Shown: in pieces, positions 1 through 64,000 of the stretch
Layout of the letters: every line of letters begins with the position of its first letter
How positions within the stretch are numbered: the stretch's first letter is position 1
NCBI GenBank assembly: GCA_963746465.1
Contig: CAVVAY010000005.1
Span: forward strand, 297,725 to 361,724
Length of the DNA stretch: 64,000 nucleotides
Direction: 5' to 3'
Origin: an uncultured Actinomycetota bacterium
GTDB taxonomy: Bacteria; Actinomycetota; Actinomycetes; JACCUZ01
Translations under genes and position numbers: made by a program
Notes under the pieces: model-generated
What the model was told of the DNA's origin: nothing
Database searches by the model: none
What the model saw: only the letters and a program-made list of their open reading frames with translations

Positions 1-141
1 GTCAGATGCCCTCATCCCAACACATGAGGTTCCACGCCCAAGGGCTACAGGTCAGCGCCTACCGCACCATCTCAGACACTGAGAAGCTGGCGGCTGGCAG
101 CAAGCTGGCCGGTCCGGCCGGCAAGGCCGAGGGCAACACCC

Positions 142-840
142 TCAGGGTGGCGCAAGGGCAAGAACGATCTCGGCGAGCTTCTCGACCGGCACCTCAGCAT
201 TCGCCGCGGCCGTCCGGAGACGGTCCCGGGCATGCCTCGCATCCCAGCCTCGCTGGGCCATCAGGATCCCGACTGCAGTCTCCAGTTCCGCCTTCGCTCG
301 AACGCGTTCGGGCAGCTCTCGTGCCCAGTCGCGGGTCCGGAACTGCAGGTCGGCGTTGGTGACGAGCTCCTGGACCGGTGTCTCGAAGATCTCGGCGAGC
401 ATGGCCGCACGCTCACGGAACGCGTCCGGCTCGGCGGCGTAGAGGTTCAGCGCCCCGGCCAGCCGGCCCTCGTCGTCGCGCAGCGGCAAGGACAGGGAGG
501 CTCGGATCCCGGCGGCCGCGCTGGCTTGCTGAAAGAGCTGCCACTGCTCCTCGTCCAGCACGTCGTGCACCTCGAGGCGCTCACCGTGCTCGGCGGCATA
601 GACACAAGGGCCGCCATCGAGGTACTGGGCAGCGTCCACCCCACGCGCAGAGGGATCGGTCGCGGTGATGGTGAACGGGTCACCCTCCAGGACGAGAGTG
701 ACGCTGACGCCGTTGCACGAGGGGACCAGCCCGGTCGCGACCGCGGCGATCGCATCCAGCTTGCCCGACAGGTCACCCGGTTCACCGAGGAGCCGCTCGA
801 GACCAGGGATGCCCATCGAGACCTCGGGAAGCGGCTCCAT
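142..840 (-). CDS. GAF domain plus C-terminal ANTAR RNA-binding antiterminator regulator
   Basis: The ORF translation has a GAF-like N-terminal half and a C-terminal ANTAR signature (AKAELETAVGILMAQRGWDARHARDRLRTAAANAEVPVEKLAEIV). Confidence 0.7.
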   Translation of the reverse strand: MEPLPEVSMGIPGLERLLGEPGDLSGKLDAIAAVATGLVPSCNGVSVTLVLEGDPFTITATDPSARGVDAAQYLDGGPCVYAAEHGERLEVHDVLDEEQWQLFQQASAAAGIRASLSLPLRDDEGRLAGALNLYAAEPDAFRERAAMLAEIFETPVQELVTNADLQFRTRDWARELPERVRAKAELETAVGILMAQRGWDARHARDRLRTAAANAEVPVEKLAEIVLALAPP

Positions 841-925
841 CCCGACCCCGTACCCATTCCGCCCCAGAGTTCACATTGCCCGTGCCCAAGTCCGCGGTGG
901 GCGCTACCTTCGCTCCATCAACGTC

Positions 926-1230
926 CGGGTCCGGCGCCTCAGCCACTGGACGCTCGCGCTGCTCCTGGGAGCGGCTCTGGGCGGGGCTGCGACCGGTTGT
1001 ACGGTGACGCCCGCGACGACAAGGTCAACGCCGGGAACGGGAACGACGAGATCATCCCGGGCGCGGGGAAGGACCTGGTCAACGGGCAGGGCGGCGACGA
1101 CGTCATCTCGGCGCGGGACGGCACCCGGGACACGATCGACTGCGGCGCCGGCCGCGACAAGGTGACGGCCGACCGCACCGACACGGTCAGGAACTGCGAG
1201 TTCGTGAGACGCGCCGCCCGCCGCGCCTAG
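926..1230 (+). pseudogene. Fragmentary calcium-binding (GGxGxD-type) repeat protein remnant. The signal/lipobox-like segment and the repeat segment lie in different frames.
   Basis: Frame 1 encodes GNGNDEIIPGAGKDLVNGQGGDDVISARDG repeats up to a stop at 1230. Frame 2 encodes LALLLGAALGGAATGC (signal/lipobox-like) just upstream. No clean start codon. A frame switch is near 1000. Confidence 0.25.
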
Positions 1231-1337
1231 CGACTAGCGACTAGGCCATGCTGGGCGCCGGGTCCCGCACCCGTTCTCACGGGCGTGGGACCAAGGCCTC
1301 GGTCGGTGCTCGCTACACCGGCCGAGGCCGCCTCGGC

Positions 1338-2135
1338 TCACGCCGCCTGGCAGCCCGGGCACCAGAACAGGTTTCGCCCCGCCATCACCTCGGCGGCCAC
1401 GGCCGTACCGCAGATCCGACACGGCAGCCCGGTGCGCCGGTACACGTAGTGCGCGTCCTCGGCGCGCACCCGTCCGGTGGGCCGGTCGCGATCAGCCGGT
1501 CGGGTCGTGACGATCCGACCGGTCCGGAGCCCCGCCCGCATCAGCGTTCTGAGGTCCGCCCACATCGCGTCCCACTCCTCGCGGGTGACCAGCCGGCCCG
1601 GGCGGTGCGGGTCGATGCCCGCCCGGAACAGCACCTCGGCCCGGTACACGTTGCCCACCCCGGCGGCGATCGTCTGGTCCATCAGGAGCAGCCCGATCGA
1701 CGACCGGCTGCGTTCGATCCGCGCCCAGGCCAGCGACGGGGCGGCGCCACGGCGCAACGGGTCCGCGCCGAGCCGGTCGAGGACGGCCAGCCGTTCCTCG
1801 GGGGTCTGCACCTCGCACACCGTCGCGCCACGCAGATCGGCGTACGACGCCGTGTTCTCCAGCCGGACGCGCACTGCACCCCGCGGTGGGGGCGCAGGCG
1901 CCGCCCCGAACGTCCAGCCGCCGTACAGGCCGAGGTGGACGTGCAGCCAGAGCTCGCCGGCGAACCCGAGGAACAGGTGCTTGCCGTACGCATCGGAGCG
2001 CTCGAGCACGCGTCCGTCCAGCAGTGCCGCGCCGTCGGCGAACCGGCCCTGCGGGCTGGTCAGGTGGACCGGCGCGCCGACGAACCGCGTGTGGTGCTCG
2101 CGGGCCTGTCGGCGGATGGTGTGACCCTCGGGCAC
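1338..2135 (-). CDS. nei: Fpg/Nei family DNA glycosylase (endonuclease VIII-like)
   Basis: N-terminal MPEGHT, which is the catalytic Pro2 after Met. Helix-two-turn-helix region. C-terminal zinc finger CRICG...CPGCQ. Confidence 0.8.
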   Translation of the reverse strand: MPEGHTIRRQAREHHTRFVGAPVHLTSPQGRFADGAALLDGRVLERSDAYGKHLFLGFAGELWLHVHLGLYGGWTFGAAPAPPPRGAVRVRLENTASYADLRGATVCEVQTPEERLAVLDRLGADPLRRGAAPSLAWARIERSRSSIGLLLMDQTIAAGVGNVYRAEVLFRAGIDPHRPGRLVTREEWDAMWADLRTLMRAGLRTGRIVTTRPADRDRPTGRVRAEDAHYVYRRTGLPCRICGTAVAAEVMAGRNLFWCPGCQAA

Positions 2136-2167
2136 GGCCCCACCCTGTCAGAGGGGGCCGGCCGCGG

Positions 2168-2356
2168 TCACTGCTGCGGCTGCTCCCACCAGCGGTCGTC
2201 GGGCTCGCCCTCGGCCTCGAGGATCTCGGCGGATGCCGGGCCCTCGGGCTCGGTCAGGTCGCAGAGCAGCGCTAGCGGCACGTGATCCTGAAGCAGCGAC
2301 ATCACGCGCTCGTCGTCGACAAGCTGTGCGGTCGGACTGGTCACGGTCTTCATCAT
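2168..2356 (-). CDS. Small hypothetical acidic protein
   Basis: ORF from an internal MMKTVTSPTAQLVDDERVMSLL... start. No recognisable domain. Confidence 0.3.
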   Translation of the reverse strand: MMKTVTSPTAQLVDDERVMSLLQDHVPLALLCDLTEPEGPASAEILEAEGEPDDRWWEQPQQ

Positions 2357-2508
2357 CGACACACTCCCTGTTTCGGTCGATGCACCCCGAGTGCCGTAGA
2401 CCCGATCAGGTGAACAGCCCACCGACCTGGTCATTTCGGACTACGCCCTACGTATCGTCCGGACCAGGTCGATGCCTTGAGACCCCCTCGGTAAAAGAGT
2501 GGTAAAGA

Positions 2509-2541
2509 CGAGCGCCCCGACCCAGAAGGGGTCGGGGCGCT
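2509..2541 (-). terminator. Intrinsic terminator of cspA
   Basis: A 14-bp perfect inverted repeat GAGCGCCCCGACCC / GGGTCGGGGCGCTC with loop AGAA, immediately 3' of the cspA stop on the minus strand, followed by a T-containing tract (tcttttacc). Confidence 0.5.
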
Positions 2542-2557
2542 CGCGCGGTGCAGGTGA

Positions 2558-2761
2558 TCAGATCGGGCGCACCGCGTCGGCCTGCGGGCCGCGCTGGCCC
2601 TGGGTGACCTCGAACTCCACCCGCTGGTTCTCGTCCAGCGAGCGGTAGCCGTCGGCCTGGATGGCCGAGAAGTGCACGAAGACGTCGGGGCCGCCGCCGT
2701 CCTGAGCGATGAAGCCGAAGCCCTTCTCGGCGTTGAACCACTTGACGGTTCCCTGAGCCAC
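2558..2761 (-). CDS. cspA: Cold-shock protein CspA family
   Basis: [18 protein letters not shown]...VFVHFSAI canonical CSD. GTG start with AAGGAG RBS 6 nt upstream. About 200-nt upstream leader typical of csp genes. Confidence 0.9.
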
Positions 2762-2978
2762 TGTCTCTCCTTTGCGAGGAAACGAGTTCGGGAGCCGCAC
2801 CGTGCGACGCCCGGGTCGTCGATCGCGCGTTCCCTCGCCGGTCCTGACACGTCAGGGCCCGGAAAGCAGCGAACGCCCGAACTGATGGTCAGCGCGGGCG
2901 TTCGAGTCGTTCGAGGCACTGCAACTTCCAACCAGGAACAACGCTAGGACATATCTCCCCCGGATGTCCATGTCCCTC

Positions 2979-3902
2979 TCACCAGCTGTGGACTCCCCAT
3001 TCCAGCGTGTGCTCCTCGCCCGGGGCGAGCACCACGAGATCTACTCCGGAGGCCAGTGCGCCGGGGGCGCAGGACATCGGCTCGACGGCAGCGCTGCGTC
3101 GTCGCCGGTCCGCCGCGAGGGTGTCACCGGTGAACACCTGCAGCCACCGGGTGGCCGGCCCGGCCCAGAGCTCGACACCGCCTGCGTCCGGTGCATCCAG
3201 CCGCACCCGCACCCGCCCGTCGTCGTCCGCGACCAGGTCGGTGTACGCCGTGTCGAGGACCAGGTCGCCGATCCGGCGGGCCACCCGGAAGTCGTAGTCC
3301 GATCCCTCGACGTCCGCGCGGCCGGTCGGGTTGCCGCGCTCGTCGGTGAGCAGCCGGGTCCGCGCCGGCACCGTGAGCACCGTGTCGTCGACCAGGTCGG
3401 TGCCGGCCGTGAGGTACGGGTGCTGACCCACGCCGTACGGCGCCGGCCGGCCGCCCTCGTTGCGTGCCCGCAGCCGCGTGGTCAGCCCGTCGTCGGCCAG
3501 CCGGTAGGTCGCGGTCAGCGAGAGCTGGAACGGGAAGCCCGGGTTCGGCCAGACGGTGGTGGCCATCGTGAGCGCATCGTCGGAGCGGTCCGCGAGGCTC
3601 CAGCCGGTCCATCGGACCAGGCCATGGATGGCGTTCCGCTTGGCCGCCTCCGACAGCGGCAGCTGGAGCTCCTGCCCCTCCCAGGTCCACCGGCCGTCGG
3701 CGACCCGGTTCGGCCACGGCGCCAGCACCTGCCCGCGACCGCCGTCGGCCATCGCTGTCTCGTCGAAGCCGTCCAGGACCGGGCGGCCGCCGACGTCGTA
3801 CCGCCGCAAGCCGCCACCGACCTCGGTGACGACGGCGACCTGGTCGGCGTGCCGGATCTCGTGCTGGGCACCGCTGGGCGGTGGCGACTGCTGCTCGGGC
3901 AT
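2979..3902 (-). CDS. Aldose 1-epimerase (galactose mutarotase-like) family protein
   Basis: 307-aa ORF starting at MPEQQ (ATG at 3902). It is the only coherent frame inside a 706-aa GC-artifact ORF. Mutarotase-like beta-sandwich motifs (HGL.RW, HPYL). Confidence 0.65.
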   Translation of the reverse strand: MPEQQSPPPSGAQHEIRHADQVAVVTEVGGGLRRYDVGGRPVLDGFDETAMADGGRGQVLAPWPNRVADGRWTWEGQELQLPLSEAAKRNAIHGLVRWTGWSLADRSDDALTMATTVWPNPGFPFQLSLTATYRLADDGLTTRLRARNEGGRPAPYGVGQHPYLTAGTDLVDDTVLTVPARTRLLTDERGNPTGRADVEGSDYDFRVARRIGDLVLDTAYTDLVADDDGRVRVRLDAPDAGGVELWAGPATRWLQVFTGDTLAADRRRRSAAVEPMSCAPGALASGVDLVVLAPGEEHTLEWGVHSW

Positions 3903-3916
3903 GGGCGCGACGGTAC

Positions 3917-5146
3917 TCAGGTCGCCGAGGGCGCCGGCGCCTGCTCCGGGTCTCGGAAGTGCGTCACGCCGGGCACCAGGAACACGGCGTACGTCGTCAC
4001 GAGCAGCACAGCGGCTGCGAACCAGCCGACCGTCGCGATGCCGACCGAGGTGGCGACGGCGGGCGCCAGGGCCAGCCCGACCGGGTCCAACGCGAAGGTG
4101 GCCAGCGACTCGACGGAGAAGACCCGGCCCTGGATCGACGGGGGGTAGGCCAGCTGCAGCGAGCTGAACCAGAGGACGGCGAAGATCGAGATGCCGCCCC
4201 AGGCCACCACCAACACGACGGCGAAGACGTAGAGCGGTACGTCGACCGCGAGGCAGGCCATCACCGCAGCCATGGGTGCCACCGCGTGCATCGCGGCCAG
4301 CCCCTCGCGCCGCGGTTTGAGCCGCATGGCCACCAGGGAGCCGAGGATCATCCCGGCGGGGGTGCAGGCCATCAGCACGCCGTAAGCGCCGTCGCCGTAC
4401 CTCTCCTCGGCCACCAACGGCATCAGGACCTTCATCGGCGCGAAGGCGAAGAGCACCTGCACGGTGCCCTGGATCATCACCACGGTGACCCAGGGCCGGC
4501 GGAGCACGACCTGGATGCCCTCGCGGGCCTCGTGCAGCGCGGCCTTGAGGCCCTCCGGCGCCTGCTCGGCGACCGCCGGCAGCCGCAGCACGAGGAGGGT
4601 CGCGAGGCTCAGGCCGTAGGTCGCGGCGTCCAGCAGCAGCGCCGGGCGGGACCCGACCGTCGCCACCAGGACGCCGCCGACCGCCGAGCCGAGCAGCAGG
4701 CCGCCGCGGTTGGTGAGCTGGACGACCGCGTTCACCTCGCGAAGCCGCTCGGCCGGTACCACCTGCGGCAGCACTGCGCGCCAGGCGGGCTGGAACAGCG
4801 CGACACCGACGCCCTCGAGCACCGCGAAGCAGACGAGCAGCCCGACGGGGGACGAGGACGGCGCCAGCGCGTAGCCGAGGACGGCGACGGCCCGCGCCAC
4901 GTCCGAGCAGGCCATCACCGCGGTGCGCGAGTACCGGTCCGCGACCACACCCCCGGCGAGCAGGGTGAGCCCCATCGCCGCCGAGTCGGCCGCGAGGACG
5001 ACACCGAGGGTGCCCGCCCCGTGGGTCTTCACGAGCAGCGTGGCCAGGGCGACGATGGTCAGCCCGTGGCCGACGGTGTTCACGGCCTGGCCGAACCACA
5101 GGAGGGCGAACCGCCGGTCCCGCATCAGCTCGCGCACGCCGGACAT
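3917..5146 (-). CDS. MFS transporter
   Basis: 409 aa with about 12 hydrophobic helices and an FALLWFGQ-type N-terminus. The stop lies 14 nt before the epimerase start. Confidence 0.75.
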   Translation of the reverse strand: MSGVRELMRDRRFALLWFGQAVNTVGHGLTIVALATLLVKTHGAGTLGVVLAADSAAMGLTLLAGGVVADRYSRTAVMACSDVARAVAVLGYALAPSSSPVGLLVCFAVLEGVGVALFQPAWRAVLPQVVPAERLREVNAVVQLTNRGGLLLGSAVGGVLVATVGSRPALLLDAATYGLSLATLLVLRLPAVAEQAPEGLKAALHEAREGIQVVLRRPWVTVVMIQGTVQVLFAFAPMKVLMPLVAEERYGDGAYGVLMACTPAGMILGSLVAMRLKPRREGLAAMHAVAPMAAVMACLAVDVPLYVFAVVLVVAWGGISIFAVLWFSSLQLAYPPSIQGRVFSVESLATFALDPVGLALAPAVATSVGIATVGWFAAAVLLVTTYAVFLVPGVTHFRDPEQAPAPSAT

Positions 5147-5243
5147 GATGACGGAGCAGGTTGTCGGCTGCTGAGAATTACCCTGACCTCAGGGCCGGGC
5201 CGCCAACGGTCCGTATCGTCGGCCACGAGAGGAGCAGTGGAGC

Positions 5244-5642
5244 GTGTTCACCGTCACTGTCCGCGACCACATCATGATCGCGCACAGCTTCACCGGGGAG
5301 GTGTTCGGTTCCGCCCAGCGGCTTCATGGTGCGACGTTCGTCGTCGACGCCACGTTCCGCGGTGAGGAGCTCGACGCCGACGGCATCGTCGTGGACATCG
5401 GCCGGGCCAGTGAGCAGCTGCACGCAGTGCTGGCTGAGCTGACCTACCGCAACCTCGACGACGACCCGTCATTCGACGGCCGCAACACGACCACCGAGGT
5501 GGTGGCCCAGGAGATCGCCAACCGGCTGGTGACCCGGATCCACGACGGGGCGCTCGGCAAGGGCGCGCGCCAGCTGACCGGGCTCGCGGTGACCCTGCAC
5601 GAGTCGCACATCGCGTCGGCGAGCTACGAACGGTTGCTGTGA
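5244..5642 (+). CDS. 6-pyruvoyl-tetrahydropterin synthase / QueD-like (COG0720) paralog with degenerate metal/catalytic motif
   Basis: [16 protein letters not shown]...RLHGATF. The PTPS fold signature is present, but the canonical Cys-x-HGH is replaced by HGA and no Cys precedes it. GTG start with GAGGAG RBS. The stop overlaps the next gene's start (GTGA). Confidence 0.65.
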
Positions 5643-6694
5643 GCCCAGGCCCCGGGACGGTGTACGTCGTCGTACCGGACGGGATCGATGACCTGCGCCG
5701 ACCGAGCGGCGGCAACACCTACGACCGGCGGGTGTGCGACGGCCTGCGGGCCCGTGGGTGGACGGTGCACGAGAGTCCGGCCGGCCGCTGGCCGAACGAG
5801 GACCCGGCGACCCACGACCGGCTGGCCCGGGTGTTGTCGGCAGTGCCCGACGGGGCGACCGTCCTGGTCGACGGGCTGGTGGGGTCGGCGGCCCCCCGTG
5901 AGCTCGCCGCCGCTGCGCGTCGGCTGCGGATCGTCCTGCTCGTTCATCTGCCGCTGGGCGTGCGCGGCGACGAGGCGACACGTGCCGGCGAGCGGGCTGC
6001 GCTGCGTTGCGCAGCCGAGGTGGTGACGCCGAGCCGGTGGACGCGGTCCTGGCTGCTCAGCAGCTACGGTCTGCCGCGCGAGGCGGTGCACGTCGCCGTT
6101 CCGGGGGCGACGGCCGCACCGCTCGCCGTGGGCACGGCCGGCGGTGGCCGGCTGCTGTGCGTCGCGGCTGTGACGCCACTGAAGGGCCACGACCTGCTGG
6201 TGGCCGCCTTGGCATCGGTCGCCGACCTGCAGTGGCGCTGCACCTGTGTGGGATCGCTGGAGGTCGACCCGGAGTTCGCGCGAGCGCTGCAAGGACAGGC
6301 GGCCGCTGCTGGGATCGGTGACCGGCTGACGTTTCCGGGGCCGTCGGCGGACGACGATCTCCGGCGGACGTACGCCGATGCGGACCTGCTGGTGCTCGGC
6401 TCGCGCACCGAGAGCTGGGGCATCGTCGCATCCGAGGCCCTTGCTCGAGGCGTTCCGGTGCTCGGACCCGACGTCGGCGGCCTGCCGGAGGCACTGGGGG
6501 CCGGCACGACCCGGCCGGTGCCTGGGCTGCTGGTTCTCCCAGAGGATGCCGCGGCCCTCGGGATGGGGCTGCGGCGCTGGCTGACCGAGGAGCCAGTGCG
6601 CCAGGCGTGGCGGACGGCGGCGCGGGAGCGTCGGGACTCGTTGCCGACCTGGGACGACACCGTCGACCAGGTGGCCGCGGTCCTGCACCGGTGA
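5639..6694 (+). CDS. Glycosyltransferase family 1 (GT4-like)
   Basis: C-terminal GT1 signature ([19 protein letters not shown]...GGLPE). Translationally coupled to the upstream PTPS-like gene. Confidence 0.75.
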
Positions 6695-6706
6695 ACTGTC
6701 GGGGAG

Positions 6707-8060
6707 TCAGGAACAGCTCTCGACGTCCCAGGCGAGCAGGATGTCCTCGTCCGCGAGCGCGACGTGCCGGTTTACCAGCTTCAAGCCGTCGGCGACGTGG
6801 TCGAGGCCCAGGTCCCCGACACCCTCGATGCCTGCACCGACGACGGTCGGCGAGATCGACACGACCAACCGGTCGAGCAGCCGCTCCCGCATCAGCGAGG
6901 TGATGACGCGGCTTCCCCCCTCGACCATGACCGAGGCCACACCATCGGCCCGCAGGTCGGCGAGCACCTGGCTCAGATCCAGACCATGGCTTCCGTCATC
7001 GATCTCCCGGACCGCGACCCCAGCTGATTCGAGGGCGGCCTTCCGGTCGCGATCTGCTGGTCGGCGGCAGTAGACGACGGTGGCCGCGTCACCGTCGAAG
7101 ACCTTGGCGGCTGGGGGAGTACGCAACGTCGAGTCCAGCAGCACCCGGATGGGGGACGCGCCAGGTACCAGCCGCACGGTCAGCTGAGGGTCGTCGCACG
7201 CAGCGGTCTCCGATCCGACGAGGACCGCGTCGCAGGCAGCACGGAGGGTGTGGGAGACCCGGCGTTCCGTCTCCCCACTGATCCACTTCGAGTCGCCGGT
7301 TCTCGTGGCGATCCGCCCGTCGAGGGTCTGCGCGTACTTCACCATGACGTACGGGCGGTCCGGTCGCGGCCGCACGTTCCCGATCAGGCTGGCCACGTCG
7401 ACGGGCTCCGAGGGTGGCTCCGGCAAGGCGCTGCCTGCGGGGCGCAGGTGACCCATGCGCGCCGCCTTGGCCGACAGGTACGCGCGGTTGCGTGCTTGCG
7501 CCGCGGTCGGCAGCGGGACGATCTCGGTGACCTCCAGACCGGCTTTGCGCAGCGCGAGTGCTTTCGCCGGGTTGTTGGAGAGCAGCCGCAAAGAGCGGAC
7601 CCCCAGACAGGCAAGCACCTCACCGGCATACGAATAGTCGCGGGCGTCCACCGGAAGCCCGAGGCGGGTGTTGGCGTCGACCGTGTCGGCTCCGAGGTCC
7701 TGCTCGATGTAGGCCTGCAGCTTGTTGACCAGGCCGATGCCGCGGCCTTCGTGGCCGGTGAGGTAGAGGACGACGCCTCGACCTGCCGCAGTCACCTGTC
7801 GGAGGCTGGTGCGGAGCTGCACGCCGCAGTCGCACCGCAGGGACCCGAGTGCATCCCCCGTCAGACACTCCGAGTGCAGCCTGGTGAGCACCGGTTCGTC
7901 AGTGGTGAGGTCCCCTCGGGAGAGCGCGAGATAGACATGCCCTGTCGGAACCTCGAACGCCCGCGCCTGGAACTCGCCGTAGGGAGTCGGGAGCACGACG
8001 GCGCCCACGTCACGGACCGCAGGCGTCGGTTCATGCTGGTGCTGCAGGGGAAGGGTCATG
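6707..8060 (-). CDS. Fusion of GTP cyclohydrolase II (RibA-like) and a RibD C-terminal pyrimidine reductase domain
   Basis: N-terminal half: RLHSECLTGDALGSLRCDCG and VLYLTGHEGRGIGLVNKLQAY (zinc cysteines and the catalytic Tyr are retained). C-terminal half: YVMVKYAQTLDGRIATRTGDSKWISGE...VLVGSETA..DDPQLTVRL...VMVEGG, a RibD_C reductase. Best start is ATG at 8060 with a GGAGG RBS (the ORF track extends to 8221). Confidence 0.8.
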
Positions 8061-8099
8061 CTGCCGATTACCTCCTGACCAGAAGGTGAAACCTGCGAC

Positions 8100-9107
8100 A
8101 TGAGGGTGCTTACCCAAGCCAGGGTTGTGCAATTCACCGGCCCTCGTGCAGTAGAGATCACGACGGTCGACGTGTGCCAGCCGGCCGGTACGGTCCTTCT
8201 GCGAACTCTGTTCTCGGGCATCAGCTCCGGGACGGAGCTGCTGGCCTATCGTGGCGAGCTGCCACCGGACACCGCTCTGGACGACACGCTCTCCGGGCTC
8301 AGCGGTGGCACCTTCCGGTATCCGTTCTCCTACGGCTACAGCTGTGTTGCCGAGGTCGAGGTGGGCACGGAGGCGTTTCCTGCCGGGTCGACGGTGTTCG
8401 CCTTCGCTCCCCACCAGGACAGGTTCGCCATGGCCGAGGCGGACCTGATCCGCCTGGACGACGACGTCGACCACCGGCAGGCGACCTTGTTCCCCTTGGT
8501 GGAGACAGCGCTGCAGCTGACCCTCGACGCGGGCGAGGTCTTCGAACGACCGGTCGTCGTGGTGGGTCAGGGGGCAGTGGGCCTGCTCGTTGCACTGATG
8601 CTGCAGCGAGCCGGTGCCAAGGTCCTCGCGGTCGAGCCGCAGCCATGGCGCCGCGACGTCGCCGCATCCGTGGGAGTCGACGCGGTGACCCTGGACCAGG
8701 CGTCCGGCGTCGTGATGGGCCTCACGCACGGGAGCGGCGTGCCGCTCGTAGTCGAGGCCTCCGGCAGCCCGGCTGCGCTGGTGAGCAGTCTCTCGCTGCT
8801 GGCCCACGAAGGGGTAGCACTCGTGGGGTCCTGGTACGGCACGAAGCCGGTCACGCTGCCGCTCGGCGGTGCCTTCCACCGGCGACGGCTCACCATCAAG
8901 AGCAGCCAGGTGTCGACGATCCCTGCTGACCAGCAGTCGCGCTGGGACGTCCCGCAGCGGCGGGCGTCAGCTCGTTCGCTGCTGTCTCAGCTGCCGCTCG
9001 CTGCCATCGCCACGACCGAGTTCGCCTTTTCGGCTGCCGCCGACGCCTACTCTGCTCTCGACCAAGGCGTCGAGGGTGTGCTGCACGTGGCCCTGCGCTA
9101 TGAGTGA
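8100..9107 (+). CDS. Zinc-type medium-chain alcohol dehydrogenase/reductase
   Basis: MDR fold features: a Rossmann GQGAVGLLVALML motif and an N-terminal catalytic domain. Confidence 0.7.
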   Translation: MRVLTQARVVQFTGPRAVEITTVDVCQPAGTVLLRTLFSGISSGTELLAYRGELPPDTALDDTLSGLSGGTFRYPFSYGYSCVAEVEVGTEAFPAGSTVFAFAPHQDRFAMAEADLIRLDDDVDHRQATLFPLVETALQLTLDAGEVFERPVVVVGQGAVGLLVALMLQRAGAKVLAVEPQPWRRDVAASVGVDAVTLDQASGVVMGLTHGSGVPLVVEASGSPAALVSSLSLLAHEGVALVGSWYGTKPVTLPLGGAFHRRRLTIKSSQVSTIPADQQSRWDVPQRRASARSLLSQLPLAAIATTEFAFSAAADAYSALDQGVEGVLHVALRYE

Positions 9108-9124
9108 CCCGCCGCCCTGCTGAG

Positions 9125-9850
9125 CTACGGCGCGTGGCCGGGAAGGCCCACCAGGGACAGGACATCTCGAAGATGGGATCCCTGCTCGCCAGGCGCCGGT
9201 ACGAGGAGCACAGGGCACCCGGCAGCAACGGCACCACCGTCGGTCATCGGGTTGTCGCCCACCATCAACGTGTCGCCCGGCGCCGTGTCCAGCAGCGAGC
9301 ACGCGGCCCGGAACACGGCCGGGTCGGGCTTGCAAGCGCCGAACTCCAACGAGAGGACCCAGGCATCCACCCAGGCGGACAGGCCCAGCCGCTCGAACAC
9401 CGGCCGCAGGTCGAAGCCGGTGTCACTCACGACGGCGACGGGGACACGGCCCAGGTGCAGCGCTCGCAGGACGTCCTCGGCGCCGGGACACAGGTCCCAG
9501 GAGGTGGGATCGACGGTCAGGTCGTAGAGAGCACCGCTGAGGCCCTCCGCGAGTCGGTCCGCGCCGGCCGCGGCATAGAGACTCGTCCACACCTGCCGAT
9601 GACGCGTGTTGTCCAGATCACGGCCCTTGGCCAGCTCTGCAGGGGTCCCGGCGGTAGCCAGCACCCGGTCCCAGACACGGCCGGCGGCCTCTGCCTCGGC
9701 CGGGACGCCGAGCTTCTCGGCAGCCCTCCGCACCAGCGCGCCGTCCTGGCCGCGGAGCCGGATCAGGGTGTCGCCGGCGTCGAACAGCACGGCTCGGACG
9801 GCCACCTCAGTCCGGCCCGGGTGCGTCGTCGGAGCGCATATCGGAGCCAC
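9125..9850 (-). CDS. HAD-superfamily hydrolase (phosphatase)
   Basis: Motif I FDAGDTL. Motif IV VGDNPMTDGG. GTG start 8 nt after the tRNA-His 3' end. An alternative internal GTG gives VAVRAVLFDAGDTL. Confidence 0.7.
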   Translation of the reverse strand: MAPICAPTTHPGRTEVAVRAVLFDAGDTLIRLRGQDGALVRRAAEKLGVPAEAEAAGRVWDRVLATAGTPAELAKGRDLDNTRHRQVWTSLYAAAGADRLAEGLSGALYDLTVDPTSWDLCPGAEDVLRALHLGRVPVAVVSDTGFDLRPVFERLGLSAWVDAWVLSLEFGACKPDPAVFRAACSLLDTAPGDTLMVGDNPMTDGGAVAAGCPVLLVPAPGEQGSHLRDVLSLVGLPGHAP

Positions 9851-9857
9851 TTCCTTC

Positions 9858-9934
9858 TGGGGTGAGTGACGGGACTTGAACCCGCGGCCCCCTGGACCAC
9901 AACCAGGTGCTCTACCAGCTGAGCTACACCCACC
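9858..9934 (-). tRNA. tRNA-His (anticodon GTG), with the extra 5' G-1 and encoded CCA
   Basis: Cloverleaf by eye: acceptor GTGGGTG/CACTCAC, anticodon loop TTGTGGT, T-arm GGTTCAAGTCC. Confidence 0.9.
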
Positions 9935-9976
9935 ATGTGCGCCGCTTCCGCGGCTGGGGAATCATACAGGGGTCGT

Positions 9977-10591
9977 TCAGGCCTCCGGTGCCAGCACGAA
10001 CTGGGCCGCCAGCGCCTTCACGGCCTCGGAGTCCGGGCCGGGCTGAGGCACGAAGATCGCCTGCCGGTAGAACTTGAGCTCCTCGATGCTCTCCCGGATG
10101 TCGGCGAGGGCCCGGTGTCCGCCGTGCTTGGCGGGGGAGTTGAAGTACACCCGCGGGAACCAGCGGCGGACCAGCTCCTTGATCGAGGACACGTCGACCA
10201 ACCGGTAGTGCAGGTGGTCGTCCAGGTTGCGCATGTCCCGGTTGAGGAAGCCCCGGTCGACGTAGACCGTGTTGCCGGCCAGCGGGGCCTTGCGCGCCAC
10301 CGGGACGAACTCGCGCACGTAGGCCAGCACCTGCTCCTCGGCCTCGGCCAGCGTGATCCCGCTCGCCAGCTCGGTCAGCAGACCGGAGCTGGTGTGCATG
10401 TCGCGCACCACCTCGGGCATCTCGTCCAGCGCCTCCTGCGGCGGCTTGATGACGACGTCCACCCCGGTGCCGAGGATGTTGAGCTCGGAGTCGGTGACGA
10501 GGGCGGCCACCTCGACCAGAGCGTCCCGGCCGAGGTCCAGGCCGGTCATCTCGCAGTCGATCCAGACCATCTTGTCGTTGCGCTCCGTCAT
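9977..10591 (-). CDS. orn: Oligoribonuclease
   Basis: MTERNDKMVWIDCEMTGLD...HRALADIRESIEEL, a DEDDh exonuclease. ATG at 10591. Confidence 0.9.
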   Translation of the reverse strand: MTERNDKMVWIDCEMTGLDLGRDALVEVAALVTDSELNILGTGVDVVIKPPQEALDEMPEVVRDMHTSSGLLTELASGITLAEAEEQVLAYVREFVPVARKAPLAGNTVYVDRGFLNRDMRNLDDHLHYRLVDVSSIKELVRRWFPRVYFNSPAKHGGHRALADIRESIEELKFYRQAIFVPQPGPDSEAVKALAAQFVLAPEA

Positions 10592-10663
10592 GGCGGTCAC
10601 CCTAGAGGCCGAGGGAGACGGACAGTCGGGCACCTGTTCACTCGCGCCTGAATTCAGCCGCGG

Positions 10664-11026
10664 ATGTATGGTCGAGCGGTGAGCTCGATCCCGTCGTACG
10701 CCGACACCCTCGCGGTCCTGGACCGGGTGGGCCGTGCGCTCTCCGACGGCACCCGGCGCCGGATCCTGCTCCGGCTCGCCGAGGCGCCGGCGTACCCCGC
10801 TGATCTGGCCGCCCACCTCGGGGCCAGCCGGCCGGCGGTGTCCAACCACCTGGCCTGCCTTCGTGACTGCGGCCTGGTCATCGCCGACGCCGAAGGCCGA
10901 CGGGTGCGCTACCGGCTGGCCGACGACCGGCTCGCGCACGCGCTGCTCGACCTGGCCGGGCTGCGCCTGCATCCGGCGCCGGGACACCGCGCCGCGGTCG
11001 ACGGGGCCGAGGTGCTGGCCGGATGA
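10664..11026 (+). CDS. ArsR/SmtB family metal-responsive transcriptional repressor
   Basis: Winged-HTH region (LSDGTRRRILLRLAE...PADLAAHLGASRPAVSNHLACLRDCGLV) with metal-binding Cys residues. Confidence 0.75.
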   Translation: MYGRAVSSIPSYADTLAVLDRVGRALSDGTRRRILLRLAEAPAYPADLAAHLGASRPAVSNHLACLRDCGLVIADAEGRRVRYRLADDRLAHALLDLAGLRLHPAPGHRAAVDGAEVLAG

Positions 11027-11673
11027 GCATCGGTACGCCGGTTCCCGCGGCACCCCTGGACCGGCCGCAGGCCCTGCGCCGGGCCCGGCTGCTCAACCGA
11101 CTGACCATCGGCTGGAACGTCGTCGAGGCAGTGGTGGCGCTCGCGGCCGGAGTGGCGGCCGGTTCCCTCGGGCTGGTCGCGTTCGGGCTGGACTCCTGCG
11201 TCGAGGTGTCCGGCGCGCTGGTGCTCGCCTGGCGGCTGGCCCGCGAGGAGCGCACCGGCTGCACGCAACCCGACGACCGGAAGGCCACCCGGGCCCTCGC
11301 GCTCTGCTTCTTCGCGCTCGCCGGCTGGGTGTCGGTCAACGCGGTCGTCGACCTGGTGGGCGGACACGAGCCGCAGGTCAGCGCGGTCGGCATCGCGGTC
11401 ACCTCGCTGTCGCTGCTCACGATGCCGGTGCTCGCCCGGGCGAAGCGGCGGCTCGCGCCGGTGCTGGGGTCCCGGGCGCAGGAGCGCGAGGCCAGTCAGA
11501 CCCGGCTCTGCGCCGTGCTGTCCGGAGTGGTGCTGGGCGGGCTGCTGCTCAACGCGACCCTGGGTTGGTGGTGGGCCGACCCGGTGGCTGCCCTGGTGGT
11601 GGCCGTGCTCGCCGCCGTTGAGGGTGCGCGCAGCTGGCGGGCCGACTCGCTGGCCGACACCTGCTGCCTCTGA
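11023..11673 (+). CDS. Cation diffusion facilitator-like membrane protein (transmembrane domain only)
   Basis: Six hydrophobic helices with a CDF-like N-terminus (LTIGWNVVEAVVALAAG...DSCVE). Overlaps the ArsR stop, so likely a co-operonic metal efflux pair. Confidence 0.55.
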   Translation: MSIGTPVPAAPLDRPQALRRARLLNRLTIGWNVVEAVVALAAGVAAGSLGLVAFGLDSCVEVSGALVLAWRLAREERTGCTQPDDRKATRALALCFFALAGWVSVNAVVDLVGGHEPQVSAVGIAVTSLSLLTMPVLARAKRRLAPVLGSRAQEREASQTRLCAVLSGVVLGGLLLNATLGWWWADPVAALVVAVLAAVEGARSWRADSLADTCCL

Positions 11674-11837
11674 GTGGGGCCTGGGACGACGCTCCGTCTC
11701 GCCGCTTCCGCGCCTGGTGGGACCAGTGTTACTGCCAGTGACAAGTTATTACCTGATCGTGACTGAGGGCCGCAGGTCAACGGCTGTCCACGGGAGCACC
11801 ATGAGGAGCAGGGACCGCGAGCGATCGGGGGATCGAG

Positions 11838-12146
11838 ATGGCGGCACGGGTCCGCAAGGACCGCCTCGAGGTGCAGAAGAGCTCGGCACCCGAGGTCGTG
11901 CACCACGACGTGCCGGCACCCCCCGCCGACAGCACCGACCTGCCGTACGTGGAGCCCGAGGAGTACGGAATCCGGGTGAACTTGCAGTCCGAGGCGGTCC
12001 GGATCGAGGCCGCCGAGTTCCTGCTGGCCACCCGGGTGCAGGAGGCGTCACGCCGACGGCTGTCCCGGGTCATGGCGCGGATGCGCGACCAGGTGCGCAC
12101 CGACCGCACCGACCGCCCCACCGACACCGAGGGCACCGGCGCCTGA
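11838..12146 (+). CDS. Hypothetical protein
   Basis: ATG preceded by GGGGGA 5 nt upstream. Charged, non-repetitive sequence. No domain recognised. Confidence 0.3.
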   Translation: MAARVRKDRLEVQKSSAPEVVHHDVPAPPADSTDLPYVEPEEYGIRVNLQSEAVRIEAAEFLLATRVQEASRRRLSRVMARMRDQVRTDRTDRPTDTEGTGA

Positions 12147-12168
12147 GGCCGCTCCGCGCGGCTCTTCG

Positions 12169-12244
12169 TGGTGCGCCCGGCAGGGATCGAACCTGCGACC
12201 AACTGCTTAGAAGGCAGTCGCTCTATCCGCTGAGCTACGGGCGC
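12169..12244 (-). tRNA. tRNA-Arg (anticodon TCT), CCA encoded
   Basis: Acceptor GCGCCCG/CGGGCGC, anticodon loop CTTCTAA, T-arm GGTTCGATCC. Confidence 0.9.
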
Positions 12245-12314
12245 GCGAGGCCCGACCAACGGTAGCGGGCCCGCGTGTTCCGGCGTCCCGAACCGGCATC
12301 GGTGAGGTCGTGGG

Positions 12315-13712
12315 CTACCAGGTGCTGGGCTTGCCCTTCTGGAACAGCCAGGCGTCGAAGAAGGCTGTCAGGTCGCTGCCGGAGTACGTCGTCGCGTACG
12401 CCGTGAACTCCTGCACCGTCGCGTTGCCGTACTTCTTGCTCGCGTGCCAGTCGCGAAGCATCGGGAAGAACAACTCGTCGCCGAGCCTGACCCGCAGTGC
12501 CTGCAGGGCCATGGCGCCCCGCACGTAGATCGAGTCCGCGAACATGGTCTCGGCGCCTCGCGGGTTGCCCGGCGGAGGGCGCCAGATCGGGGACGTGGCC
12601 TTCTTGGCGTAGTAGCGGTTGAAGAACGACTGCGCAGAGCGCTTGCCGACGTGCTCGCTCCAGACCCAGGAGGCGAACTCGGCGAAGCCTTCGTTGACCC
12701 AGATGTCGCGCCAGCGGCTCAGCGTGACCGAGTCGCCGAACCACATGTGCGCCAGCTCGTGGGCGACGGTCAGCTCACCAGGTGGCCGGTCGTAGAGCGG
12801 CTTGGTCTGCGTCTCCAGCGCGTAGCCCACCTTCTTCGCGTCGTCGACCACGGCACCCGTCGAACCGAAGGGGTACGGGCCGAACAGGCCCGCGAAGTAG
12901 TCGGTCATCGCCGGCACCTTGCGGAGCACGGCGCGGCTCTTGGCGGCGACCTTGGGATCGGTGGCGATGTAGAAGGGGACTCCGCCCGCGGTCGTGCCGG
13001 TGCGGACCCGGAAGACCCCGGTGGTCACGGTGGCGAGGTAGGTCGCCATCGGGCGTCCGCTGTGCCAGCGGAAGGTGCGCCAGCCGTTGCGACGAGAGGT
13101 CGTGCCGCGCAGCTCGCCGTTGGCCACCGCGGTGATGCCGGCCGGGACGGTGACCCGGAAGTCGAACAGCGCCTTGTCGCGGGGTGTGTCGTTGCACGGG
13201 AACCAGGTCGGGGCGCCCTGCGGCTCGCCGACGACGAAGGCACCGTCCGCCGTCGCGACCCAGCCGTCCAGCGAGCCGTCGGGGTCGGTCAGGGCCCGTG
13301 GTCGCCCGGCGTAGCGCACCACGGTCAGGAAGCGGTGACCATCGCGCACCGGGGTCGCCGGGGTCACCACCAGGTCGTGGCCGTGGGTGCCCCGCTGGGT
13401 GAACGTCGCCGGCTGCCCGTCCACGGAGACCGCAGAGACCCGCATCGGTCGACGGAGGTCGAGGTGGAACGTGCGCAGGCGGGTGGTGGCGGTCGCAGTG
13501 ACTGCCGCGCGCCCGGCCAGGTGGCGCCGCACCGGGTCGTAGCGCAGGGACAGGCCGTAGTGGGCCACGTCGTAGCCGACGTTGCCCTGCCGCGGGAAGT
13601 AGGGGTCGCCGGCACCGGAGGGCCGACCGGCGGCCGATGCCGGAGTGACGGTGGCCGCGAGGGCGACGAGTGCCAAGGTCAGGCCGGCCGGCCGGTTCAT
13701 CGACGTACGCAC
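12315..13712 (-). CDS. Secreted M1-family zinc metallopeptidase
   Basis: Signal peptide (LTLALVALAATVTPASA). HELAHMWFGD zinc motif. Downstream Glu. NEGFAEF. Confidence 0.8.
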   Translation of the reverse strand: MRTSMNRPAGLTLALVALAATVTPASAAGRPSGAGDPYFPRQGNVGYDVAHYGLSLRYDPVRRHLAGRAAVTATATTRLRTFHLDLRRPMRVSAVSVDGQPATFTQRGTHGHDLVVTPATPVRDGHRFLTVVRYAGRPRALTDPDGSLDGWVATADGAFVVGEPQGAPTWFPCNDTPRDKALFDFRVTVPAGITAVANGELRGTTSRRNGWRTFRWHSGRPMATYLATVTTGVFRVRTGTTAGGVPFYIATDPKVAAKSRAVLRKVPAMTDYFAGLFGPYPFGSTGAVVDDAKKVGYALETQTKPLYDRPPGELTVAHELAHMWFGDSVTLSRWRDIWVNEGFAEFASWVWSEHVGKRSAQSFFNRYYAKKATSPIWRPPPGNPRGAETMFADSIYVRGAMALQALRVRLGDELFFPMLRDWHASKKYGNATVQEFTAYATTYSGSDLTAFFDAWLFQKGKPSTW

Positions 13713-13787
13713 GAGTCGTTCCTCCTGGTCGGGACGGACGGGCGGACGCTACTCCCGCCGTCTGCGGCGCGCCGGTGATCGTCACTA

Positions 13788-15518
13788 GTGGCCCGGGGAA
13801 GCCCGCGCTGGGCGAGGATTGGCCACGTGGCCCCAGGCGCCGGACCCGATGCGCTGCTCGTCGCCCTCGAAGGGCTCGGCGAGCAGGTCGCTGAGCTGCG
13901 CCTGCCGCTGCCCATCGCCGGGGCCGAGCCGGCCCGCCAGCTGCGCCGCGAGATCGCCGACCAGCTCGACGACTACGTGCTCCCGCGGCTGCGCCGGCTC
14001 GACGCCCCGTTGCTGGCCGTGGTCGGGGGTCCGACCGGGGCCGGGAAGTCGACCCTGGTCAACAGCCTGGTCGGTAAGCGGGTCAGCGCCTCGGGGGTCC
14101 TCCGCCCGACGACCCGGTCCGCCGTGCTGGCCTACCACCCGGGCGACAACGCGTGGTTCGAGCAGCCGCGCGTCCTGCCGAGCCTCACCCGGACCACTTT
14201 GGCATCGACCGACCCCACGACCCTGCAGCTGGTGCCCAGCGACGGCATCCCGGCCGGGCTGGCCGTGCTCGACGCGCCGGACATCGACTCCGTGGTCACC
14301 CGCAACCGCGAGCTGGCGACCCAGCTGCTCGCGGCGGCGGACATGTGGCTGTTCGTCACCACCGCGGCGCGCTACGCCGACGCCGTGCCATGGGAGTTCC
14401 TGCGAGCGGCTGTCACCCGGGGCACCGCGGTCGCGGTCGTCCTGGACCGGGTGCCGCCGGAGGCCACCACGGAGGTCCGTGCCCACCTGGCCGGCATGCT
14501 GACCGAGCACGGCCTGGGCGACGCACCGTTGTTCGTCGTACCGGAGACCACGGCGTACGACGCCATGCTGCCGGCTGCGGTCGTCGACCCGATCCGCAGC
14601 TGGCTGCACGCGATCGCCGGCGACTCAGGTGTGCGCGGCGCTGTGGTCCGGCACACCCTGGACGGTGCGGTGCGCTCGCTGGCCGCCCGGGTGTTCGTGC
14701 TGGCCGCCGCCGCCGACGCCCAGGCCGAGGCCGTGGTCCGCCTCGAGCGCGAGGTCGAGTCGGCGTACGACGCCGCACTGGCCCAGGTCGACGAGGCCAG
14801 CAGCGACGGGTCCCTGCTGCGCGGCGAGGTGCTCGCCCGGTGGCAGGAGTTCGTCGGCACCGGCGAGATGATGCGCGCCCTGGAGTCCAAGGTCGCCCGG
14901 CTCCGCGACCGGGTGACCGCGGCCGTCCAGGGCAAGCCGGCTCCCGGCCAGGACCTCGCCGAGGCTCTCGAGTCAGGCGTCGAGGCGCTGGTCCGCTCGG
15001 CCGCCGACACCGCTGCCGAGCGGGCCGGGACGGTGTGGGCCGCCGACCCGGCCGGCGCTGCGCTGCTCGGCGACGAGGACCTGCGCCGTAGCTCGCCGGG
15101 GCTCGCCGCGGCGACCGAGCGGGCCGTGCGCGAGTGGCAGGACGGCGTGCTCGAGATGGTCCGCACCCAGGGCCAGAGCAAGCGCACGACGGCGCGCTAC
15201 CTGGCCCTTGGCGTCAACGGGGTCGGGCTGATGCTGATGATCGTGGTCTTCGCGCACACCGGCGGCCTGGTGGCGGGCGAGATAGCCGTGGCCGGCGGCG
15301 CGTCGGCGGTGAGCCAGAAGATCCTCGAGGCGATGCTCGGCGACCAGGCCGTCCGGTCGCTGGCCGAGCAGGCGCGGCGCGACCTGCACCGCCGGGTGAC
15401 CGAGCTGCTCGAGGCCGAGCGGCGCCGGTTCACCGACCGGCTGGGGCCGGTCGGCGTGCACGAGTTCGCCGGCGCATCGCTGCGCGCGGCCGTCGAGGAC
15501 GTCGAGGCCGCCAGATGA
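13788..15518 (+). CDS. Dynamin-like GTPase, cytosolic partner (DynA-like)
   Basis: P-loop GGPTGAGKSTLVNSLVG. DAPDID (G3). Long coiled-coil C-terminal region. First gene of a pair. Confidence 0.7.
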   Translation: MARGSPRWARIGHVAPGAGPDALLVALEGLGEQVAELRLPLPIAGAEPARQLRREIADQLDDYVLPRLRRLDAPLLAVVGGPTGAGKSTLVNSLVGKRVSASGVLRPTTRSAVLAYHPGDNAWFEQPRVLPSLTRTTLASTDPTTLQLVPSDGIPAGLAVLDAPDIDSVVTRNRELATQLLAAADMWLFVTTAARYADAVPWEFLRAAVTRGTAVAVVLDRVPPEATTEVRAHLAGMLTEHGLGDAPLFVVPETTAYDAMLPAAVVDPIRSWLHAIAGDSGVRGAVVRHTLDGAVRSLAARVFVLAAAADAQAEAVVRLEREVESAYDAALAQVDEASSDGSLLRGEVLARWQEFVGTGEMMRALESKVARLRDRVTAAVQGKPAPGQDLAEALESGVEALVRSAADTAAERAGTVWAADPAGAALLGDEDLRRSSPGLAAATERAVREWQDGVLEMVRTQGQSKRTTARYLALGVNGVGLMLMIVVFAHTGGLVAGEIAVAGGASAVSQKILEAMLGDQAVRSLAEQARRDLHRRVTELLEAERRRFTDRLGPVGVHEFAGASLRAAVEDVEAAR

Positions 15519-15570
15519 GTCCCTCCCCACGAAACCACTCGCTGCGCTCGCGCTTACGCGGGGACCCCGA

Positions 15571-17220
15571 ATGATGGCGCGGCTGCGCGGGCGGCACCGT
15601 CGGGCCGACCTTCCCGGGATGCTTGCCGCGCTCGACGAGGCGGTCGAGGCTCTCGACGGACGGGTCGCCGAGCCGGCGCTGCTCGACCGTGCCCGTGCGG
15701 TCTCGACCCGCGCGGGGGAGCGGCTGCGGCTGTCCGGCGAGCACACGGTGGTCGCCCTGGCCGGGTCCACCGGCAGCGGCAAGTCCTCGCTGTTCAACGT
15801 GCTGTCCGGGGAGGAGTTCTCGCCGGTCGGCGTCCGCCGGCCCACGACGTCGAAGGCCTACGCCAGTGTCTGGGGCTCGGAGGGGGCGGCCCCGCTGGTC
15901 CAGTGGCTCGGCGTGCCGCGGCGGCAGACCACCTGGCGGCACGGTCCGGGACTGCGGGACGAGGAGCTCGGTGACCTCGACGGCCTGGTGCTGCTCGACC
16001 TCCCCGACCACGACTCGAACGTCGTCGAGCACCAGCACGAGGTCGACCGGCTGGTCGAGCTCGTCGACCTGCTGGTGTGGGTGGTCGACCCGCAGAAGTA
16101 CGCCGACCAGCTGCTGCACGAGCGCTACCTGCGGCGGCTCACCGGCCACCAGGCGGTCACGGTCGTCGTCCTCAACCAGATCGACACGGTGAACCCGTTC
16201 GCTGCCGCCGAGTGTGCCGAGGACCTCCGGCGGCTGCTCGACGACGACGGGCTGCGGCGCTCCCCGGTGCTCACGACCTCGGCCCGCACCGGTGCCGGCA
16301 TTGACGGGCTCCGCGCGCTGCTCGCCGATGCGGTCTCGGTGCGCCGGGCGCGCAACGACCGTCTGGTCGCCGACATCGAGGAGGTCGTCGACTCGCTGAT
16401 GCCGGCCGTCTCGGCCGACGAGCCCACGGGGGTCGCCTCGGGCGAGCGCAGCCGACTGGTCGAGGCACTGTCGACCTCGGCCGGTGTTCCCGTGATCGGC
16501 GCGGCCGTGGAGGAGTCCTGGCAGCTGCGGGCGGGTGGCCTGCTCGGCTGGCCACCCACCCGTTGGGTGCAGCGCCTGCGCCCAGACCCGCTTCGTCGCC
16601 TGCATCTCAAGGGCGATGCCAAGAGGCAGGTGCGCTCGGTGATGGTGCGCTCGTCGGTCCCCGAGCCCACTCCGGTGCAGCGGGCACAGGTCGACACCGC
16701 GCTGCGACAGGCCTGCGACGCGGTGTCGAGCGACCTGCCGCCGGCGTGGCAGCGGGCCGTCCGCGGCGCTGCGGACGGGCGGTCGGCCGACGTGCGTGAC
16801 CGGCTCGACCAGGCCGTCGTCAGCACCGACCTGGGCATCGACCGGGTACCCCTGTGGTGGCGCGCCGGGGGCGCGCTGCAGTGGCTGCTCACCGCCGCGG
16901 CGGTCGTCGGTGGGCTCTGGCTGCTCGCGCTTGCCTTCGGTTCCTACCTGCGGCTGCCGGACCCGCCGACACCCGACGTGGCCGGCTTCGCGCTGCCCAG
17001 CCTGCTGTTCGTGGGCGGGGTGCTGCTCGGGCTGGTGCTCAGCCTCGCGGGCCGGTTGCTCGTGCGCGGCGGTGCCGTGGCCCGTCGGAAGCGGGCCGAG
17101 TCCCGGCTACGAGCAGGCATCGAGAAGGTCGCCGACGAGCTGATGCTGGAACCCGTTGCCGCCGAGCTGGACCGGCACGCCCGGGCGCGGGTCGCGCTGG
17201 ACCGGGCTCGCACCGGCTGA
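15571..17220 (+). CDS. Dynamin-like GTPase, membrane-anchored partner (DynB-like)
   Basis: P-loop GSTGSGKSSLFNVLSG. DLPDHD. Two C-terminal TM helices (LQWLLTAAAVVGGLWLLALAF; LLFVGGVLLGLVLSLAG). Confidence 0.7.
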   Translation: MMARLRGRHRRADLPGMLAALDEAVEALDGRVAEPALLDRARAVSTRAGERLRLSGEHTVVALAGSTGSGKSSLFNVLSGEEFSPVGVRRPTTSKAYASVWGSEGAAPLVQWLGVPRRQTTWRHGPGLRDEELGDLDGLVLLDLPDHDSNVVEHQHEVDRLVELVDLLVWVVDPQKYADQLLHERYLRRLTGHQAVTVVVLNQIDTVNPFAAAECAEDLRRLLDDDGLRRSPVLTTSARTGAGIDGLRALLADAVSVRRARNDRLVADIEEVVDSLMPAVSADEPTGVASGERSRLVEALSTSAGVPVIGAAVEESWQLRAGGLLGWPPTRWVQRLRPDPLRRLHLKGDAKRQVRSVMVRSSVPEPTPVQRAQVDTALRQACDAVSSDLPPAWQRAVRGAADGRSADVRDRLDQAVVSTDLGIDRVPLWWRAGGALQWLLTAAAVVGGLWLLALAFGSYLRLPDPPTPDVAGFALPSLLFVGGVLLGLVLSLAGRLLVRGGAVARRKRAESRLRAGIEKVADELMLEPVAAELDRHARARVALDRARTG

Positions 17221-17370
17221 GGCGGCACGGCACCCTCCGGTTCTCCACAGCCGGCGGTCGCGGACCGGTCGTCCCCAGAACACCTGGGACCTCTGGTGGT
17301 GACCGATCGTGCACTCCATCGTCGTCGTACGCGCGGCGGGTGGCCGCGCTGGACACCTGAGGAGTGCGGA

Positions 17371-17844
17371 ATGAACGAGACGGTGCTGACCGTGGTGGGG
17401 AACGTCGCGAGCGAGCCACAGCTGCGGGTCACGACGACCGGCGCCCGGGTGGGGAGCTTCCGGCTTGCCGTCACCGAGCGGCGCTTCGACAAGGGACTGT
17501 CCGCCTGGCGCGACGGCGAGACCTTCTTCTGGAGCGTGTCGTGCTGGCGGTCGGCAGCCGAGAACGTCGTCGACTCGCTGGAGAAGGGCCAGCCGGTGGT
17601 GGTCCACGGCAGGTTCCGGCACCGCAGCTTCGAGCAGGACGGCGTGCAGCGCTGTGCCCTCGAGATCGACGCGATCACGGTGGGCCACGACCTCACCCGG
17701 GGTGTGGGCACGTTCACCAAGGCGACCGGGCCACGTCGTGAGGAGTTCGTCGAGCCGGACCCCACCGCCGTTCCGCCGCTGCCGGGCGACGAGCGACTGG
17801 TGCTGGCCGAGGCGGGACAGGAGGGCGGCAGCAGCGCCGCCTGA
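17371..17844 (+). CDS. ssb: Single-stranded DNA-binding protein paralog
   Basis: OB-fold N-terminus (MNETVLTVVGNVASEPQLRVTTTGARVGSFRLAV...FFWSVSCWRSAAENV). GGAGTG RBS. Confidence 0.8.
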   Translation: MNETVLTVVGNVASEPQLRVTTTGARVGSFRLAVTERRFDKGLSAWRDGETFFWSVSCWRSAAENVVDSLEKGQPVVVHGRFRHRSFEQDGVQRCALEIDAITVGHDLTRGVGTFTKATGPRREEFVEPDPTAVPPLPGDERLVLAEAGQEGGSSAA

Positions 17845-17903
17845 GGCTGCCGACAGATCCCGGCGGTCGGGAGGACCCTCTTGCGCCGACTAGGCTTGTC
17901 GGC

Positions 17904-19568
17904 ATGGCGGAGTTCATCTACACGATGCGCAAGGCGCGAAAAGCGCACGGCGACAAGGTCATCCTCGATGACGTCACCCTCTCGTTCCTGCCCGGAGCGA
18001 AGATCGGTGTCGTCGGCCCCAACGGTGCCGGCAAGTCGACCGTCCTGAAGATCATGGCCGGGCTCGACCAGCCGTCCAACGGTGACGTGTTCCTGTCGCC
18101 CGGCTACTCCGTCGGCATCCTCGAGCAGGAGCCGAAGCTCAACGAGGACAAGGACGTGCTGGGCAACGTCGAGGAGGGCCTCGGCGCGATCAAGCACAAG
18201 CTCGACCGCTACAACGAGATCGCCGAGAAGATGGCCGTCGAGTACAGCGACGAGCTGATGACCGAGATGTCCACGCTGCAGGAGGACATCGAGCACGCCA
18301 ACGCCTGGGACCTCGACTCGCAGCTCGAGCAGGCCATGGACGCCCTGCGCTGCCCGCCGCCCGACGCCGACGTGTCGGTGCTGTCCGGTGGCGAGAAGCG
18401 CCGTGTCGCCCTCTGCAAGCTGCTGCTCAGCCAGCCGGACCTGCTGCTGCTCGACGAGCCCACCAACCACTTGGACGCCGAGAGCGTGCAGTGGCTGGAG
18501 AGCCACCTGGAGAAGTACGCCGGCACCGTCGTCGCCGTGACCCACGACCGGTACTTCCTGGACAACGTGGCCGAGTGGATCCTCGAGCTGGACCGCGGCC
18601 GCGCCTACCCGTACGAGGGCAACTACTCGACGTACCTGGAGACCAAGCAGTCCCGGCTGAAGGTCGAGGGTCGCAAGGACGAGAAGCGCGCCAAGCGGCT
18701 CAAGGAGGAGCTCGAGTGGGTGCGCTCCAACGCCAAGGGCCGGCAGGCTAAGAGCAAGGCCCGCCTCGAGCGGTACGAGGAGATGGCCGCGGAGGCCGAG
18801 AAGACCCGCAAGCTGGACTTCGAGGAGATCCAGATCCCGCCCGGCCCGCGACTGGGCAACGTCGTGGTCGAGGTCGACGCGTTGAGCAAGGGCTTCGACG
18901 ACCGGGTGCTCATCGACGACCTGTCGTTCACCCTGCCGCGCAACGGCATCGTCGGTGTCATCGGCCCGAACGGCGCCGGCAAGACGACGCTGTTCAAGAT
19001 GATCCTCGGTGAGGAGCAGCCCGACAGCGGCTCCATCAAGATCGGCGAGACGGTGCAGATCGCCTACGTCGACCAGAGCCGGGCCGGCATCGACCCGCAG
19101 AAGTCCCTCTGGGAGGTCGTGTCGGACGGGCTCGACTACATCAAGGTCGGGCAGGTCGAGGTGCCGTCCCGCGCCTACGTCTCGGCGTTCGGCTTCAAAG
19201 GCCCCGACCAGCAGAAGCCGGCCGGCGTGCTGTCCGGCGGTGAGCGAAACCGGTTGAACCTGGCGCTCACGCTGAAGCAGGGCGGCAACCTGCTGCTGCT
19301 CGACGAGCCGACCAACGACCTCGACGTCGAGACGCTGTCGTCGCTGGAGAACGCGCTGCTCGAGTTCCCCGGCTGTGCGGTGGTCGTCTCCCACGACCGG
19401 TGGTTCCTGGACCGGGTGGCCTCACACATCCTGGCCTGGGAAGGCGACTCGAAGTGGTTCTGGTTCGAGGGCAACTTCGAGGCCTACGAGAAGAACAAGG
19501 TCGAGCGGCTCGGCATCGACGCCACCAGGCCGCACCGCGCGACCTACCGCAAGCTCACCCGCGACTGA
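17904..19568 (+). CDS. ettA: ABC-F ATPase energy-dependent translational throttle EttA
   Basis: MAEFIYTMRKA...LSFLPGAKIGVVGPNGAGKST. Two ABC cassettes with an inter-domain linker and no TM. Near-identical start to E. coli EttA. Confidence 0.9.
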   Translation: MAEFIYTMRKARKAHGDKVILDDVTLSFLPGAKIGVVGPNGAGKSTVLKIMAGLDQPSNGDVFLSPGYSVGILEQEPKLNEDKDVLGNVEEGLGAIKHKLDRYNEIAEKMAVEYSDELMTEMSTLQEDIEHANAWDLDSQLEQAMDALRCPPPDADVSVLSGGEKRRVALCKLLLSQPDLLLLDEPTNHLDAESVQWLESHLEKYAGTVVAVTHDRYFLDNVAEWILELDRGRAYPYEGNYSTYLETKQSRLKVEGRKDEKRAKRLKEELEWVRSNAKGRQAKSKARLERYEEMAAEAEKTRKLDFEEIQIPPGPRLGNVVVEVDALSKGFDDRVLIDDLSFTLPRNGIVGVIGPNGAGKTTLFKMILGEEQPDSGSIKIGETVQIAYVDQSRAGIDPQKSLWEVVSDGLDYIKVGQVEVPSRAYVSAFGFKGPDQQKPAGVLSGGERNRLNLALTLKQGGNLLLLDEPTNDLDVETLSSLENALLEFPGCAVVVSHDRWFLDRVASHILAWEGDSKWFWFEGNFEAYEKNKVERLGIDATRPHRATYRKLTRD

Positions 19569-19582
19569 CGGCGGCGGCGCCC

Positions 19583-19987
19583 ATGAGACACCGGTACCGG
19601 TGTGCGATGCGCTGGTCGGACATGGACGCCTACGGCCACGTGAACAACGTCGTCTACCTCACCTACCTCGAGGAGGCGCGGGTCGACATGCTGTTCGCCC
19701 TCGGCGCCGACCACGGCGTCAAGGCACTGTCCGAAGGTGTCCTGGTGGCGCACCACGAGATCGACTACAAGCGGCCGCTCGTCTACCACCCTCGCGGGGT
19801 CGACATCGAGATGTGGGTCGGCGCCATCAAGGGTGCGTCCTTCGAGATCCGCTACGAGGTCCGTGACGAGACCACGGTGTTCGCCACCGCGGCCTCCCTG
19901 CTGGTGCCCTACGACCTGGCTGCAGAGCGGCCTCGTCGTGTCTCGCCGGAGGAACGGGCCTTCCTCGAGCAGTATGTGGTGCCGTGA
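19583..19987 (+). CDS. Hotdog-fold acyl-CoA thioesterase (4HBT/YbgC-like)
   Basis: WSDMDAYGHVNNVVYLTYLEEAR signature. Confidence 0.7.
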   Translation: MRHRYRCAMRWSDMDAYGHVNNVVYLTYLEEARVDMLFALGADHGVKALSEGVLVAHHEIDYKRPLVYHPRGVDIEMWVGAIKGASFEIRYEVRDETTVFATAASLLVPYDLAAERPRRVSPEERAFLEQYVVP

Positions 19988-21003
19988 CCGGAACCCGTGC
20001 CGTTCTCCGCGCCGTGCTGGCCGCCACCGTGGTGGCCGCAGGCGCGGTCCTGGCCGCGCCGGCCCCGGCCACGGCTGCCCCCGTAGTCCGATGGGTCGAC
20101 GTCTCCGTCGCGACGCTGTGGAGCACCCCGGGGACCGCGCGTCCGGTCGACCGGTCGGCGCTGACGAACCCGGCCGACCCGCGGCAATGGGTCGCGAGCA
20201 TGTCCGACACGCAGAAGCGCTGGCTGTCGCTCGGCCACAGCCAGACCCAGGTCCTGTACGGCACCCGGCTCCGGGTGCTCGCCACCAGCGGGCGCTGGAG
20301 CAAGGTGGCGGTGCCCTCGCAGCCGAGTCCCAAGAACAGCCGCGGCTACCCCGGCTGGCTGCCGACCCGGCAGCTCACGACCGCGGCGCCGCAGGTGAGC
20401 GCCAGCAGCGCTGTCGTCACGCGGCGCACCGCGTGGCTGTGGGCCGATGACGACTCGGTCGGCAGGAACGCCGGCAGGGTGATGGAGCTGTCCTACGGCA
20501 CCGAGCTGCCGGTCGTCTCGGTCGGCCCGCGCACGGTCCAGGTCGGGATGCTCGGAGGCGAGGTCCGCTCCCTTCGGCGGTCGGCGGTCGTCGTTCGGTC
20601 CGGGAGGGCCCCGGCCACGGCCCCGACCGGTGCCGCCGTCGTCGGCGAGGCGATGCAGTTCCTCGGGCTGCCCTACCTGTGGTCGGGCACGAGCGGCTTC
20701 GGGTTCGACTGCTCGGGCCTGACGTACGCGACCTACCGGCAGCTGGGGGTCACCCTCCCGCGCGATGCCGCTCCGCAGGCCACCGCTGGGACGGCCGTCG
20801 CTCGCAGCGAGCTCCTGCCGGGCGACCTGGTGTTCCTGCGCACCTCGCAGGGTGTGGTGCACCACGTCGCGATGTACGTCGGCCGGGTCCGCGGCGTGCG
20901 CACCGTCATCGAGGCGCCGCGCACCGGGACGTCGGTCCGGCTCACCCCGCTGTCGCAGTTCGGGCCGGGCTACGCCGGCGCGCGCCGCTACCTCACGCCC
21001 TAG
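19984..21003 (+). CDS. Secreted NlpC/P60 peptidoglycan endopeptidase with N-terminal SH3-like domains
   Basis: Signal peptide. C-terminal LGLPYLWSGTSGFGFDCSGL...HHVAMYVG with the catalytic Cys and His. GTGA overlap with the upstream gene. Confidence 0.8.
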   Translation: MTGTRAVLRAVLAATVVAAGAVLAAPAPATAAPVVRWVDVSVATLWSTPGTARPVDRSALTNPADPRQWVASMSDTQKRWLSLGHSQTQVLYGTRLRVLATSGRWSKVAVPSQPSPKNSRGYPGWLPTRQLTTAAPQVSASSAVVTRRTAWLWADDDSVGRNAGRVMELSYGTELPVVSVGPRTVQVGMLGGEVRSLRRSAVVVRSGRAPATAPTGAAVVGEAMQFLGLPYLWSGTSGFGFDCSGLTYATYRQLGVTLPRDAAPQATAGTAVARSELLPGDLVFLRTSQGVVHHVAMYVGRVRGVRTVIEAPRTGTSVRLTPLSQFGPGYAGARRYLTP

Positions 21004-23168
21004 TCGTCGGCGCCGACCAGCGCACGCTCGGGCTGACGGGGTTCCGGGATCGCGGCGTGCGGCTGCACCCGCACCGCCTTCGCGGCCCAGGACGGCAGCC
21101 ACCAGTTCCACCGGCCGAACAACGACACCAGCGCCGGCACCAGCAGGGCCCGCACGATGGTGGCGTCCAGCAGGATGCCGATGCCCAGAGCGGTCGCGAA
21201 CACCTTGATGTCGGTGCCGGGCGACGATGCCAGGGCGAGGAATGACAGGAACAGGATCATCGCGGCGCCGGTGACGAGGCGTCCGGTGCGGGCCAGACCG
21301 GCGACGACCGCCTGGTTGGTGTCGCCGGACTTGTCGTACTCCTCGCGCATCCGGGCCAGGATGAACACCTCGTAGTCCATCGAGAGCCCGAACAGGAACG
21401 CGAAGATCAGGACGGGCAGCCAGAACGTGACCGCGCCGGTCGGAGCGATGCCGAAGACCTGCTCCGAGCCGTGACCGTTCTGCCAGAACAAGACGGTCGC
21501 ACCGAAGGTCGCAGCCACCGACACGACGTTGAGCAGCACGGCCTTGATGGGCAGCAGGATCGACCGGAACGTCCGCACCAGGAGCACGAAGGTCACCAGC
21601 GCGATCAGGCCCAGGCTGTAGGGGAACTTCTTGTAGACCGCGTTGATGTAGTCGAGCACGGTCGGGCCGACACCGGCGATGCCCACCACACCGGGGACGT
21701 CGTCGACGGCGGCACTCACCTCGTCGACGACGTGTGCCTTCGTGGAGTCGACGGTCTCCTCGGTCGGGATGACGCCGACGACCGCTGCATCGCCGGTACG
21801 CCACTGGTCGTTGTCGGGGGCGAAGGCCATCGCCACGCCCTCGACGCCACGCGCCCGGTCGGCCACGGTGTCGGCCGAGGTGGCGGAGTCGGCGCCCTTG
21901 ATCAGCACCTCCATCGGCGACACGATGCCGCTCGGCACGCCGCCCTTCCGCAAGGTCTGCAGCTGCTCGTAAGCCGGACCGCCGCTGGCCAGCGAGTCGG
22001 TCTGCGCCTGGCCGATCTTGATGCCGAAGATCGGGATGATCAGCGCGCCGAGGATGACCAGCGCGGTGCCGACGGCGACCCAGCGCCAGCGCACGATCAG
22101 CCCGGCCCAGGCCGTCCACGCGCGGGACGCCCGGCCTTCGTGCCGGATCCGTGGCCAGTCCACCTTGGGGCCGATGCTGCCCAGCAGGGCCGGCAGCAGG
22201 GTGAGGATGACCGCCGTGCTGACCAGCGGGATGAGCATGCCGCCGATGCCCATGCTGCGCAGCAGCGGGACGGGGATCACCAGCAGGGCGCACAGGCTGA
22301 TGGCCACGGTGCCCGCGCTCGCCACCACGGCGTGCCCGGCGTACTCCATCGCGACCACGACGGCGTCGTGGTTGTCGCGGCCGTGCGCGCGTTCCTCGCG
22401 CCAGCGGTTGACGACGAGCAAGGAGTAGTCGACCGCGACGCCGAGGCCGACCAGCGCGATCAGGAACTGGACCACGAAGCTGATGTCGGTCACGTAGGTG
22501 CCCAGCAGCACGATCGTGAACGTCGTGAGGATCGAGACCGCGGCGATGAGCAGCGGCATCAGGGCGAGGAACGACGCGAACAGGAACAGGAGCACCGCGA
22601 GAGCACCCAGCCCGCCCAGCAACGTCTCGGCCAGCAGGCTCGGCGCCTCAGGGTCCTCGGTGCCCTGGGCGAGCAGGTTGTAGCCGGTGATGCCGAAGTC
22701 GAACCCGGTGTCGGCGCTCGCCTTCTCCAGGATGGGCCGCATCGCGACGTCCGGTCCCACGTCGGTGAAGCTCTCGAACGGCTCGGGGTAGACCAGCGCA
22801 TAGGTCGTCCGACCGTCCTCGGTGAGGAACTTCGGGTCCTGGGTGTCGGCGTAGTCGACCATCCGGGTGCCAGGGAGGGCCTTCTTGATCGCGTCGAACA
22901 CCGGGTTGATCGTGTCGAGCTCGTCATCGACCGTGGTGCCCTCGGGCACCGTGACGACCGCGATGGTCGGGGGGTTGGAGCCGCCGTTGTGGAACGTGTC
23001 GAGGAGCTGGGTCTCGGTCTCGTAGCCCGGCTGACCGGGCAGCGAGAAGTCGACCACGAGCCGCTTGCCGGTCTGTCCGGCCGCGAAGACGCCGACGCCG
23101 AGCATCGCGACCCAGAACAGGACGACGAGCAGCCGGTGACGAAGGACGAAGCCGGCGAGACGAACCAT
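21000..23168 (-). CDS. MMPL (RND superfamily) membrane transporter
   Basis: Two 6-TM bundles each followed by a periplasmic domain. About 720 aa. ATG at 23168 with a GGGAGA RBS. Confidence 0.85.
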   Translation of the reverse strand: MVRLAGFVLRHRLLVVLFWVAMLGVGVFAAGQTGKRLVVDFSLPGQPGYETETQLLDTFHNGGSNPPTIAVVTVPEGTTVDDELDTINPVFDAIKKALPGTRMVDYADTQDPKFLTEDGRTTYALVYPEPFESFTDVGPDVAMRPILEKASADTGFDFGITGYNLLAQGTEDPEAPSLLAETLLGGLGALAVLLFLFASFLALMPLLIAAVSILTTFTIVLLGTYVTDISFVVQFLIALVGLGVAVDYSLLVVNRWREERAHGRDNHDAVVVAMEYAGHAVVASAGTVAISLCALLVIPVPLLRSMGIGGMLIPLVSTAVILTLLPALLGSIGPKVDWPRIRHEGRASRAWTAWAGLIVRWRWVAVGTALVILGALIIPIFGIKIGQAQTDSLASGGPAYEQLQTLRKGGVPSGIVSPMEVLIKGADSATSADTVADRARGVEGVAMAFAPDNDQWRTGDAAVVGVIPTEETVDSTKAHVVDEVSAAVDDVPGVVGIAGVGPTVLDYINAVYKKFPYSLGLIALVTFVLLVRTFRSILLPIKAVLLNVVSVAATFGATVLFWQNGHGSEQVFGIAPTGAVTFWLPVLIFAFLFGLSMDYEVFILARMREEYDKSGDTNQAVVAGLARTGRLVTGAAMILFLSFLALASSPGTDIKVFATALGIGILLDATIVRALLVPALVSLFGRWNWWLPSWAAKAVRVQPHAAIPEPRQPERALVGADD

Positions 23169-23327
23169 CACTGATCTCCCAGGGAACGAAAACGGTGCAG
23201 CGCTGACGCTAGGACAGACCGCCGACACCCGGTGAACTCGTCGCCGGATCTCGGGGAAACTTCAGGGACCGGTCGGGGTCGACCCGTGAGAAAGGTGGGA
23301 CAGAACGATCCAAACCGGTCGTTCTTG

Positions 23328-24992
23328 TCAGGACAGTCGGAGCCAGACGGCGGTGTCGCTGGGCAGCCGGTCGCCGTCCAGCGGCCGGCTGGCGAGCAGC
23401 ACCTCGTCGTACGCCGGGAGGTCCACCGGCTCGGAACCGAGGTTCACCACGCATCCGAGCACCGTGCCGTCGTCGGCCCGGCGACGGAAGGACAACGTGT
23501 CCGGAGCCGAGTCGGTCCACTCCAGGTCATCGCCCGGCAACGTCCGGCGCAGCCGGAGCGCCGAGCGGTACAGCTCCAGCGTCGAGCCCTCGACGCCCTC
23601 CTGGGCCTCCACCGACAGGTCGGCCCAGCCGGCCGGCTGGGGCAGCCACGGCTGGCCCGCGCCGAAGCCGAGCGACGGGCCGGAACGGGTCCAGGGGATG
23701 GGGACCCGGCTGCCGTCGCGACCGCGCACCCGGTGGCCGGAGCGCTCCCAGATCGGGTCGGCGAGCACGTCCTCGGGCAGGTCGACGACCTCGGGCAGCC
23801 CGACCTCCTCGCCCTGGTAGACGTAGGCCGACCCGGGCAGGGCCAGCATCAGCAACGCCGCTGCCCGGGCCCGTCGCAGCCCCAGGGCAGGGTCGATCGG
23901 CGTGTCCGGGCCGACGCGCTCGTCGTCGGCGACTCCGCCGCCGGTGAAGTCCAGCCGACCGTACCGCGTGGCGTGCCGGGCGACGTCGTGGTTGGACAGC
24001 ACCCAGGTCGTCGGCGCCCCCACCGAGCCGGCCGCCGCCCGGCTGCCGTCGATGGTCGTGCGCAGCGCGGAGGCGTCCCAGGCGGCGCGGACGAAGTTGA
24101 AGTTGAACGCGGTGTGCAGCTCATCCGGGCGGGTGTAGGCAGCCAGCCGCTCGGGGGAGTCGACCCAGGCCTCGGCGACGAAGGCGCGGTCGCCGTCGTA
24201 GGCGTCGCTGACCTTGCGCCAGCCGCGGTAGACCTCGTGCACCTCGTCGCGGTCCCAGAACGGGTGGTCCGGGCCAGCGTGCGGGACCAGCACCCCCTGC
24301 TCGTCCCGGCCGAGGTCGGGGAACGTCTGGTCCTTCTTCAGGGCGTTGGCGACGTCGATCCGGAAGCCGTCCACACCACGGTCCAGCCAGAACCGCAGGA
24401 TGTCCTGGAACTCCTCGACGACCTCGGGGTTCTCCCAGTCGAAGTCCGGCTGCTCGGGAGCGAACAGGTGCAGGTACCACTCGCCGTCCGGGATCCGCGC
24501 CCAGGCGGAGCCGCCGAAGGTGGAGTCCCAGTCGGTCGGCGGCTCGGAGCCGTCCGGTCCGCGCCCCGGCCGGAAGATGTACCGCGACCGCTCGGGGCCG
24601 CCCGGCCCGGCCGCCAGCGCGGCCTGGAACCACCTGTGCTGGTCCGAGGAGTGGTTCGGCACGATGTCGACGATGACCCGCAGGCCCAGCTGGTGCGCGT
24701 CGCTGATCAGGCCGTCGGCGTCGCCGAGGGAACCGAACAGCGGCTCGATGTCGCGGTAGTCGGCGACGTCGTACCCGCCGTCGGCCATCGGCGACGGGTA
24801 GAACGGCGTGATCCAGATCGCGTCGACGCCGAGGTCGCGCAGGTACGGCAGCCGTGACCGGATGCCGGCCAGGTCGCCGATGCCGTCGCCGTCCCCGTCG
24901 GCGAAGCTGCGGATGTAGACCTGGTAGATGACGGCGCTGCGCCACCAGGGCACGCCGGACTGGGTGCGGTCGGCCGTCGTCTCGTCGCTCAC
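23328..24992 (-). CDS. GH13 alpha-glucosidase (oligo-1,6-glucosidase-like)
   Basis: VPWWRSAVIYQVYIRSFADGDGDGIGD...GVDGFRIDVANAL...NHD. GTG start at 24992. The rest of the long ORF is a GC-frame artifact. Confidence 0.8.
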   Translation of the reverse strand: MSDETTADRTQSGVPWWRSAVIYQVYIRSFADGDGDGIGDLAGIRSRLPYLRDLGVDAIWITPFYPSPMADGGYDVADYRDIEPLFGSLGDADGLISDAHQLGLRVIVDIVPNHSSDQHRWFQAALAAGPGGPERSRYIFRPGRGPDGSEPPTDWDSTFGGSAWARIPDGEWYLHLFAPEQPDFDWENPEVVEEFQDILRFWLDRGVDGFRIDVANALKKDQTFPDLGRDEQGVLVPHAGPDHPFWDRDEVHEVYRGWRKVSDAYDGDRAFVAEAWVDSPERLAAYTRPDELHTAFNFNFVRAAWDASALRTTIDGSRAAAGSVGAPTTWVLSNHDVARHATRYGRLDFTGGGVADDERVGPDTPIDPALGLRRARAAALLMLALPGSAYVYQGEEVGLPEVVDLPEDVLADPIWERSGHRVRGRDGSRVPIPWTRSGPSLGFGAGQPWLPQPAGWADLSVEAQEGVEGSTLELYRSALRLRRTLPGDDLEWTDSAPDTLSFRRRADDGTVLGCVVNLGSEPVDLPAYDEVLLASRPLDGDRLPSDTAVWLRLS

Positions 24993-25038
24993 CGGGCAGA
25001 TCTTGCCGAACCTGGCGCGCGCACCGGGCAGCCGCCCG

Positions 25039-25440
25039 TCATCCGGGATGGTTGACCATGCTGTGAGCCGCCATCTCGAGGTAGTCCCAGAGCGGGACCT
25101 CGAGGCTCGGGGGCAGCTCGAGCTCGGCGATGGACTCGCGCATGTGGTGGAGCCACGCGTCCCGCTCGGCCGGCCCGACCTTGAACGGGACGTGCCGCAT
25201 CCGCAGCCGCGGGTGCCCTCGCTGCTCCTGGTAGGTGCGCGGTCCGCCCCAGTACTGCACGAGGAACATCCGCAGCCGCTCCTCGGCGCCGGAGAGGTCC
25301 TCCTCCGGGTAGAGCGGGCGCAGGACCGGGTCGCCGGCGACGCCCTGGTAGAACCGGTGCACCAGCCGCCGGAACGTCTCCTCGCCCCCGACCGAGTCGT
25401 AGAAGGTGGGCGCCACCTCCGGAATATCCACGTCTGCCAT
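25039..25440 (-). CDS. glbO: Group II truncated hemoglobin
   Basis: [22 protein letters not shown]...[13 protein letters not shown]. 133 aa. Confidence 0.8.
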
Positions 25441-25509
25441 CGTGTCAGACGGGTAGGGGCAGCTTCGTCCCCTGTTCGCCCCTGCCGTCGGACCCAGGAA
25501 GGACTGAGC

Positions 25510-25935
25510 ATGGCCACCACCCGCACCGCCAACGCCCACTGGGAGGGCTCGCTGCTCGAGGGCAAGGGCCGCGTGTCGCTCGACTCCTCGGGGATCGGGA
25601 CGTACGACGTGAGCTGGCCGGCCCGCGCCGAGGAGCCCAACGGCGTCACCAGCCCAGAAGAGCTCATCGCCGCTGCGCACTCGACCTGCTTCTCGATGTC
25701 GCTGTCGAACGAGCTGACCAAGGCCGGTCACACCGTCGAGACCGTCGACACCAAGGCCGACGTCACCTTCCAGCCCGGCAAGGGCATCACCGGCATCCAC
25801 CTGACGACCCGCGCGGCCGTCCCCGGGCTGTCCGCCGAGGAGCTCGCGACCTTCGCCGAGGGTGCCAAGACCAACTGCCCGGTCAGCAAGGCCCTCACCG
25901 GCACCACCATCACCCTCGACGCATCTCTCGCCTGA
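25510..25935 (+). CDS. OsmC/Ohr family peroxiredoxin-like protein
   Basis: ANAHWEGSL...[11 protein letters not shown]...NCPVSKAL with the two conserved Cys residues. GGAAGGA RBS. Confidence 0.8.
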
Positions 25936-25957
25936 CCCTCAGCCACGTCTGCAAATG

Positions 25958-26036
25958 ATCACGCTGGCGTGGTCATTGGTTGCTGGGTGCGGTCACCACG
26001 CCGCACCCAGCAACCGGTGATCACGCTGACGTGATC
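25958..26036. terminator. Tandem hairpin cluster between convergent osmC-like and mscS genes
   Basis: A 15-bp perfect inverted repeat GGTTGCTGGGTGCGG-tcaccacg-CCGCACCCAGCAACC. It is flanked by two copies of the 8-bp-arm palindrome TGATCACGctg(g/a)CGTG(G/A)TCA. Confidence 0.4.
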
Positions 26037-26077
26037 AACGCGGGCAGCCTGCGGGGCAGCCTGCGGGCAGCCGGGGG

Positions 26078-27127
26078 TCAGGGTCGGTCGGGGGAGCCGG
26101 CTGGTCCCGCGGTCCCCGGGCTCCCGGTGCTCCCAGGGCTGCCCGGGCTCCCGGGGCCGCCGGGGTACTGAGGCGGCGGGACCCGGACGCCCTCGCGGTC
26201 GAAGGCTTCCTTGATGCGCTCCCGCAGCTCGCGCTGGACGCCGAAGTGCTCGTTCGGCGCGCACTTGACGACGACCCGGATCGTCACCGCGGTCCCGGTC
26301 ACCGACTCCACCCCGGCGACGGTCGGCGCCTCGATGATCTTCTCCCGCCAGTCGTCCTCCTCGGCCATCGCCGTCGCGGTGTCGCCGATCAGCCGCTGCA
26401 CCCGCGGGATGTCCTCGGTGTAGGCGACGGCGACGTCGACGATGCCGGTCGACCAGCCCTGGCTGTGGTTGCCCACCTTGAGGATCTCGCCGTTGCGCAC
26501 GTACCAGACCACCCCGCTGCCGTCGCGCATCCGGGTGACCCGCAGGCCCACCGCCTCGATGGTCCCGACGGTGCCCATGCCGGTGTCGACGAGGTCGCCC
26601 ACGCCGTACTGGTCCTCCAGGATCAGGAAGATGCCCGACAGGAAGTCCTTGACCAGCGACTGCGCGCCGAAGCCGACCGCCACACCGACGATGCCCGCGC
26701 TGGCGAGCAGCGGCCCGATCGGCAGCCCGACAACGTCGAGCACCATCAGCACCGTGACGCTGGCGATCACGCCGGTGGTCACGCTGCGCAGCACCGAGGA
26801 CATCGTCTCGGCGCGCTGCCTGCGCCGCTCGGAGAGCAGCGGGTTGCCCAGCAGCTTGCCGGCGTGGCCCTTGGCGAGCACGCCCGGCACAGTGCCCTCA
26901 GCGGCGCCGGCAGCGATGCGCCGGATCACCCGGTGGACGAGGAACCGCAGCAGCGCGGCGAGCAGCAGGATCAGGACGATCGACAGCGGCTTCGCGAGCA
27001 GCCAGTCGGCGGACTCGGCGAGCCACTTGTTGTCGGTCGTGTCGTAGACCCAGTCGCAGAAGGTGCCGGTCTCCTTGTCGTCGACGCAGCTGCGCAGCCG
27101 GATCAGGTCAGGGAGGGCCGCGGTCAC
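26078..27127 (-). CDS. Small-conductance mechanosensitive channel (MscS family)
   Basis: TM helices plus the MscS beta-domain (GDLVDTGMGTVGTIEAVGLRVTRMRDGSG). C-terminal Pro/Gly/Ser repeat tail. Confidence 0.8.
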   Translation of the reverse strand: MTAALPDLIRLRSCVDDKETGTFCDWVYDTTDNKWLAESADWLLAKPLSIVLILLLAALLRFLVHRVIRRIAAGAAEGTVPGVLAKGHAGKLLGNPLLSERRRQRAETMSSVLRSVTTGVIASVTVLMVLDVVGLPIGPLLASAGIVGVAVGFGAQSLVKDFLSGIFLILEDQYGVGDLVDTGMGTVGTIEAVGLRVTRMRDGSGVVWYVRNGEILKVGNHSQGWSTGIVDVAVAYTEDIPRVQRLIGDTATAMAEEDDWREKIIEAPTVAGVESVTGTAVTIRVVVKCAPNEHFGVQRELRERIKEAFDREGVRVPPPQYPGGPGSPGSPGSTGSPGTAGPAGSPDRP

Positions 27128-29232
27128 AGGTCGAGGGCCGTCCAGCGGGCTGCGAACGCGAGCGTGTCCGCGGTCAGCGCCACCGACCGGCTCAGCGCGC
27201 GCGCCCCGTGGCCGACGTCACCCTCGCGGCGCAGCAGCACCGGGCGTGTCCCGGTCGTCGCGTGCTGCAGTGCGGCGCACATCTTGCGGGCATGCAGCGG
27301 GTCGACCCGGGTGTCGCCGTCGAACACCGTGAACAGGACCGCCGGGTAGTCGACGCCCTCGTGCACGTGGTGGTACGGCGAGTACGACAGCAGCCACTCG
27401 AGCTCCTCGGCGACCTCGGCGCTGCCGAACTCGTCGCTCCAGCTCGCCCCGAGCCCGAAGCGCTCGTACCGCACCATGTCCAGCAGCGGCGCCGAGCAGA
27501 TCACGGCCGCGTAGAGGTCCGGCCGCTGGGTCAGAGCAGCGCCGACCAGCAGGCCGCCGTTCGAGCCGCCGGAGATCGCCAGCTGCGCCGGCGTCGTCCA
27601 GCCGTCGGCCACCAGTCGCTCGGCGGCCGCGTGGAAGTCGTCGAAGACGTTCTGCTTCTTCTCCCGCATCCCGTCGCGGTGCCACTGCTCGCCCTCCTCG
27701 GAGCCACCGCGCAGCTGAGCGACGGCGTAGACACCGCCGGCCTCGACCCAGGCCAGGAGTCCCGCGGAGTAGCCGGGGGTCATCGGGATGCTGAAGCCGC
27801 CGTAGCCGTACAGCACCGTCGGCCGCGGCTGGTCCGGCTCCTTGGTCGGCGAGAGCACCAGCATCCGCACCGTGGTCCCGTCGGCCGAGGTGTACTCGAC
27901 CTGTCGCGCGTGGACCTCCGGCACCTCGACCGTCCCCGGCGCCGTCGCCCACAGCGACGTCTCGCCGGAGTGCGCGTCGTAGCGGTAGACCGACGCCGGC
28001 ACCACGTGGTCGGTGTAGCCGAACCACGCCTCGTGGCCGCCCTCGGGCCGTTCCGCCAGACCGGTCACCGAGCCGAGCCCGGGCAACGGCACGGTGCCCT
28101 TCTTCGCACCGGTGAGCAGCGCGTGGGCGCTGATCTCGCTCATCGCGTGCCGGGTCCAGGCGCACAGCAGGGTGCCGCCGTCCTCCGGGTCGCCGCCGTC
28201 CGGGCCGGGGCCGTCCAGGATCGCCCAGCTCTCGAGCACCGCCTCGTCGTCCTCGGGCACCAGGTCGACCCAGGTGTCGTACGCCGGGTTCTCCGGCGTC
28301 GTGACCGCCAGCCGGCCGCGCGGCGCGTCCCGGTCGGTGAACACGTACACCCGGCCGTCCCGCCCGACGTGCAGCGTGGTGCTCGCGTCCACTCCTTCCT
28401 GCACGACGCGCAGGGTGGGGGACTCCAGCTGCCCGTCCGAGAGGTCGGCGAGCCAGAGGTCGTTGCGCGGTGCGGTGCCGGCCGAGGCGCCGATCACCAG
28501 CCAGCGCCCGTCCATCGAGACGGTGACGCCGTAGTAGTTCGTCTTGTCCAGCCCGGCACCGAGGATCTCGACGTCGTCGTCCGGGTCGGTGCCGACGCGA
28601 TGCAGCCAGACCCGCCGGTGGTACTGGTCCTCGCCGTCGGGGATCAGGTCGGGCCGCACCTTGCGCACGTAGTAGAACGCCTCGCCGCCCGGCATCCAGG
28701 CGACCGGCGAGTACCGCGCGCGGTCCACCGGCCCCTCGACCGACGCGCCCGTCTCGACGTCCATGACGTGCAGCACCGACTCCTCGGTCCCGCCGGCCGA
28801 GAGCTGGTAGGCGAGCAGGTGGCCCTCCTTGGAGGGCTGCCAGGCGTCCAGCGTGGTGGCGCCGCTGGGGTCCGCCGCGACGGGGTCGACGAGCACCCGC
28901 TCGGTGCCGTCGGGGTCGACGATGAGCAGGGTGGCGTGCTCCTGGTCGGCGGTGCGACGCATGAAGAACTGCCGGTCGCCGCGCCACGCCGGCGTACCGA
29001 CAGTGCCCGCCCCGAGGAGCTCCGCGACCCGTTCGGCGAGGCGGTCACGACCGGGCAGGTCGCCGTTCTGCGACCGGAGCAGGTCGTCCTGCGCGAGCGA
29101 CCACGCGACCGTCTCGGGATCGTCCGGGTCCTCCAGCCAGCGGTAGGGGTCGGCGACGACGGAGCCGTGCAGGATGTCGGCGTCGTCCGACCGGCGGGCC
29201 TCGGGATAGGCGGGGCGCGTCATGGCCGTCAC
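27124..29232 (-). CDS. Prolyl oligopeptidase (S9A)
   Basis: N-terminal beta-propeller (DPYRWLED). C-terminal catalytic [11 protein letters not shown] and the catalytic His. Confidence 0.85.
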
Positions 29233-29337
29233 TGTAGGCGGGAGTGTCCGTGGTGGCGGTCAGCGGCTCGGCACGTCACACTGGCCGGAGCCGAACCGGC
29301 GCGAGCCACGTGCCGGTCCCCGGACCGGGAGGCGCGG

Positions 29338-29862
29338 ATGGGTCACGCTCTGGTGCTCAACGCGACGTACGAGCCGTTGTGCGTCGTGCCGGCACGGCGC
29401 GCGCTGCTCCTTGTGCTGATGCGCAAGGCGGTGGCCGTCGAGGAGTCGGACGTCGTGCTGCACAGCGTCGCCCTGCAGGTCCGCGCCCCCGCGGTGGTGC
29501 GGCTCACCCGCTACGTGCGCATCCCCTACCGCGGACCCGTCCCGCTCACCCGACGCGCTGTCTTCGCCCGCGACGGCGGCCGGTGCGTCTACTGCGGTGT
29601 GCCGGCGACGAGCATCGACCACGTGGTCCCGCGCAGCCGCGGGGGGCGCCACGAGTGGAGCAACGTCGTGTCGGCCTGCCGGCGCTGCAACCACATCAAG
29701 GCCGACCGCACGGTCGCCGACCTCGGCTGGCGGCTGCACCCGCCGCAGGAGCCCACCGGAACGGCCTGGCGCATCCTCGGCACCGGCCGGTCCGACCCGA
29801 GCTGGGCGCCCTACCTCGAGGCGTACGGCGGCCAGCGCGTCGCCGGCGTGGTCTCCGCCTGA
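29338..29862 (+). CDS. HNH endonuclease
   Basis: CVYCG...IDHVVPRSRGG...NVVSACRRCNHIK HNH motif. GGGAGG RBS. Confidence 0.75.
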   Translation: MGHALVLNATYEPLCVVPARRALLLVLMRKAVAVEESDVVLHSVALQVRAPAVVRLTRYVRIPYRGPVPLTRRAVFARDGGRCVYCGVPATSIDHVVPRSRGGRHEWSNVVSACRRCNHIKADRTVADLGWRLHPPQEPTGTAWRILGTGRSDPSWAPYLEAYGGQRVAGVVSA

Positions 29863-29920
29863 CAGTCGCCCGAGGACGCCGGGCAGCGCGCCGCTGCGCG
29901 TGCGGCACACTCTTGCCTCG

Positions 29921-32119
29921 ATGACCGAGCACCTGCCCGTCGCCGGGTCCGACCCGGCCGCCGCCGTCCCCTCGCCCGAGCTGGACGAGCTGGCGGCTGC
30001 GCACGGCGTGGCCACCGACTTCTGGGACTGGCGCGGTCAGCACGTGGTCGTCCCGCGGGAGTCCATCGAGGCGGTGCTGGCCGCCCTCGGCGTCCCGGCG
30101 CACACCGAGGAGTCGGTGCGGGCGTCGCTGGACGAGGTGCGCGACGCGCCCTGGCGACGGACCCTGCCTCCGTGCGTGGTGCTCCGGTCCGGCCGCCCGG
30201 CCGACGTCGCCGCGCACGTCCCGGACGGTGCGCCGGTGCGGCTGCACGTCGAGATCGAGGTGGGCGGCCGGGTCGACCTGGCCCAGACCGACCGGTGGGT
30301 CGAGCCGCGCACCGTCGGCGGCCGCCGGGTCGGCGAGGCGACTTTCGCCGTGCCCGGCGACCTGCCGCTGGGCTGGCACGAGCTGGTGGCCGACGTCGGC
30401 GACGCGGCCGACGGTGCGGTCACCGAGAGCGCGCGGGTGCCGCTCGTCGTCACGCCGGACCGGTTGGCGCTGCCGCCGGCCGTGGCCGAGGGGCCGGCGA
30501 CCTGGGGCCTGATGACCCAGCTGTACTCGGTGCGGTCCCGCCGGTCCTGGGGCCACGGCGACCTCGACGACCTGGCCGAGCTGGCCCGCTGGAGCGGCGA
30601 GGACCTGGGCGCCGGCTTCGTCCTCATCAACCCGTTGCACGCCCCGTCCCCGACCGTGCCGGTCGAGCCGTCGCCGTACCTGCCGGTGACCCGACGGTTC
30701 ATCAGCCCGCTCTACGTGCGGGTCGAGCAGGTGCCGGAGCACGCCTACCTGTCCGGTGCGGTGCGGGCCGAGATCGAGCGCACCGCGCTGTTGCAGCGCG
30801 CGATGAGCGCGTCGTCGAGCCTGATCGACCGGGACGCCGTGTGGGAGGCCAAGCGCTCGGCGCTGACCCTGCTGCACGCGGTGGTGCGCGGCCCCGCGCG
30901 GGAGGCCGACTACCAGGGTTTCCTCGAGCGGGAAGGCCGTGGCCTGCTCGACTTCGCGACCTGGTGCGCGCTGGCCGAGGTGCACGGCGACGTGTGGAAC
31001 GACTGGCCGGACGAGCTGCAGGACCCGCGGTCAGCCGCCGTGGTGACGGCTCGCGAGGAGCTCGCGGCCCGGGTCGACTTCTTCTGCTGGCTGCAGTGGG
31101 TGCTCGACGAGCAGCTGGGCGCGGCGCAGCGCCGGGCCCGGGCCTCCGGCATGGCGCTGGGCGTCGTGCACGACCTCGCGGTCGGCGTGCATCCGGACGG
31201 CGCCGACACCTGGGCGCTGCAGGACGTGATGGCCCGTGGGGTCAGTGTGGGTGCGCCCCCGGACGCCTTCAACCAGGTAGGGCAGGACTGGTCGCAGCCG
31301 CCGTGGCGGCCGGACCGGCTGGCGGAGGCCGGCTACGGGCCCTACCGCGACATGCTGCGCACGGTGCTGCGGCACGCCGGCGGAGTGCGGGTCGACCACA
31401 TCCTCGGACTGTTCCGGCTCTGGTGGGTGCCGGAGGGCCGACCTGCCGCCGAGGGCACCTACGTGCGGTTCGACCACGAGGCACTGATCGGGATCCTCAC
31501 GCTGGAGGCCTGGCGGGCCGGCGCCGTGGTCGTCGGGGAGGACCTCGGGACCGTCGAGCCGTGGGTGCGCGACTACCTCACCGCGCGAGGTGTGCTGGGG
31601 ACGTCGATCCTGTGGTTCGAGCGCGACTACGAAGCAGACGTGGCGCTGCCGCCCGAGCAGTGGAGGGAGCTGTGCCTCGCGTCCGTCACGACCCACGACC
31701 TGCCCCCGACGGCCGGCTACCTGGCCGGCGAGCACATCCGGATCCGGGACGACCTCGGGTTGCTCACCCGGCCGGTCGAGGAGGAACGGAAGGTCGACGA
31801 GGCCGACCGTGAGTCCTGGCTCGCGCTGCTCGTCGAGCGTGGCTGGCTGGCAGCAGACGCCCGGCGGGACGTGGGTGCCGTCACGGTCGCGTTGCACCGC
31901 GCGCTGGCGGCGACGCCGAGCCGGCTGCTCGGTGTCGCCCTCACCGACGTCGTCGGCGAGGTGCGCGCCATGAACCAGCCGGGCACGCATGCGGAGTACC
32001 CGAACTGGCAGCTCCCGCTCGCCGACGGCGAGGGGGCTCCGGTGCTGCTGGACGACCTGGTCCGCTCGCCGTTCGCGGCCGAGCTGGCTGCCGCGGTCCG
32101 CGGCGGGGGCACCGCCTAG
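29921..32119 (+). CDS. malQ: 4-alpha-glucanotransferase (amylomaltase)
   Basis: GH77 motifs (VDHILGLFRLWWVP, GEDLGTV). About 730 aa. Confidence 0.85.
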   Translation: MTEHLPVAGSDPAAAVPSPELDELAAAHGVATDFWDWRGQHVVVPRESIEAVLAALGVPAHTEESVRASLDEVRDAPWRRTLPPCVVLRSGRPADVAAHVPDGAPVRLHVEIEVGGRVDLAQTDRWVEPRTVGGRRVGEATFAVPGDLPLGWHELVADVGDAADGAVTESARVPLVVTPDRLALPPAVAEGPATWGLMTQLYSVRSRRSWGHGDLDDLAELARWSGEDLGAGFVLINPLHAPSPTVPVEPSPYLPVTRRFISPLYVRVEQVPEHAYLSGAVRAEIERTALLQRAMSASSSLIDRDAVWEAKRSALTLLHAVVRGPAREADYQGFLEREGRGLLDFATWCALAEVHGDVWNDWPDELQDPRSAAVVTAREELAARVDFFCWLQWVLDEQLGAAQRRARASGMALGVVHDLAVGVHPDGADTWALQDVMARGVSVGAPPDAFNQVGQDWSQPPWRPDRLAEAGYGPYRDMLRTVLRHAGGVRVDHILGLFRLWWVPEGRPAAEGTYVRFDHEALIGILTLEAWRAGAVVVGEDLGTVEPWVRDYLTARGVLGTSILWFERDYEADVALPPEQWRELCLASVTTHDLPPTAGYLAGEHIRIRDDLGLLTRPVEEERKVDEADRESWLALLVERGWLAADARRDVGAVTVALHRALAATPSRLLGVALTDVVGEVRAMNQPGTHAEYPNWQLPLADGEGAPVLLDDLVRSPFAAELAAAVRGGGTA

Positions 32120-32131
32120 TACGGTTTCCCC

Positions 32132-32482
32132 GTGACCGCTCGAACCGCCCTGCGCAGCGCCACGATCGCCGTCACCACGGCGCTGGTCCTGCTCTCGTCC
32201 ACGCCGGCGTTCGCCGCCGCGAACCCTGACGACGGCGCTGAGAGCGGGCCAGGTCTCAGCGTCCTCGAGACGTTGCTCATCTTCGTCGGCATCCCGGCTG
32301 CGATCTTCCTCGCGATCGTGGTCCTGGTGTCCGCGCCGGCGCGTGCCCGCGGGCCGCGTTACCGGCCGGGACTCGGCTGGTGGGCGGCGCCGGTGTGGTT
32401 CAACGGCCCGGACGACGCGGACACTGCGGTGCGCACTGCCGCAGCGACCGCCGGGGGAGGTGGCGCAAGTGCCCGCTGGTGA
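32132..32482 (+). CDS. Small secreted/membrane protein
   Basis: Signal peptide (AVTTALVLLSSTPAFAAA) and one TM (LLIFVGIPAAIFLAIVVLV). Confidence 0.4.
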   Translation: MTARTALRSATIAVTTALVLLSSTPAFAAANPDDGAESGPGLSVLETLLIFVGIPAAIFLAIVVLVSAPARARGPRYRPGLGWWAAPVWFNGPDDADTAVRTAAATAGGGGASARW

Positions 32483-32861
32483 GGCGTTCTCGTCCCGTCA
32501 GCAGGACGATGTGGTGCGGGCGATCCGCCTCGCGCGGCAGCAGTCCGACCTGCCCGTCTCGGTGTACGTCGGCACCCTGGAAGGCGACAGCCGCGCGACC
32601 GCCCTGCAGCTGCACGGCGCTCTCGGCGAGCAGGCGGCCCGCACCGTGCTGGTCGCCGTCGACCCCGGTGCCCGCCGGGTCGAGGTCGTGACCGGCCCCG
32701 AGGTCCGCCGCCGGCTGGACGACCGGGCTGCCGGGCTCGCGGCCATGACGATGACCTCGGCGTTCCAGGCCGGCGACCTGGCCGGGGGCATCACCTCTGG
32801 CGTGCTGGCGCTGGCCGAGCAGGCCCAGACCGCCCGGTCGCTGCACACCGACACCCCGTAG
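32460..32861 (+). CDS. Conserved hypothetical protein (DUF5130-like)
   Basis: GTG with GGGGGAGG RBS. Conserved-looking core (PVSVYVGTLEGDSRATALQLHGALG...VLVAVDPGARRVEVVTG). Confidence 0.45.
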   Translation: MAQVPAGEAFSSRQQDDVVRAIRLARQQSDLPVSVYVGTLEGDSRATALQLHGALGEQAARTVLVAVDPGARRVEVVTGPEVRRRLDDRAAGLAAMTMTSAFQAGDLAGGITSGVLALAEQAQTARSLHTDTP

Positions 32862-32883
32862 GACGGCCCGACCGCTGCGTCGG

Positions 32884-35424
32884 TCAGCCGCGGGCGTCGC
32901 GGGCTTGGGCGCGCAGAGCCCGGGCCACGCCGTCCCGCGACTCGCCGACCAGCCGTCGCAGCGCGGGGGCCGCGTCGCCGTGCGCGGCCAGCCACCGGTC
33001 CGCGGCGTCCACCGTCGACTGCTCGGCCAGCAGCGTCGGGAACAGCCCGATGACCACGTTCTGCGCGGTCTCGTTGGTCCGCTCGTCCCACACCCGGGTC
33101 AGCGACTCGAAGTACGGCGCGACGTAGGGGCGCAGCAGGTCCAGCTGGCCCGCCTGCGAGAAGCCGCCGATCACGGCCGTCTGGATCGCGTTGGGCAGCT
33201 CGTCGCCGTCCACCACCGAGGTCCAGGCCTCGGACTTGGCGGCCGCGGTCGGCCGGGCTGCCAGCGCGGCGGCGGCCTGTCGGCGTCCGGTGGCGGTGTC
33301 GTCGGAGTCCAGCTCGCGCTCGACCTCGAGCTCGTCGGCCAGCCCGGCGGCCACCAGCTGGTGCAGCAGGTGCCAGCGCAGGTCGGTGTCGATGGTCAGC
33401 CCGGCCAGCTGGTCCGAGCCGTCGAGCAGGCCGCGGACCACCGCAAGGTGCTCGTCGGAGATCGAGGCCGAGGAGAAGGCGCGGGCCAGCTGCAGCTGGG
33501 CGTCGCTGCCGGCCTCGGCGGCACGCAGCAGGTCGAGGAAGCCGTCGGCCAGCCGCCGGCGGGTCTCGTCCCGCCGGGCCGGATCGGTGTAGAGGACGGC
33601 AGCGGTCTCGGCCTGACGCAGCAGGGTGCGCATCACCGAGCTGTCGGTCTCGCGGCCGACACCGCGGAGCACCAGCGTGAGGTAGGCCTGGGTCGACATC
33701 TCGGCGTCGCGGGTCATGTCCCAGGCCGCCGACCAGCACAGCGAGCGCGGCAGGGTGTCCTCGAAGTCGCCGATCGACTCGGTCAGCGTCGCGAGCGACT
33801 GCTCGTCCAGCCTGATCTTGGCGTAGGTCAGGTCGTCGTCGTTGACCAGGACGAGGTCCGGCCGGGCGACGCCCACCAGCTCGGGCAGGTCGGTTCGGGC
33901 CCCGGTGACGTCGAGCTCGACCCGGTCGCGGAGGACCAGCCCGCCGTCGGTGCGGTCGTAGAGGCCCACCGCGAGGCGGTGCGAACGCAGCGTCGGCCAC
34001 TGCTCCGGCGCGGTCTGCACGACGGTGAAGGACGAGAACTGCCCGTCGTCGTCGACCGCGAACTCCGGGTGAACCGTGTTGACGCCGGCCGTCTCGAGCC
34101 ACTCCGCCGACCATGCCTTCAGGTCCCGGCCGGAGGTCTCCTCCAGCTTGCCCAGCAGGTCCGCCAGCGTCGTGTTGCCCCACGCGAAGGCGCGGAAGTA
34201 CTGCCGGATGCCGGCCAGGAACTCGTCTCGGCCGACCCAGGCGGCGAGCAGCTTGAGGACCGAGGCGCCCTTGGCGTAGGTGATGCCGTCGAAGTTGACC
34301 TCGACGTCCTCGAGGTCGTGGATCTCCGCCGCGATCGGGTGGGTCGAGGGCAGCTGGTCCTGCCGGTAGGCCCAGGTCTTGTCGGTGTTCGCGAAGGTGG
34401 TCCACGCCGAGGTCCACCGGGTCGCCTCGGCCGCCGCCAGCGTGCTCGCCCACTCGGCGAACGACTCGTTGAGCCAGAGGTCGTCCCACCAGGTCATCGT
34501 CACCAGGTCGCCGAACCACATGTGGGCCATCTCGTGCAGGATCGTGACGGCCCGGCGCTCGTAGGACACCTGCGGCACGCGCGAGCGGAACACGTAGTCC
34601 TCGTTGTGGGTGACGCAACCGGCGTTCTCCATCGCCCCCGAGTTGAACTCCGGGACGAACAGCTGGTCGTACTTCGCGAACGGGTAGGGCATGTCGAAGA
34701 TGCGCTCGAAGAACTCGAAACCCTGCCGGGTCTCCCCGAAGATCACGTCCGCGTCCAGGTGCGGGGCCAGCGACGCACGGCAGTACAGGCCGAGGGGGAT
34801 GACCCGGTCACCGTCGCGGTACTCACCGTCGACGCGGGTGTACGGACCGGCGACCAGCGCCGTGATGTACGACGACAGCCGCTCGGTCGGGGCGAACCGC
34901 CACGTCGCGTTGCCCAGGCCGACCGGCTCGGGCTCGGGCGTCGGCTGGTTGGAGACCACGTGCCAGTCCGCCGGTGCGGTGACCGTGAAAGCGAACGTGG
35001 CCTTGAGGTCGGGCTGCTCGAAGACCGTGAACATGCGGCGCGAGTCCGCGACCTCGAACTGCGTGTACAGGTAGACGGACTTGTCGACCGGGTCGACGAA
35101 CCGGTGCAGCCCCTCGCCGGTGTGCATGTAGCGGCACAGCGCGCGGACCCGCAGCTCGTTGTCGGCAGCCAGGTCGTCCAGCGCGACCCGGGCGCCGTCG
35201 TACACCTGGCCCGGGTGCAGCGGCCGGCCGTTGAGCATGATCTCGTCGACCCGGTCGGCGACGAGGTCGATGAACGTCCGGGCGCCCGGCTCGGTGCAGC
35301 GGAACCGGACGGTCGTCTCCGACCCGAAGGTCACCTCGCCCTCGGTCAGGTCGAGGGCGACGTCGTACGACTCGACCTCGATCAGCCGCGCGCGGGACTG
35401 GGCCTCGTCGCGGGTCACGTTCAT
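32884..35424 (-). CDS. pepN: Aminopeptidase N (M1 family)
   Basis: GAMENAG. HEMAHMWFGDLVT zinc motif. WLNESFA. ATG at 35424. Confidence 0.9.
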   Translation of the reverse strand: MNVTRDEAQSRARLIEVESYDVALDLTEGEVTFGSETTVRFRCTEPGARTFIDLVADRVDEIMLNGRPLHPGQVYDGARVALDDLAADNELRVRALCRYMHTGEGLHRFVDPVDKSVYLYTQFEVADSRRMFTVFEQPDLKATFAFTVTAPADWHVVSNQPTPEPEPVGLGNATWRFAPTERLSSYITALVAGPYTRVDGEYRDGDRVIPLGLYCRASLAPHLDADVIFGETRQGFEFFERIFDMPYPFAKYDQLFVPEFNSGAMENAGCVTHNEDYVFRSRVPQVSYERRAVTILHEMAHMWFGDLVTMTWWDDLWLNESFAEWASTLAAAEATRWTSAWTTFANTDKTWAYRQDQLPSTHPIAAEIHDLEDVEVNFDGITYAKGASVLKLLAAWVGRDEFLAGIRQYFRAFAWGNTTLADLLGKLEETSGRDLKAWSAEWLETAGVNTVHPEFAVDDDGQFSSFTVVQTAPEQWPTLRSHRLAVGLYDRTDGGLVLRDRVELDVTGARTDLPELVGVARPDLVLVNDDDLTYAKIRLDEQSLATLTESIGDFEDTLPRSLCWSAAWDMTRDAEMSTQAYLTLVLRGVGRETDSSVMRTLLRQAETAAVLYTDPARRDETRRRLADGFLDLLRAAEAGSDAQLQLARAFSSASISDEHLAVVRGLLDGSDQLAGLTIDTDLRWHLLHQLVAAGLADELEVERELDSDDTATGRRQAAAALAARPTAAAKSEAWTSVVDGDELPNAIQTAVIGGFSQAGQLDLLRPYVAPYFESLTRVWDERTNETAQNVVIGLFPTLLAEQSTVDAADRWLAAHGDAAPALRRLVGESRDGVARALRAQARDARG

Positions 35425-35545
35425 GCGGGCGGCGGCGCTGAGCACGGACTGGTCACTTTCGTCAGAGGGGTCGACGAATCCTCGCACGCGGGTGCGCGCG
35501 TCGCTGACGGGGAATGCCCCCCGAGGGGCCGAGGTTGTCGCGATC

Positions 35546-36190
35546 GTGACCTCCCCCGCGCCGACGCCGTCCGATCTGCCCGAGAACGCCCCGACCATCG
35601 CCGACTTCTGGTTCGACCCGATCTGCCCGTGGGCCTGGATCGCGTCCCGTTGGATGCTCGAGGTCGAGCAGGTGCGCGACGTGACGGTGCGCTGGCACGT
35701 CATGTCGCTGGCCTACCTGAACGAGGGTCGCGAGCTGCCGGAGAAGTACCGCGCGGTCATGGACGAGGCGTGGGGACCCGTGCGGGTCGTGGTGGCGGCC
35801 GTCGCGGCACACGGCGACGAGGTGGCCCTGCGCCTCTACACCGCGCTCGGCACCCGGTTCCACCACGAGGGCCGCCCGAAGGACCGCGCCACGATCGTGG
35901 ACGCGCTGACCGAGGTCGGCCTCCCGGTCGAGCTGGTCGACGCGATGGACTCCGACGTCTTCGACGAGGCACTGCGCAAGTCCCACCACGCCGGCATGGA
36001 CCAGGTCGGCTTCGAGGTCGGGACGCCGGTCGTCTCCGTCGAGGGCGTCGCGTTCTTCGGTCCGGTCGTGTCGCCGGTGCCCCGCGGCGAGGCAGCCGGC
36101 CGGCTCTGGGACGGCGTCCGGCTGGTCGCCGGCACCGACGGCTTCTTCGAGCTGAAGCGCTCCCGTACCCGGGACCCGATCTTCGACTGA
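35546..36190 (+). CDS. DsbA-like thioredoxin-fold protein
   Basis: ADFWFDPICPWAW (the CPxx redox motif is CPWA). Start codon uncertain (GTG at 35546). Confidence 0.6.
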   Translation: MTSPAPTPSDLPENAPTIADFWFDPICPWAWIASRWMLEVEQVRDVTVRWHVMSLAYLNEGRELPEKYRAVMDEAWGPVRVVVAAVAAHGDEVALRLYTALGTRFHHEGRPKDRATIVDALTEVGLPVELVDAMDSDVFDEALRKSHHAGMDQVGFEVGTPVVSVEGVAFFGPVVSPVPRGEAAGRLWDGVRLVAGTDGFFELKRSRTRDPIFD

Positions 36191-36273
36191 CGGCGGACGG
36201 CGCCGACACACGAATTCCGCTGACAGGGGGCCGGTCGCGAGAGCATGCTGGTCCCCGTCAGGGGGTGAGACCG

Positions 36274-36477
36274 GTGATCAACGCACGACCCGGCTACTGG
36301 GACGTCGACCGCTGCTCGTGGGTCGGGGTCGACCCGGTCTACGTCGTGCCGCCGCTGCGGCACGCGGACCATCCGCACGAACGCGCCACCGGCACGCCCG
36401 AGGTCCCCGAGCCCCGCACGGGTGATGCCGCGCCGGTGACCGTCGACCTCGACCCCGGCGCGGCCGCACCGGCCTGA
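36274..36477 (+). CDS. Small hypothetical protein
   Basis: 67-aa ORF with GTG start and a GGGGG RBS. In the gap between the convergent dsbA-like and DUF429 genes. Confidence 0.3.
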   Translation: MINARPGYWDVDRCSWVGVDPVYVVPPLRHADHPHERATGTPEVPEPRTGDAAPVTVDLDPGAAAPA

Positions 36478-36487
36478 GCCACGCCCG

Positions 36488-37135
36488 TCAGGTCACGATC
36501 CGCATCGGGCGACCCCTGTCGTCGTACGCCGGGTGCTCGGGCAGCGTGCGGGCCGAACCCGCCAGCCAGCGCCGGCCGGACCACGCCGCGGCCAGGGCGT
36601 CGAGCCCGTCGTCGCCGCTCGGCAGCTCCCCGAGCCCGGGCAGCCAGCCGGTGAGCAACGACACCCGGGCTGCCCGCCCGGCCGCGGTCTTCTTCGACGG
36701 GAGCGGCCCGGTGCCGGCCAGCTCGGCCAGGCTGAGCTCGGGGTGGACCTCGACCAGCCGCGGGTCGTCGGCCACTGCGTCCACCTCGCGGATCTTGGGC
36801 ACCAGGTGCCAGGTCTGCACCGACATGCCCAGCCCGCCGGTCAGCTCGCGGTGCAGCCGGCCACCCTCGGCGTAGCTGGCGGCCGACAGCACGCCGCGCG
36901 GCGGGGCCAGGAACACCCGGGAGTGGGCCCGGCCCAGCACGGCCTTCGCCAGCAGGTCGCAGTCCCGCCGGCCGCGGGCGGGCAGGCCCACCGGCATGTC
37001 GACCGCCACGACGTCGGCCGGGACCGCGAGGGCCGCCGTGATGTCGGGGAAGCGGTGCCAGGCCACCCGGTCGCCCTCGACGAGCGCCCCGACCCAGCCG
37101 CCCCGGCAGCCGTCCACCCCGAGCACACGGGTCAT
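36488..37135 (-). CDS. DUF429-domain protein
   Basis: MTRVLGVDGCRGGWVGALVEG N-terminus typical of the DUF429 family. Confidence 0.55.
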   Translation of the reverse strand: MTRVLGVDGCRGGWVGALVEGDRVAWHRFPDITAALAVPADVVAVDMPVGLPARGRRDCDLLAKAVLGRAHSRVFLAPPRGVLSAASYAEGGRLHRELTGGLGMSVQTWHLVPKIREVDAVADDPRLVEVHPELSLAELAGTGPLPSKKTAAGRAARVSLLTGWLPGLGELPSGDDGLDALAAAWSGRRWLAGSARTLPEHPAYDDRGRPMRIVT

Positions 37136-37161
37136 GCAGCGGCCCTGCCAGACTGCCCGCC

Positions 37162-37647
37162 ATGCGCGTGCATCTCGGCTCCGACCACGCCGGTTTCGAG
37201 CTCAAGGCCCACCTGGCCGACCGGCTGCAGGAGCTCGGCTACGAGGTGGTCGACCACGGCCCGGTCGAGTACGACCCGGTCGACGACTACCCGCCGTACG
37301 TGCTGCGAGCGGCTGCTGCGGTCGTCAACGACGCCGGCAGCCTCGGCGTGGTGATCGGCGGCTCCGGCAACGGTGAGCAGATCGCCGCCAACAAGGTGCC
37401 CGGCGTGCGAGCCGCCCTGGCGTGGAACGACGACACGGCCGGGCTCAGCCGGCAGCACAACGACGCCAACGTGATCAGCGTCGGCGCCCGGATGCACACC
37501 GCCGACGAGGCCACCCGGCTGGTCGAGCGGTTCCTGACCACGCCGTTCAGCGGCGACGTGCGCCATGCCCGGCGGATCGAGATGATCGCGCACTACGAGC
37601 GGACGACGGAGCTTCCGGAGCTGCCGGCACCCCAGCAGCTCGAGTAG
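37162..37647 (+). CDS. rpiB: Ribose-5-phosphate isomerase B
   Basis: MRVHLGSDHAGFELK...GGSGNGEQIAANK canonical RpiB. Confidence 0.9.
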   Translation: MRVHLGSDHAGFELKAHLADRLQELGYEVVDHGPVEYDPVDDYPPYVLRAAAAVVNDAGSLGVVIGGSGNGEQIAANKVPGVRAALAWNDDTAGLSRQHNDANVISVGARMHTADEATRLVERFLTTPFSGDVRHARRIEMIAHYERTTELPELPAPQQLE

Positions 37648-37657
37648 GACCGGCCCA

Positions 37658-38893
37658 CTAGAAGATCACCGGGCACCAGGGCGCCGGGCTGCTCGCGAAC
37701 GCGGTGGTCGCGGCGTGCAGCGACTGCGGTGACCCGGTGACCCGGCCCGCGCCGGCCAGCTCGGTCAGTGACGTCCCGCCGAGGTAGGCGGCCCCGAGCT
37801 CGCGCACGCCGAGCGTCAGGTCGGCGTGGTCGTCGGTTCGCGTGCAGGTGGCTCCGTCCGCGCCGCCGGTCAGCCGCCAGCGGCCCGCGTTCCACGGGCA
37901 GCGCCCGTCGACCACGTCGAGCACGAGGTCGACGTCGGTCGAGTAGCTGCGGGCGCCGAGCGCCGCCGGCAGGTCGACCAACCGGACGTAGAGCGCGTCG
38001 CCGCCCTCCGGCTTCGCCCGCCGCGGGTTCTGCAGCCAGTGCACCAGCGGGTCGTCGACCGGCACGTTCCAGAGCTCGGTGCTGCCCATCAGGTCGAGGT
38101 CGAACAGGTAGCGGTAGAGGGTCGCCAGTGCGGCGGGGTCGGCGGCCATCACCTCGCGCACCGCGACCTTGCCCTGGCCGAAGTCGTCGCCGAAGGACTG
38201 CTTGGTCGCGTAGCGCGCGTAGCCGCGGACCCCGGTGCCGTCCTCGACGACGACGCAGCGCAGCTCCGACTTCCCGTCCCGCATGCTCGGCAGGTCGAGC
38301 ACGGCCCGCCGCCACCACCGCTCGTCGCGGGCGAACATGCCCGGGCGACGAGCAGCGTTGGCGTCGTACACGCCGGCGGTCAGCTTCCAGTCGCCCGGCG
38401 GCACCAGCCGGAGCCGCAGGTCCGCGTCGTGCGGCGCGTCGGGCGCCAGCGCGGCCGGGCTGCGCGGGACGGTGAACGACCAGAGCCGGGAGGCAAGACC
38501 GTACCCGTAACGACCGTAGATCGGCGGCTCGGACGCCCACAGGACCGCGACCGGTTCGCGGCCTGCCTCGTGGATCGAGCGGAGCTGGTGGTCCATCAGG
38601 GCGCTGAGGACCCCGCGGCGCCGGTGCGTCGGCAGCACGCCGACCCAGCTCACCCCAGCGGCGGGCACGGTTCGCCCGGGCACCGTGAGGTCGAAGGAGT
38701 ACGCCGTGGCGATGCCGACCAGCTGGTCGCCGTCCTCGGCGCCGATGTCCCGGGCCGTCTCGTGCGTCTCGCGCTCGTGCTCGAGCAGCTCAGGGGGAGC
38801 GGTGCTGCCGAACGCGTGCGAGTCCAGGGCGACGAAGGCCGGCAGGTCGGCCTCACCGAGGGTGCGGACGGGCCAGGCGGGGCGGTCGCTCAT
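37658..38893 (-). CDS. Eis-like GNAT acetyltransferase
   Basis: An N-terminal GNAT domain (VLPTHRRRGVLSALM) followed by a second GNAT-like domain and an SCP2-like C-terminal domain. About 410 aa. Confidence 0.7.
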   Translation of the reverse strand: MSDRPAWPVRTLGEADLPAFVALDSHAFGSTAPPELLEHERETHETARDIGAEDGDQLVGIATAYSFDLTVPGRTVPAAGVSWVGVLPTHRRRGVLSALMDHQLRSIHEAGREPVAVLWASEPPIYGRYGYGLASRLWSFTVPRSPAALAPDAPHDADLRLRLVPPGDWKLTAGVYDANAARRPGMFARDERWWRRAVLDLPSMRDGKSELRCVVVEDGTGVRGYARYATKQSFGDDFGQGKVAVREVMAADPAALATLYRYLFDLDLMGSTELWNVPVDDPLVHWLQNPRRAKPEGGDALYVRLVDLPAALGARSYSTDVDLVLDVVDGRCPWNAGRWRLTGGADGATCTRTDDHADLTLGVRELGAAYLGGTSLTELAGAGRVTGSPQSLHAATTAFASSPAPWCPVIF

Positions 38894-39064
38894 GCGACGT
38901 GCCTACCAGAGCGGGGTCGGCGCGGGCCACCGCCATGGTTCAGTGCTTCTGACCGTGACGCTCTGTCAACGTCGGTACTGTCGTTGCCATGGCAGCCACC
39001 TCGAGCCGTCGCGTGCGGCGGGCGCGTCCGGTGGCGGGCGCGGGCCTGGAGCCGCCGGTACCTG

Positions 39065-40090
39065 ATGGGTTCGGACGCCTTCGCGCTGGCAGCGCTGAGC
39101 CTGTGTGCCGCGGGGCTCGGCGCCCTGTTCCTCGCCAACCGGACCTGGTTCCCGCTGTCGAGCCTGGCCGTGGTGGTGCTGGCCGGCGGCTTCCTGCTCT
39201 CGGTGCGCAGCCTCGTCCTGCTGGACCTGGTCGTCGTCGCTGTGGTGCTCCTGGAGATGGCCCACGCCCACGACCCGGGCGTGTCGCCGGGAGCGGTGCT
39301 GGTCGTCGCGGCGACGGCGGCCATCGTGCACCTGCTGGCCCGGTCGCGGGGCCGGCTCGGGGTGCAGGGCACCCGTGGCGACTCGATGCTGGTGGACCTG
39401 CGGGACCGGCTGACCGCCCAGGGCGAGATGCCGGAGCTGCCGGAGGGCTGGTCCGCCGAGGTGGTGCTCCGGTCGGCCGGCGGCGCCTCGTTCTCCGGCG
39501 ACTTCCTGGTGGCCACCCGGTCCGACGACGGTGACGAGCTCGAGGTCGCGCTGGTCGACGTGTCGGGAAAGGGCGTGGACGCCGGCACCCGCGCCCTGCT
39601 GCTCTCCGGAGCCTTCGGCGGCCTGCTCGGCTCGGTGCCGCACGAGGACTTCCTGCCGGCGACCAACCGCTACCTGATCCGCCAGCACTGGGAAGAGGGC
39701 TTCGCCACGGTCGCGCACGTCATGATCGACCTCGGCTCCGGCGAGTACGTGGTCTCGGTCGCCGGGCACCCGCCGGCCGTCCAGTTCGCCGCCGGTTCCG
39801 GCCGCTGGCGGATGAGCGAGGCCAGCGAGGGGCCGCTGCTCGGCATCTTCCCGGACGCGAAGTTCGTCTCCGAGCGAGGCCGGCTGGACCGGGGGGACGC
39901 CCTGCTGCTGTTCACCGACGGGCTCATCGAGAAGCCCGGCCAGGACATCTCGGTCGGCATCGACAAGCTGCTCGGGGAGGCCGAGCGGCTGGTGACCAAG
40001 GGCTTCCGGCACGGTGCCCGCAAGCTCATCGACCGGGTGGCCGCGGCCCACAACGACGACCGGGCCGTCGTCCTGGTCTGGCGCGAATAG
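39065..40090 (+). CDS. Membrane-anchored PP2C/SpoIIE-type serine phosphatase
   Basis: N-terminal TM helices, then the PP2C core (SGDFLVATRSDDGDELEVALVDVSGKGVDAG...LLLFTDGLIE). Confidence 0.75.
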   Translation: MGSDAFALAALSLCAAGLGALFLANRTWFPLSSLAVVVLAGGFLLSVRSLVLLDLVVVAVVLLEMAHAHDPGVSPGAVLVVAATAAIVHLLARSRGRLGVQGTRGDSMLVDLRDRLTAQGEMPELPEGWSAEVVLRSAGGASFSGDFLVATRSDDGDELEVALVDVSGKGVDAGTRALLLSGAFGGLLGSVPHEDFLPATNRYLIRQHWEEGFATVAHVMIDLGSGEYVVSVAGHPPAVQFAAGSGRWRMSEASEGPLLGIFPDAKFVSERGRLDRGDALLLFTDGLIEKPGQDISVGIDKLLGEAERLVTKGFRHGARKLIDRVAAAHNDDRAVVLVWRE

Positions 40091-40166
40091 CCGTCTCGAC
40101 CTGCGAGTCGCTGCTTCAGGCCGCCACGAGCCTGACCGATGATCCCGGAGACACGAAGGGGTCGAG

Positions 40167-41185
40167 GTGATCGAGGCATCGGGCTGGCGGGGTCGCCTCG
40201 GCCTGCTCGCCGCCGGCCGCCCGGCCGAGGTCTGGACGCTGGCCGTCCTCTACGGCGCGGGCGCGGCCGGCTGCATGTTCGCCGCTGCCTTCCCGATGTC
40301 CCACGAGGCACCCACGCTCCTGCCCTGGGCCGTGGCGGCGGTCGACGCCCTGGCGGCAGCCGCCCTCTGGCTGTTCGGCGCCTCGGTGACCCGGCCGGTC
40401 GTGCACCTGGGGGTGGCGACCAGCACGCTCATCAAGAGCGCTCTCATCGCCTTCGTCGCCACGCCCCAGGGCGAGATCGTCGCGGCGTTCGGCTACCTGT
40501 GGGTCGGGGTGTACGCCGCCCACTTCTTTCCCCGGCGCGAGGCCTGGCGGCACACCGCGCTGATCACGGTCGGCTTCGGCGTCGCCCTGCGGATCAACGA
40601 CACCCCCAGCGCGCCGTCGGCGTACGTCATCGTCATGGCCACCATCTGGGTGGCCGTCACGGTGCTGTCCAACCTGACCACGCGGCTGCGGGAGCACGCC
40701 GCCACCGACCAGCTCACCGGCCTGCTCAACCGCAACGGCTTCCGGTCGGCAGCCGAGCGCGAGCACGCACTGTCGCTGCGGACCACGATCCCGGTCTCGC
40801 TGGTCGTCATCGACCTGGACGGCTTCAAGGCCGTCAACGACTGGCGTGGCCACGCGGCCGGCGACCAGATGCTCGTCGACCTGGCCCGCATGTGGACGCT
40901 GCGGCTGCGCCGCTGCGACGTGATCGGCCGGCACGGGGGGACGAGTTCGTCCTGCTGCTGCCCGCGACCGACCACGAGCAGGCGACCCGGGTGCTCGAAC
41001 GGCTTCGGGACGGCAGCCCGATCGGCTGGTCGGCCGGGGTGGCCGAGTGGCGGCAGGAGGAGTCGTTCGAGGCCTGCCTGTCCCGGGCGGACACCAACCT
41101 CTACCTGGCCAAGCCGCCGCGCGTGGTCCCGCAGCGGCGGGCGAGCGACCCCGACGTCCCGGCCGGTCGGTGCACCCCGGCCTGA
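40167..41185 (+). pseudogene. Membrane-bound diguanylate cyclase (GGDEF) interrupted by a single-base frameshift in a G6 run at the GGDEF motif
   Basis: Frame A: TM N-terminus, then DQLTGLLNRNGF...VIGRHGG. Frame B continues DEFVLLLPATDHEQ...TNLYLAKP to a stop at 41185. The junction is the homopolymer gggggg at 40935-40940. Confidence 0.7.
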
Positions 41186-41275
41186 GCCGCGGCCGGTCGC
41201 CGACCGCGCGTGACGGTTAGGTGACGCCTGATCCAGAAGACCGCAGCAGGAAGACCACAGACGTAGCGTGGAGCC

Positions 41276-42418
41276 ATGAGTGTGGCGACCCGCGGGACGG
41301 CACGTCGTTGGGCCGCCGCCCTGGCCGGACTGACCGCCGTGGCGGCGGCACCGGCTGCCTGGGCGCAGGTCCCGGCGGGGGAGTCCGATCTCGCGCCGCG
41401 GCAGCTGGTCGCTCGCGCGCAGCGCTCCGGCGGCGTCGCACACCACGGGCTCGCGGAGAGCGTGGGGACGCTCGGGCTGCCCGACCTGCCCCGGCTCGGT
41501 GATGTCGCCGCGCTCCTGGGCTCCACCACGAGGACGCGGGTCTGGTGGCGGTCGCCGGACGCCTGGCGGGTCGACCGCATCACCGCGACCGGCGAGTCCG
41601 GCACCTACGCGGTCCCGGGGGGAGTTCAGACCTGGGACTTCGAGTCCGGGACGGTTCGCCGTCAGCTCGGGGTCACCCCTGTCCGGTTGCCGCGCGTCGA
41701 CGACGTCCTGCCGCCGCAGGCCGCCCGCCGGGCACTCGCCGGTGTCACCGCGCGGGACCGGGTGACCGCCCTGCCCGCCCGCCGGGTGGCCGGGCGGACC
41801 GCCGACGGCGTCCGGGTGCTGCCCACCGACCGCAGGAGCACGGTGGGGCACCTCGACGTCTACGTCGACGAGGCGACCGGGCTGCCCCTCTCGGTCGTCG
41901 TCGTGCCGCGCGACACCGTGGTGGCGGCCATGCGCTCCGCATTTGTCGACGTCACCATCGGCCGCCCGGCCGCCGGCGTCCTGGAGCCGCGGGTGCCGCG
42001 GTTCGGTCGGGTCCGCACCACGAGGACCCCCGACCTGGCCACCGCCGTGGACCGCTACGCCCCCTTCGCGCTGCCCGACGAGCTGAGCGGCCTTGCCCGG
42101 GGCAGGGGCATCCTCGGCAGCGGTGGCGGCACCGCGACGTACGGCGTCGGCCTGACGCGCTTCGTGGTTCTGCCGCTCTGGTCGAGCCTGGGCCGGTCCG
42201 CGTCGACTGCCGCTGCGGCCGGGGGAGGCACGGACCTGGACGTCGGCCCGGCCGGTGCGGCAGTGCTGGTGAGCACCCCGCTGCTCAACGCGGTCGTGGT
42301 GCGTGATGGCGGTGGTGGCCGGCGTTCGCGGTCGTACCTGATCGCCGGCACCGTCGTCCCGACCGTGCTGCAGTCCGCCGCCCGGGTCCTGCTCGACGAT
42401 CCGCCGCCATTCCGGTGA
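41276..42418 (+). CDS. Secreted protein of unknown function upstream of an ABC exporter
   Basis: Signal peptide (LAGLTAVAAAPAAWA). No recognised catalytic motif. Its stop overlaps the ABC ATPase start. Confidence 0.5.
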   Translation: MSVATRGTARRWAAALAGLTAVAAAPAAWAQVPAGESDLAPRQLVARAQRSGGVAHHGLAESVGTLGLPDLPRLGDVAALLGSTTRTRVWWRSPDAWRVDRITATGESGTYAVPGGVQTWDFESGTVRRQLGVTPVRLPRVDDVLPPQAARRALAGVTARDRVTALPARRVAGRTADGVRVLPTDRRSTVGHLDVYVDEATGLPLSVVVVPRDTVVAAMRSAFVDVTIGRPAAGVLEPRVPRFGRVRTTRTPDLATAVDRYAPFALPDELSGLARGRGILGSGGGTATYGVGLTRFVVLPLWSSLGRSASTAAAAGGGTDLDVGPAGAAVLVSTPLLNAVVVRDGGGGRRSRSYLIAGTVVPTVLQSAARVLLDDPPPFR

Positions 42419-43362
42419 CGGACCCCGGCGATGCGGCAGACGTGGTCCTCGAGACAAGCCACCTGACGAAGCGCTTCGGACCGGTGCTCGCGGTCGACGA
42501 CGTCTCGATCGAGGTCCGCCAGGGCGACCGGTACGGCTTCCTCGGCCCGAACGGGTCCGGCAAGACGACGACGGTGCGGATGATGCTCGGCCTGGTCTAC
42601 CCGACCTCCGGCAACGTGGAGCTGTTCGGCCGACCGATGCCCGGCCCGGCGCGCCGAACGCTTCCGGACGTGGGCGCCCTGATCGAGGGGCCGGCGTCCT
42701 ACGGCCACCTCTCGGCCCGGACCAACCTCGCCCTGATGGACGCCGCGGGCCGGGGCGGCGGCCGGCGCACCCGGCGGCGGCGGATCGAGCAGGCGCTCGA
42801 GCAGGTCGGGCTCGACGGTGTCGGTCGGCGCCCGGTGAAGACCTTCTCCCTCGGGATGAAGGCCCGGCTCGGCCTGGCCGGCGCCCTGCTGCGGCGGCCG
42901 CGGCTGCTGGTGCTGGACGAGCCGACCAACGGGCTGGACCCGCAAGGCATCCACGAGGTGCGCGACCTGCTGCTCGAGCTCAACCGCGACGGGACCACCT
43001 TGTTCGTCTCGAGCCACCTGCTCGCCGAGGTCGAGAGCCTGTGCACCCGGGTCGGCGTCCTGCAGGCCGGCCGGCTCGTCGCGCAGGAGGACCTCGCCAC
43101 CCTGCAGGCGCCGACCGGGCTCGTCCTCGTGCGCACGCCGGACCCGGACCTGGCGGTCTCGGTGCTCGACGGCCGGGTCGTGCGTCGCGACGGCGACCTG
43201 CTGGCCGTCCAGGGATCGAGCGCCGACGCGCTGGCCGGCCTGCTCGTCGGCAACGGCGTACGCCTCACCGAGCTACAGGCCGAGCGGCGCAGCCTCGAGG
43301 AGGTCGTGCTGGAGCTCACCGGGCCCGGCTCGGACCGGGTGGCGCGGGGGCGTGGCCGGTGA
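42415..43362 (+). CDS. ABC transporter ATP-binding protein (ABC-2/DrrA-like)
   Basis: Walker A GPNGSGKTT. Signature LSLGMKARL. Walker B LLVLDEPTNGLD. Confidence 0.85.
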   Translation: MTDPGDAADVVLETSHLTKRFGPVLAVDDVSIEVRQGDRYGFLGPNGSGKTTTVRMMLGLVYPTSGNVELFGRPMPGPARRTLPDVGALIEGPASYGHLSARTNLALMDAAGRGGGRRTRRRRIEQALEQVGLDGVGRRPVKTFSLGMKARLGLAGALLRRPRLLVLDEPTNGLDPQGIHEVRDLLLELNRDGTTLFVSSHLLAEVESLCTRVGVLQAGRLVAQEDLATLQAPTGLVLVRTPDPDLAVSVLDGRVVRRDGDLLAVQGSSADALAGLLVGNGVRLTELQAERRSLEEVVLELTGPGSDRVARGRGR

Positions 43363-44180
43363 TCGCCGTCGAGCTCAGCAAGCTGTTCCGCCGGCCGCGC
43401 ACCTGGGTGACGGTCGGGCTGCTCTGCCTGCTGCCCACCGTCGTCGCGGTGTTCCTCGCGGTCACCGATGTGGGGCCTCGCCCGGGGGAGGGCCCGGCCT
43501 TCCTGTCCGCCGTGCTCGCGAACGGAGCCCTCTTCCCGGCTGCCGCTCTCGGCATCGTGCTGCCTCTGTTCCTGCCTGTAGCCGTCGCCGTCGTCGCAGG
43601 TGACGCGGTGGCGGGCGAGGCTGCCGCGGGGACGCTGCGCTACCTGCTGGTCCGTCCGGTGGGTCGCACCCGCCTGCTGCTCGCCAAGCTCCTGTCGGTG
43701 CTGGTGTTCCTCGTCGTCGCCGTCACCGCGGTCGCGGCGACGGCCTACGAGGTGGGCACCCACCTGTTCGTGCCGGCGCCCGGCTCGCCGGCCGAGGTCG
43801 TGACAGGACTGTCCGGCAGCACCCTGACCTCGCAGCAGCTCGCCGTGCGCACGGTGCTCGTCATCCTGTACATCACCTGGTCGATGCTCGGTGTCGCGGC
43901 CGTCGCGCTGTTCCTCTCGACGCTGACCGACTCGCCGCTGGCTGCTGCGCTCGGGGCGCTCGCGGTGCTCGTCACCAGCCAGGTGCTGGTCACCCTCGAT
44001 GCGGCGTCCTCGGTGAAGCAGTACCTGCCGACTCGCTACTGGCTGGCCTGGGTCGACTTCTTCCGCGACCCGATCCTGTGGCACGACATCAGGCTGGGGG
44101 TGCTGGTACAGGGCGCGTATGCCATCGTGTTCCTCGGCCTCGCGTGGGCGGCGTTCACGACCCGTGACGTCACGAGCTGA
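43359..44180 (+). CDS. ABC-2 type permease
   Basis: Six TM helices. Overlaps the ATPase stop. Confidence 0.7.
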   Translation: MIAVELSKLFRRPRTWVTVGLLCLLPTVVAVFLAVTDVGPRPGEGPAFLSAVLANGALFPAAALGIVLPLFLPVAVAVVAGDAVAGEAAAGTLRYLLVRPVGRTRLLLAKLLSVLVFLVVAVTAVAATAYEVGTHLFVPAPGSPAEVVTGLSGSTLTSQQLAVRTVLVILYITWSMLGVAAVALFLSTLTDSPLAAALGALAVLVTSQVLVTLDAASSVKQYLPTRYWLAWVDFFRDPILWHDIRLGVLVQGAYAIVFLGLAWAAFTTRDVTS

Positions 44181-44952
44181 CTGCGCCGGGGCAACTCGTC
44201 GGCGCCACCGGCGTCGGCACCAGCAGGGCATCGAGCACGAGCGACTGGACGACGGCGTCGGTAGGTAGCTGGCCGTGAGCGATCCGCCGGCCTGGGCACA
44301 CGTCCTGCACGACGAGGTCGAGGGCGCCGTCGAGGGCGGCGCTGGACGACGGGGTGACCACCTGGTCGTCGGTGGTACGGATGCTCACCCAGATCGGACC
44401 GGGCGGGGTCTCGTCACCTCGGTTGAGCCGGCCGAGCAGCGGGCTGTCCGGCACGAGCTCCTGGCAGGCGGCCGGGCACGAGTCCGGAGCCAGCACCGAC
44501 GCCAACGCGGCGATCTCGGTGCCGTGATGAGGCGCTCCGAGCGTGACTACCCGGCGTGCCTGACCTGCGCCGCCGTCCTCCGCGACCCACAGCCGCGCCA
44601 CCACGCCGCCCGCAGAGAACCCCACGACGTCGACCGAGGGCGCCCCCGCCGCCAGCGCTGCGTCCGCGGCTCTGGCCACGGCCGACGCCTGGTCAGCAAG
44701 CGGCCCGGTCCCCGAGCCCGGCAGCCGGACCACGGAGGCGTCCCGACCAGCCGCGCGCAGCACGGCGGCCAGCCGGTCGAGGGCGGTGGCGCTGCCGCCG
44801 TACCCGGGCACGAGCAGGACAGGCCCCAACCGGTCCTGCGCGACGGGTGGCCGGCTGTCGTCCGCCGACCGGACCACGAGGGCCACGACCAGCACGACTG
44901 CCGTGGCCAGCGCCGCGACCGCCGCGAGGAAGACCCGGCGCCGCGGGCTCAT
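44170..44952 (-). CDS. Secreted alpha/beta-hydrolase (lipase/esterase-like)
   Basis: Signal/TM N-terminus. GFSAGG nucleophile elbow. Confidence 0.65.
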   Translation of the reverse strand: MSPRRRVFLAAVAALATAVVLVVALVVRSADDSRPPVAQDRLGPVLLVPGYGGSATALDRLAAVLRAAGRDASVVRLPGSGTGPLADQASAVARAADAALAAGAPSVDVVGFSAGGVVARLWVAEDGGAGQARRVVTLGAPHHGTEIAALASVLAPDSCPAACQELVPDSPLLGRLNRGDETPPGPIWVSIRTTDDQVVTPSSSAALDGALDLVVQDVCPGRRIAHGQLPTDAVVQSLVLDALLVPTPVAPTSCPGAVSS

Positions 44953-45049
44953 GCCGGGCCGACCCGGGGCCTTCCGGTCGCTGCGTCGGCCATCATGGTT
45001 CCCTCCTCCTGGAGAGCATCGTCGGCACGCCGTCCCCTGAGGAGGACCC

Positions 45050-46096
45050 TTGCACGTCCTGGTGACCGGGGGCTGCGGCTTCGTCGGCTCGCACGTCGTC
45101 GATGAGCTGCTCGCTTCGGGTCACGAGGTGCGTGTGCTAGACGACCTGTCAACCGGTCGCCGCGAGCACCTGCGGGACGGGGTCGACCTGCGGCTGGGGG
45201 ATGTCACCGCGGAGGCAGACGTCGTGGACGCCCTCGGCGGCATCGACGCCGTGTGCCACCAAGCGGCGAAGGTGGGTCTCGGCAGCGGGGTCGCCGACCT
45301 GGCCGAGTACGTGCGTCGCAACGACCTCGGCACCGCGGTGCTGCTGTCGGCGATGGCGGCGGCCCGCATCGCCCGACTGGTGCTCGCGTCGTCGATGGTG
45401 GTCTACGGAGAGGGCGGCTACGTCTGCGCCGAGCACGGGTCGGTTGCGCCCGGGCCGCGCATGCGGGCCGATCTCGACGGCGGCCGGTTCGAGCCGCCGT
45501 GCCCCGTGTGCGCGTCGCCGCTGTCGGTACGCGAGGTCGACGAGTCGGCGCGGCTCGACCCGCGCAACGGCTACGCCGCTTCCAAGGTGGCTCAGGAGCA
45601 CCTGGCCGCCACCTGGGCCGCCGTGACCGGACGGCCGGCGGTGGCACTGCGCTACCACAACGTCTACGGACGGCGGCTGCCCCGGGACACGCCGTATGCC
45701 GGGGTGGCCGCGCTGTTCCGGTCGGCGCTGGCTCGGGGGGAGGCGCCGCGGGTCTTCGAGGACGGGCGGCAGCTGCGCGACTTCGTGCACGTGCAGGACG
45801 TGGCCGTCGCCAACCGGCTCGCCCTGGAGTCGTCGGACGTCGCGACCGGGGGGCTCACGGCGTACAACATCGCGAGCGGGCGACCGCGCACCGTGGGCGA
45901 GCTGGCCGGTGCACTGGCCGACGCGGTCGGCGGGCCGGCGCCGGTGGTCACCGGGGAGTACCGGCTCGGCGACGTCCGACACGTCGTCGCCTCGCCCGCC
46001 AGGGCAGCCGCCGAGCTCGGCTTCCACGCGGCCACCGACCTCGAGACCGGCGCAGGTGACTTCGCGGCTGAGGGCACCCCGGACGGGGGCACGTGA
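45050..46096 (+). CDS. NAD-dependent epimerase/dehydratase (UDP-sugar epimerase-like)
   Basis: VTGGCGFVGSHVVDEL Rossmann motif. YxxxK (YAASK). Confidence 0.8.
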   Translation: MHVLVTGGCGFVGSHVVDELLASGHEVRVLDDLSTGRREHLRDGVDLRLGDVTAEADVVDALGGIDAVCHQAAKVGLGSGVADLAEYVRRNDLGTAVLLSAMAAARIARLVLASSMVVYGEGGYVCAEHGSVAPGPRMRADLDGGRFEPPCPVCASPLSVREVDESARLDPRNGYAASKVAQEHLAATWAAVTGRPAVALRYHNVYGRRLPRDTPYAGVAALFRSALARGEAPRVFEDGRQLRDFVHVQDVAVANRLALESSDVATGGLTAYNIASGRPRTVGELAGALADAVGGPAPVVTGEYRLGDVRHVVASPARAAAELGFHAATDLETGAGDFAAEGTPDGGT

Positions 46097-46183
46097 GGTC
46101 TTACGGGTTCGTGACGTCGGCGGCGGTCAGGTCCGTGCTGCTCTAGCGTCGGAGGAGCAGGTCATGACCTCCGGAGGAGCCAG

Positions 46184-46878
<695 letters not shown>

Positions 46879-46882
<4 letters not shown>

Positions 46883-48036
46883 TCCCGGCGCGGGACGTCG
46901 CTGCCGTCGCCGGGATGACCGTCTCGTGTGCGGTCGTCGCCCTCGTCGTCGGCGCCGGCCTGCTGCGGCTGCTGCGTGGTCGTTCGGTGGTCACGCACCT
47001 GCTCGTCGTCAGCTGTGCGGCGTTGGCAACCGTGGCGGGGGCGGTGCTCGTCACGACCCGGAAGATGTTCCTGTCCTCGCACGACTCGCGGGTGGTCCTC
47101 GTCGTCAGCGCGCTCGCGGCGGTCTCCGCCGTCGGCGTGGCCCTGCTGCTCGGAGGCTCGCTCCGCCGCGCCGGTCGTGCGCTGGCGACCGCCGCGGTCC
47201 AGGTCGGCGACCCGGCGTACGGCGGAGCACCTGACATGCCCACCGGTGAGCTGCGCACGGTCGCCGCGGCGCTGGACGACGCGCACGAGCGGCTGGCCGC
47301 GGCCCGAGCTGCCATCGAGGCCACCGAGACCAGCCGCCGTCAGCTGGTTGCCGGCATGAGCCACGACCTACGTACGCCGCTCGCCGGGATGCGCGCGATG
47401 GTCGAGTCGCTGGACGACGGCGTCGTCCGCGACCCGGAGACGGTGAGCCGCTACCACCGGCAGCTGGGGCTCGAGGTCGACCGCGTGGCCCAGATGGTCA
47501 GCGACCTCTTCGAGCTGTCGCGGGTCGAGGGGCCGATGCGCCTGCACCTGGAGCGCGTAGCGGCGGGCGACCTCGTCGAGGAAGCGCTGGCCAGCGCCGA
47601 CCCCGTGGCGCGCGTCAAGGGGGTCCGGTTGGTGGGGCGGGCGTCGCCCGAGCTCCCGGTGGACGTCGACCCCGACGAGTTCGGACGGGTGATGCGCAAC
47701 CTGCTGCTCAACGCGATCCGGCACACACCCAGCGACGGCACCATCGCCGTGAGCGCCGACGGCGGCACCGGTGGCAGCAGCGGTCGCGGAGTGGTCCGCA
47801 TCACGGTCGTGGACGCCTGCGGCGGCATCCCGGAGGACGACCTTCCTCGACTGTTCGAGACCGCCTTCCGTGGCAGCGCGGCCCGGACCTCTGCCGACGG
47901 CGAGGGCGGCGGCTACGGGCTCGCGATCGCCCGAGGAATCGTCGAGGCGCACCGCGGCGTGATCGCCGTCGCGAACCAGCAGCCAGGCTGTCGCTTCGAG
48001 GTGCTCCTTCCACGCGCGAGTGACTCGGCGGTTTAA
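46879..48036 (+). CDS. Sensor histidine kinase
   Basis: GTGA overlap with the response regulator. Two TM helices. H-box MSHDLRTPLAGM. HATPase_c (NLLLNAIRHT...GGYGLAIA). Confidence 0.8.
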
Positions 48037-48202
48037 TCCACGCACTCTGGGTCAAGGGCGCCTTGCGCAACCGCCACCACGACGTGTCAGGGCAGACCGG
48101 GGCGGACGGCTGGAACGGGTCACACCGATAGCCGGCAGTCGACCAGGGTGGTGTCATCTTTTGGTAAGGGTTCGCACCGCGGAGGATGGCACCGTTCCCG
48201 GG

Positions 48203-48853
48203 GTGGTCATCGATGTGCTGCTGCCCTGCCTCGACGAGGCTGCGGCGCTGCCATGGGTCCTGGACCGGATGCCGTTCGGATACCGGCCCATCGTCGTGGA
48301 CAACGGGTCGGTAGATGCCTCCGCGGCGATCGCGCGGTCCCGGGGAGCAGAGGTCGTGACGGCGGAGCAGCGCGGGTACGGGGCCGCCTGCCACGCCGGC
48401 TTGATGGCCTCGACCAGCCGAGTCGTCTGCGTGATGGATGCTGATGCCAGCATCGACCCCGCTCAGCTGCCCGAGGTGACCGGCCCGGTGCTGGCGGGGG
48501 ATTCCGATCTGGTGCTGGGCCGCCGGATCACCCGTTCGCTGCGCGCCTGGCCGCTGCCGGCCCGGCTGGCGAACCTCGCCCTGGCCCGAGCGGTCCGACG
48601 ACGGACCGGACTCGGTCTGCGCGACCTCGGCCCGGTCCGCGCCTTCCGACGCGCCGACCTGATCGCGCTCGACCTCACTGACCGCCGCTTCGGCTATCCG
48701 CTGCAGACGGTCCTCGCTGCCCACGATGCCGGGTGGCGCGTGACCGAGGTGCCCGTCCGCTACCTCCCGCGGGTCGGCAGGTCGAAGGTGACCGGCACGG
48801 CGGCCGGCTTCCTGCGCGCCGTCCGGGACTCGCGGGCGGTGATGGCCCGGTGA
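48203..48853 (+). CDS. GT2-family glycosyltransferase (TIGR04283-like)
   Basis: VVIDVLLPCLDEAAAL...VVDNGSVD...VMDADAS, a GT-A DxD fold. GTG start (approximate). Confidence 0.7.
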   Translation: MVIDVLLPCLDEAAALPWVLDRMPFGYRPIVVDNGSVDASAAIARSRGAEVVTAEQRGYGAACHAGLMASTSRVVCVMDADASIDPAQLPEVTGPVLAGDSDLVLGRRITRSLRAWPLPARLANLALARAVRRRTGLGLRDLGPVRAFRRADLIALDLTDRRFGYPLQTVLAAHDAGWRVTEVPVRYLPRVGRSKVTGTAAGFLRAVRDSRAVMAR

Positions 48854-49524
48854 CCGGCACCGCGGCGCTCGTGCCGACGTTGCCGGCGCAGGTCGTGGTG
48901 CTGGCCAAGACCCCGGTGGCTGGTCGCGTCAAGACCCGGCTGACCCCGCCGTACACCGATGTCCAGGCGGCGTGCCTCGCGCAGGCCGCGCTCGTCGACA
49001 CGTTGCGCGCTGCGATGAGCTCCTCGGTGCGACGGGTCGTCCTGGTCCTGGACGGTCGGCCGGGAGAATGGCTGCCGGCCGGCGTGCCGGTCCGTCCTCA
49101 GCGCCGAGGCCGTCTCGACGAGCGCATCGCGCACGCGCTGGTCGACACCTGGACCGAGCTGCCGCTGCCGGTCCTCCTGATCGGGATGGACACCCCTCAG
49201 CTCACCGGCGCCGACCTCGACCGCGCCGTGGTGGCCCTGGTTCAGGGCGACAGCGACGCCGTCCTCGGCCCCGCTATGGACGGCGGCTACTGGGCGATAG
49301 GGCTGAGGCAACCGGCTCTCGACCATGTCCGCTCGGTCCCGATGTCCCGAGCCGACACCGGCGCCCGGCAGCTCGAGCAGCTGGTGTCCTGCGGCCTGCG
49401 GGTCCAGCTGCTAGAGACGCGGCGGGACGTCGACCTGGCCGCAGACGCCGACCTGGTCGCGGCCGAGGCGCCCGGCGGTGGCTTCGCGGCCGAGCTGACG
49501 CGGATCTCGGCGGGCGCCGCGTGA
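48850..49524 (+). CDS. DUF2064 (TIGR04282-like) protein
   Basis: VVLAKTPVAGRVKTRL...GMDTPQL...GPAMDGGYWAIGL hallmarks. GTGA overlap with the upstream GT2. Confidence 0.65.
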   Translation: MTGTAALVPTLPAQVVVLAKTPVAGRVKTRLTPPYTDVQAACLAQAALVDTLRAAMSSSVRRVVLVLDGRPGEWLPAGVPVRPQRRGRLDERIAHALVDTWTELPLPVLLIGMDTPQLTGADLDRAVVALVQGDSDAVLGPAMDGGYWAIGLRQPALDHVRSVPMSRADTGARQLEQLVSCGLRVQLLETRRDVDLAADADLVAAEAPGGGFAAELTRISAGAA

Positions 49525-50144
49525 TGGGCCAGTTGTACTCCGGCGCGCTACGTGACGGCCGGCGGCTCGAGGCCGTCTACCCGGACGGTCGTCGGGTCGC
49601 CGTACCGGTCGAGTCCTGGTTGGGGCCGCTGCAGCCCGGAGACGCCGGCCTGATCGACAGATGCACGGGTGCCACCTTGGACGTCGGCTGCGGTCCGGGG
49701 CGGCTGGCCGCGGCCCTGAGACGGCGTGGTGTCCCGGCACTGGGCATCGACGTCAACACCGAAGCCCTACGCCTCGCCCGGACTGCAGGAGCCCGGGTGC
49801 TGCGGTGCTCGGTGTTCGGCGACGTGCCGCGCCCGGGGAGCTGGGACACCGTCCTGCTCGCTGACGGCAACATCGGTATCGGGGGGGTGCCTGTGGTCCT
49901 GCTGCGTCGGGTCGCGTGCCTGCTGGCCCCCGGGGGCCACGCCCTGGTAGAGGTCGAGGGCCCCGAAGCCAGCAGCGGCCGGACCCGGCTGCGGCTGGCT
50001 AGCGGCGACCGCGTCTCACGGCCCTTCCCGTGGGCCCACCTCGCCCTTCGCGACGCTGCGGGCGCGGCCGCGCTCGCGGGAATGCGAGCTGACGACTGTT
50101 GGCAGGACTCGGGCCGTTGGTTCGTCACCCTGCGACAGGAATGA
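49524..50144 (+). CDS. SAM-dependent methyltransferase
   Basis: LDVGCGPGRLA motif I. Overlaps the DUF2064 stop by 1 nt. Confidence 0.6.
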   Translation: MGQLYSGALRDGRRLEAVYPDGRRVAVPVESWLGPLQPGDAGLIDRCTGATLDVGCGPGRLAAALRRRGVPALGIDVNTEALRLARTAGARVLRCSVFGDVPRPGSWDTVLLADGNIGIGGVPVVLLRRVACLLAPGGHALVEVEGPEASSGRTRLRLASGDRVSRPFPWAHLALRDAAGAAALAGMRADDCWQDSGRWFVTLRQE

Positions 50145-50171
50145 CCGAGCCGACCGAGAGGCATCCGGACC

Positions 50172-51377
50172 ATGGTCCCGCACTTCGTGACCGACAAGCC
50201 CCCGTTCTGGCCGCGGTTCAGCAGCCCTCTCCGGTCGACCGCCCTCACTGCACGCCTGGGGCGGGTCCTGGGGATCATGCTCGGGATCTGCTTCGTCACC
50301 GGCCTGGCGAGCCACTACCAATACCACCCGTGGTCGTGGCTGCCGGAACCAGCCAGCCCGGTCGGGCTCTACCGGGTGACGCAGGGGCTGCACGTCCTCA
50401 CCGGGATCGCGTGCATCCCCTTGATCCTCGTCAAGCTCTGGTCGGTCTACCCCAACCTGTTCCGTTGGCCAACCGTGCGCTCGGCCGGTCATGCAGTGGA
50501 ACGCCTGTCCGTGTTCGTGCTGGTCTCCTCGACCCTGCTCCAGCTGGCGACCGGCTTTATGAACATTCTCGGCTGGTACGCGTGGCCGTGGTCGTTCGTG
50601 CGAGTCCACCACTACCTCGGCTACGTCGTGATCGGCTCGGTGCTGCTGCACGTCGCCGTCAAGCTGCCCGACATCGCCTACGGGCTGCGGACCCGCGTGG
50701 CCGACGGTGACGTCCTCACCGAGACGCCCTGGAGCGACAACCCGCAGGCGCACAGCAACGCGGGTCCGGACACCAAGCCGCCGCCGACCCCAGCCATCAG
50801 CCGACGCGGTCTGCTCGCCGCGACCGGGGCCGGGGTCGGCCTGGTGGTCGTGACCACCGCCGGGCAGACCCTCACGCCGCTACGGGCGCTGGGCCTTCTC
50901 GCCGCCCGGGACCCGGGCAAGGGGCCGCAAGGCGTGCCGGTGAACCGGACGGCGATGCAAGCCGGGGTCATCGAGGCTGCCCGGGCACCGGACTGGACGC
51001 TCGAGGTCGTCGGCCCCCAGCCGTACCGGATCGGGCTGGCCGAGCTCGAGCAGATGGACTTGTCCGAAGCGAGCCTGCCGATCACCTGCGTCGAGGGGTG
51101 GAGCGTCGGGGCCTCGTGGCGTGGCATCAGGCTGCTCGACGTCGTGCGGCGGGCCGGCGGGGACGCGGGCTCGCGCGTTCGCGTCGTCTCGCTGCAGACC
51201 TTCGGGGCTTACGGCGGCAGCACGGTGGAAGGCCCACAAGTCGCGCACGCCCTGCTCGCCACCCATCTCAACGGTGAGCGGCTGAACATCGACCACGGTT
51301 TCCCGCTGCGGCTCATCGCTCCGAACCGGGCCGGCGTCCTGAACACGAAGTGGCTGACGAAGATCGTGGTGAGCTGA
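50172..51377 (+). CDS. Fused membrane domain plus molybdopterin-dependent oxidoreductase (sulfite oxidase/MsrP family)
   Basis: N-terminal 4-5 TM helices with conserved His residues. An internal twin-arginine-like SRRGLLAATGAGVG. C-terminal Moco domain (CVEGWSVGASWRGIRL...HGFPLRLIAPNRAGVLNTKWL). Confidence 0.65.
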   Translation: MVPHFVTDKPPFWPRFSSPLRSTALTARLGRVLGIMLGICFVTGLASHYQYHPWSWLPEPASPVGLYRVTQGLHVLTGIACIPLILVKLWSVYPNLFRWPTVRSAGHAVERLSVFVLVSSTLLQLATGFMNILGWYAWPWSFVRVHHYLGYVVIGSVLLHVAVKLPDIAYGLRTRVADGDVLTETPWSDNPQAHSNAGPDTKPPPTPAISRRGLLAATGAGVGLVVVTTAGQTLTPLRALGLLAARDPGKGPQGVPVNRTAMQAGVIEAARAPDWTLEVVGPQPYRIGLAELEQMDLSEASLPITCVEGWSVGASWRGIRLLDVVRRAGGDAGSRVRVVSLQTFGAYGGSTVEGPQVAHALLATHLNGERLNIDHGFPLRLIAPNRAGVLNTKWLTKIVVS

Positions 51378-51827
51378 GTGCGTTGGTGGCGGCGCGGCCT
51401 CGGGGTCGTAGGCGTCCTCATGGTCGGGTACGGCGGCCAGCGACTGCTGACCGGCACCCCGGTAGCGGACCTTCGGCCGCTCGCCGTCTGGCTGATAGCC
51501 GCGGTGCTCATCCACGACGGTGTGGTCTCGCCGGCCGTGCTCGGGGCCGGCTGGGTGGTGAAGCGGCTCCCGCCGAGGCCTCGCCGGTTCGTCCAGGCCG
51601 GCCTGGTCGTCAGCGGGATGCTCATCGTGGTGGCAGCGCCGCTGATCAACCGTCAGGGGACCCAGGTCGCCAGCAAGGGACTGCTGCTTCGCGACTATGC
51701 CGCGAACCTCGCGCTGCTGCTGGCGCTGGTGGCTCTCGTCAGCGCCGGCGGCTACCTCTGGTCGCTGGCGCAAGGGCGGTCCGGCACGGCCGCGGGTGCA
51801 TCCCCGGGCGACCCGGCCCCGCGGTGA
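51378..51827 (+). CDS. Small membrane protein
   Basis: Three to four hydrophobic helices. GTG start. The stop overlaps the next gene (GTGA). Confidence 0.4.
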   Translation: MRWWRRGLGVVGVLMVGYGGQRLLTGTPVADLRPLAVWLIAAVLIHDGVVSPAVLGAGWVVKRLPPRPRRFVQAGLVVSGMLIVVAAPLINRQGTQVASKGLLLRDYAANLALLLALVALVSAGGYLWSLAQGRSGTAAGASPGDPAPR

Positions 51828-53143
51828 GTTTCCGACGGGGACCGGTCGCGGTTCGTCCGGGAACCGACGCGTGGGCCCTGCTCGGGTGGGCCGCCCTGCT
51901 CGTCGCGGCCATCCTGTGGGGACGTCACCTGCTGCCTCAGGGCCACCTGAACGTCAGCTCTCCGCCCTTCTTGGGCCTCCCCCGGTGGGCGCCGGTAGAG
52001 CAGCTTCCCGCTCTCGCGGTCGCGGGCGCCTTCATCCTCACCGTCCCGTACCTGGCCGGCAGGCTGCCGTGGCGGCTGGCGCTCGTCCTGGCCTGGGCGG
52101 CTGCCGCGATCTGGGCGGTCGCCCTGGGGATCGGCGACGGGCACCCGACGCTCGGCGGGGTCCTCAACCAGTCGAGCGAGTACCTCCCGGCCGTGCGCAC
52201 GGTGCGGTCCCCTGGGGACTTCCTCAGCGGGTTCGCTGACGCGGTGGCGCATCTGCGCTACCCGGTGCATGTCAACGGCCATCCGCCGTTGATGGTTCTC
52301 GTCCTGTGGGGCTGGGACCGGCTCGGCGCGTCAGGGCCGGCCTGGGCCGCTGCCCTGGTGATCGGGGTAGGGGCCTCATCGGTCATGGCCGTGGCCACGA
52401 CCTTGCGTACGGTGGCCGGCGAGACGGCGGCGCGACGGACGCTGCCTTTCCTCATCCTCGGGCCCTTCGCGATCACCGTGGCCACGAGCGCGGACGCCTT
52501 CTTCCTGGGGGTGACGTCCTGGGCGGCCGCGGCGCTGGCGGTGGGACTCCACCACCGCTCGCGTCCCGTCCTCGTCCTCGCCGGACTACTTGCCGGCGCT
52601 GTTCCCTACCTCAGCTATGGACTGGTGCCCTTCGGGGTGGTGCTTGTCGCCGTGGCCGTCCTCGTCTTTCGACGCGACGGCATGCCGTCGACACGCCGCA
52701 CGGGGCTCTCGGTGACCGCCGCGTTCATAGGCGGCCTGCTCGTCGTGCCACTCGCGATGAGCGCGGCGGGGTTCTGGTGGCTAGACGGCGTCCGCGCGAC
52801 CCACGTCGCGTGGGTCGCGGGGCGGGGCGACGACCGCCCCTACCTCTACTCGTTCCTGGCCGACCTTGCCGTGCTCGCCGCCCTGACCGGCCCAGCGACC
52901 GCTGTCGCGGCAACTCGGAGGGCCAGCGTCGCGACGACGCTGCTCCCTGGGGCCGCCTTCGCCGCTGTGCTGTCCTTGGCGGCGGCCGGCGTCACCCGAC
53001 TCGAGGTCGAACGGATCTGGCTTCCGTTCGCACCCTGGATCGTGGTTCTCACCCTCTCGCTCAGCGGTCGCGTGCGGTTGTGGCTGGCGGCGAACGCGGC
53101 GGTGGCGCTGGTGTTCCAGACCCTGGTGCTCGGCGGCTGGTAG
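51824..53143 (+). CDS. Polytopic integral membrane protein (possible GT-C-type glycosyltransferase / DUF2029-like)
   Basis: About 10-12 TM helices over 439 aa. The family assignment is an inference from topology and neighbourhood only. Confidence 0.45.
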   Translation: MSFRRGPVAVRPGTDAWALLGWAALLVAAILWGRHLLPQGHLNVSSPPFLGLPRWAPVEQLPALAVAGAFILTVPYLAGRLPWRLALVLAWAAAAIWAVALGIGDGHPTLGGVLNQSSEYLPAVRTVRSPGDFLSGFADAVAHLRYPVHVNGHPPLMVLVLWGWDRLGASGPAWAAALVIGVGASSVMAVATTLRTVAGETAARRTLPFLILGPFAITVATSADAFFLGVTSWAAAALAVGLHHRSRPVLVLAGLLAGAVPYLSYGLVPFGVVLVAVAVLVFRRDGMPSTRRTGLSVTAAFIGGLLVVPLAMSAAGFWWLDGVRATHVAWVAGRGDDRPYLYSFLADLAVLAALTGPATAVAATRRASVATTLLPGAAFAAVLSLAAAGVTRLEVERIWLPFAPWIVVLTLSLSGRVRLWLAANAAVALVFQTLVLGGW

Positions 53144-53294
53144 CCATGCCCGCACCAGGGACCTTCTCAGCATCAGCCCGTACCGCACGATCACCCACGC
53201 TCAGTGCGGCGATGGCGGCGCCTCTCGACCCGGTCGAGCAGTCGTCCTGGATCGCGACGAGGACCGCAAGGCTGCCTGATGCGACAGTGGCAGT

Positions 53295-54170
53295 GTGAAC
53301 AGGAGTGGTCTTGTCGCCAGGGGGGCAGCTCTGGTCGCGCCCGTCGCGCTGGCGACGTTCAGTGGGACAGCGCTGGCAGTGGTGTATGCGGTGACGGTGC
53401 GCACCGCGCCCGGAAGGCGGTTCGGTGATGCCTCGTTGCGGGGTGCCATCCTCACCAAATCGGGTGCTGCGCAAGCTGTCGACGCTGTGTTGGGGGTGGT
53501 GTCGCTGGCCGCGTTGCTGGCCGGGATCGCGGCGATTGCTGTCACTGCGCTGATCCGGCTTCGCCGGTCGCTGGGCCTGGTCGCGATCGGCCTCGTGGTC
53601 GCGGCAAACGCGTCGACCTGGCTACTGAAGAACCATGTGCTCTCCCGGCCCGATCTGGGCCTGAGCGAGATAACCCCCTCGACGCACAACAGCCTGCCCA
53701 GTGGGCACACCACAGCGGTCTTTTCCGTGGTGGTGGCGGTGCTGTTCGTCCTGCCGGAAGGTTGGCGTCGGCCGGTCGCAGCGGCCGGCGGGCTTGCAGC
53801 GATCGCGACCGCCCTCGCGGCGATGTCAGCAGGGTGGCATCGCGCCGGAGACTCTGTCGCTGCCTTTCTCCTGGTGGGCATGTGGGCCGGGATCGCCGCG
53901 ACAACCGTCGTCGTCGTTGGCAGCGGTGAGGCTCGTCCTGCCCGACAGGGGCGGCCGGCCTCTGAGTGGAGTCGGTGGCTGTGGCCGGTGACCGGGGGCT
54001 CGATGGCGATGGGCTTGTGCGTCGCCGCAGGTCTGGTCCTTGTCGGGCCGCTGCGACGGAGCGTTGTCGGTGCGGTGTTGGCATTTGGCGCGGGTGGCCT
54101 GCTCATCGTCGCTGCGGCGGCTGCCGTGCTGCTTGCGGCCCTGCTCGTACTCAGCCGAATCGACACGTGA
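53295..54170 (+). CDS. PAP2-family phosphatase, membrane-bound
   Basis: PSGHT and HRAGD motifs between TM helices. Confidence 0.65.
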   Translation: MNRSGLVARGAALVAPVALATFSGTALAVVYAVTVRTAPGRRFGDASLRGAILTKSGAAQAVDAVLGVVSLAALLAGIAAIAVTALIRLRRSLGLVAIGLVVAANASTWLLKNHVLSRPDLGLSEITPSTHNSLPSGHTTAVFSVVVAVLFVLPEGWRRPVAAAGGLAAIATALAAMSAGWHRAGDSVAAFLLVGMWAGIAATTVVVVGSGEARPARQGRPASEWSRWLWPVTGGSMAMGLCVAAGLVLVGPLRRSVVGAVLAFGAGGLLIVAAAAAVLLAALLVLSRIDT

Positions 54171-54309
54171 TCCGCTCGATCTCTGATCAGTGACTCAGGT
54201 GCCTGATCGTCCTGCCCTTCGCGGGTGCTGTCCGCATGGCCGCGATGGTGGCGCGCATGCCCGTTGGTCTGACAGATTGCCGACATGGCGGACTCCCCCC
54301 TCGCGAAGG

Positions 54310-55674
54310 ATGAGCGTGCTCGCTGATCGGGTGGTCACGAGCCGCTGGAGAGTGCTCGCTGATGCCGTGAGAACCCAGCTGTGGCCGCTTCCGGCTGCAG
54401 CGGTCGTGGTTGCGGTGGCCGCGGGTGTGGGCCTGCCGCGCCTTGACGCGAACATCGATGATGAGTTGCCCGCCGGGATGTCCGGCTACTTGTTCGGCGG
54501 TGGGGCGGAGGCGGCCCGGTCGGTGCTCGTGGCGGTCGCCGGCTCGCTCATCACCGTGACCGCACTGACGTTCTCTCTCACCGTGGTCACCTTGCAGCTG
54601 GCCAGCAGCCAGTTCTCCCCACGGCTGCTGAGGACGTTCACGTCCGACCGGGCTGTGCAGGGCACGATGGCGTTGTTCCTTGCCACTTTCGTCTACGCCC
54701 TGACGGTGCTTCGTACGGTGCGGACCGACATCGTGGGGCAGCCGGGATTCGTCCCTCAACTGTCTGTCACGATGGCGTACGCCCTGACCATCCTCAGCGT
54801 CCTTACACTGGTTGGTTTCCTGTCGCACCTGGTTCGGGAGATCAGGGTCGAGTCCATGCTCCGCAACGTTCATCGCGAGGCGTCCACGACCATCGAGGCG
54901 ACGCTGTCAGCGCAAGGTTCCGGCGAGCAGCCCGCGCCGCCGCGGGTCCCGGCCGGCGCGGTGGACCTGGTGGCGAAAAGCTCGGGCTTCTTGACTTCCA
55001 TCAACCAGGCGGCGCTGCTCGATGCCGCCGTCAACGCTGCGGGGAACGTCACGATCGACCGTGAGCCGGGCAGCTCACTGGTTGCCGGGACCCCTGTCGG
55101 GCGCCTGTGGGCCATGGACCCCGCTCATCCGCTGCTCGCGGACCGCCTCGCCCGGTTCCAGGACGCGGCAGCGAGCGCTCTGCACATCGGTGTCGAACGC
55201 ACCGGAGCCCAGGACATCGGGTACGGCCTGCGCCAGCTGGTCGACGTGGCAGTCAAGGCCCTTTCCCCGGGCATCAACGACCCGACGACAGCGGTCCACG
55301 CCCTCGGCCATGTCAGTGCGCTGCTCTGCGAGCTGGCTTCCCGTGACCCGGGCGAGCTGGTGCAGACCGACGAAGAGGGCACGGTCCGCGTAGTCCTGAA
55401 CGGCCCGGATCTGGAGGACCTGCTGGACCTCGCGATCGCGCAGCCCCGCCGCTACGGGGCCACCGACCCCGCCGTCCTCGCCCGGCTGTTCACCATGCTG
55501 CGCGAGCTCGCGTGGTCCACCGACCGACCCGCCCACCACCTGGCCGTCGCAGATCAGCTGGGCCGACTCCTCGGCACGGTGGCCGATCAGAGGTTCGATG
55601 ACACGGAACGCACCGACCTGGCGAGCCTCGCCTCCTCGGTCGAGGACGCGCTGAACCACCGCTGGCACCCATGA
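54310..55674 (+). CDS. DUF2254-like membrane protein
   Basis: N-terminal TM helices, then a large soluble domain. ATG at 54310. Confidence 0.55.
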   Translation: MSVLADRVVTSRWRVLADAVRTQLWPLPAAAVVVAVAAGVGLPRLDANIDDELPAGMSGYLFGGGAEAARSVLVAVAGSLITVTALTFSLTVVTLQLASSQFSPRLLRTFTSDRAVQGTMALFLATFVYALTVLRTVRTDIVGQPGFVPQLSVTMAYALTILSVLTLVGFLSHLVREIRVESMLRNVHREASTTIEATLSAQGSGEQPAPPRVPAGAVDLVAKSSGFLTSINQAALLDAAVNAAGNVTIDREPGSSLVAGTPVGRLWAMDPAHPLLADRLARFQDAAASALHIGVERTGAQDIGYGLRQLVDVAVKALSPGINDPTTAVHALGHVSALLCELASRDPGELVQTDEEGTVRVVLNGPDLEDLLDLAIAQPRRYGATDPAVLARLFTMLRELAWSTDRPAHHLAVADQLGRLLGTVADQRFDDTERTDLASLASSVEDALNHRWHP

Positions 55675-55785
55675 ACGTTGCCTCACGGGACCTGTTGCGG
55701 GCCGGGTCAGCGGTACTCGGGGTTTCTCGTAGTCCAATCTGGCTCCGGTGTCCCACGCCGCCTCCTTCCTGGTGCAGTCCGGGTC

Positions 55786-56222
55786 CTACCTGGTCTCGGG
55801 GAACAGCGGCTGCGGCTTTCCGGCGTCGGCGTACTTGGCCAGCCGGTCCATGACCATCGCCCAGGTCTGCGCGGTGTGACCAAGGTCGGTCTCGGGATAG
55901 CCGTCGGCGAACCCGTAGTGGCGGAACAGGATGCCGGTGCCGATCTCGGCCCGGCTGGCTGGGCCAAGTTTTCCCATTCCCAGGTGGAGCCCTCCCAGAA
56001 CGGGAAGCCGGAGGTGACCTGCATGCGGACGAGCTTCGCTGGCTCGGTGGTCACGTCGACCTCCAGGTCGACGGCAGCCTGCGCAAACCCGAACCGGGCG
56101 CGCTCGCCGGACAGATCGCAGTCGGCGGACCAGAAGCCGCGTTGACCCTCGGTGGTGACAAGGATCTCGAAGACGCGCTCGAAGTCCGCAGCCACGTCGA
56201 TGGCCAGGGTGGTGCGAGCCAT
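55786..56222 (-). pseudogene. SRPBCC (AHSA1/polyketide-cyclase-like) protein with a frameshift in an A/T4 run
   Basis: MARTTLAIDVAADFERVFEIL...WEWEN in one frame continues as LGPASRAEIGTGILFRHYGFADGYPETDLGHTAQTWAMVMDRLAKYADAG in the +1 frame. The junction is at tttt, 55969-55972. GGAGGA RBS. Confidence 0.55.
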
Positions 56223-56243
56223 GGGTTCCTCCACAGGGATGGA

Positions 56244-56272
56244 TAACTGGTTTAGATTTATCTTAAATAGGT
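56244..56272. promoter_or_regulatory. AT-rich imperfect palindrome in the divergent promoter between the SRPBCC gene and arsR-like gene (candidate ArsR operator)
   Basis: aactggTTTAGATTTATCTTAAAtaggtt. This is the only strongly AT-rich stretch in many kb of 70% GC DNA. Confidence 0.3.
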
Positions 56273-56357
56273 TCGCCGTCAAGGGGCCAGGGCGTCGATG
56301 CGTCCACGTCGATAGGTCCACGTCGGCCAAGGCATCAGCGAGGGGAGGACGGTCGTC

Positions 56358-56669
56358 GTGGAGCCTCTGCGGGTGATCGCGGCACCGCGGCGGCTGCGGA
56401 TCCTCGAGCTCGTGTGGGACCGCGAGCGGTCGGCCGGGGACATCGCCGCCCAGTTCGACGTCTCCTGGTCCGCCATCAGCCAGCACCTGACCGTGCTGAG
56501 AAGTGCGGGGTTCCTCCTCGAGCGACGCGACGGCAACAGCCGCCTCTACCGCGCCGACCAGGCGGCCCTAGGCCCGCTGCGCGCCGTCCTGGAGGAGCAC
56601 TGGCGGACGGGCCTCGACCGCGTCAAGGAGCTCGCCGAGGCCGAGCAGCAGAGCCGGGACATGACGTGA
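56358..56669 (+). CDS. ArsR-family transcriptional regulator
   Basis: RILELVWDRERSAGDIAAQFDVSWSAISQHLTVLRSAGFL HTH region. Confidence 0.75.
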   Translation: MEPLRVIAAPRRLRILELVWDRERSAGDIAAQFDVSWSAISQHLTVLRSAGFLLERRDGNSRLYRADQAALGPLRAVLEEHWRTGLDRVKELAEAEQQSRDMT

Positions 56670-57117
56670 CCGAAGCGCCCATGGCTGGGTCCGACATCCT
56701 GGAAGTCAGCGTGCACATCGCCGCCCAGCCCGAGACGGACTTCCCCTACTTCACCGACCCGGCCCGGTACGTCCTGTGGATGGGATCTGAGGTCGACCTC
56801 GAGCCGGTGCCCGGCGGTACCTACCGGGTGCGGATGCGCGACGGCGTGGAGACCGTCGGAGAGTTCCTCGAAGTCGACCCGCCCCGCCGCCTCGTCTTCA
56901 CCTGGGGCTGGACCCAAGGCCCGCCGGTCCCCCCGGCAGCACCCGGGTGGTCGTTACCCTCGAGCCTAAAGCAGACGGCACCCGTGTCGTCCTCCGTCAC
57001 CACGACCTGCCGGACGTCGAGCAGCGCCAGCACCACGCGGGCGGCTGGGAGATGTACCTCGGCCGCCTCGCCGTCCGCTTGGCCGGTGGCGACCCGGGCC
57101 GCGACCCCAACGCCTGA
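56666..57117 (+). pseudogene. SRPBCC (AHSA1-like) protein with a frameshift in a C6 run
   Basis: SDILEVSVHIAAQPETDFPYFTDP...LVFTWGWTQGPPVPP, then in the +1 frame GSTRVVVTLEPKADGTRVVLRHHDLPDVEQRQHHAGGWEMYLGRLA to TGA at 57117. The junction is at cccccc, 56929-56934. Confidence 0.55.
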
Positions 57118-57244
57118 CCGGCCCGCTTCTACCCTGTGGCCGGCGTCAGCGAGCTACGAGATGGCAGGTCTGTGACGACCAGCGTCTGCAGGTCGATCAT
57201 GGACGGAGCCGACACCGACCCGGACTCGGCTCCCGTCGGCATGG

Positions 57245-57859
57245 TCAGTGCGCCCGACGTTCCGACTCGGTCTTCGCGGCCATCATCGACTCGGCGACAG
57301 CCAGCTGCCAGGCGCCGGCGACTTGTGAGCCCCACCACGTGCCCAGCGCCCACAGGTCGGTGCCGAGCTGGCCGGAATAGGTCAGCCGCGTCCGGGTCGG
57401 GGGCGCGGATCCGGTCGGGGGCAACTCGTGCAGCTCGAACGCTTCCACGACGTGCGGCACCGGTCCGCGGAGCAGCCGGAAGTCGATGCGGTCCGGACGG
57501 GTGAACCGGACCGTCTCGATGGTGGTCGCGACCAGCCCGCCGCGCACCGGGGTCCGGTGCGCGGCCAGCACCATGTCGGCGCCGCGTTCGAGCACCGTCA
57601 CCTTCTCGGCCATGGCGCGAGCCTGGCGGGCCGCGTACGGGGCGCTGAGCACGTCGAACACGACCTCGCGGGGCGCGGCGATGTCGACCGGCCGGCAGAC
57701 CAGGGGCTGGACGCGCCGTCCGAGGTTCAGGTCGAGGGTGAGCTTCCCTTCGATGGTCGCCTTGTAGGCGAGCGCGCCAATCGTGGCCAGCGCGGCGCCG
57801 GTGCGCAGTCGCTGCCGCGCACCGACGCTTCCTGCGTGCTCACCCGGTTGCACCTTCAT
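57245..57859 (-). CDS. SRPBCC-family (cyclase/dehydrase-like) protein
   Basis: ATG at 57859. RPVDIAAPREVVFDVLSAPYA-type START/Bet v1 fold N-terminus. Confidence 0.55.
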   Translation of the reverse strand: MKVQPGEHAGSVGARQRLRTGAALATIGALAYKATIEGKLTLDLNLGRRVQPLVCRPVDIAAPREVVFDVLSAPYAARQARAMAEKVTVLERGADMVLAAHRTPVRGGLVATTIETVRFTRPDRIDFRLLRGPVPHVVEAFELHELPPTGSAPPTRTRLTYSGQLGTDLWALGTWWGSQVAGAWQLAVAESMMAAKTESERRAH

Positions 57860-57890
57860 CGGCTCACACCGCGCATGTGTTCCGCCCCAC

Positions 57891-58568
57891 TCATTCGGCG
57901 GCTTCGCCGGCCAGGATCTGCTCGACCACATCGGCGATGTCGGCGCCGACGATGTCGGGCTGGCGCCCGATCGGGCTGAGCACCATTCCGGGCCGTGCGA
58001 CGAACGCGGCCTTGCATCCGGCTGCCAAGGCACCCGAGACGTCCCAGGAGTGCGCCGCGACCAGCCGGACGTCGCCGGTCGCGATTCCGAGTGCTCGGGC
58101 CACCGCCTGGTAGGGCTCGGGGCAGGGTTTAAGCCGCTGGACTGTGTCGGCGGACATCACGTCGTCGAAGTAGCCCCGGATCCCGGCGTTGGTGAGCTGC
58201 TCCTCCGCGACCGATTCGGCGGAGTTGGTCAGGGCGACCACCGTGAAGGCGGTCCCGCGCAGTCGGGCGAGGGCGTCGGCAACGTCAGGATGCGGCGGTA
58301 GGGAGCTCATCCTCTCGACCATTCTGGTGGCCTCGGCTGGGGTGATGGTGCGCGCTTGCCGTTCGGCGAGCATCAGCAGCGCGGCATGCTGCGCGGAGCT
58401 GAAGTCGACGTACTCCCCTGTCAGGCCACCGACGAAGGACAGCTGAAGCATCTGGGCGAACCACTGCCCTCGGAGCGCAGCCGACCCGAGCACCTCCTCG
58501 AAAGCGGCATCCAGCGCGCGCAGGTCGAGCAACGTCTCGTTGACGTCGAAAGCGATTGCAGCCGTCAT
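57891..58568 (-). CDS. HAD-family hydrolase (haloacid dehalogenase type II-like)
   Basis: IAFDVNETLLD motif I. KPCPEPY. SWDVSGA. Confidence 0.75.
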   Translation of the reverse strand: MTAAIAFDVNETLLDLRALDAAFEEVLGSAALRGQWFAQMLQLSFVGGLTGEYVDFSSAQHAALLMLAERQARTITPAEATRMVERMSSLPPHPDVADALARLRGTAFTVVALTNSAESVAEEQLTNAGIRGYFDDVMSADTVQRLKPCPEPYQAVARALGIATGDVRLVAAHSWDVSGALAAGCKAAFVARPGMVLSPIGRQPDIVGADIADVVEQILAGEAAE

Positions 58569-58818
58569 GTCAGTCAGCGTAAGCCGCTGCAGGGAGGCGT
58601 GCCGGCAGCAGAGCTTCCCAAAGATGGCCGGGCGTCTTGGCGGTCAAGCGGGGGACCGGGGCGGGTCGGCGATGCTGCGCAAAGGCCCGCGCGTCCGGGG
58701 CGCGGTCGGTGGGCCGTTCTCGAGGGGGGCAGTGTCCCCGGACCGCGGAATCCCACGGTCCGCCCGAGATGTCTCCGCAGAGGTAGCCACCCGCGACCTT
58801 GTCGCTGGCCGGTTGCTG

Positions 58819-58889
58819 AGCGGGTGACGGGAATCGAACCCGCATGACCAGCTTGGAAGGCTGGAGCTCTGCCATTGAGCTACACCCGC
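58819..58889 (-). tRNA. tRNA-Gly (anticodon TCC)
   Basis: Acceptor GCGGGTG/CACCCGC, anticodon loop CTTCCAA, T-arm GGTTCGATTCC. CCA not encoded. Confidence 0.85.
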
Positions 58890-58975
58890 GTGCCCGCCTG
58901 GTGGTGGCGCGGCGGGCCTGCCCAGGCGCCGGTTAGCCCCTGGCAGGCATCGGCTCTAGGATGCCATGAGCGCTG

Positions 58976-59048
58976 CGGGGCGTAGCGTAGTGGCTAGCGC
59001 GCCTGCTTTGGGGGCAGGAGATCGGGAGTTCGAGTCTCCCCGCCCCGA
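58976..59048 (+). tRNA. tRNA-Pro (anticodon TGG)
   Basis: Acceptor CGGGGCG/CGCCCCG, anticodon loop TTTGGGG, T-arm AGTTCGAGTCT. CCA follows. Confidence 0.85.
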
Positions 59049-59155
59049 CCACGTTCTGGCTGCTGGCGCCCCCTGCGCGAGCCGCGTACCCCGCTTGTCC
59101 GTCCACCCGCACGTCCGTGATGCCCCATCCGGTGATCCACGAGGAGCCCCCGACC

Positions 59156-60583
59156 GTGAAGAGCGAGCTCGAGACCCTGAACCCGACCCGGGTGAAGCTG
59201 ACCGTCGACGTCCCGTTCGAGGAGCTCGCCCCGAGCCTCGACGCGGCGTACAAGAAGATCGGCAGCCAGGTGACCATCCCCGGCTTCCGGAAGGGGAAGG
59301 TGCCGCCGCGGGTGATCGACCAGCGGTTCGGGCGCGGAACCGTGCTGGAGGAGGCCGTGAACGAGGCGCTGCCGCGCTTCTACGGCGAGGCGGTCGAGAG
59401 CAACGACCTCAAGGTGCTGGGGCAGCCCGAGGTCGACGTGACCGAGTTCGAGGACGGGCAGCACCTGAAGTTCACCGCCGAGGTCGACGTCCGGCCGGAG
59501 TTCGACCTGCCGGACTACGACGGCCTCGAGGTGACCGTGGACGACGCGGAGGTCACTGACGCCGACGTCGACGAGCAGCTGGACGGCCTGCGCGAGCGGT
59601 TCGCCACCCTCACCGGTGTCGACCGCGCTGCCGCCGACGGCGACTTCGTCTCCATCGACCTGTCCGCGGTCGTCGACGGCGAGGCCGTCGACGACCTCAC
59701 CGCGAAGGGCCTCAGCTACCGGGTCGGCGAGGGGTCGCTGCTCGAGGGTCTCGACGAGGCCGTGACCGGGCTCGCGGCGGGGGAGTCGGCCGAGTTCGCG
59801 ACCACGCTGGTCGGCGGCGACCACGTCGGCCAGGAGGCGACCGTCACCGTCGAGGTGAAGTCGGTCAAGGAGCGCGAGCTGCCCGAGCTGGACGACGATT
59901 TCGCCCAGACCGCGAGCGAGTTCGACACCCTCGACGAGCTGCGGGCCGACGTCCGGACCCGGGTCGACGGCATGAAGAAGGTGCAGCAGGGCGTCCAGGC
60001 CCGCGACCGGGTGCTGGAGGCCCTGCTCGCCAAGGTCGAGATCCCGCTGCCGGAGGGTGTCGTGAAGGCCGAGGTCGACGCGCGCAACCACAACCTCGCC
60101 CACCAGCTCGAGGCCGCCGGCATGACCCGGGCCGACTTCCTGGCCGCCGAGGGGCAGTCCGAGGAGGAGTTCGACGCCGACATCGACCAGCGCACCCGCG
60201 GGGCGATGGCCGCGCAGTTCGTCCTCGACAAGGTGGTCGAGAAGGAGCAGCTGTCGGTCAACGAGCAGGAGCTCACCGACCACATCATCCGCAGCGCCTC
60301 GCGCTACGGCATGGGGCCCGACCAGTTCGCCCAGCAGATCGTGCAGGGCGGCCAGGTCCCGGTGCTGGTCAGCGAGGTCGTGCGCGGCAAGGCGCTGGCC
60401 CTGGTGCTCGAGCGCGCCAAGGTCGTCGACGAGTCCGGCCGCGAGGTCGACCTCGAGGCGCTGCGCGAGGACGCGCCGGCCGACCAGCTGGTCGAGACCG
60501 GCGACGACGACGACCACGACGGCCACGACGACCACGACGACCACGACGACCACGACGACCACGAGGGTCACGACCACGGCTGA
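59156..60583 (+). CDS. tig: Trigger factor with a His/Asp-rich C-terminal tail
   Basis: [24 protein letters not shown]... GTG start with GAGGAG RBS. PPIase domain mid-protein. Tail [26 protein letters not shown]. Confidence 0.9.
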
Positions 60584-60786
60584 CCGCCGTACCCGCCGTA
60601 CGTCGCGAAGGGCCCCGCCGCACGCCGGCCGGGGCCCTTCGTGCGTCCGGGTGAGCCGCGTGCGCCGACAGCGAACACCCGCCCGGCGGGGAGTTCTGTG
60701 TCCAGGCCCCGCGTTAGTGTCGGCACCAGTGATCGGCGGGAGACGCCGGTCAGACACGACAGACACATCGTTCCGACGCGAGACAG

Positions 60787-61431
60787 GTGACCCGAGTGAG
60801 CGAGCTGACCACCCCCGGCCTCGAGACCCCGCAGGGGCGCTCGCCCCAGCCGCAGGGGATGGGCCTCGACGACCAGGTCTACAACCGGCTGCTGCGCGAG
60901 CGCATCATCTTCCTCGGCTCCGTGGTCGAGGACTCCAACGCCAACGCCATCTGCGCTCAGCTGCTGCTGCTGGCGGCCGACGACCCCGACAAGGACATCT
61001 GGCTGTACATCAACTCGCCGGGCGGCTCGGTGTCCGCCGGCATGGCGATCTACGACACCATGCAGTGGGTCAAGAACGACATCGCGACGGTGTCGATGGG
61101 GCTGGCTGCCTCGATGGGGCAGTTCCTGCTCTGCGCCGGCACACCCGGCAAGCGCTACGCGCTGCCGCACTCGCGGATCATGATGCACCAGCCGTCCGGC
61201 GGGCTCGGTGGCACGGCCTCCGACATCCGCATCCAGGCCGAGCAGATGCTCTACACCAAGCAGAAGATGGCCGAGCTGATCGCCCAGCACACCGGGCAGA
61301 CGGTCGAGACCATCGAGGCCGACTCGGACCGCGACCGCTGGTTCACCGCCGAGGACGCCAAGGACTACGGCCTGGTCGACGAGGTGGTCGCCAGCGCCGG
61401 GCAGGTCGCCGGCTCGGGCGGCACGGCATGA
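60787..61431 (+). CDS. clpP1: ATP-dependent Clp protease proteolytic subunit 1
   Basis: [22 protein letters not shown]...[12 protein letters not shown]...MHQPSGG. Confidence 0.9.
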
Positions 61432-62096
61432 ACGACACCTTCCCCCCACCCGTCGGCGCCCCGCGAGGAGACCGAGCCCAGATGAGCGACCTGTACCAGC
61501 CGAGCTCCCGCTACTACCTGCCGCAGATGGAGGAGCGCACGTCGTACGGCTGGCGGCGCACGGACCCCTACGCGAAGCTGTTCGAGGAGCGGATCATCTT
61601 CCTCGGCCAGGCCATCGACGACACCATCGCGAACGACGTGATGGCCCAGCTGCTGACGCTGGAGTCCGCCGACCCCGACCGCGACATCTCGATCTACATC
61701 AACTCCCCGGGTGGCTCGTTCACGGCGTTGACCGCGATCTACGACACCATGCAGTTCGTCCGGCCGGACATCCAGACCACCTGCCTCGGGCAGGCCGCGT
61801 CGGCGGCGGCGATCGTGCTGGCGGCCGGCACGCCCGGGAAGCGGTTCGCGCTGGCGAACTCCCGCATCCTCATCCACCAGCCCTCGACCGAGGGCGGCGG
61901 GCAGGCCAGCGACATCGAGATCCAGGCCCGCGAGGTGCTGCGCATGCGCAAGCAGCTCGAGGCGATGCTTGCGCAGCACAGCAACCGCTCGCTGGAGCAG
62001 GTCGAGCGCGACATCGAGCGCGACAAGATCCTCACCGCCGAGGAGGCCGTGGAGTACGGCCTGGTCGACCGGGTGCTGACCACCCGGGGCAGCTGA
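61428..62096 (+). CDS. clpP2: ATP-dependent Clp protease proteolytic subunit 2
   Basis: ATGA overlap with clpP1. [22 protein letters not shown]...[11 protein letters not shown]...HQPS. Confidence 0.9.
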
Positions 62097-62263
62097 GATG
62101 CGCCCCGCGGGTCGGCTCCGGCCGCGCCGTGGGGCGACGCGCCCGTCCGGGCCGCTCGGGCCCGGAATAGCGGCGCAGACGGCCCCGCCGGGGTACCGTC
62201 GTGGCACGTACGGCCCGGTCACCCGACCGGTCAGTGAGAGTCGGCAGAGGGAGAGGCTTCCGC

Positions 62264-63544
<1,281 letters not shown>

Positions 63545-63545
63545 C

Positions 63546-63986
63546 CTACTGCGCGTCCCAGGCTTCGTTCGTCGCCCGCGCGACGGTCGCCGGGTCGGGC
63601 GGCAGGGCTCCGAGGCCGAACACGACCACCGCACGCCGCCACAGGTCACGCATGCAGACCGTCGTGCCCATGCCACCAGCGGCCTGAGCCGGCTTGGAGT
63701 AGCAGTCCACGCCGTCCAGGGTTGTCTTGTCCCAGCCGGCGAAGGGGTCTTGCTCGTCAGCAGGTGAACCCGAGGTGCCTGAGTCGTCGCCGGAGGGGCT
63801 GGGCCCCGCGCCACCGCGCAGCGCAGCCAGCACGTACCCCGATCCCTGACCGTCGGAGTACAGCGCGATCGCGGTCTTGCTGCCGCTCCCGAGCTCCTCA
63901 CCGAAGCCCTCAGCCATCTGCGCGGCCATCGCGTCGGAGTCGGCGCCGCCCACCTTCGGCATCCCCATCAGGGTGTCCGGTGCCAC
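63546..63986 (-). CDS. Hypothetical Gly/Ser-rich protein (N-terminus may lie beyond the window end)
   Basis: ORF convergent with clpX. Low-complexity GSG-rich middle. No domain recognised. Confidence 0.35.
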
Positions 63987-64000
63987 CGGGTCGGCGAAGA

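Follow-up and report, generated by a model that had tools for sequence, protein, structure and literature searches.

The closest described system to the locus considered here is the "PTPS-IV" neighbourhood of Streptomyces coelicolor, SCO6648-SCO6655, in which SCO6650 is a PTPS homolog (PDB 3D7J) and SCO6655 a GCH II variant. The cluster was reportedly first noticed in that organism in 2006, and the paper on the SCO6650 structure is said to describe PTPS-IV as built for binding of the 2-amino-4-oxo face. The Streptomyces GCH II is a separate protein with Met at the Tyr switch, which, as Spoonamore et al. reportedly found in 2006, makes the formylated product FAPy; in S. coelicolor, this cluster GCH II presumably exists besides a rib-operon copy. 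The Streptomyces clusters further carry an adjacent creatininase-family gene, mostly lack RibD_C, and include a CDP-alcohol phosphatidyltransferase, a methyltransferase and LPG_synthase_TM, and this Streptomyces subtype even has an ArfB-family neighbour, as in the archaeal/fungal-type early steps discussed below. The link of PTPS-IV to PF00925 and PF01872 has already been published (PMC5445326), and a 2016 review (PMC5041015), citing unpublished work, assigns PTPS-IV a role in F420 synthesis.

More distant likenesses are seen with the way in which archaea and fungi begin riboflavin/F420 synthesis (GCH II/III, ArfB, ArfC/Rib7 before deamination), where GCH II is followed by a reductase acting on a 2,5-diamino compound. 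Pathways to pterin glycosides, such as the biopterin glucoside of cyanobacteria and the limipterin and tepidopterin of Chlorobium, likewise combine a glycosyltransferase with a PTPS-family protein and a heterocycle derived from GTP; their entry enzyme is GCH I, and they employ sepiapterin reductase and a PTPS with all its catalytic residues. Mycothiol (MshA with the MshA2 phosphatase) and PI/PIM synthesis (PIP synthase, phosphatase and PimA) serve as working analogies for a GT4 enzyme acting on a polyol phosphate, followed by a phosphatase.

The window, i.e., the whole 64-kb stretch of DNA analysed here, carries a trimmed hybrid copy of this very common actinobacterial cluster. Gene calls based on third-position GC and ORF calls, followed by Pfam and NCBIfam profile searches, recovered the five-gene neighbourhood that a preliminary description had placed at 5244-9850, with all five genes present and intact and 5/5 ORFs full length relative to their homologs. 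The locus and its flanks are as follows:

3917-5146, minus strand: MFS transporter (PF07690, PF05977)
5244-5642, plus strand: PTPS-IV, SCO6650-type T-fold protein, 132 aa (PF01242, E 2e-23)
5639-6694, plus strand: GT4-family glycosyltransferase, Pfam Glycos_transf_1, 351 aa (PF00534, E 1e-27)
6707-8059, minus strand: GCH II + RibD_C fusion, 450 aa (PF00925, E 3e-56; PF01872, E 9e-47)
8100-9107, plus strand: BchC-like MDR-superfamily dehydrogenase ("ADH-B"), 335 aa (PF00107, E 2.5e-16)
9125-9850, minus strand: HAD-IA (REG-2/HDHD3-like) phosphatase (PF00702)
9858-9933, minus strand: tRNA-His (ARAGORN, Rfam)

Several gene models could be refined. The PTPS-IV gene is preceded by a ribosome-binding site (GAGAGGAG), and its stop overlaps the glycosyltransferase start at 5639-5642, in agreement with the GTGA translational coupling described earlier. 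The label "GT1" given to the latter enzyme holds for the Pfam name "Glycosyl transferases group 1" (PF00534) and not for CAZy GT1, since we take this Pfam family to be CAZy GT4. The fusion does join GCH II and RibD_C in one polypeptide; the 504-aa ORF start given earlier is replaced by a start at 8059, which has GGAGG upstream and yields 450 aa identical to the source annotation P0121. The dehydrogenase gene diverges from the fusion gene, the two start codons lying 40 bp apart. The earlier designation of its product as an alcohol dehydrogenase needs correcting: Pfam found PF00107 but no ADH_N match, and the best full-length match is the NCBIfam BchC model, which aligns to residues 7-317 with a score below cutoff. 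The source annotation starts the HAD at about 9805, 15 codons later, giving 226 aa; it matches TIGR02252 below cutoff, and its PDB relative is HDHD3 (3k1z).

The PTPS-like protein is 69% identical to SCO6650 (PDB 3d7j; E 1.5e-55), and the window shares with the S. coelicolor cluster the GT4 and BchC-like dehydrogenase beside PTPS-IV and a GCH II in the cluster. As judged from an alignment to PTPS 2g64, this protein has shed the catalytic residues of PTPS and QueD: the catalytic Cys is replaced by Ala24, HGH by HGA, which costs the zinc site its third His, and Asp-His by Thr-Tyr. QueD or PTPS identity is rejected on these replacements and on NCBIfam scores below the cutoffs of both models (41.6 versus 89.25 for QueD); thus, the subfamily question raised earlier resolves to PTPS-IV, with no grouping with QueD. 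This is a large family, with at least 8000 clusters at 90% identity and at least 600 genome matches. In an alignment with eleven other homologs, to which the window protein is 69-84% identical, 60 of the 132 columns are invariant.

In the fusion, the GCH II half spans about 7457-8059 and the RibD_C-type pyrimidine reductase half about 6707-7372, and both domains occur together in 120/120 fusion homologs among the matches listed. The N-terminal half matches RibBA (4i14) and RibA (2bz0) in the PDB. As had been noted, it keeps the Cys triad and the catalytic Tyr, the latter corresponding to Tyr105 of E. coli RibA (NKLQAY); it is hence of the Tyr type, fused to a reductase, where the Streptomyces enzyme is a separate Met-type protein. 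The best PDB match of the C-terminal half is the archaeal/fungal-type DARPP reductase 6p8c (2,5-diamino-6-ribosylamino-pyrimidinone-5'-P reductase), so the proposed conversion of GTP to a ribityl-diaminopyrimidine phosphate is a sound first step.

The neighbourhood is strongly conserved, a property whose examination had been suggested earlier. Among 60 well-flanked PTPS-IV genome loci, the dehydrogenase is found near PTPS-IV in all (60/60, 100%) and GT4 in 98%, so that the three are adjacent in 98-100%; GCH II (83%) and RibD_C (72%) are somewhat less frequent. A second set of neighbours is membrane-related: the flippase-like LPG_synthase_TM protein (97%), a CDP-alcohol phosphatidyltransferase (90%), a SAM methyltransferase (88%) and a sulfatase-domain protein (52%), the last being an LtaS/EptA-like membrane transferase with about five N-terminal TM helices, which in some related loci forms a single 723-773-aa protein with the CDP-OH transferase. 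The association of these genes in the PTPS-IV genome matches is far above chance expectation, supporting the view that they constitute a conserved functional unit. The cluster, as a relative of S. coelicolor SCO6650-6655, is not of a newly seen kind. The earlier proposal of an undescribed pathway to a glycosylated GTP product therefore survives in part: the conserved neighbourhood and the hybrid window support a dedicated GTP branch with a glycosylated end product, whereas the cluster itself had not gone unnoticed (PMC5445326).

A related group, the fusion-type clusters, is found in Geodermatophilaceae and relatives (Modestobacter L086, Geodermatophilus L104 and the metagenome loci L087-L089 and L105), where a GCH II-RibD_C fusion (64-86% identical to that of the window) is divergent from the dehydrogenase (58-82%) and a HAD lies in the cluster. 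L086, L104 and L105 hold the same families plus HAD, L086 and L104 adding a methyltransferase, a CDP-OH transferase (with or without the sulfatase domain), GT4 and LPG_synthase_TM. Their HAD homologs (56-64% identity) are translationally coupled inside L104 and L105, while a further relative, L106, has a dehydrogenase 94% identical to that of the window and the same convergent HAD/ADH pair. In contrast to the window, these clusters use another PTPS paralog, 25-30% identical to PTPS-IV, which keeps the HSH (HxH) motif and has Glu at the QueD Cys; this holds also for L088 and L089, whose fusion and dehydrogenase are closely related to those of the window. PTPS-IV and this paralog may differ in chemistry. 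By sequence relationship, then, the window combines a SCO6650-type half (PTPS-IV and GT4, the GT4 being about 50% identical to those of both cluster types) with a fusion-type half (fusion, dehydrogenase and HAD), and differs from the Streptomyces cluster in having the HAD and a distant dehydrogenase paralog (38% identity to the SCO6650-type enzyme, against 58-62% in a comparison with fusion-type ones). It also lacks the membrane genes: no CDP-OH transferase, LPG_synthase_TM, methyltransferase or sulfatase-domain protein was found anywhere in the 64 kb. The window carries the soluble half only; the membrane half would be encoded elsewhere in this genome, if it is used here at all.

These features bear on two deflationary readings. 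That the fusion is the housekeeping riboflavin enzyme with unrelated neighbours might be argued from its domains passing the curated cutoffs (TIGR00505 ribA, 213.5 versus 205.9; TIGR00227 ribD_Cterm, 173.9 versus 150.2), but it seems highly improbable: queries from a genuine rib operon match the fusion gene only, the 64 kb hold no deaminase, DHBP synthase, RibE, RibH or (by Rfam) FMN riboswitch, which bears out the earlier statement that this is not a canonical rib operon, and all close fusion homologs with readable context adjoin the same dehydrogenase and PTPS-like gene. Moreover, a 2026 review counts three RibA-like copies in S. coelicolor (PMC13151069). Decay or rearrangement, leaving a remnant that is half SCO6650-type and half fusion-type and whose pathway no longer works, is also quite unlikely. 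The hybrid composition without a membrane module would fit such a history, as would the third-position GC of 0.83-0.86, against 0.91-0.96 in the neighbours, and the position beside tRNA-His, the HAD/ADH pair of a close relative lying beside other tRNAs. However, the ORFs have kept their full length, catalytic residues, GTGA coupling and ribosome-binding sites; the genes are retained in metagenome relatives of 82-94% identity; and a similar hybrid (L060: fusion, ADH, PTPS-IV and GT4) exists in another class-level lineage, in a MAG that also has a complete cluster (L054).

The locus is thus likely, though by no means surely, a compact hybrid copy of the widespread actinobacterial SCO6650/PTPS-IV - GCH II pathway, a GTP branch apart from riboflavin whose end product is probably a phospholipid head group or cell-envelope decoration. 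From homology and conserved catalytic residues, the GCH II domain would open GTP to 2,5-diamino-6-ribosylamino-4(3H)-pyrimidinone 5'-phosphate, which the fused RibD_C would reduce to the ribityl form; with no deamination after reduction, the 2-amino-4-oxo face would be retained. The further roles are drawn by analogy at the family level. The BchC-like dehydrogenase may act on the ribityl-phosphate chain, oxidising one of its secondary hydroxyls, in the favoured version the 2'-OH, to give an Amadori-type ketone. Quite tentatively, PTPS-IV, devoid of the zinc site and catalytic triad, could hold this intermediate and help it to cyclise or tautomerise into a dihydropterin-like product. The MshA-like GT4, whose top NCBIfam and PDB relatives are MshA, BshA and sucrose-phosphate synthase (6kih), with small polyol-phosphate, sugar-phosphate or acid acceptors, might then place a sugar on the polyol-phosphate, though it scores far below the cutoffs of MshA and other GT4 models (70.8 versus 462.5) and the polyol would be GTP-derived rather than inositol. 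The HAD would finally take off the phosphate, as happens with MshA then the MshA2 phosphatase, or PIP synthase then PIP phosphatase and PimA. Even the early steps vary, given the Met-switch GCH II, the creatininase-family gene and the usual lack of RibD_C in Streptomyces. Since most genomes join this enzyme set to the CDP-alcohol phosphatidyltransferase, which recalls PI/PIM synthesis in lying beside GT4, and to LPG_synthase_TM, the sulfatase-domain transferase and the methyltransferase, a product linked to a lipid of the membrane or envelope is probable. This would displace the soluble cofactor, pigment or signal envisaged earlier, the argument being drawn from related loci, as the window has no membrane genes.

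Other products may be weighed against this. A glycosylated 2,5-diamino-6-ribitylamino-pyrimidinone, formed without pterin ring closure as in plant vicine and convicine, is conceivable but rather doubtful. On this reading, the part played by the dehydrogenase and PTPS-IV would be limited to trimming or epimerising the side chain, or else PTPS-IV would serve as a binder or carrier of an air-sensitive intermediate. This would be in keeping with GCH II and reductase without a deaminase, the loss of every PTPS catalytic residue and the polyol-phosphate acceptors among GT4 relatives. Yet this leaves the dehydrogenase and T-fold protein unexplained as the most invariant partners, and the extreme conservation of PTPS-IV is what one would expect of an exacting active site, not of a protein that binds passively. 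Many actinobacteria make F420, and the early enzymes here are those of the archaeal/fungal-type route. Together with the review statement cited above, this might suggest that the cluster supplies coenzyme F420 or FO synthesis with 5-amino-6-ribitylaminouracil or a related pyrimidine as precursor, an improbable outcome given that neither the window nor the related loci surveyed hold a deaminase or fbi/cof genes, and that F420 synthesis gives no role to GT4, the CDP-alcohol transferase or the flippase-like and LtaS-like partners. Unlike the archaeal/fungal route, the window lacks lumazine synthase, riboflavin synthase and FO synthase and pairs the early enzymes with a T-fold protein, dehydrogenase, GT4 and phosphatase; unlike the pterin glycoside pathways, it starts at GCH II, its PTPS-like protein lacks catalytic residues, and the cluster encodes neither GCH I nor an SDR reductase.

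At its edges, the tRNA-His, which adjoins orn, marks the cluster boundary and lies outside the pathway; its 3' end has no duplicate anywhere in the window, and no defence-system signal was found. On the other side, the MFS gene, divergent from PTPS-IV and encoding about 12 hydrophobic segments, is a possible exporter and only a candidate member of the cluster; no homologs of it were seen next to related clusters. The hybrid L060 also adjoins an MFS, unrelated to that of the window, an observation that is suggestive only.

The five genes at 5244-9850 form a member of the PTPS-IV/GCH II orphan cluster family, in which features of two cluster types are combined: the SCO6650 type, resembling the Streptomyces coelicolor SCO6648-6655 neighbourhood, and the fusion type of Geodermatophilaceae-like genomes. 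As the G+C content of the window is ~72%, most of its long ORFs are spurious, and real genes were distinguished from these by third-position GC. This measure, together with ORF and domain calls, bore out the five-gene neighbourhood that had been read from the sequence in the preliminary description:

5244-5642, plus strand: PTPS-family protein, 132 aa
5639-6694, plus strand: Glycos_transf_1 (GT4) glycosyltransferase, 351 aa
6707-8059, minus strand: GTP cyclohydrolase II fused to a RibD_C reductase
8100-9107, plus strand: MDR-superfamily dehydrogenase
9125-9850, minus strand: HAD-IA hydrolase

The claimed coupling of the first two genes is likewise seen, a GTGA overlap joining the PTPS stop and the GT4 start. 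The true start of the fusion gene is the ATG at 8059, with GGAGG upstream, and translation from this start gives a 450-aa product that matches the annotated protein of the source contig (P0121) exactly. A search for consensus promoters and terminators was negative.

The PTPS-like protein is 69% identical to SCO6650 of S. coelicolor (PDB 3D7J; E 1.5e-55) and is placed in the PTPS-IV subfamily of COG0720. In a HMMER alignment to the true PTPS 2g64, the catalytic Cys corresponds to Ala24, the HGH zinc motif to HGA and the Asp-His pair to Thr-Tyr, while the protein scores 41.6 against the QueD model (cutoff 89.25) and 37.0 against the PTPS/QueD family model (cutoff 125.5). With the catalytic Cys, the third zinc His and Asp-His all replaced and the scores below the cutoffs, an identity as PTPS (EC 4.2.3.12) or QueD was rejected; the protein falls outside the QueD grouping, membership of which would have spoken against a dedicated pathway. 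The PTPS-IV signature FGPAQ (PMC5445326) appears as FGSAQ in the window protein and in its standard form in 10 of the 11 other aligned sequences. Across this 12-sequence alignment, identity to the window protein ranges from 69 to 84% and 60 of 132 columns are invariant. PTPS-IV proteins, of which there are at least 8000 clusters at 90% identity, have neither the metal site nor the catalytic triad and yet are extremely conserved. In 2017, PTPS-IV genes were described as neighbours of PF00925 and PF01872 (PMC5445326), an arrangement that the window matches, with both domains in the fusion gene 12 bp past the GT4 gene. A 2016 review, citing unpublished work, has PTPS-IV acting in F420 synthesis (PMC5041015), and in a 2026 review only "a completely new function" is assigned to the third S. 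coelicolor RibA paralog (PMC13151069).

The GCH II half of the fusion lies above the curated ribA cutoff (TIGR00505, 213.5 vs 205.85; NCBIfam) and the reductase half above that of ribD_Cterm (NCBIfam). The zinc Cys triad and catalytic Tyr that had been noted in the former are both present, the Tyr lying in the motif NKLQAY at the equivalent of E. coli Tyr105, and this half is predicted to be a GTP cyclohydrolase II (EC 3.5.4.25). Among proteins of solved structure, the reductase half comes closest to 2,5-diamino-6-ribosylamino-pyrimidinone 5'-phosphate reductase (6p8c), and all 120 listed homologs of the fusion protein carry both domains. The cytidine-deaminase-type N-terminal domain of RibD is absent from the fusion, the RibD query from a genuine rib operon (L096) matching the reductase half only. 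In tblastn searches of the 64 kb with RibBA, RibE and RibH of the same operon, the GCH II half was the sole match, with no DHBP synthase, RibE or RibH; a Pfam survey of the window agrees in finding no DHBP synthase, riboflavin synthase or lumazine synthase, and an Rfam scan at gathering thresholds returned four tRNAs only, with no FMN riboswitch. With all of these absent from the window, the locus is not a canonical rib operon, as the preliminary description had maintained.

A further variant of the enzyme occurs in Streptomyces, where SCO6655, as reportedly established by Spoonamore et al. in 2006, yields formylated FAPy because Met replaces the catalytic Tyr. A FAPy-forming GCH II of this kind is ruled out for the window, which carries Tyr, not Met. 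Met is found at the GCH II switch in 23 Streptomyces-type loci, most of which are missing RibD_C, and in one of the loci, L026, a creatininase-family gene weakly similar to the archaeal FAPy deformylase ArfB stands beside the GCH II gene (the pair at 13705-14481, minus strand, and 14382-15191, plus strand), an arrangement seen in that locus only. The pair points to an entry in Streptomyces by two steps resembling those of GCH III and ArfB.

Two of the remaining three enzymes required relabelling. The "alcohol dehydrogenase" stands as a dehydrogenase; however, it is BchC-like, with no Pfam match to the ADH_N/GroES-like domain PF08240. By eye, GISSGTE and GYS occupy what we take to be the Cys/His zinc-ligand positions, and a single-sequence AlphaFold model of the protein has a mean pLDDT of 32. 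The "GT1" enzyme is a glycosyltransferase of CAZy family GT4 rather than GT1, its nearest characterised relatives being MshA, BshA and sucrose-phosphate synthase. It also matches PF20706 (GT4-conflict) with a score of 42, well below the 97 of the general PF00534; a reading of this match as anti-phage defence was dropped, there being no meaningful PADLOC match among six proteins. The inclusion of the HAD gene is upheld by homologs (56-64% identity) that overlap the preceding gene in the fusion-type clusters L104 and L105; it can therefore be regarded as a true cluster member and not as a bystander of the orn-tRNA-His region.

Conservation of the neighbourhood in related genomes, on which the proposal of a dedicated pathway hinged, proved to be strong. 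A genome scan gave at least 600 PTPS-IV matches in Micromonospora, Streptomyces, Actinoplanes, Nocardioides, Pseudonocardia, Solirubrobacterales, Gaiellales and others, and among Actinomycetota at least 600 species-level genomes have PTPS-IV clusters, that of the model organism S. coelicolor included. Nine partner families were mapped by tblastn onto 80 loci, and among the 60 with enough flank the dehydrogenase is present in 100%, GT4 in 98%, an LPG_synthase_TM protein in 97%, a CDP-alcohol phosphatidyltransferase in 90%, a SAM methyltransferase in 88%, GCH II in 83% and RibD_C in 72%. A ~560-aa protein with a weak Sulfatase domain occurs in 52% of the same loci. Precomputed gene calls for three genomes give the same gene order. 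The Streptomyces loci are the SCO6648-6655 cluster itself, since SCO6650 is 98.5% identical to the protein of one of them (L083). The sulfatase-domain protein has ~5 N-terminal hydrophobic helices and in some genomes is fused to the CDP-OH transferase (723-773 aa). Examples of the CDP-alcohol phosphatidyltransferase and 5-TM sulfatase-domain proteins, sometimes fused, are:

6760-8931, minus strand, in the comparison locus L002
12578-14899, plus strand, in L104 (Geodermatophilus)
14264-15955, plus strand, in L086 (Modestobacter)

Such an architecture is shared by LtaS, EptA and OpgB, enzymes that transfer lipid phospho-head groups to acceptors in the envelope. Neither the sulfatase-domain nor the LPG_synthase_TM protein has a sequence match in the PDB, and the CDP-OH protein has only weak ones, to choline phosphotransferases. 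NCBIfam (June 2026) holds no specific model for any cluster protein, and a scan of the canonical-cluster proteins against it returned no curated system name.

The fusion-type cluster was seen in L086, L087, L088, L089, L104 and L105. Its fusion gene is divergent from the dehydrogenase gene, which is followed by a different PTPS paralog, 25-30% identical to PTPS-IV and retaining an HSH motif; HAD, methyltransferase, CDP-OH transferase, GT4 and LPG_synthase_TM genes are often present as well. In L086 (8551-8919, minus strand) and L087 (8544-8972, minus strand), the paralog shows an H..HSH pattern, with Glu where QueD has Cys. Judging from these residues, it may, unlike PTPS-IV, be able to bind zinc. 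The window shares with this type a fusion gene divergent from a type-B dehydrogenase and a HAD gene in the cluster; the type-B PTPS is absent from it, and the HAD gene is convergent to the dehydrogenase gene instead. Sequence identities point in both directions: the fusion is 84-86% identical to those of L088 and L089, and the dehydrogenase 58-62% to type B, 38% to the SCO6650 type and 94% to a close relative (L106), while the PTPS-IV protein, of the SCO6650 type, is 79% identical to that of L001 and the GT4 ~50% to those of both cluster types. The CDP-OH transferase, LPG_synthase_TM and methyltransferase genes are absent from the whole 64 kb (tblastn at E<=1e-3 and E<=1e-6), as is the sulfatase-domain protein, and the locus is not a complete SCO6650-type cluster. 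A comparable hybrid of the fusion type, L060, holds the fusion, dehydrogenase, PTPS-IV, GT4 and methyltransferase genes; no membrane genes mapped to this locus. It shares one Solirubrobacterales MAG (MFD04463.bin.2.227) with the complete cluster L054. An MFS transporter adjoins L060, and L054 has membrane genes. A reduced contig with PTPS-IV-GT4-RibD_C-GCH II also exists. This mixing of two cluster types indicates that the soluble core is modular, and the L060/L054 pair and the reduced contig indicate that the soluble enzymes are an exchangeable unit whose membrane-less copies can coexist with complete ones.

At its start, the window locus would work like the early riboflavin steps of archaea and fungi, and the subsequent tailoring would resemble that of MshA/PimA. 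With its Tyr and Cys triad intact, the GCH II is predicted to convert GTP to 2,5-diamino-6-ribosylamino-pyrimidinone 5'-phosphate, from which the fused reductase would give the ribityl form, no deaminase being present. The BchC-like dehydrogenase would oxidise a secondary alcohol of the ribityl-phosphate chain, and PTPS-IV, binding the 2-amino-4-oxo heterocycle, would act on the oxidised intermediate. In the version favoured here, with low confidence, oxidation at C2' would regenerate the Amadori ketone that is an internal intermediate of the GCH I reaction, closure of the ring would yield a dihydroneopterin-phosphate-like pterin, the MshA-like GT4 would then glycosylate the polyol phosphate, and HAD would remove the phosphate after glycosylation. 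Complete clusters would go on to attach the product in a CDP-DAG-dependent manner, flip it and transfer it.

On a tentative and, taken as a whole, rather doubtful reading, the conserved five-enzyme core would lead from GTP, without GCH I, to a new 2-amino-4-oxo-pyrimidine or pterin polyol glycoside (through GCH II, reductase, dehydrogenase and then the T-fold "cyclase"). In most Actinomycetota a CDP-alcohol phosphatidyltransferase would join this product to phospholipid, after which it would be flipped outward and passed on by an LtaS/EptA-like enzyme, the window holding a soluble-only or accessory copy. If true, this would mean that a class of membrane-lipid head groups or envelope decorations made from GTP has so far gone unrecognised. 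A supply of ribitylamine for aminopentanetetrol-type phospholipids was also considered and is unsupported, the literature on those lipids concerning archaea and Aquificae and offering no biosynthetic link. Literature searches found no work joining GCH II with a CDP-alcohol phosphatidyltransferase, creatininase or glycosyltransferase in actinobacteria, and none tying the cluster enzymes to a product or to lipid genes. Of the original proposal, the part that remains reasonable, and that the strongly conserved neighbourhood backs, is a branch dedicated to a GTP-derived molecule carrying a sugar; the cluster itself had been seen before, the PTPS-IV neighbourhood having been published and the window being a variant of it. 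A soluble cofactor as the destination gives way in the relatives to the membrane or envelope, which the company of the core there makes the likely one. A crystal structure of one cluster member has been available since 2008. In nearly all cases the core, HAD phosphatase included, is linked to membrane enzymes of the phospholipid type. The window itself is one more, atypical, copy, of modest value.

Outside the cluster, the window consists of conserved core chromosome. The genes there include fpg/nei, aldose epimerase, MFS, orn, tRNA-His, two dynamin-like GTPases, SSB, ABC-F, MMPL, MalQ and PepN, along with:

35132-36190, plus strand: Rv2466c-like mycothiol-dependent nitroreductase
37042-37647, plus strand: rpiB
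58991-63544, plus strand: tig-clpP-clpX

As the Rv2466c-like gene, rpiB, tig-clpP-clpX, pepN and orn are conserved actinobacterial housekeeping genes, the cluster can be placed in the core chromosome. Third-position GC is 0.91 for PTPS-IV, 0.86 for GT4, 0.83 for the fusion, 0.83 for the dehydrogenase and 0.84 for HAD, against 0.91-0.96 in the flanking core genes; the genes at 5639-9850 lie below the latter (Mann-Whitney p = 0.003), which could reflect later acquisition or low expression. The tRNA-His gene (9858-9933, minus strand), downstream of orn, ends 8 nt before the start of the long HAD ORF, whereas in L106 the HAD/dehydrogenase pair stands beside tRNA-Gly, tRNA-Cys and tRNA-Val (8071-8347). 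A test for a genomic island found the tRNA-His 3' end not duplicated and no meaningful or att-like repeats in the window. The dynamin-family GTPases are in tandem (13788-15518 and 15571-17220, both plus strand) beside the SSB paralog and the ABC-F protein, and a second, unrelated HAD-family hydrolase (57891-58643, minus strand) lies 48 kb from the cluster. At 45041-49524 (plus strand), consecutive genes for an NAD-dependent epimerase, a two-component system, a GT2 glycosyltransferase and a DUF2064 protein possibly make up a small glycosylation module distinct from the cluster.

What the first reader, a model, noticed from the sequence alone, without database searches (positions are those of the whole stretch)
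48203..54170. GT2 / DUF2064 / SAM-methyltransferase triad, followed by a fused Mo-oxidoreductase, a polytopic membrane protein and a PAP2 phosphatase, downstream of a two-component system
Three genes are translationally coupled (GTGA and ATGA overlaps): a GT-A fold glycosyltransferase, a DUF2064 protein and a small methyltransferase. This pairing resembles the TIGR04283/TIGR04282 'transferase 2 / transferase 1' pair, whose function is unknown. It is followed by four further same-strand genes: a membrane/Mo-enzyme fusion, two membrane proteins and a PAP2 lipid phosphatase. An OmpR/HK pair lies immediately upstream. Together these suggest an envelope glycoconjugate (a polyprenyl-phosphate-linked sugar or methylated glycolipid) module of unknown product.
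Basis: partly seen in the sequence, partly recalled or inferred. Interest (0 to 1): 0.55.

Follow-up and report, generated by a model that had tools for sequence, protein, structure and literature searches.

The report
Methylthioxylose-type cell-surface sugar gene cluster
This gene row is an environmental actinobacterium's version of the pathway that Mycobacterium tuberculosis uses to attach the sulfur sugar methylthioxylose to its cell envelope, here joined to a membrane molybdenum enzyme resembling a methionine-sulfoxide reductase, which hints that the sugar serves as a repairable antioxidant.

Summary

The product is probably not unknown.
- Homologues of the membrane protein are named 'methylthioxylose transferase' by JGI.
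- Its model has a GT-C fold.
- The DUF2064 model is a nucleotidyltransferase.
- MTA phosphorylase lies in 10 of 85 related loci.
- Mycolicibacterium copies sit between menA-, menE- and pitA-type genes, which is how I recall the M. tuberculosis locus.

In 50 well-flanked loci from three actinobacterial classes, counts were GT2 47, DUF2064 46, epimerase 44, methyltransferase 40, Mo enzyme 38, the two-component system 19, PAP2 0.

The variant part is the methyltransferase, a Sco3746-type heme/molybdenum membrane protein with an MsrP-like (not sulfite-oxidase-like) active-site loop, a small HD-motif membrane protein and the regulator pair. As I recall it, the M. tuberculosis locus has none of these.

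My hypothesis is that the Mo enzyme reduces oxidised sugar (MSX) back to MTX. This is untested.

The parts
45050..46096 (+). NAD-dependent sugar-nucleotide epimerase (GalE-like). Proposed C3 epimerase converting NDP-methylthioribose to NDP-methylthioxylose.
   Evidence: Pfam Epimerase 158 bits. Closest NCBIfam is GalE, 149 bits, below its cut-off. Present in 44 of 50 well-flanked related loci. Lies next to MTA phosphorylase in L073, L087 and L088.
46184..46882 (+). OmpR-family response regulator
   Evidence: Pfam Response_reg + Trans_reg_C. No NCBIfam equivalog reaches its cut-off. An orthologue (>=45% identity) lies inside the cluster in 19 of 50 loci.
46879..48036 (+). Histidine kinase. Its hydrophobic N-terminal part looks like several membrane helices with almost no external loop (intramembrane-sensing type).
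   Evidence: Pfam HisKA + HATPase_c. GTGA overlap with the regulator. The membrane-helix reading comes from the translation only. Co-conserved with the regulator.
48203..48853 (+). GT2 polyprenyl-phosphate sugar synthase, MtxS-like (216 aa, no membrane helices)
   Evidence: Pfam Glycos_transf_2. Best NCBIfam matches are AglJ 75 bits, dolichyl-P hexose transferase 73 and PpgS 44; TIGR04283 only 32.9 against 182. Present in 47 of 50 loci. 47% identical to the GT2 of the Mycolicibacterium MAG locus L073; cultured Mycolicibacterium loci of the same gene set are syntenic with the M. tuberculosis region.
48850..49524 (+). DUF2064 protein. Proposed nucleotidyltransferase making NDP-5-methylthioribose from MTR-1-phosphate.
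   Evidence: Pfam DUF2064 86.7 bits. TIGR04282 131 bits against 134; CofC 34.7 bits. AF2 model pLDDT 94. Foldseek: 3cgx E 1e-17, then FbiD/CofC guanylyltransferases (6bwg, 2i5e, 7p97), GlmU, KdsB, IspD. Present in 46 of 50 loci.
49521..50144 (+). Small class I SAM-dependent methyltransferase-fold protein (207 aa), substrate unknown
   Evidence: Pfam Methyltransf_25/11/23. Family alignment A3 has an invariant SAM motif and an unusual DGN(I/V)GIGG motif, and no invariant Cys. Its full-length PDB homologue 9khp/9klx is uncharacterised. Present in 40 of 50 loci.
50172..51377 (+). Membrane heme/molybdenum oxidoreductase of the Sco3746 type: 4 TM helices with conserved His, a twin-arginine motif before TM5, and an extracytoplasmic MsrP-like Mo domain.
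   Evidence: Pfam Oxidored_molyb. Alignment A2 has invariant H74, H146, H160, R211-R212 and C306-V-E/D-G-W-S311. hhalign to E. coli MsrP gives 97% probability with CVEGWS aligned to CVEAWS. The sulfite-oxidase Arg loop is absent. The architecture is described in PMC5449189. Present in 38 of 50 loci.
51378..51827 (+). Small membrane protein (about four hydrophobic segments) with an invariant His-Asp motif. Conserved partner of the Mo enzyme.
   Evidence: No Pfam or NCBIfam hit. Alignment A4 has invariant H46, D47, P52 and a conserved NPS loop. Lies directly downstream of the Mo enzyme in 32 of 85 loci.
51824..53143 (+). GT-C fold glycosyltransferase, MtxT-like (methylthioxylose transferase family)
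   Evidence: No Pfam hit. Homologues are named 'methylthioxylose transferase' by JGI; 45% identity to P0192 and 35% to P0277. AF2 pLDDT 90, pTM 0.92. Foldseek hits AftA, STT3, Pmt4, ArnT, PglB and Emb at probability about 1. At least 574 species-level genomes encode a relative.
53295..54170 (+). PAP2 phosphatase: adjacent on the same strand but NOT part of the conserved module
   Evidence: Pfam PAP2 35.1 bits. No homologue in any of the 85 related loci. 151-nt gap after the GT-C gene.

Best explanation
The region encodes a methylthioxylose (MTX)-type thio-sugar decoration pathway for an envelope glycan.

Inferred route, following the M. tuberculosis model:
1. 5'-methylthioadenosine is phosphorolysed to 5-methylthioribose-1-phosphate. 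The phosphorylase gene is not in this window.
2. The DUF2064 nucleotidyltransferase activates it to an NDP-sugar.
3. The epimerase (45050-46096) converts ribo to xylo configuration.
4. The GT2 (MtxS-like) transfers the sugar to polyprenyl phosphate.
5. After flipping, the GT-C enzyme (MtxT-like, 51824-53143) transfers it to an unknown extracytoplasmic acceptor.

Shown here: family and fold assignments, and co-conservation. Inferred: the substrate identities.

Five further genes are co-conserved with this core. Three are co-operonic with it: a small SAM-methyltransferase-fold protein, a Sco3746-type membrane heme/Mo enzyme whose outward-facing Mo domain is MsrP-like, and a small HD-motif membrane protein. 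The other two are the OmpR/HK pair just upstream.

I propose that the Mo enzyme uses quinol-derived electrons to reduce the sulfoxide form of the sugar (methylsulfinylxylose, MSX) back to the thioether. That would make the surface sugar a rechargeable oxidant sink, with the intramembrane-sensing kinase adjusting expression. This last step is a hypothesis (about 0.3). The methyltransferase's substrate is unresolved.
For: Core pathway:
- Literature fixes Rv0539 = MtxS (makes the lipid-linked MTX donor) and Rv0541c = MtxT.
- Homologues of the window's GT-C protein carry the JGI name 'methylthioxylose transferase' (BLASTP 45% and 35% identity).
- The GT-C fold is confirmed by AF2 and Foldseek.
- The DUF2064 model is a CofC/FbiD-like nucleotidyltransferase, not a Leloir glycosyltransferase.
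- The GT2 is closest to polyprenyl/dolichyl-P sugar synthases.
- Of 50 loci with at least 7 kb on both sides of the GT-C gene: GT2 47, DUF2064 46, epimerase 44, MT 40, MoOx 38, TCS 19. They span Actinomycetes, Acidimicrobiia and Thermoleophilia.
- An S-methyl-5'-thioadenosine phosphorylase lies in 10 of 85 loci; the two members scored are above the NCBIfam cut-off.
- In Mycolicibacterium rutilum and Mycobacterium sp. M26 the cluster lies between UbiA (menA-type) plus PNP_UDP_1, and AMP-binding (menE-type) plus PHO4 (pitA-type) genes. As I recall it, this matches the flanks of the M. tuberculosis mtx locus.

Mo enzyme:
- Invariant His residues, twin-arginine motif and Mo-binding Cys.
- 97% hhalign probability to E. 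coli MsrP, with a shared C-V-E-x-W-S loop.
- It lacks the 13-residue Arg-bearing loop of sulfite oxidase and ends with the Mo-binding domain, with nothing after it.
- The architecture and outward topology were shown experimentally for Sco3746.
- E. coli msrPQ also sits beside an OmpR/HK pair, hprRS.
Against: - No direct comparison with the M. tuberculosis proteins was possible: the sequences could not be fetched and Angala 2017 is not held.
- That Rv0540 is the DUF2064 protein, that Rv0535/Rv0536 belong to the five-gene cluster, and the M. tuberculosis gene order all rest on my memory.
- There is no MTA phosphorylase in the 64-kb window.
- The acceptor glycan in this non-mycolate organism is unknown, and the sugar could be a different 5-substituted pentose.
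- The JGI names are automatic annotations.
- Nothing ties the Mo enzyme to the sugar except gene order. It is missing from 12 of 50 loci and, as I recall, from the M. tuberculosis locus. It could simply repair oxidised envelope proteins as MsrP does.
- Its membrane domain shows no similarity to MsrQ.
- The methyltransferase has no place in the published route.
Confidence: 0.78

Rival explanations
1. The Mo enzyme, its small membrane partner and the two-component system form a general envelope protein-repair system (an MsrPQ analogue reducing methionine sulfoxide in exported proteins). On this view it merely shares an operon with the sugar pathway, perhaps because both respond to oxidative envelope stress, and it does not act on the sugar.
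For: - The active-site loop is MsrP-like and hhalign gives 97% probability.
- E. coli msrPQ lies next to the hprRS two-component system.
- The Sco3746 family is widespread beyond actinobacteria.
- The Mo enzyme is absent from 12 of 50 loci.
Against: - The Mo gene sits inside the operon, between the methyltransferase and the GT-C gene, with start/stop codons abutting or overlapping those of its downstream neighbours.
- This linkage persists across three classes despite rearrangements of order and strand.
- It scores only 34 bits against a cut-off of 207 for the MsrP family.
Confidence: 0.3
2. It is an ordinary polyprenyl-phosphate hexose or pentose pathway (GtrB/GtrC- or ArnC/ArnT-like) that adds a common sugar with no sulfur to an envelope polymer.
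For: The GT2's best family matches are dolichyl-P hexose transferases. The epimerase is GalE-like.
Against: - Common NDP-hexoses need no dedicated DUF2064 nucleotidyltransferase.
- MTA phosphorylase is co-located in 10 loci.
- The GT-C protein belongs to the family annotated as MtxT.
- The cluster is syntenic with the mycobacterial mtx region.
Confidence: 0.1
3. It is an arsenosugar-type pathway (TIGR04282/TIGR04283 system) that handles 5-deoxy-5-dimethylarsinoyl-ribose, with the methyltransferase acting like ArsM.
For: - DUF2064 scores 131 bits against the TIGR04282 cut-off of 134.
- NCBI names some homologues 'arsenosugar biosynthesis glycosyltransferase'.
- The Nonomuraea locus L004 abuts an ArsR / ACR3-type (SBF) / LMWPc-type arsenate-reductase set.
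- An ArsR-family regulator lies about 2 kb downstream in the window.
Against: - The GT2 fails TIGR04283 (32.9 against 182).
- No ArsS-type gene stands out: no radical-SAM Pfam domain appears among the called genes of the loci inspected, and none is among the frequent gene clusters of the 85 loci.
- The methyltransferase family has no invariant cysteine, which As(III) methyltransferases need.
- MTA phosphorylase and the MtxT-family GT-C point to the thio-sugar.
Confidence: 0.04

Closest known systems
M. tuberculosis methylthioxylose (MTX) capping cluster: MtxS (Rv0539), MtxT (Rv0541c) and neighbours (Angala et al. 2017, ACS Chem Biol 12:682)
   Same: - Same enzyme set: a short soluble GT2 polyprenyl-P sugar synthase, a DUF2064 nucleotidyltransferase, a GalE-like epimerase and a GT-C transferase of the family annotated as MtxT.
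- MTA phosphorylase is linked in related loci.
- Mycolicibacterium copies have the flanking genes I recall for M. tuberculosis.
   Different: - This window and most relatives also carry a methyltransferase, a heme/Mo membrane enzyme, a small HD-motif membrane protein and often an OmpR/HK pair. As I recall it, the M. tuberculosis locus has none of these.
- There is no MTA phosphorylase in the window.
- The host is a non-mycobacterial actinobacterium (nearest relatives are Sporichthyaceae MAGs), so the acceptor cannot be assumed to be ManLAM.
Sco3746 family of dual Sec/Tat-inserted heme-MoCo membrane proteins (Tooke et al. 2017, eLife; PMC5449189)
   Same: Five membrane helices, conserved histidines for heme b, an invariant twin-arginine before helix 5, and a C-terminal outward-facing Mo domain.
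   Different: - That paper addressed membrane insertion only; no substrate or genomic partner was proposed in the passages I read.
- Here the protein is embedded in a thio-sugar operon.
- Direct homology to Sco3746 itself was not tested (no sequence available). SCO3744, two genes away, is listed as a putative methyltransferase.
E. coli MsrPQ methionine sulfoxide reductase with the HprRS two-component system
   Same: - Sulfite-oxidase-fold Mo domain without a dimerisation domain.
- A shared C-V-E-x-W-S loop around the Mo-binding cysteine.
- Electrons presumably come from a membrane heme protein.
- An adjacent OmpR/HK pair.
   Different: - Here it is a single fused polypeptide.
- The membrane domain is unrelated to MsrQ.
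- It scores 34 bits against a cut-off of 207 for the MsrP family.
- The proposed substrate is a sugar sulfoxide, not a protein methionine sulfoxide.
TIGR04282/TIGR04283 'transferase 1 / transferase 2' pair (now labelled arsenosugar biosynthesis)
   Same: - A DUF2064 protein next to a GT2.
- Both systems would handle a 5-deoxy-5-substituted ribose derived from a 5'-substituted adenosine (this parallel is my inference).
   Different: - The GT2 is not TIGR04283, and DUF2064 is just under the TIGR04282 cut-off.
- No radical SAM or ArsM partner was seen.

Membership tests
MTX (methylthioxylose) biosynthesis cluster of M. tuberculosis | GT-C glycosyltransferase of the MtxT (Rv0541c) family | tested here: met
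   Homologues at 35-45% identity are named 'methylthioxylose transferase' by JGI. GT-C fold by AF2 and Foldseek. Not compared with Rv0541c itself.
MTX (methylthioxylose) biosynthesis cluster of M. tuberculosis | Short GT2 polyprenyl-phosphate sugar synthase (MtxS, Rv0539) | tested here: met
   Pfam GT2, with best matches to Dol-P/polyprenyl-P sugar synthases. 216 aa, against an Rv0539 of at least 196 codons. Adjacent to DUF2064 in 46 of 50 loci, and in the syntenic Mycolicibacterium loci.
MTX (methylthioxylose) biosynthesis cluster of M. tuberculosis | Nucleotidyltransferase that activates methylthioribose-1-phosphate (Rv0540, DUF2064 by my memory) | tested here: met
   Pfam DUF2064 and a CofC/FbiD-like nucleotidyltransferase fold. 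The identity of Rv0540 as DUF2064 is from memory.
MTX (methylthioxylose) biosynthesis cluster of M. tuberculosis | NAD-dependent epimerase (GalE3-like) | tested here: met
   Window 45050-46096, Pfam Epimerase 158 bits. Present in 44 of 50 loci.
MTX (methylthioxylose) biosynthesis cluster of M. tuberculosis | MTA phosphorylase linked to the cluster | tested here: not met
   None in the 64-kb window (tblastn). Present in 10 of 85 related loci and next to the epimerase in L073, L087 and L088. It may lie elsewhere in the genome.
MTX (methylthioxylose) biosynthesis cluster of M. tuberculosis | Product is 5-deoxy-5-methylthio-xylofuranose on an envelope glycan | not testable with these tools
   Requires NMR/MS of the glycan or of the lipid-linked donor.
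TIGR04283 (transferase 2, arsenosugar-associated GT2) | Score at or above the NCBIfam cut-off (182 bits) | tested here: not met
   32.9 bits, covering only the N-terminal 90 residues.
TIGR04282 (transferase 1, DUF2064 subfamily) | Score at or above the NCBIfam cut-off (134 bits) | tested here: not met
   131 bits over the full length, marginally below. NCBI names some close homologues this way.
Sco3746-type dual Sec/Tat heme-MoCo membrane protein | Five TM helices, conserved His in TM2-4, twin-arginine directly before TM5, C-terminal Mo domain | tested here: met
   Alignment A2 has invariant H74, H146, H160 and R211-R212, plus Oxidored_molyb at residues 270-401. The features are as described in PMC5449189. 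The TM count was read from the sequence, not run through a predictor.
MsrP (NF003767) | Equivalog score at or above 207 bits; soluble Tat-exported protein partnered with MsrQ | tested here: not met
   34.2 bits. It is fused to a membrane domain unrelated to MsrQ. It does share the CVE-WS active-site loop, so it may work like MsrP without being a member.
Sulfite oxidase / sulfite dehydrogenase | Arg-rich substrate loop after the Mo-cysteine (CAGNRR...) and a C-terminal dimerisation domain | tested here: not met
   The 13-residue loop holding the Arg residues is deleted relative to chicken sulfite oxidase. The protein ends at the end of the Mo domain.
ArsM-type As(III) S-adenosylmethionine methyltransferase | Conserved cysteines that bind As(III) | tested here: not met
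   No invariant cysteine among 24 family members. No NCBIfam ArsM hit.

The most novel reading that the evidence does not exclude
The ancestral actinobacterial MTX cluster is a complete redox device. A surface thioether sugar is made, exported and attached. It is then kept reduced by a dedicated quinol-driven, MsrP-like methylsulfinyl-sugar reductase (the Sco3746-type heme/Mo protein plus its HD-motif partner), under the control of an intramembrane-sensing two-component system. On this reading M. tuberculosis has lost the repair and regulatory half. That would explain why both MTX and its sulfoxide MSX are found on its lipoarabinomannan (my recollection of the literature), and it would give MTX a defined function as a rechargeable extracellular antioxidant.
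Probability: 0.3. Interest if true: 0.8.

Novelty: new variant of a known kind. Interest (0 to 1): 0.5.

Why it matters
- **Role of MTX.** As far as I recall, the function of MTX on M. tuberculosis lipoarabinomannan has been unclear since its discovery in 2002, with antioxidant and immunomodulatory roles only suggested. A conserved operonic link between the MTX genes and an outward-facing sulfoxide-reductase-like Mo enzyme gives a concrete, testable function. It also gives a first candidate substrate for the Sco3746 family.
- **Diagnostics.** MtxT-family genes occur in at least 574 species-level genomes, including many environmental Mycolicibacterium. This bears on the assumed specificity of MTX-directed urine LAM tests and of thioether-labelling probes.
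- **Annotation.** The DUF2064 'glycosyltransferase' label used in genome annotation is probably wrong. The fold is that of a nucleotidyltransferase.

Tried and rejected
- A literature search for 'DUF2064' found nothing.
- The exact window DUF2064 protein is not in the contig index.
- A 34-residue peptide search of the PDB for the MsrP loop gave only noise. I replaced it by fetching the real E. coli msrP and running hhalign.
- The GT-C profile has no PDB match by sequence.
- The N-terminal membrane domain of the Mo enzyme is not similar to MsrQ or to cytochrome b561 YodB.
- The methyltransferase-Mo enzyme 'fusion' (608 aa) called in L001 was rejected as a frameshift artefact, because tblastn hits in that MAG are split across frames.
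- PAP2 and DUF2254 were rejected as module members.
- The promoter/terminator scan gave nothing above shuffled expectation.
- The PDB codes 9KHP and 9KLX have no paper in the library.

Full report
**Observation.**
The window is 72% G+C, so I used third-position GC to choose among the many open frames. This gives one + strand gene row:
- epimerase 45050-46096
- response regulator (RR) 46184-46882
- histidine kinase (HK) 46879-48036
- GT2 48203-48853
- DUF2064 48850-49524
- methyltransferase (MT) 49521-50144
- membrane/molybdenum fusion (MoOx) 50172-51377
- small membrane protein 51378-51827
- polytopic membrane protein 51824-53143
- PAP2 53295-54170
- DUF2254 54190-55674

The junctions show GTGA overlaps at RR/HK, GT2/DUF2064 and small-TM/GT-C. 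The DUF2064/MT junction reads GTGATG rather than ATGA. The start codon of the small membrane protein directly follows the Mo enzyme's stop codon. The only omission is the epimerase just upstream of the regulator pair.

**What the core is.**
The GT2 is not TIGR04283 (32.9 bits against a cut-off of 182). It is closest to dolichyl/polyprenyl-phosphate sugar synthases: AglJ, haloarchaeal Dol-P hexose transferase and PpgS. The DUF2064 protein scores 131 bits against the TIGR04282 cut-off of 134, and also hits CofC.

[quoted passage not shown] Rv0541c is MtxT, which transfers MTX to the mannose caps of lipoarabinomannan (primary paper Angala et al. 2017, not held). From my memory of that paper, the route is MTA, then methylthioribose-1-phosphate, then an NDP-sugar, then C3 epimerisation, then decaprenyl-P-MTX, then the glycan. 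I also recall that the five genes include the MTA phosphorylase Rv0535, the epimerase Rv0536 and Rv0540.

**Evidence that the window encodes the same pathway.**
- The 439-aa membrane protein has no Pfam hit. Its homologues at 40-45% identity are named 'methylthioxylose transferase' by JGI (BLASTP 45%, E 1e-63). So are many 451-aa Mycolicibacterium proteins related to it at about 35%.
- Its AlphaFold model (pLDDT 90, pTM 0.92) matches AftA, STT3, Pmt4, ArnT, PglB and EmbB/C at Foldseek probability about 1. That is a GT-C fold.
- The DUF2064 model (pLDDT 94) matches 3cgx, then the FbiD/CofC guanylyltransferases, then GlmU, KdsB and IspD. It is therefore a nucleotidyltransferase, which is what the pathway needs. 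It is not a glycosyltransferase as the NCBI label says.

**Co-conservation.**
A scan of one genome per species with a profile of the GT-C protein found relatives in at least 574 genomes. The 80 best loci span Actinomycetes, Acidimicrobiia and Thermoleophilia.

| Gene | Loci out of 50 with at least 7 kb on both sides |
|---|---|
| GT2 | 47 |
| DUF2064 | 46 |
| epimerase | 44 |
| methyltransferase | 40 |
| Mo enzyme | 38 |
| regulator pair | 19 |
| DUF2254 | 1 |
| PAP2 | 0 |

- De novo clustering of all ORFs in the 85 loci recovered the same set, plus the small membrane protein (32 loci) and an MTA phosphorylase (10 loci). The two phosphorylases I scored are above the NCBIfam cut-off.
- In Mycolicibacterium rutilum and Mycobacterium sp. 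M26 the cluster is flanked on one side by PNP_UDP_1 plus UbiA (menA-type), and on the other by AMP-binding (menE-type) and PHO4 (pitA-type) genes. This matches my recollection of the gene order around Rv0534c-Rv0545c. These loci are therefore probably the syntenic counterparts of the M. tuberculosis mtx locus.
- I conclude with about 0.78 confidence that the window's core is an MTX-type pathway.

The main gaps are these. There was no direct comparison with the M. tuberculosis proteins. The window holds no MTA phosphorylase. The acceptor in this Sporichthyaceae-like organism is unknown.

**What is added to the known pathway.**
As I recall it, the M. tuberculosis locus has no methyltransferase, no Mo enzyme, no small membrane protein and no two-component system. 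Most other actinobacteria, including Mycolicibacterium, have them inside the cluster.

*The Mo enzyme.*
- The family alignment shows three invariant histidines in the membrane part. It also shows an invariant twin-arginine before the fifth helix and an invariant C-V-E/D-G-W-S around the Mo-binding cysteine.
- This is the architecture that Tooke et al. 2017 described for S. coelicolor Sco3746. They showed it to be inserted by Sec and Tat together, with the Mo domain outside, and called it a fused distant relative of MsrQ/MsrP.
- SCO3744, two genes away from Sco3746, is listed as a putative methyltransferase. Sco3746 therefore probably sits in the S. coelicolor copy of this cluster. This is an inference.
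- Against the real E. coli MsrP, hhalign gives 97% probability, with CVEGWS aligned to CVEAWS.
- Against chicken sulfite oxidase, the family lacks the 13-residue loop after the cysteine that carries the sulfite-binding arginine, and the protein ends with the Mo-binding domain, with no dimerisation domain after it.
- It fails the MsrP family cut-off (34 against 207 bits). Its membrane domain is unrelated to MsrQ. So it may work like MsrP without being a member.

*The small membrane protein.* It has an invariant His-Asp motif and no known family.

*The methyltransferase.* It has a normal SAM motif, an unusual DGN(I/V)GIGG motif and no invariant cysteine. Its only full-length structural relative, 9khp/9klx, is uncharacterised.

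**Proposed mechanism for the added part.**
As I recall it, the thioether of MTX is readily oxidised and the sulfoxide MSX is found on lipoarabinomannan. An outward-facing, quinol-linked, MsrP-like reductase encoded between the sugar-synthesis genes and the transferase is well placed to reduce MSX back to MTX. That would make the sugar a rechargeable oxidant sink.

E. coli msrPQ sitting beside the hprRS regulator pair is a functional parallel to the kinase/regulator pair here. This rests on gene order and active-site resemblance only, and I give it about 0.3. The main rival, also about 0.3, is that the enzyme repairs envelope proteins and is merely co-regulated. I cannot assign the methyltransferase a step.

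**Rejected readings.**
- The arsenosugar reading fails on the GT2 score and the lack of cysteines in the methyltransferase. I also saw no radical-SAM (ArsS-type) gene among the called genes of the loci I inspected.
- PAP2 and DUF2254 are local neighbours, not module members.
- One Nonomuraea locus uses an unrelated GT87-family membrane protein in the GT-C slot.

**Verdict.**
The conserved association with a Sco3746-type Mo enzyme, a methyltransferase and a two-component system makes it a new variant. That association offers a testable answer to what MTX is for.

Noticed in passing
L004:6876-13207 (Nonomuraea sp., GCA_040649575.1): Here the epimerase, GT2, DUF2064 and methyltransferase genes are paired with a GT87-family (PF09594) membrane protein that shows no similarity to the MtxT-like family (hhalign probability 0.4%). 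The locus abuts an ArsR / ACR3-type (SBF) / LMWPc-type arsenate-reductase gene set. A different GT-C enzyme may deliver the same sugar to another acceptor.
   Followed up: partly
L001:10648-12474: The 608-aa methyltransferase-Mo enzyme 'fusion' in this MAG's gene calls looks like an assembly frameshift. tblastn hits of several window proteins are split across frames in L001 and L002.
   Followed up: yes
window 51378-51827: This small membrane protein (about four hydrophobic segments) has an invariant His46-Asp47, Pro52 and a conserved NPS loop, and belongs to no known family. It always lies directly downstream of the Mo enzyme (32 loci). From memory, M. tuberculosis Rv0218/Rv0219 may be an equivalent pair outside the mtx locus.
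   Followed up: partly
window 56358-57175; L088:6202-7001: An ArsR-family HTH gene followed by an AHSA1/SRPBCC gene lies about 2 kb downstream of the module. The same pair lies a few kb from the cluster in Mycobacterium sp. M26. This may be coincidence.
   Followed up: no
window 41339-44952: A MucB/RseB-like protein, an ABC ATPase, an ABC-2 permease and a divergent PGAP1-like alpha/beta hydrolase lie upstream of the epimerase. The ABC, permease and hydrolase genes are syntenic in the closest relatives (L001, L002, L007, L008) but not in distant ones.
   Followed up: partly
L016 (Gemmatimonadales MAG, 3.2 kb) and L076 (Melainabacteria bin, 6.7 kb): Short contigs binned to non-actinobacterial phyla carry actinobacterial-type MtxT-like genes (37-44% identity); L016 also carries the GT2 and epimerase. 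The cause is either misbinning or horizontal transfer.
   Followed up: no
L083:10001-11119 (Mycobacterium sp. MAG RYN_164): There is an MtxT-like tblastn match (35% identity) without a clean ORF and without any other cluster gene within 10 kb. It may be a decaying or orphan copy.
   Followed up: no
PDB 9khp, 9klx, 9km6: An uncharacterised 'Class I SAM-dependent methyltransferase' with an actinobacterial-looking sequence is a full-length homologue (E 6.5e-21) of the cluster's methyltransferase family. No paper on it was found in the library.
   Followed up: partly
window 46879-48036: The kinase's N-terminal 120 residues look like several hydrophobic helices with almost no external loop (an intramembrane-sensing type). 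That would fit sensing of a membrane or lipid-carrier signal rather than a soluble ligand. This is read from the sequence only.
   Followed up: no
L030:7341-8330 and four other loci (Solirubrobacterales-type): In the loci that lack the methyltransferase, a predicted lipoprotein of about 329 aa sits between the Mo enzyme and DUF2064 genes. I did not characterise it.
   Followed up: no
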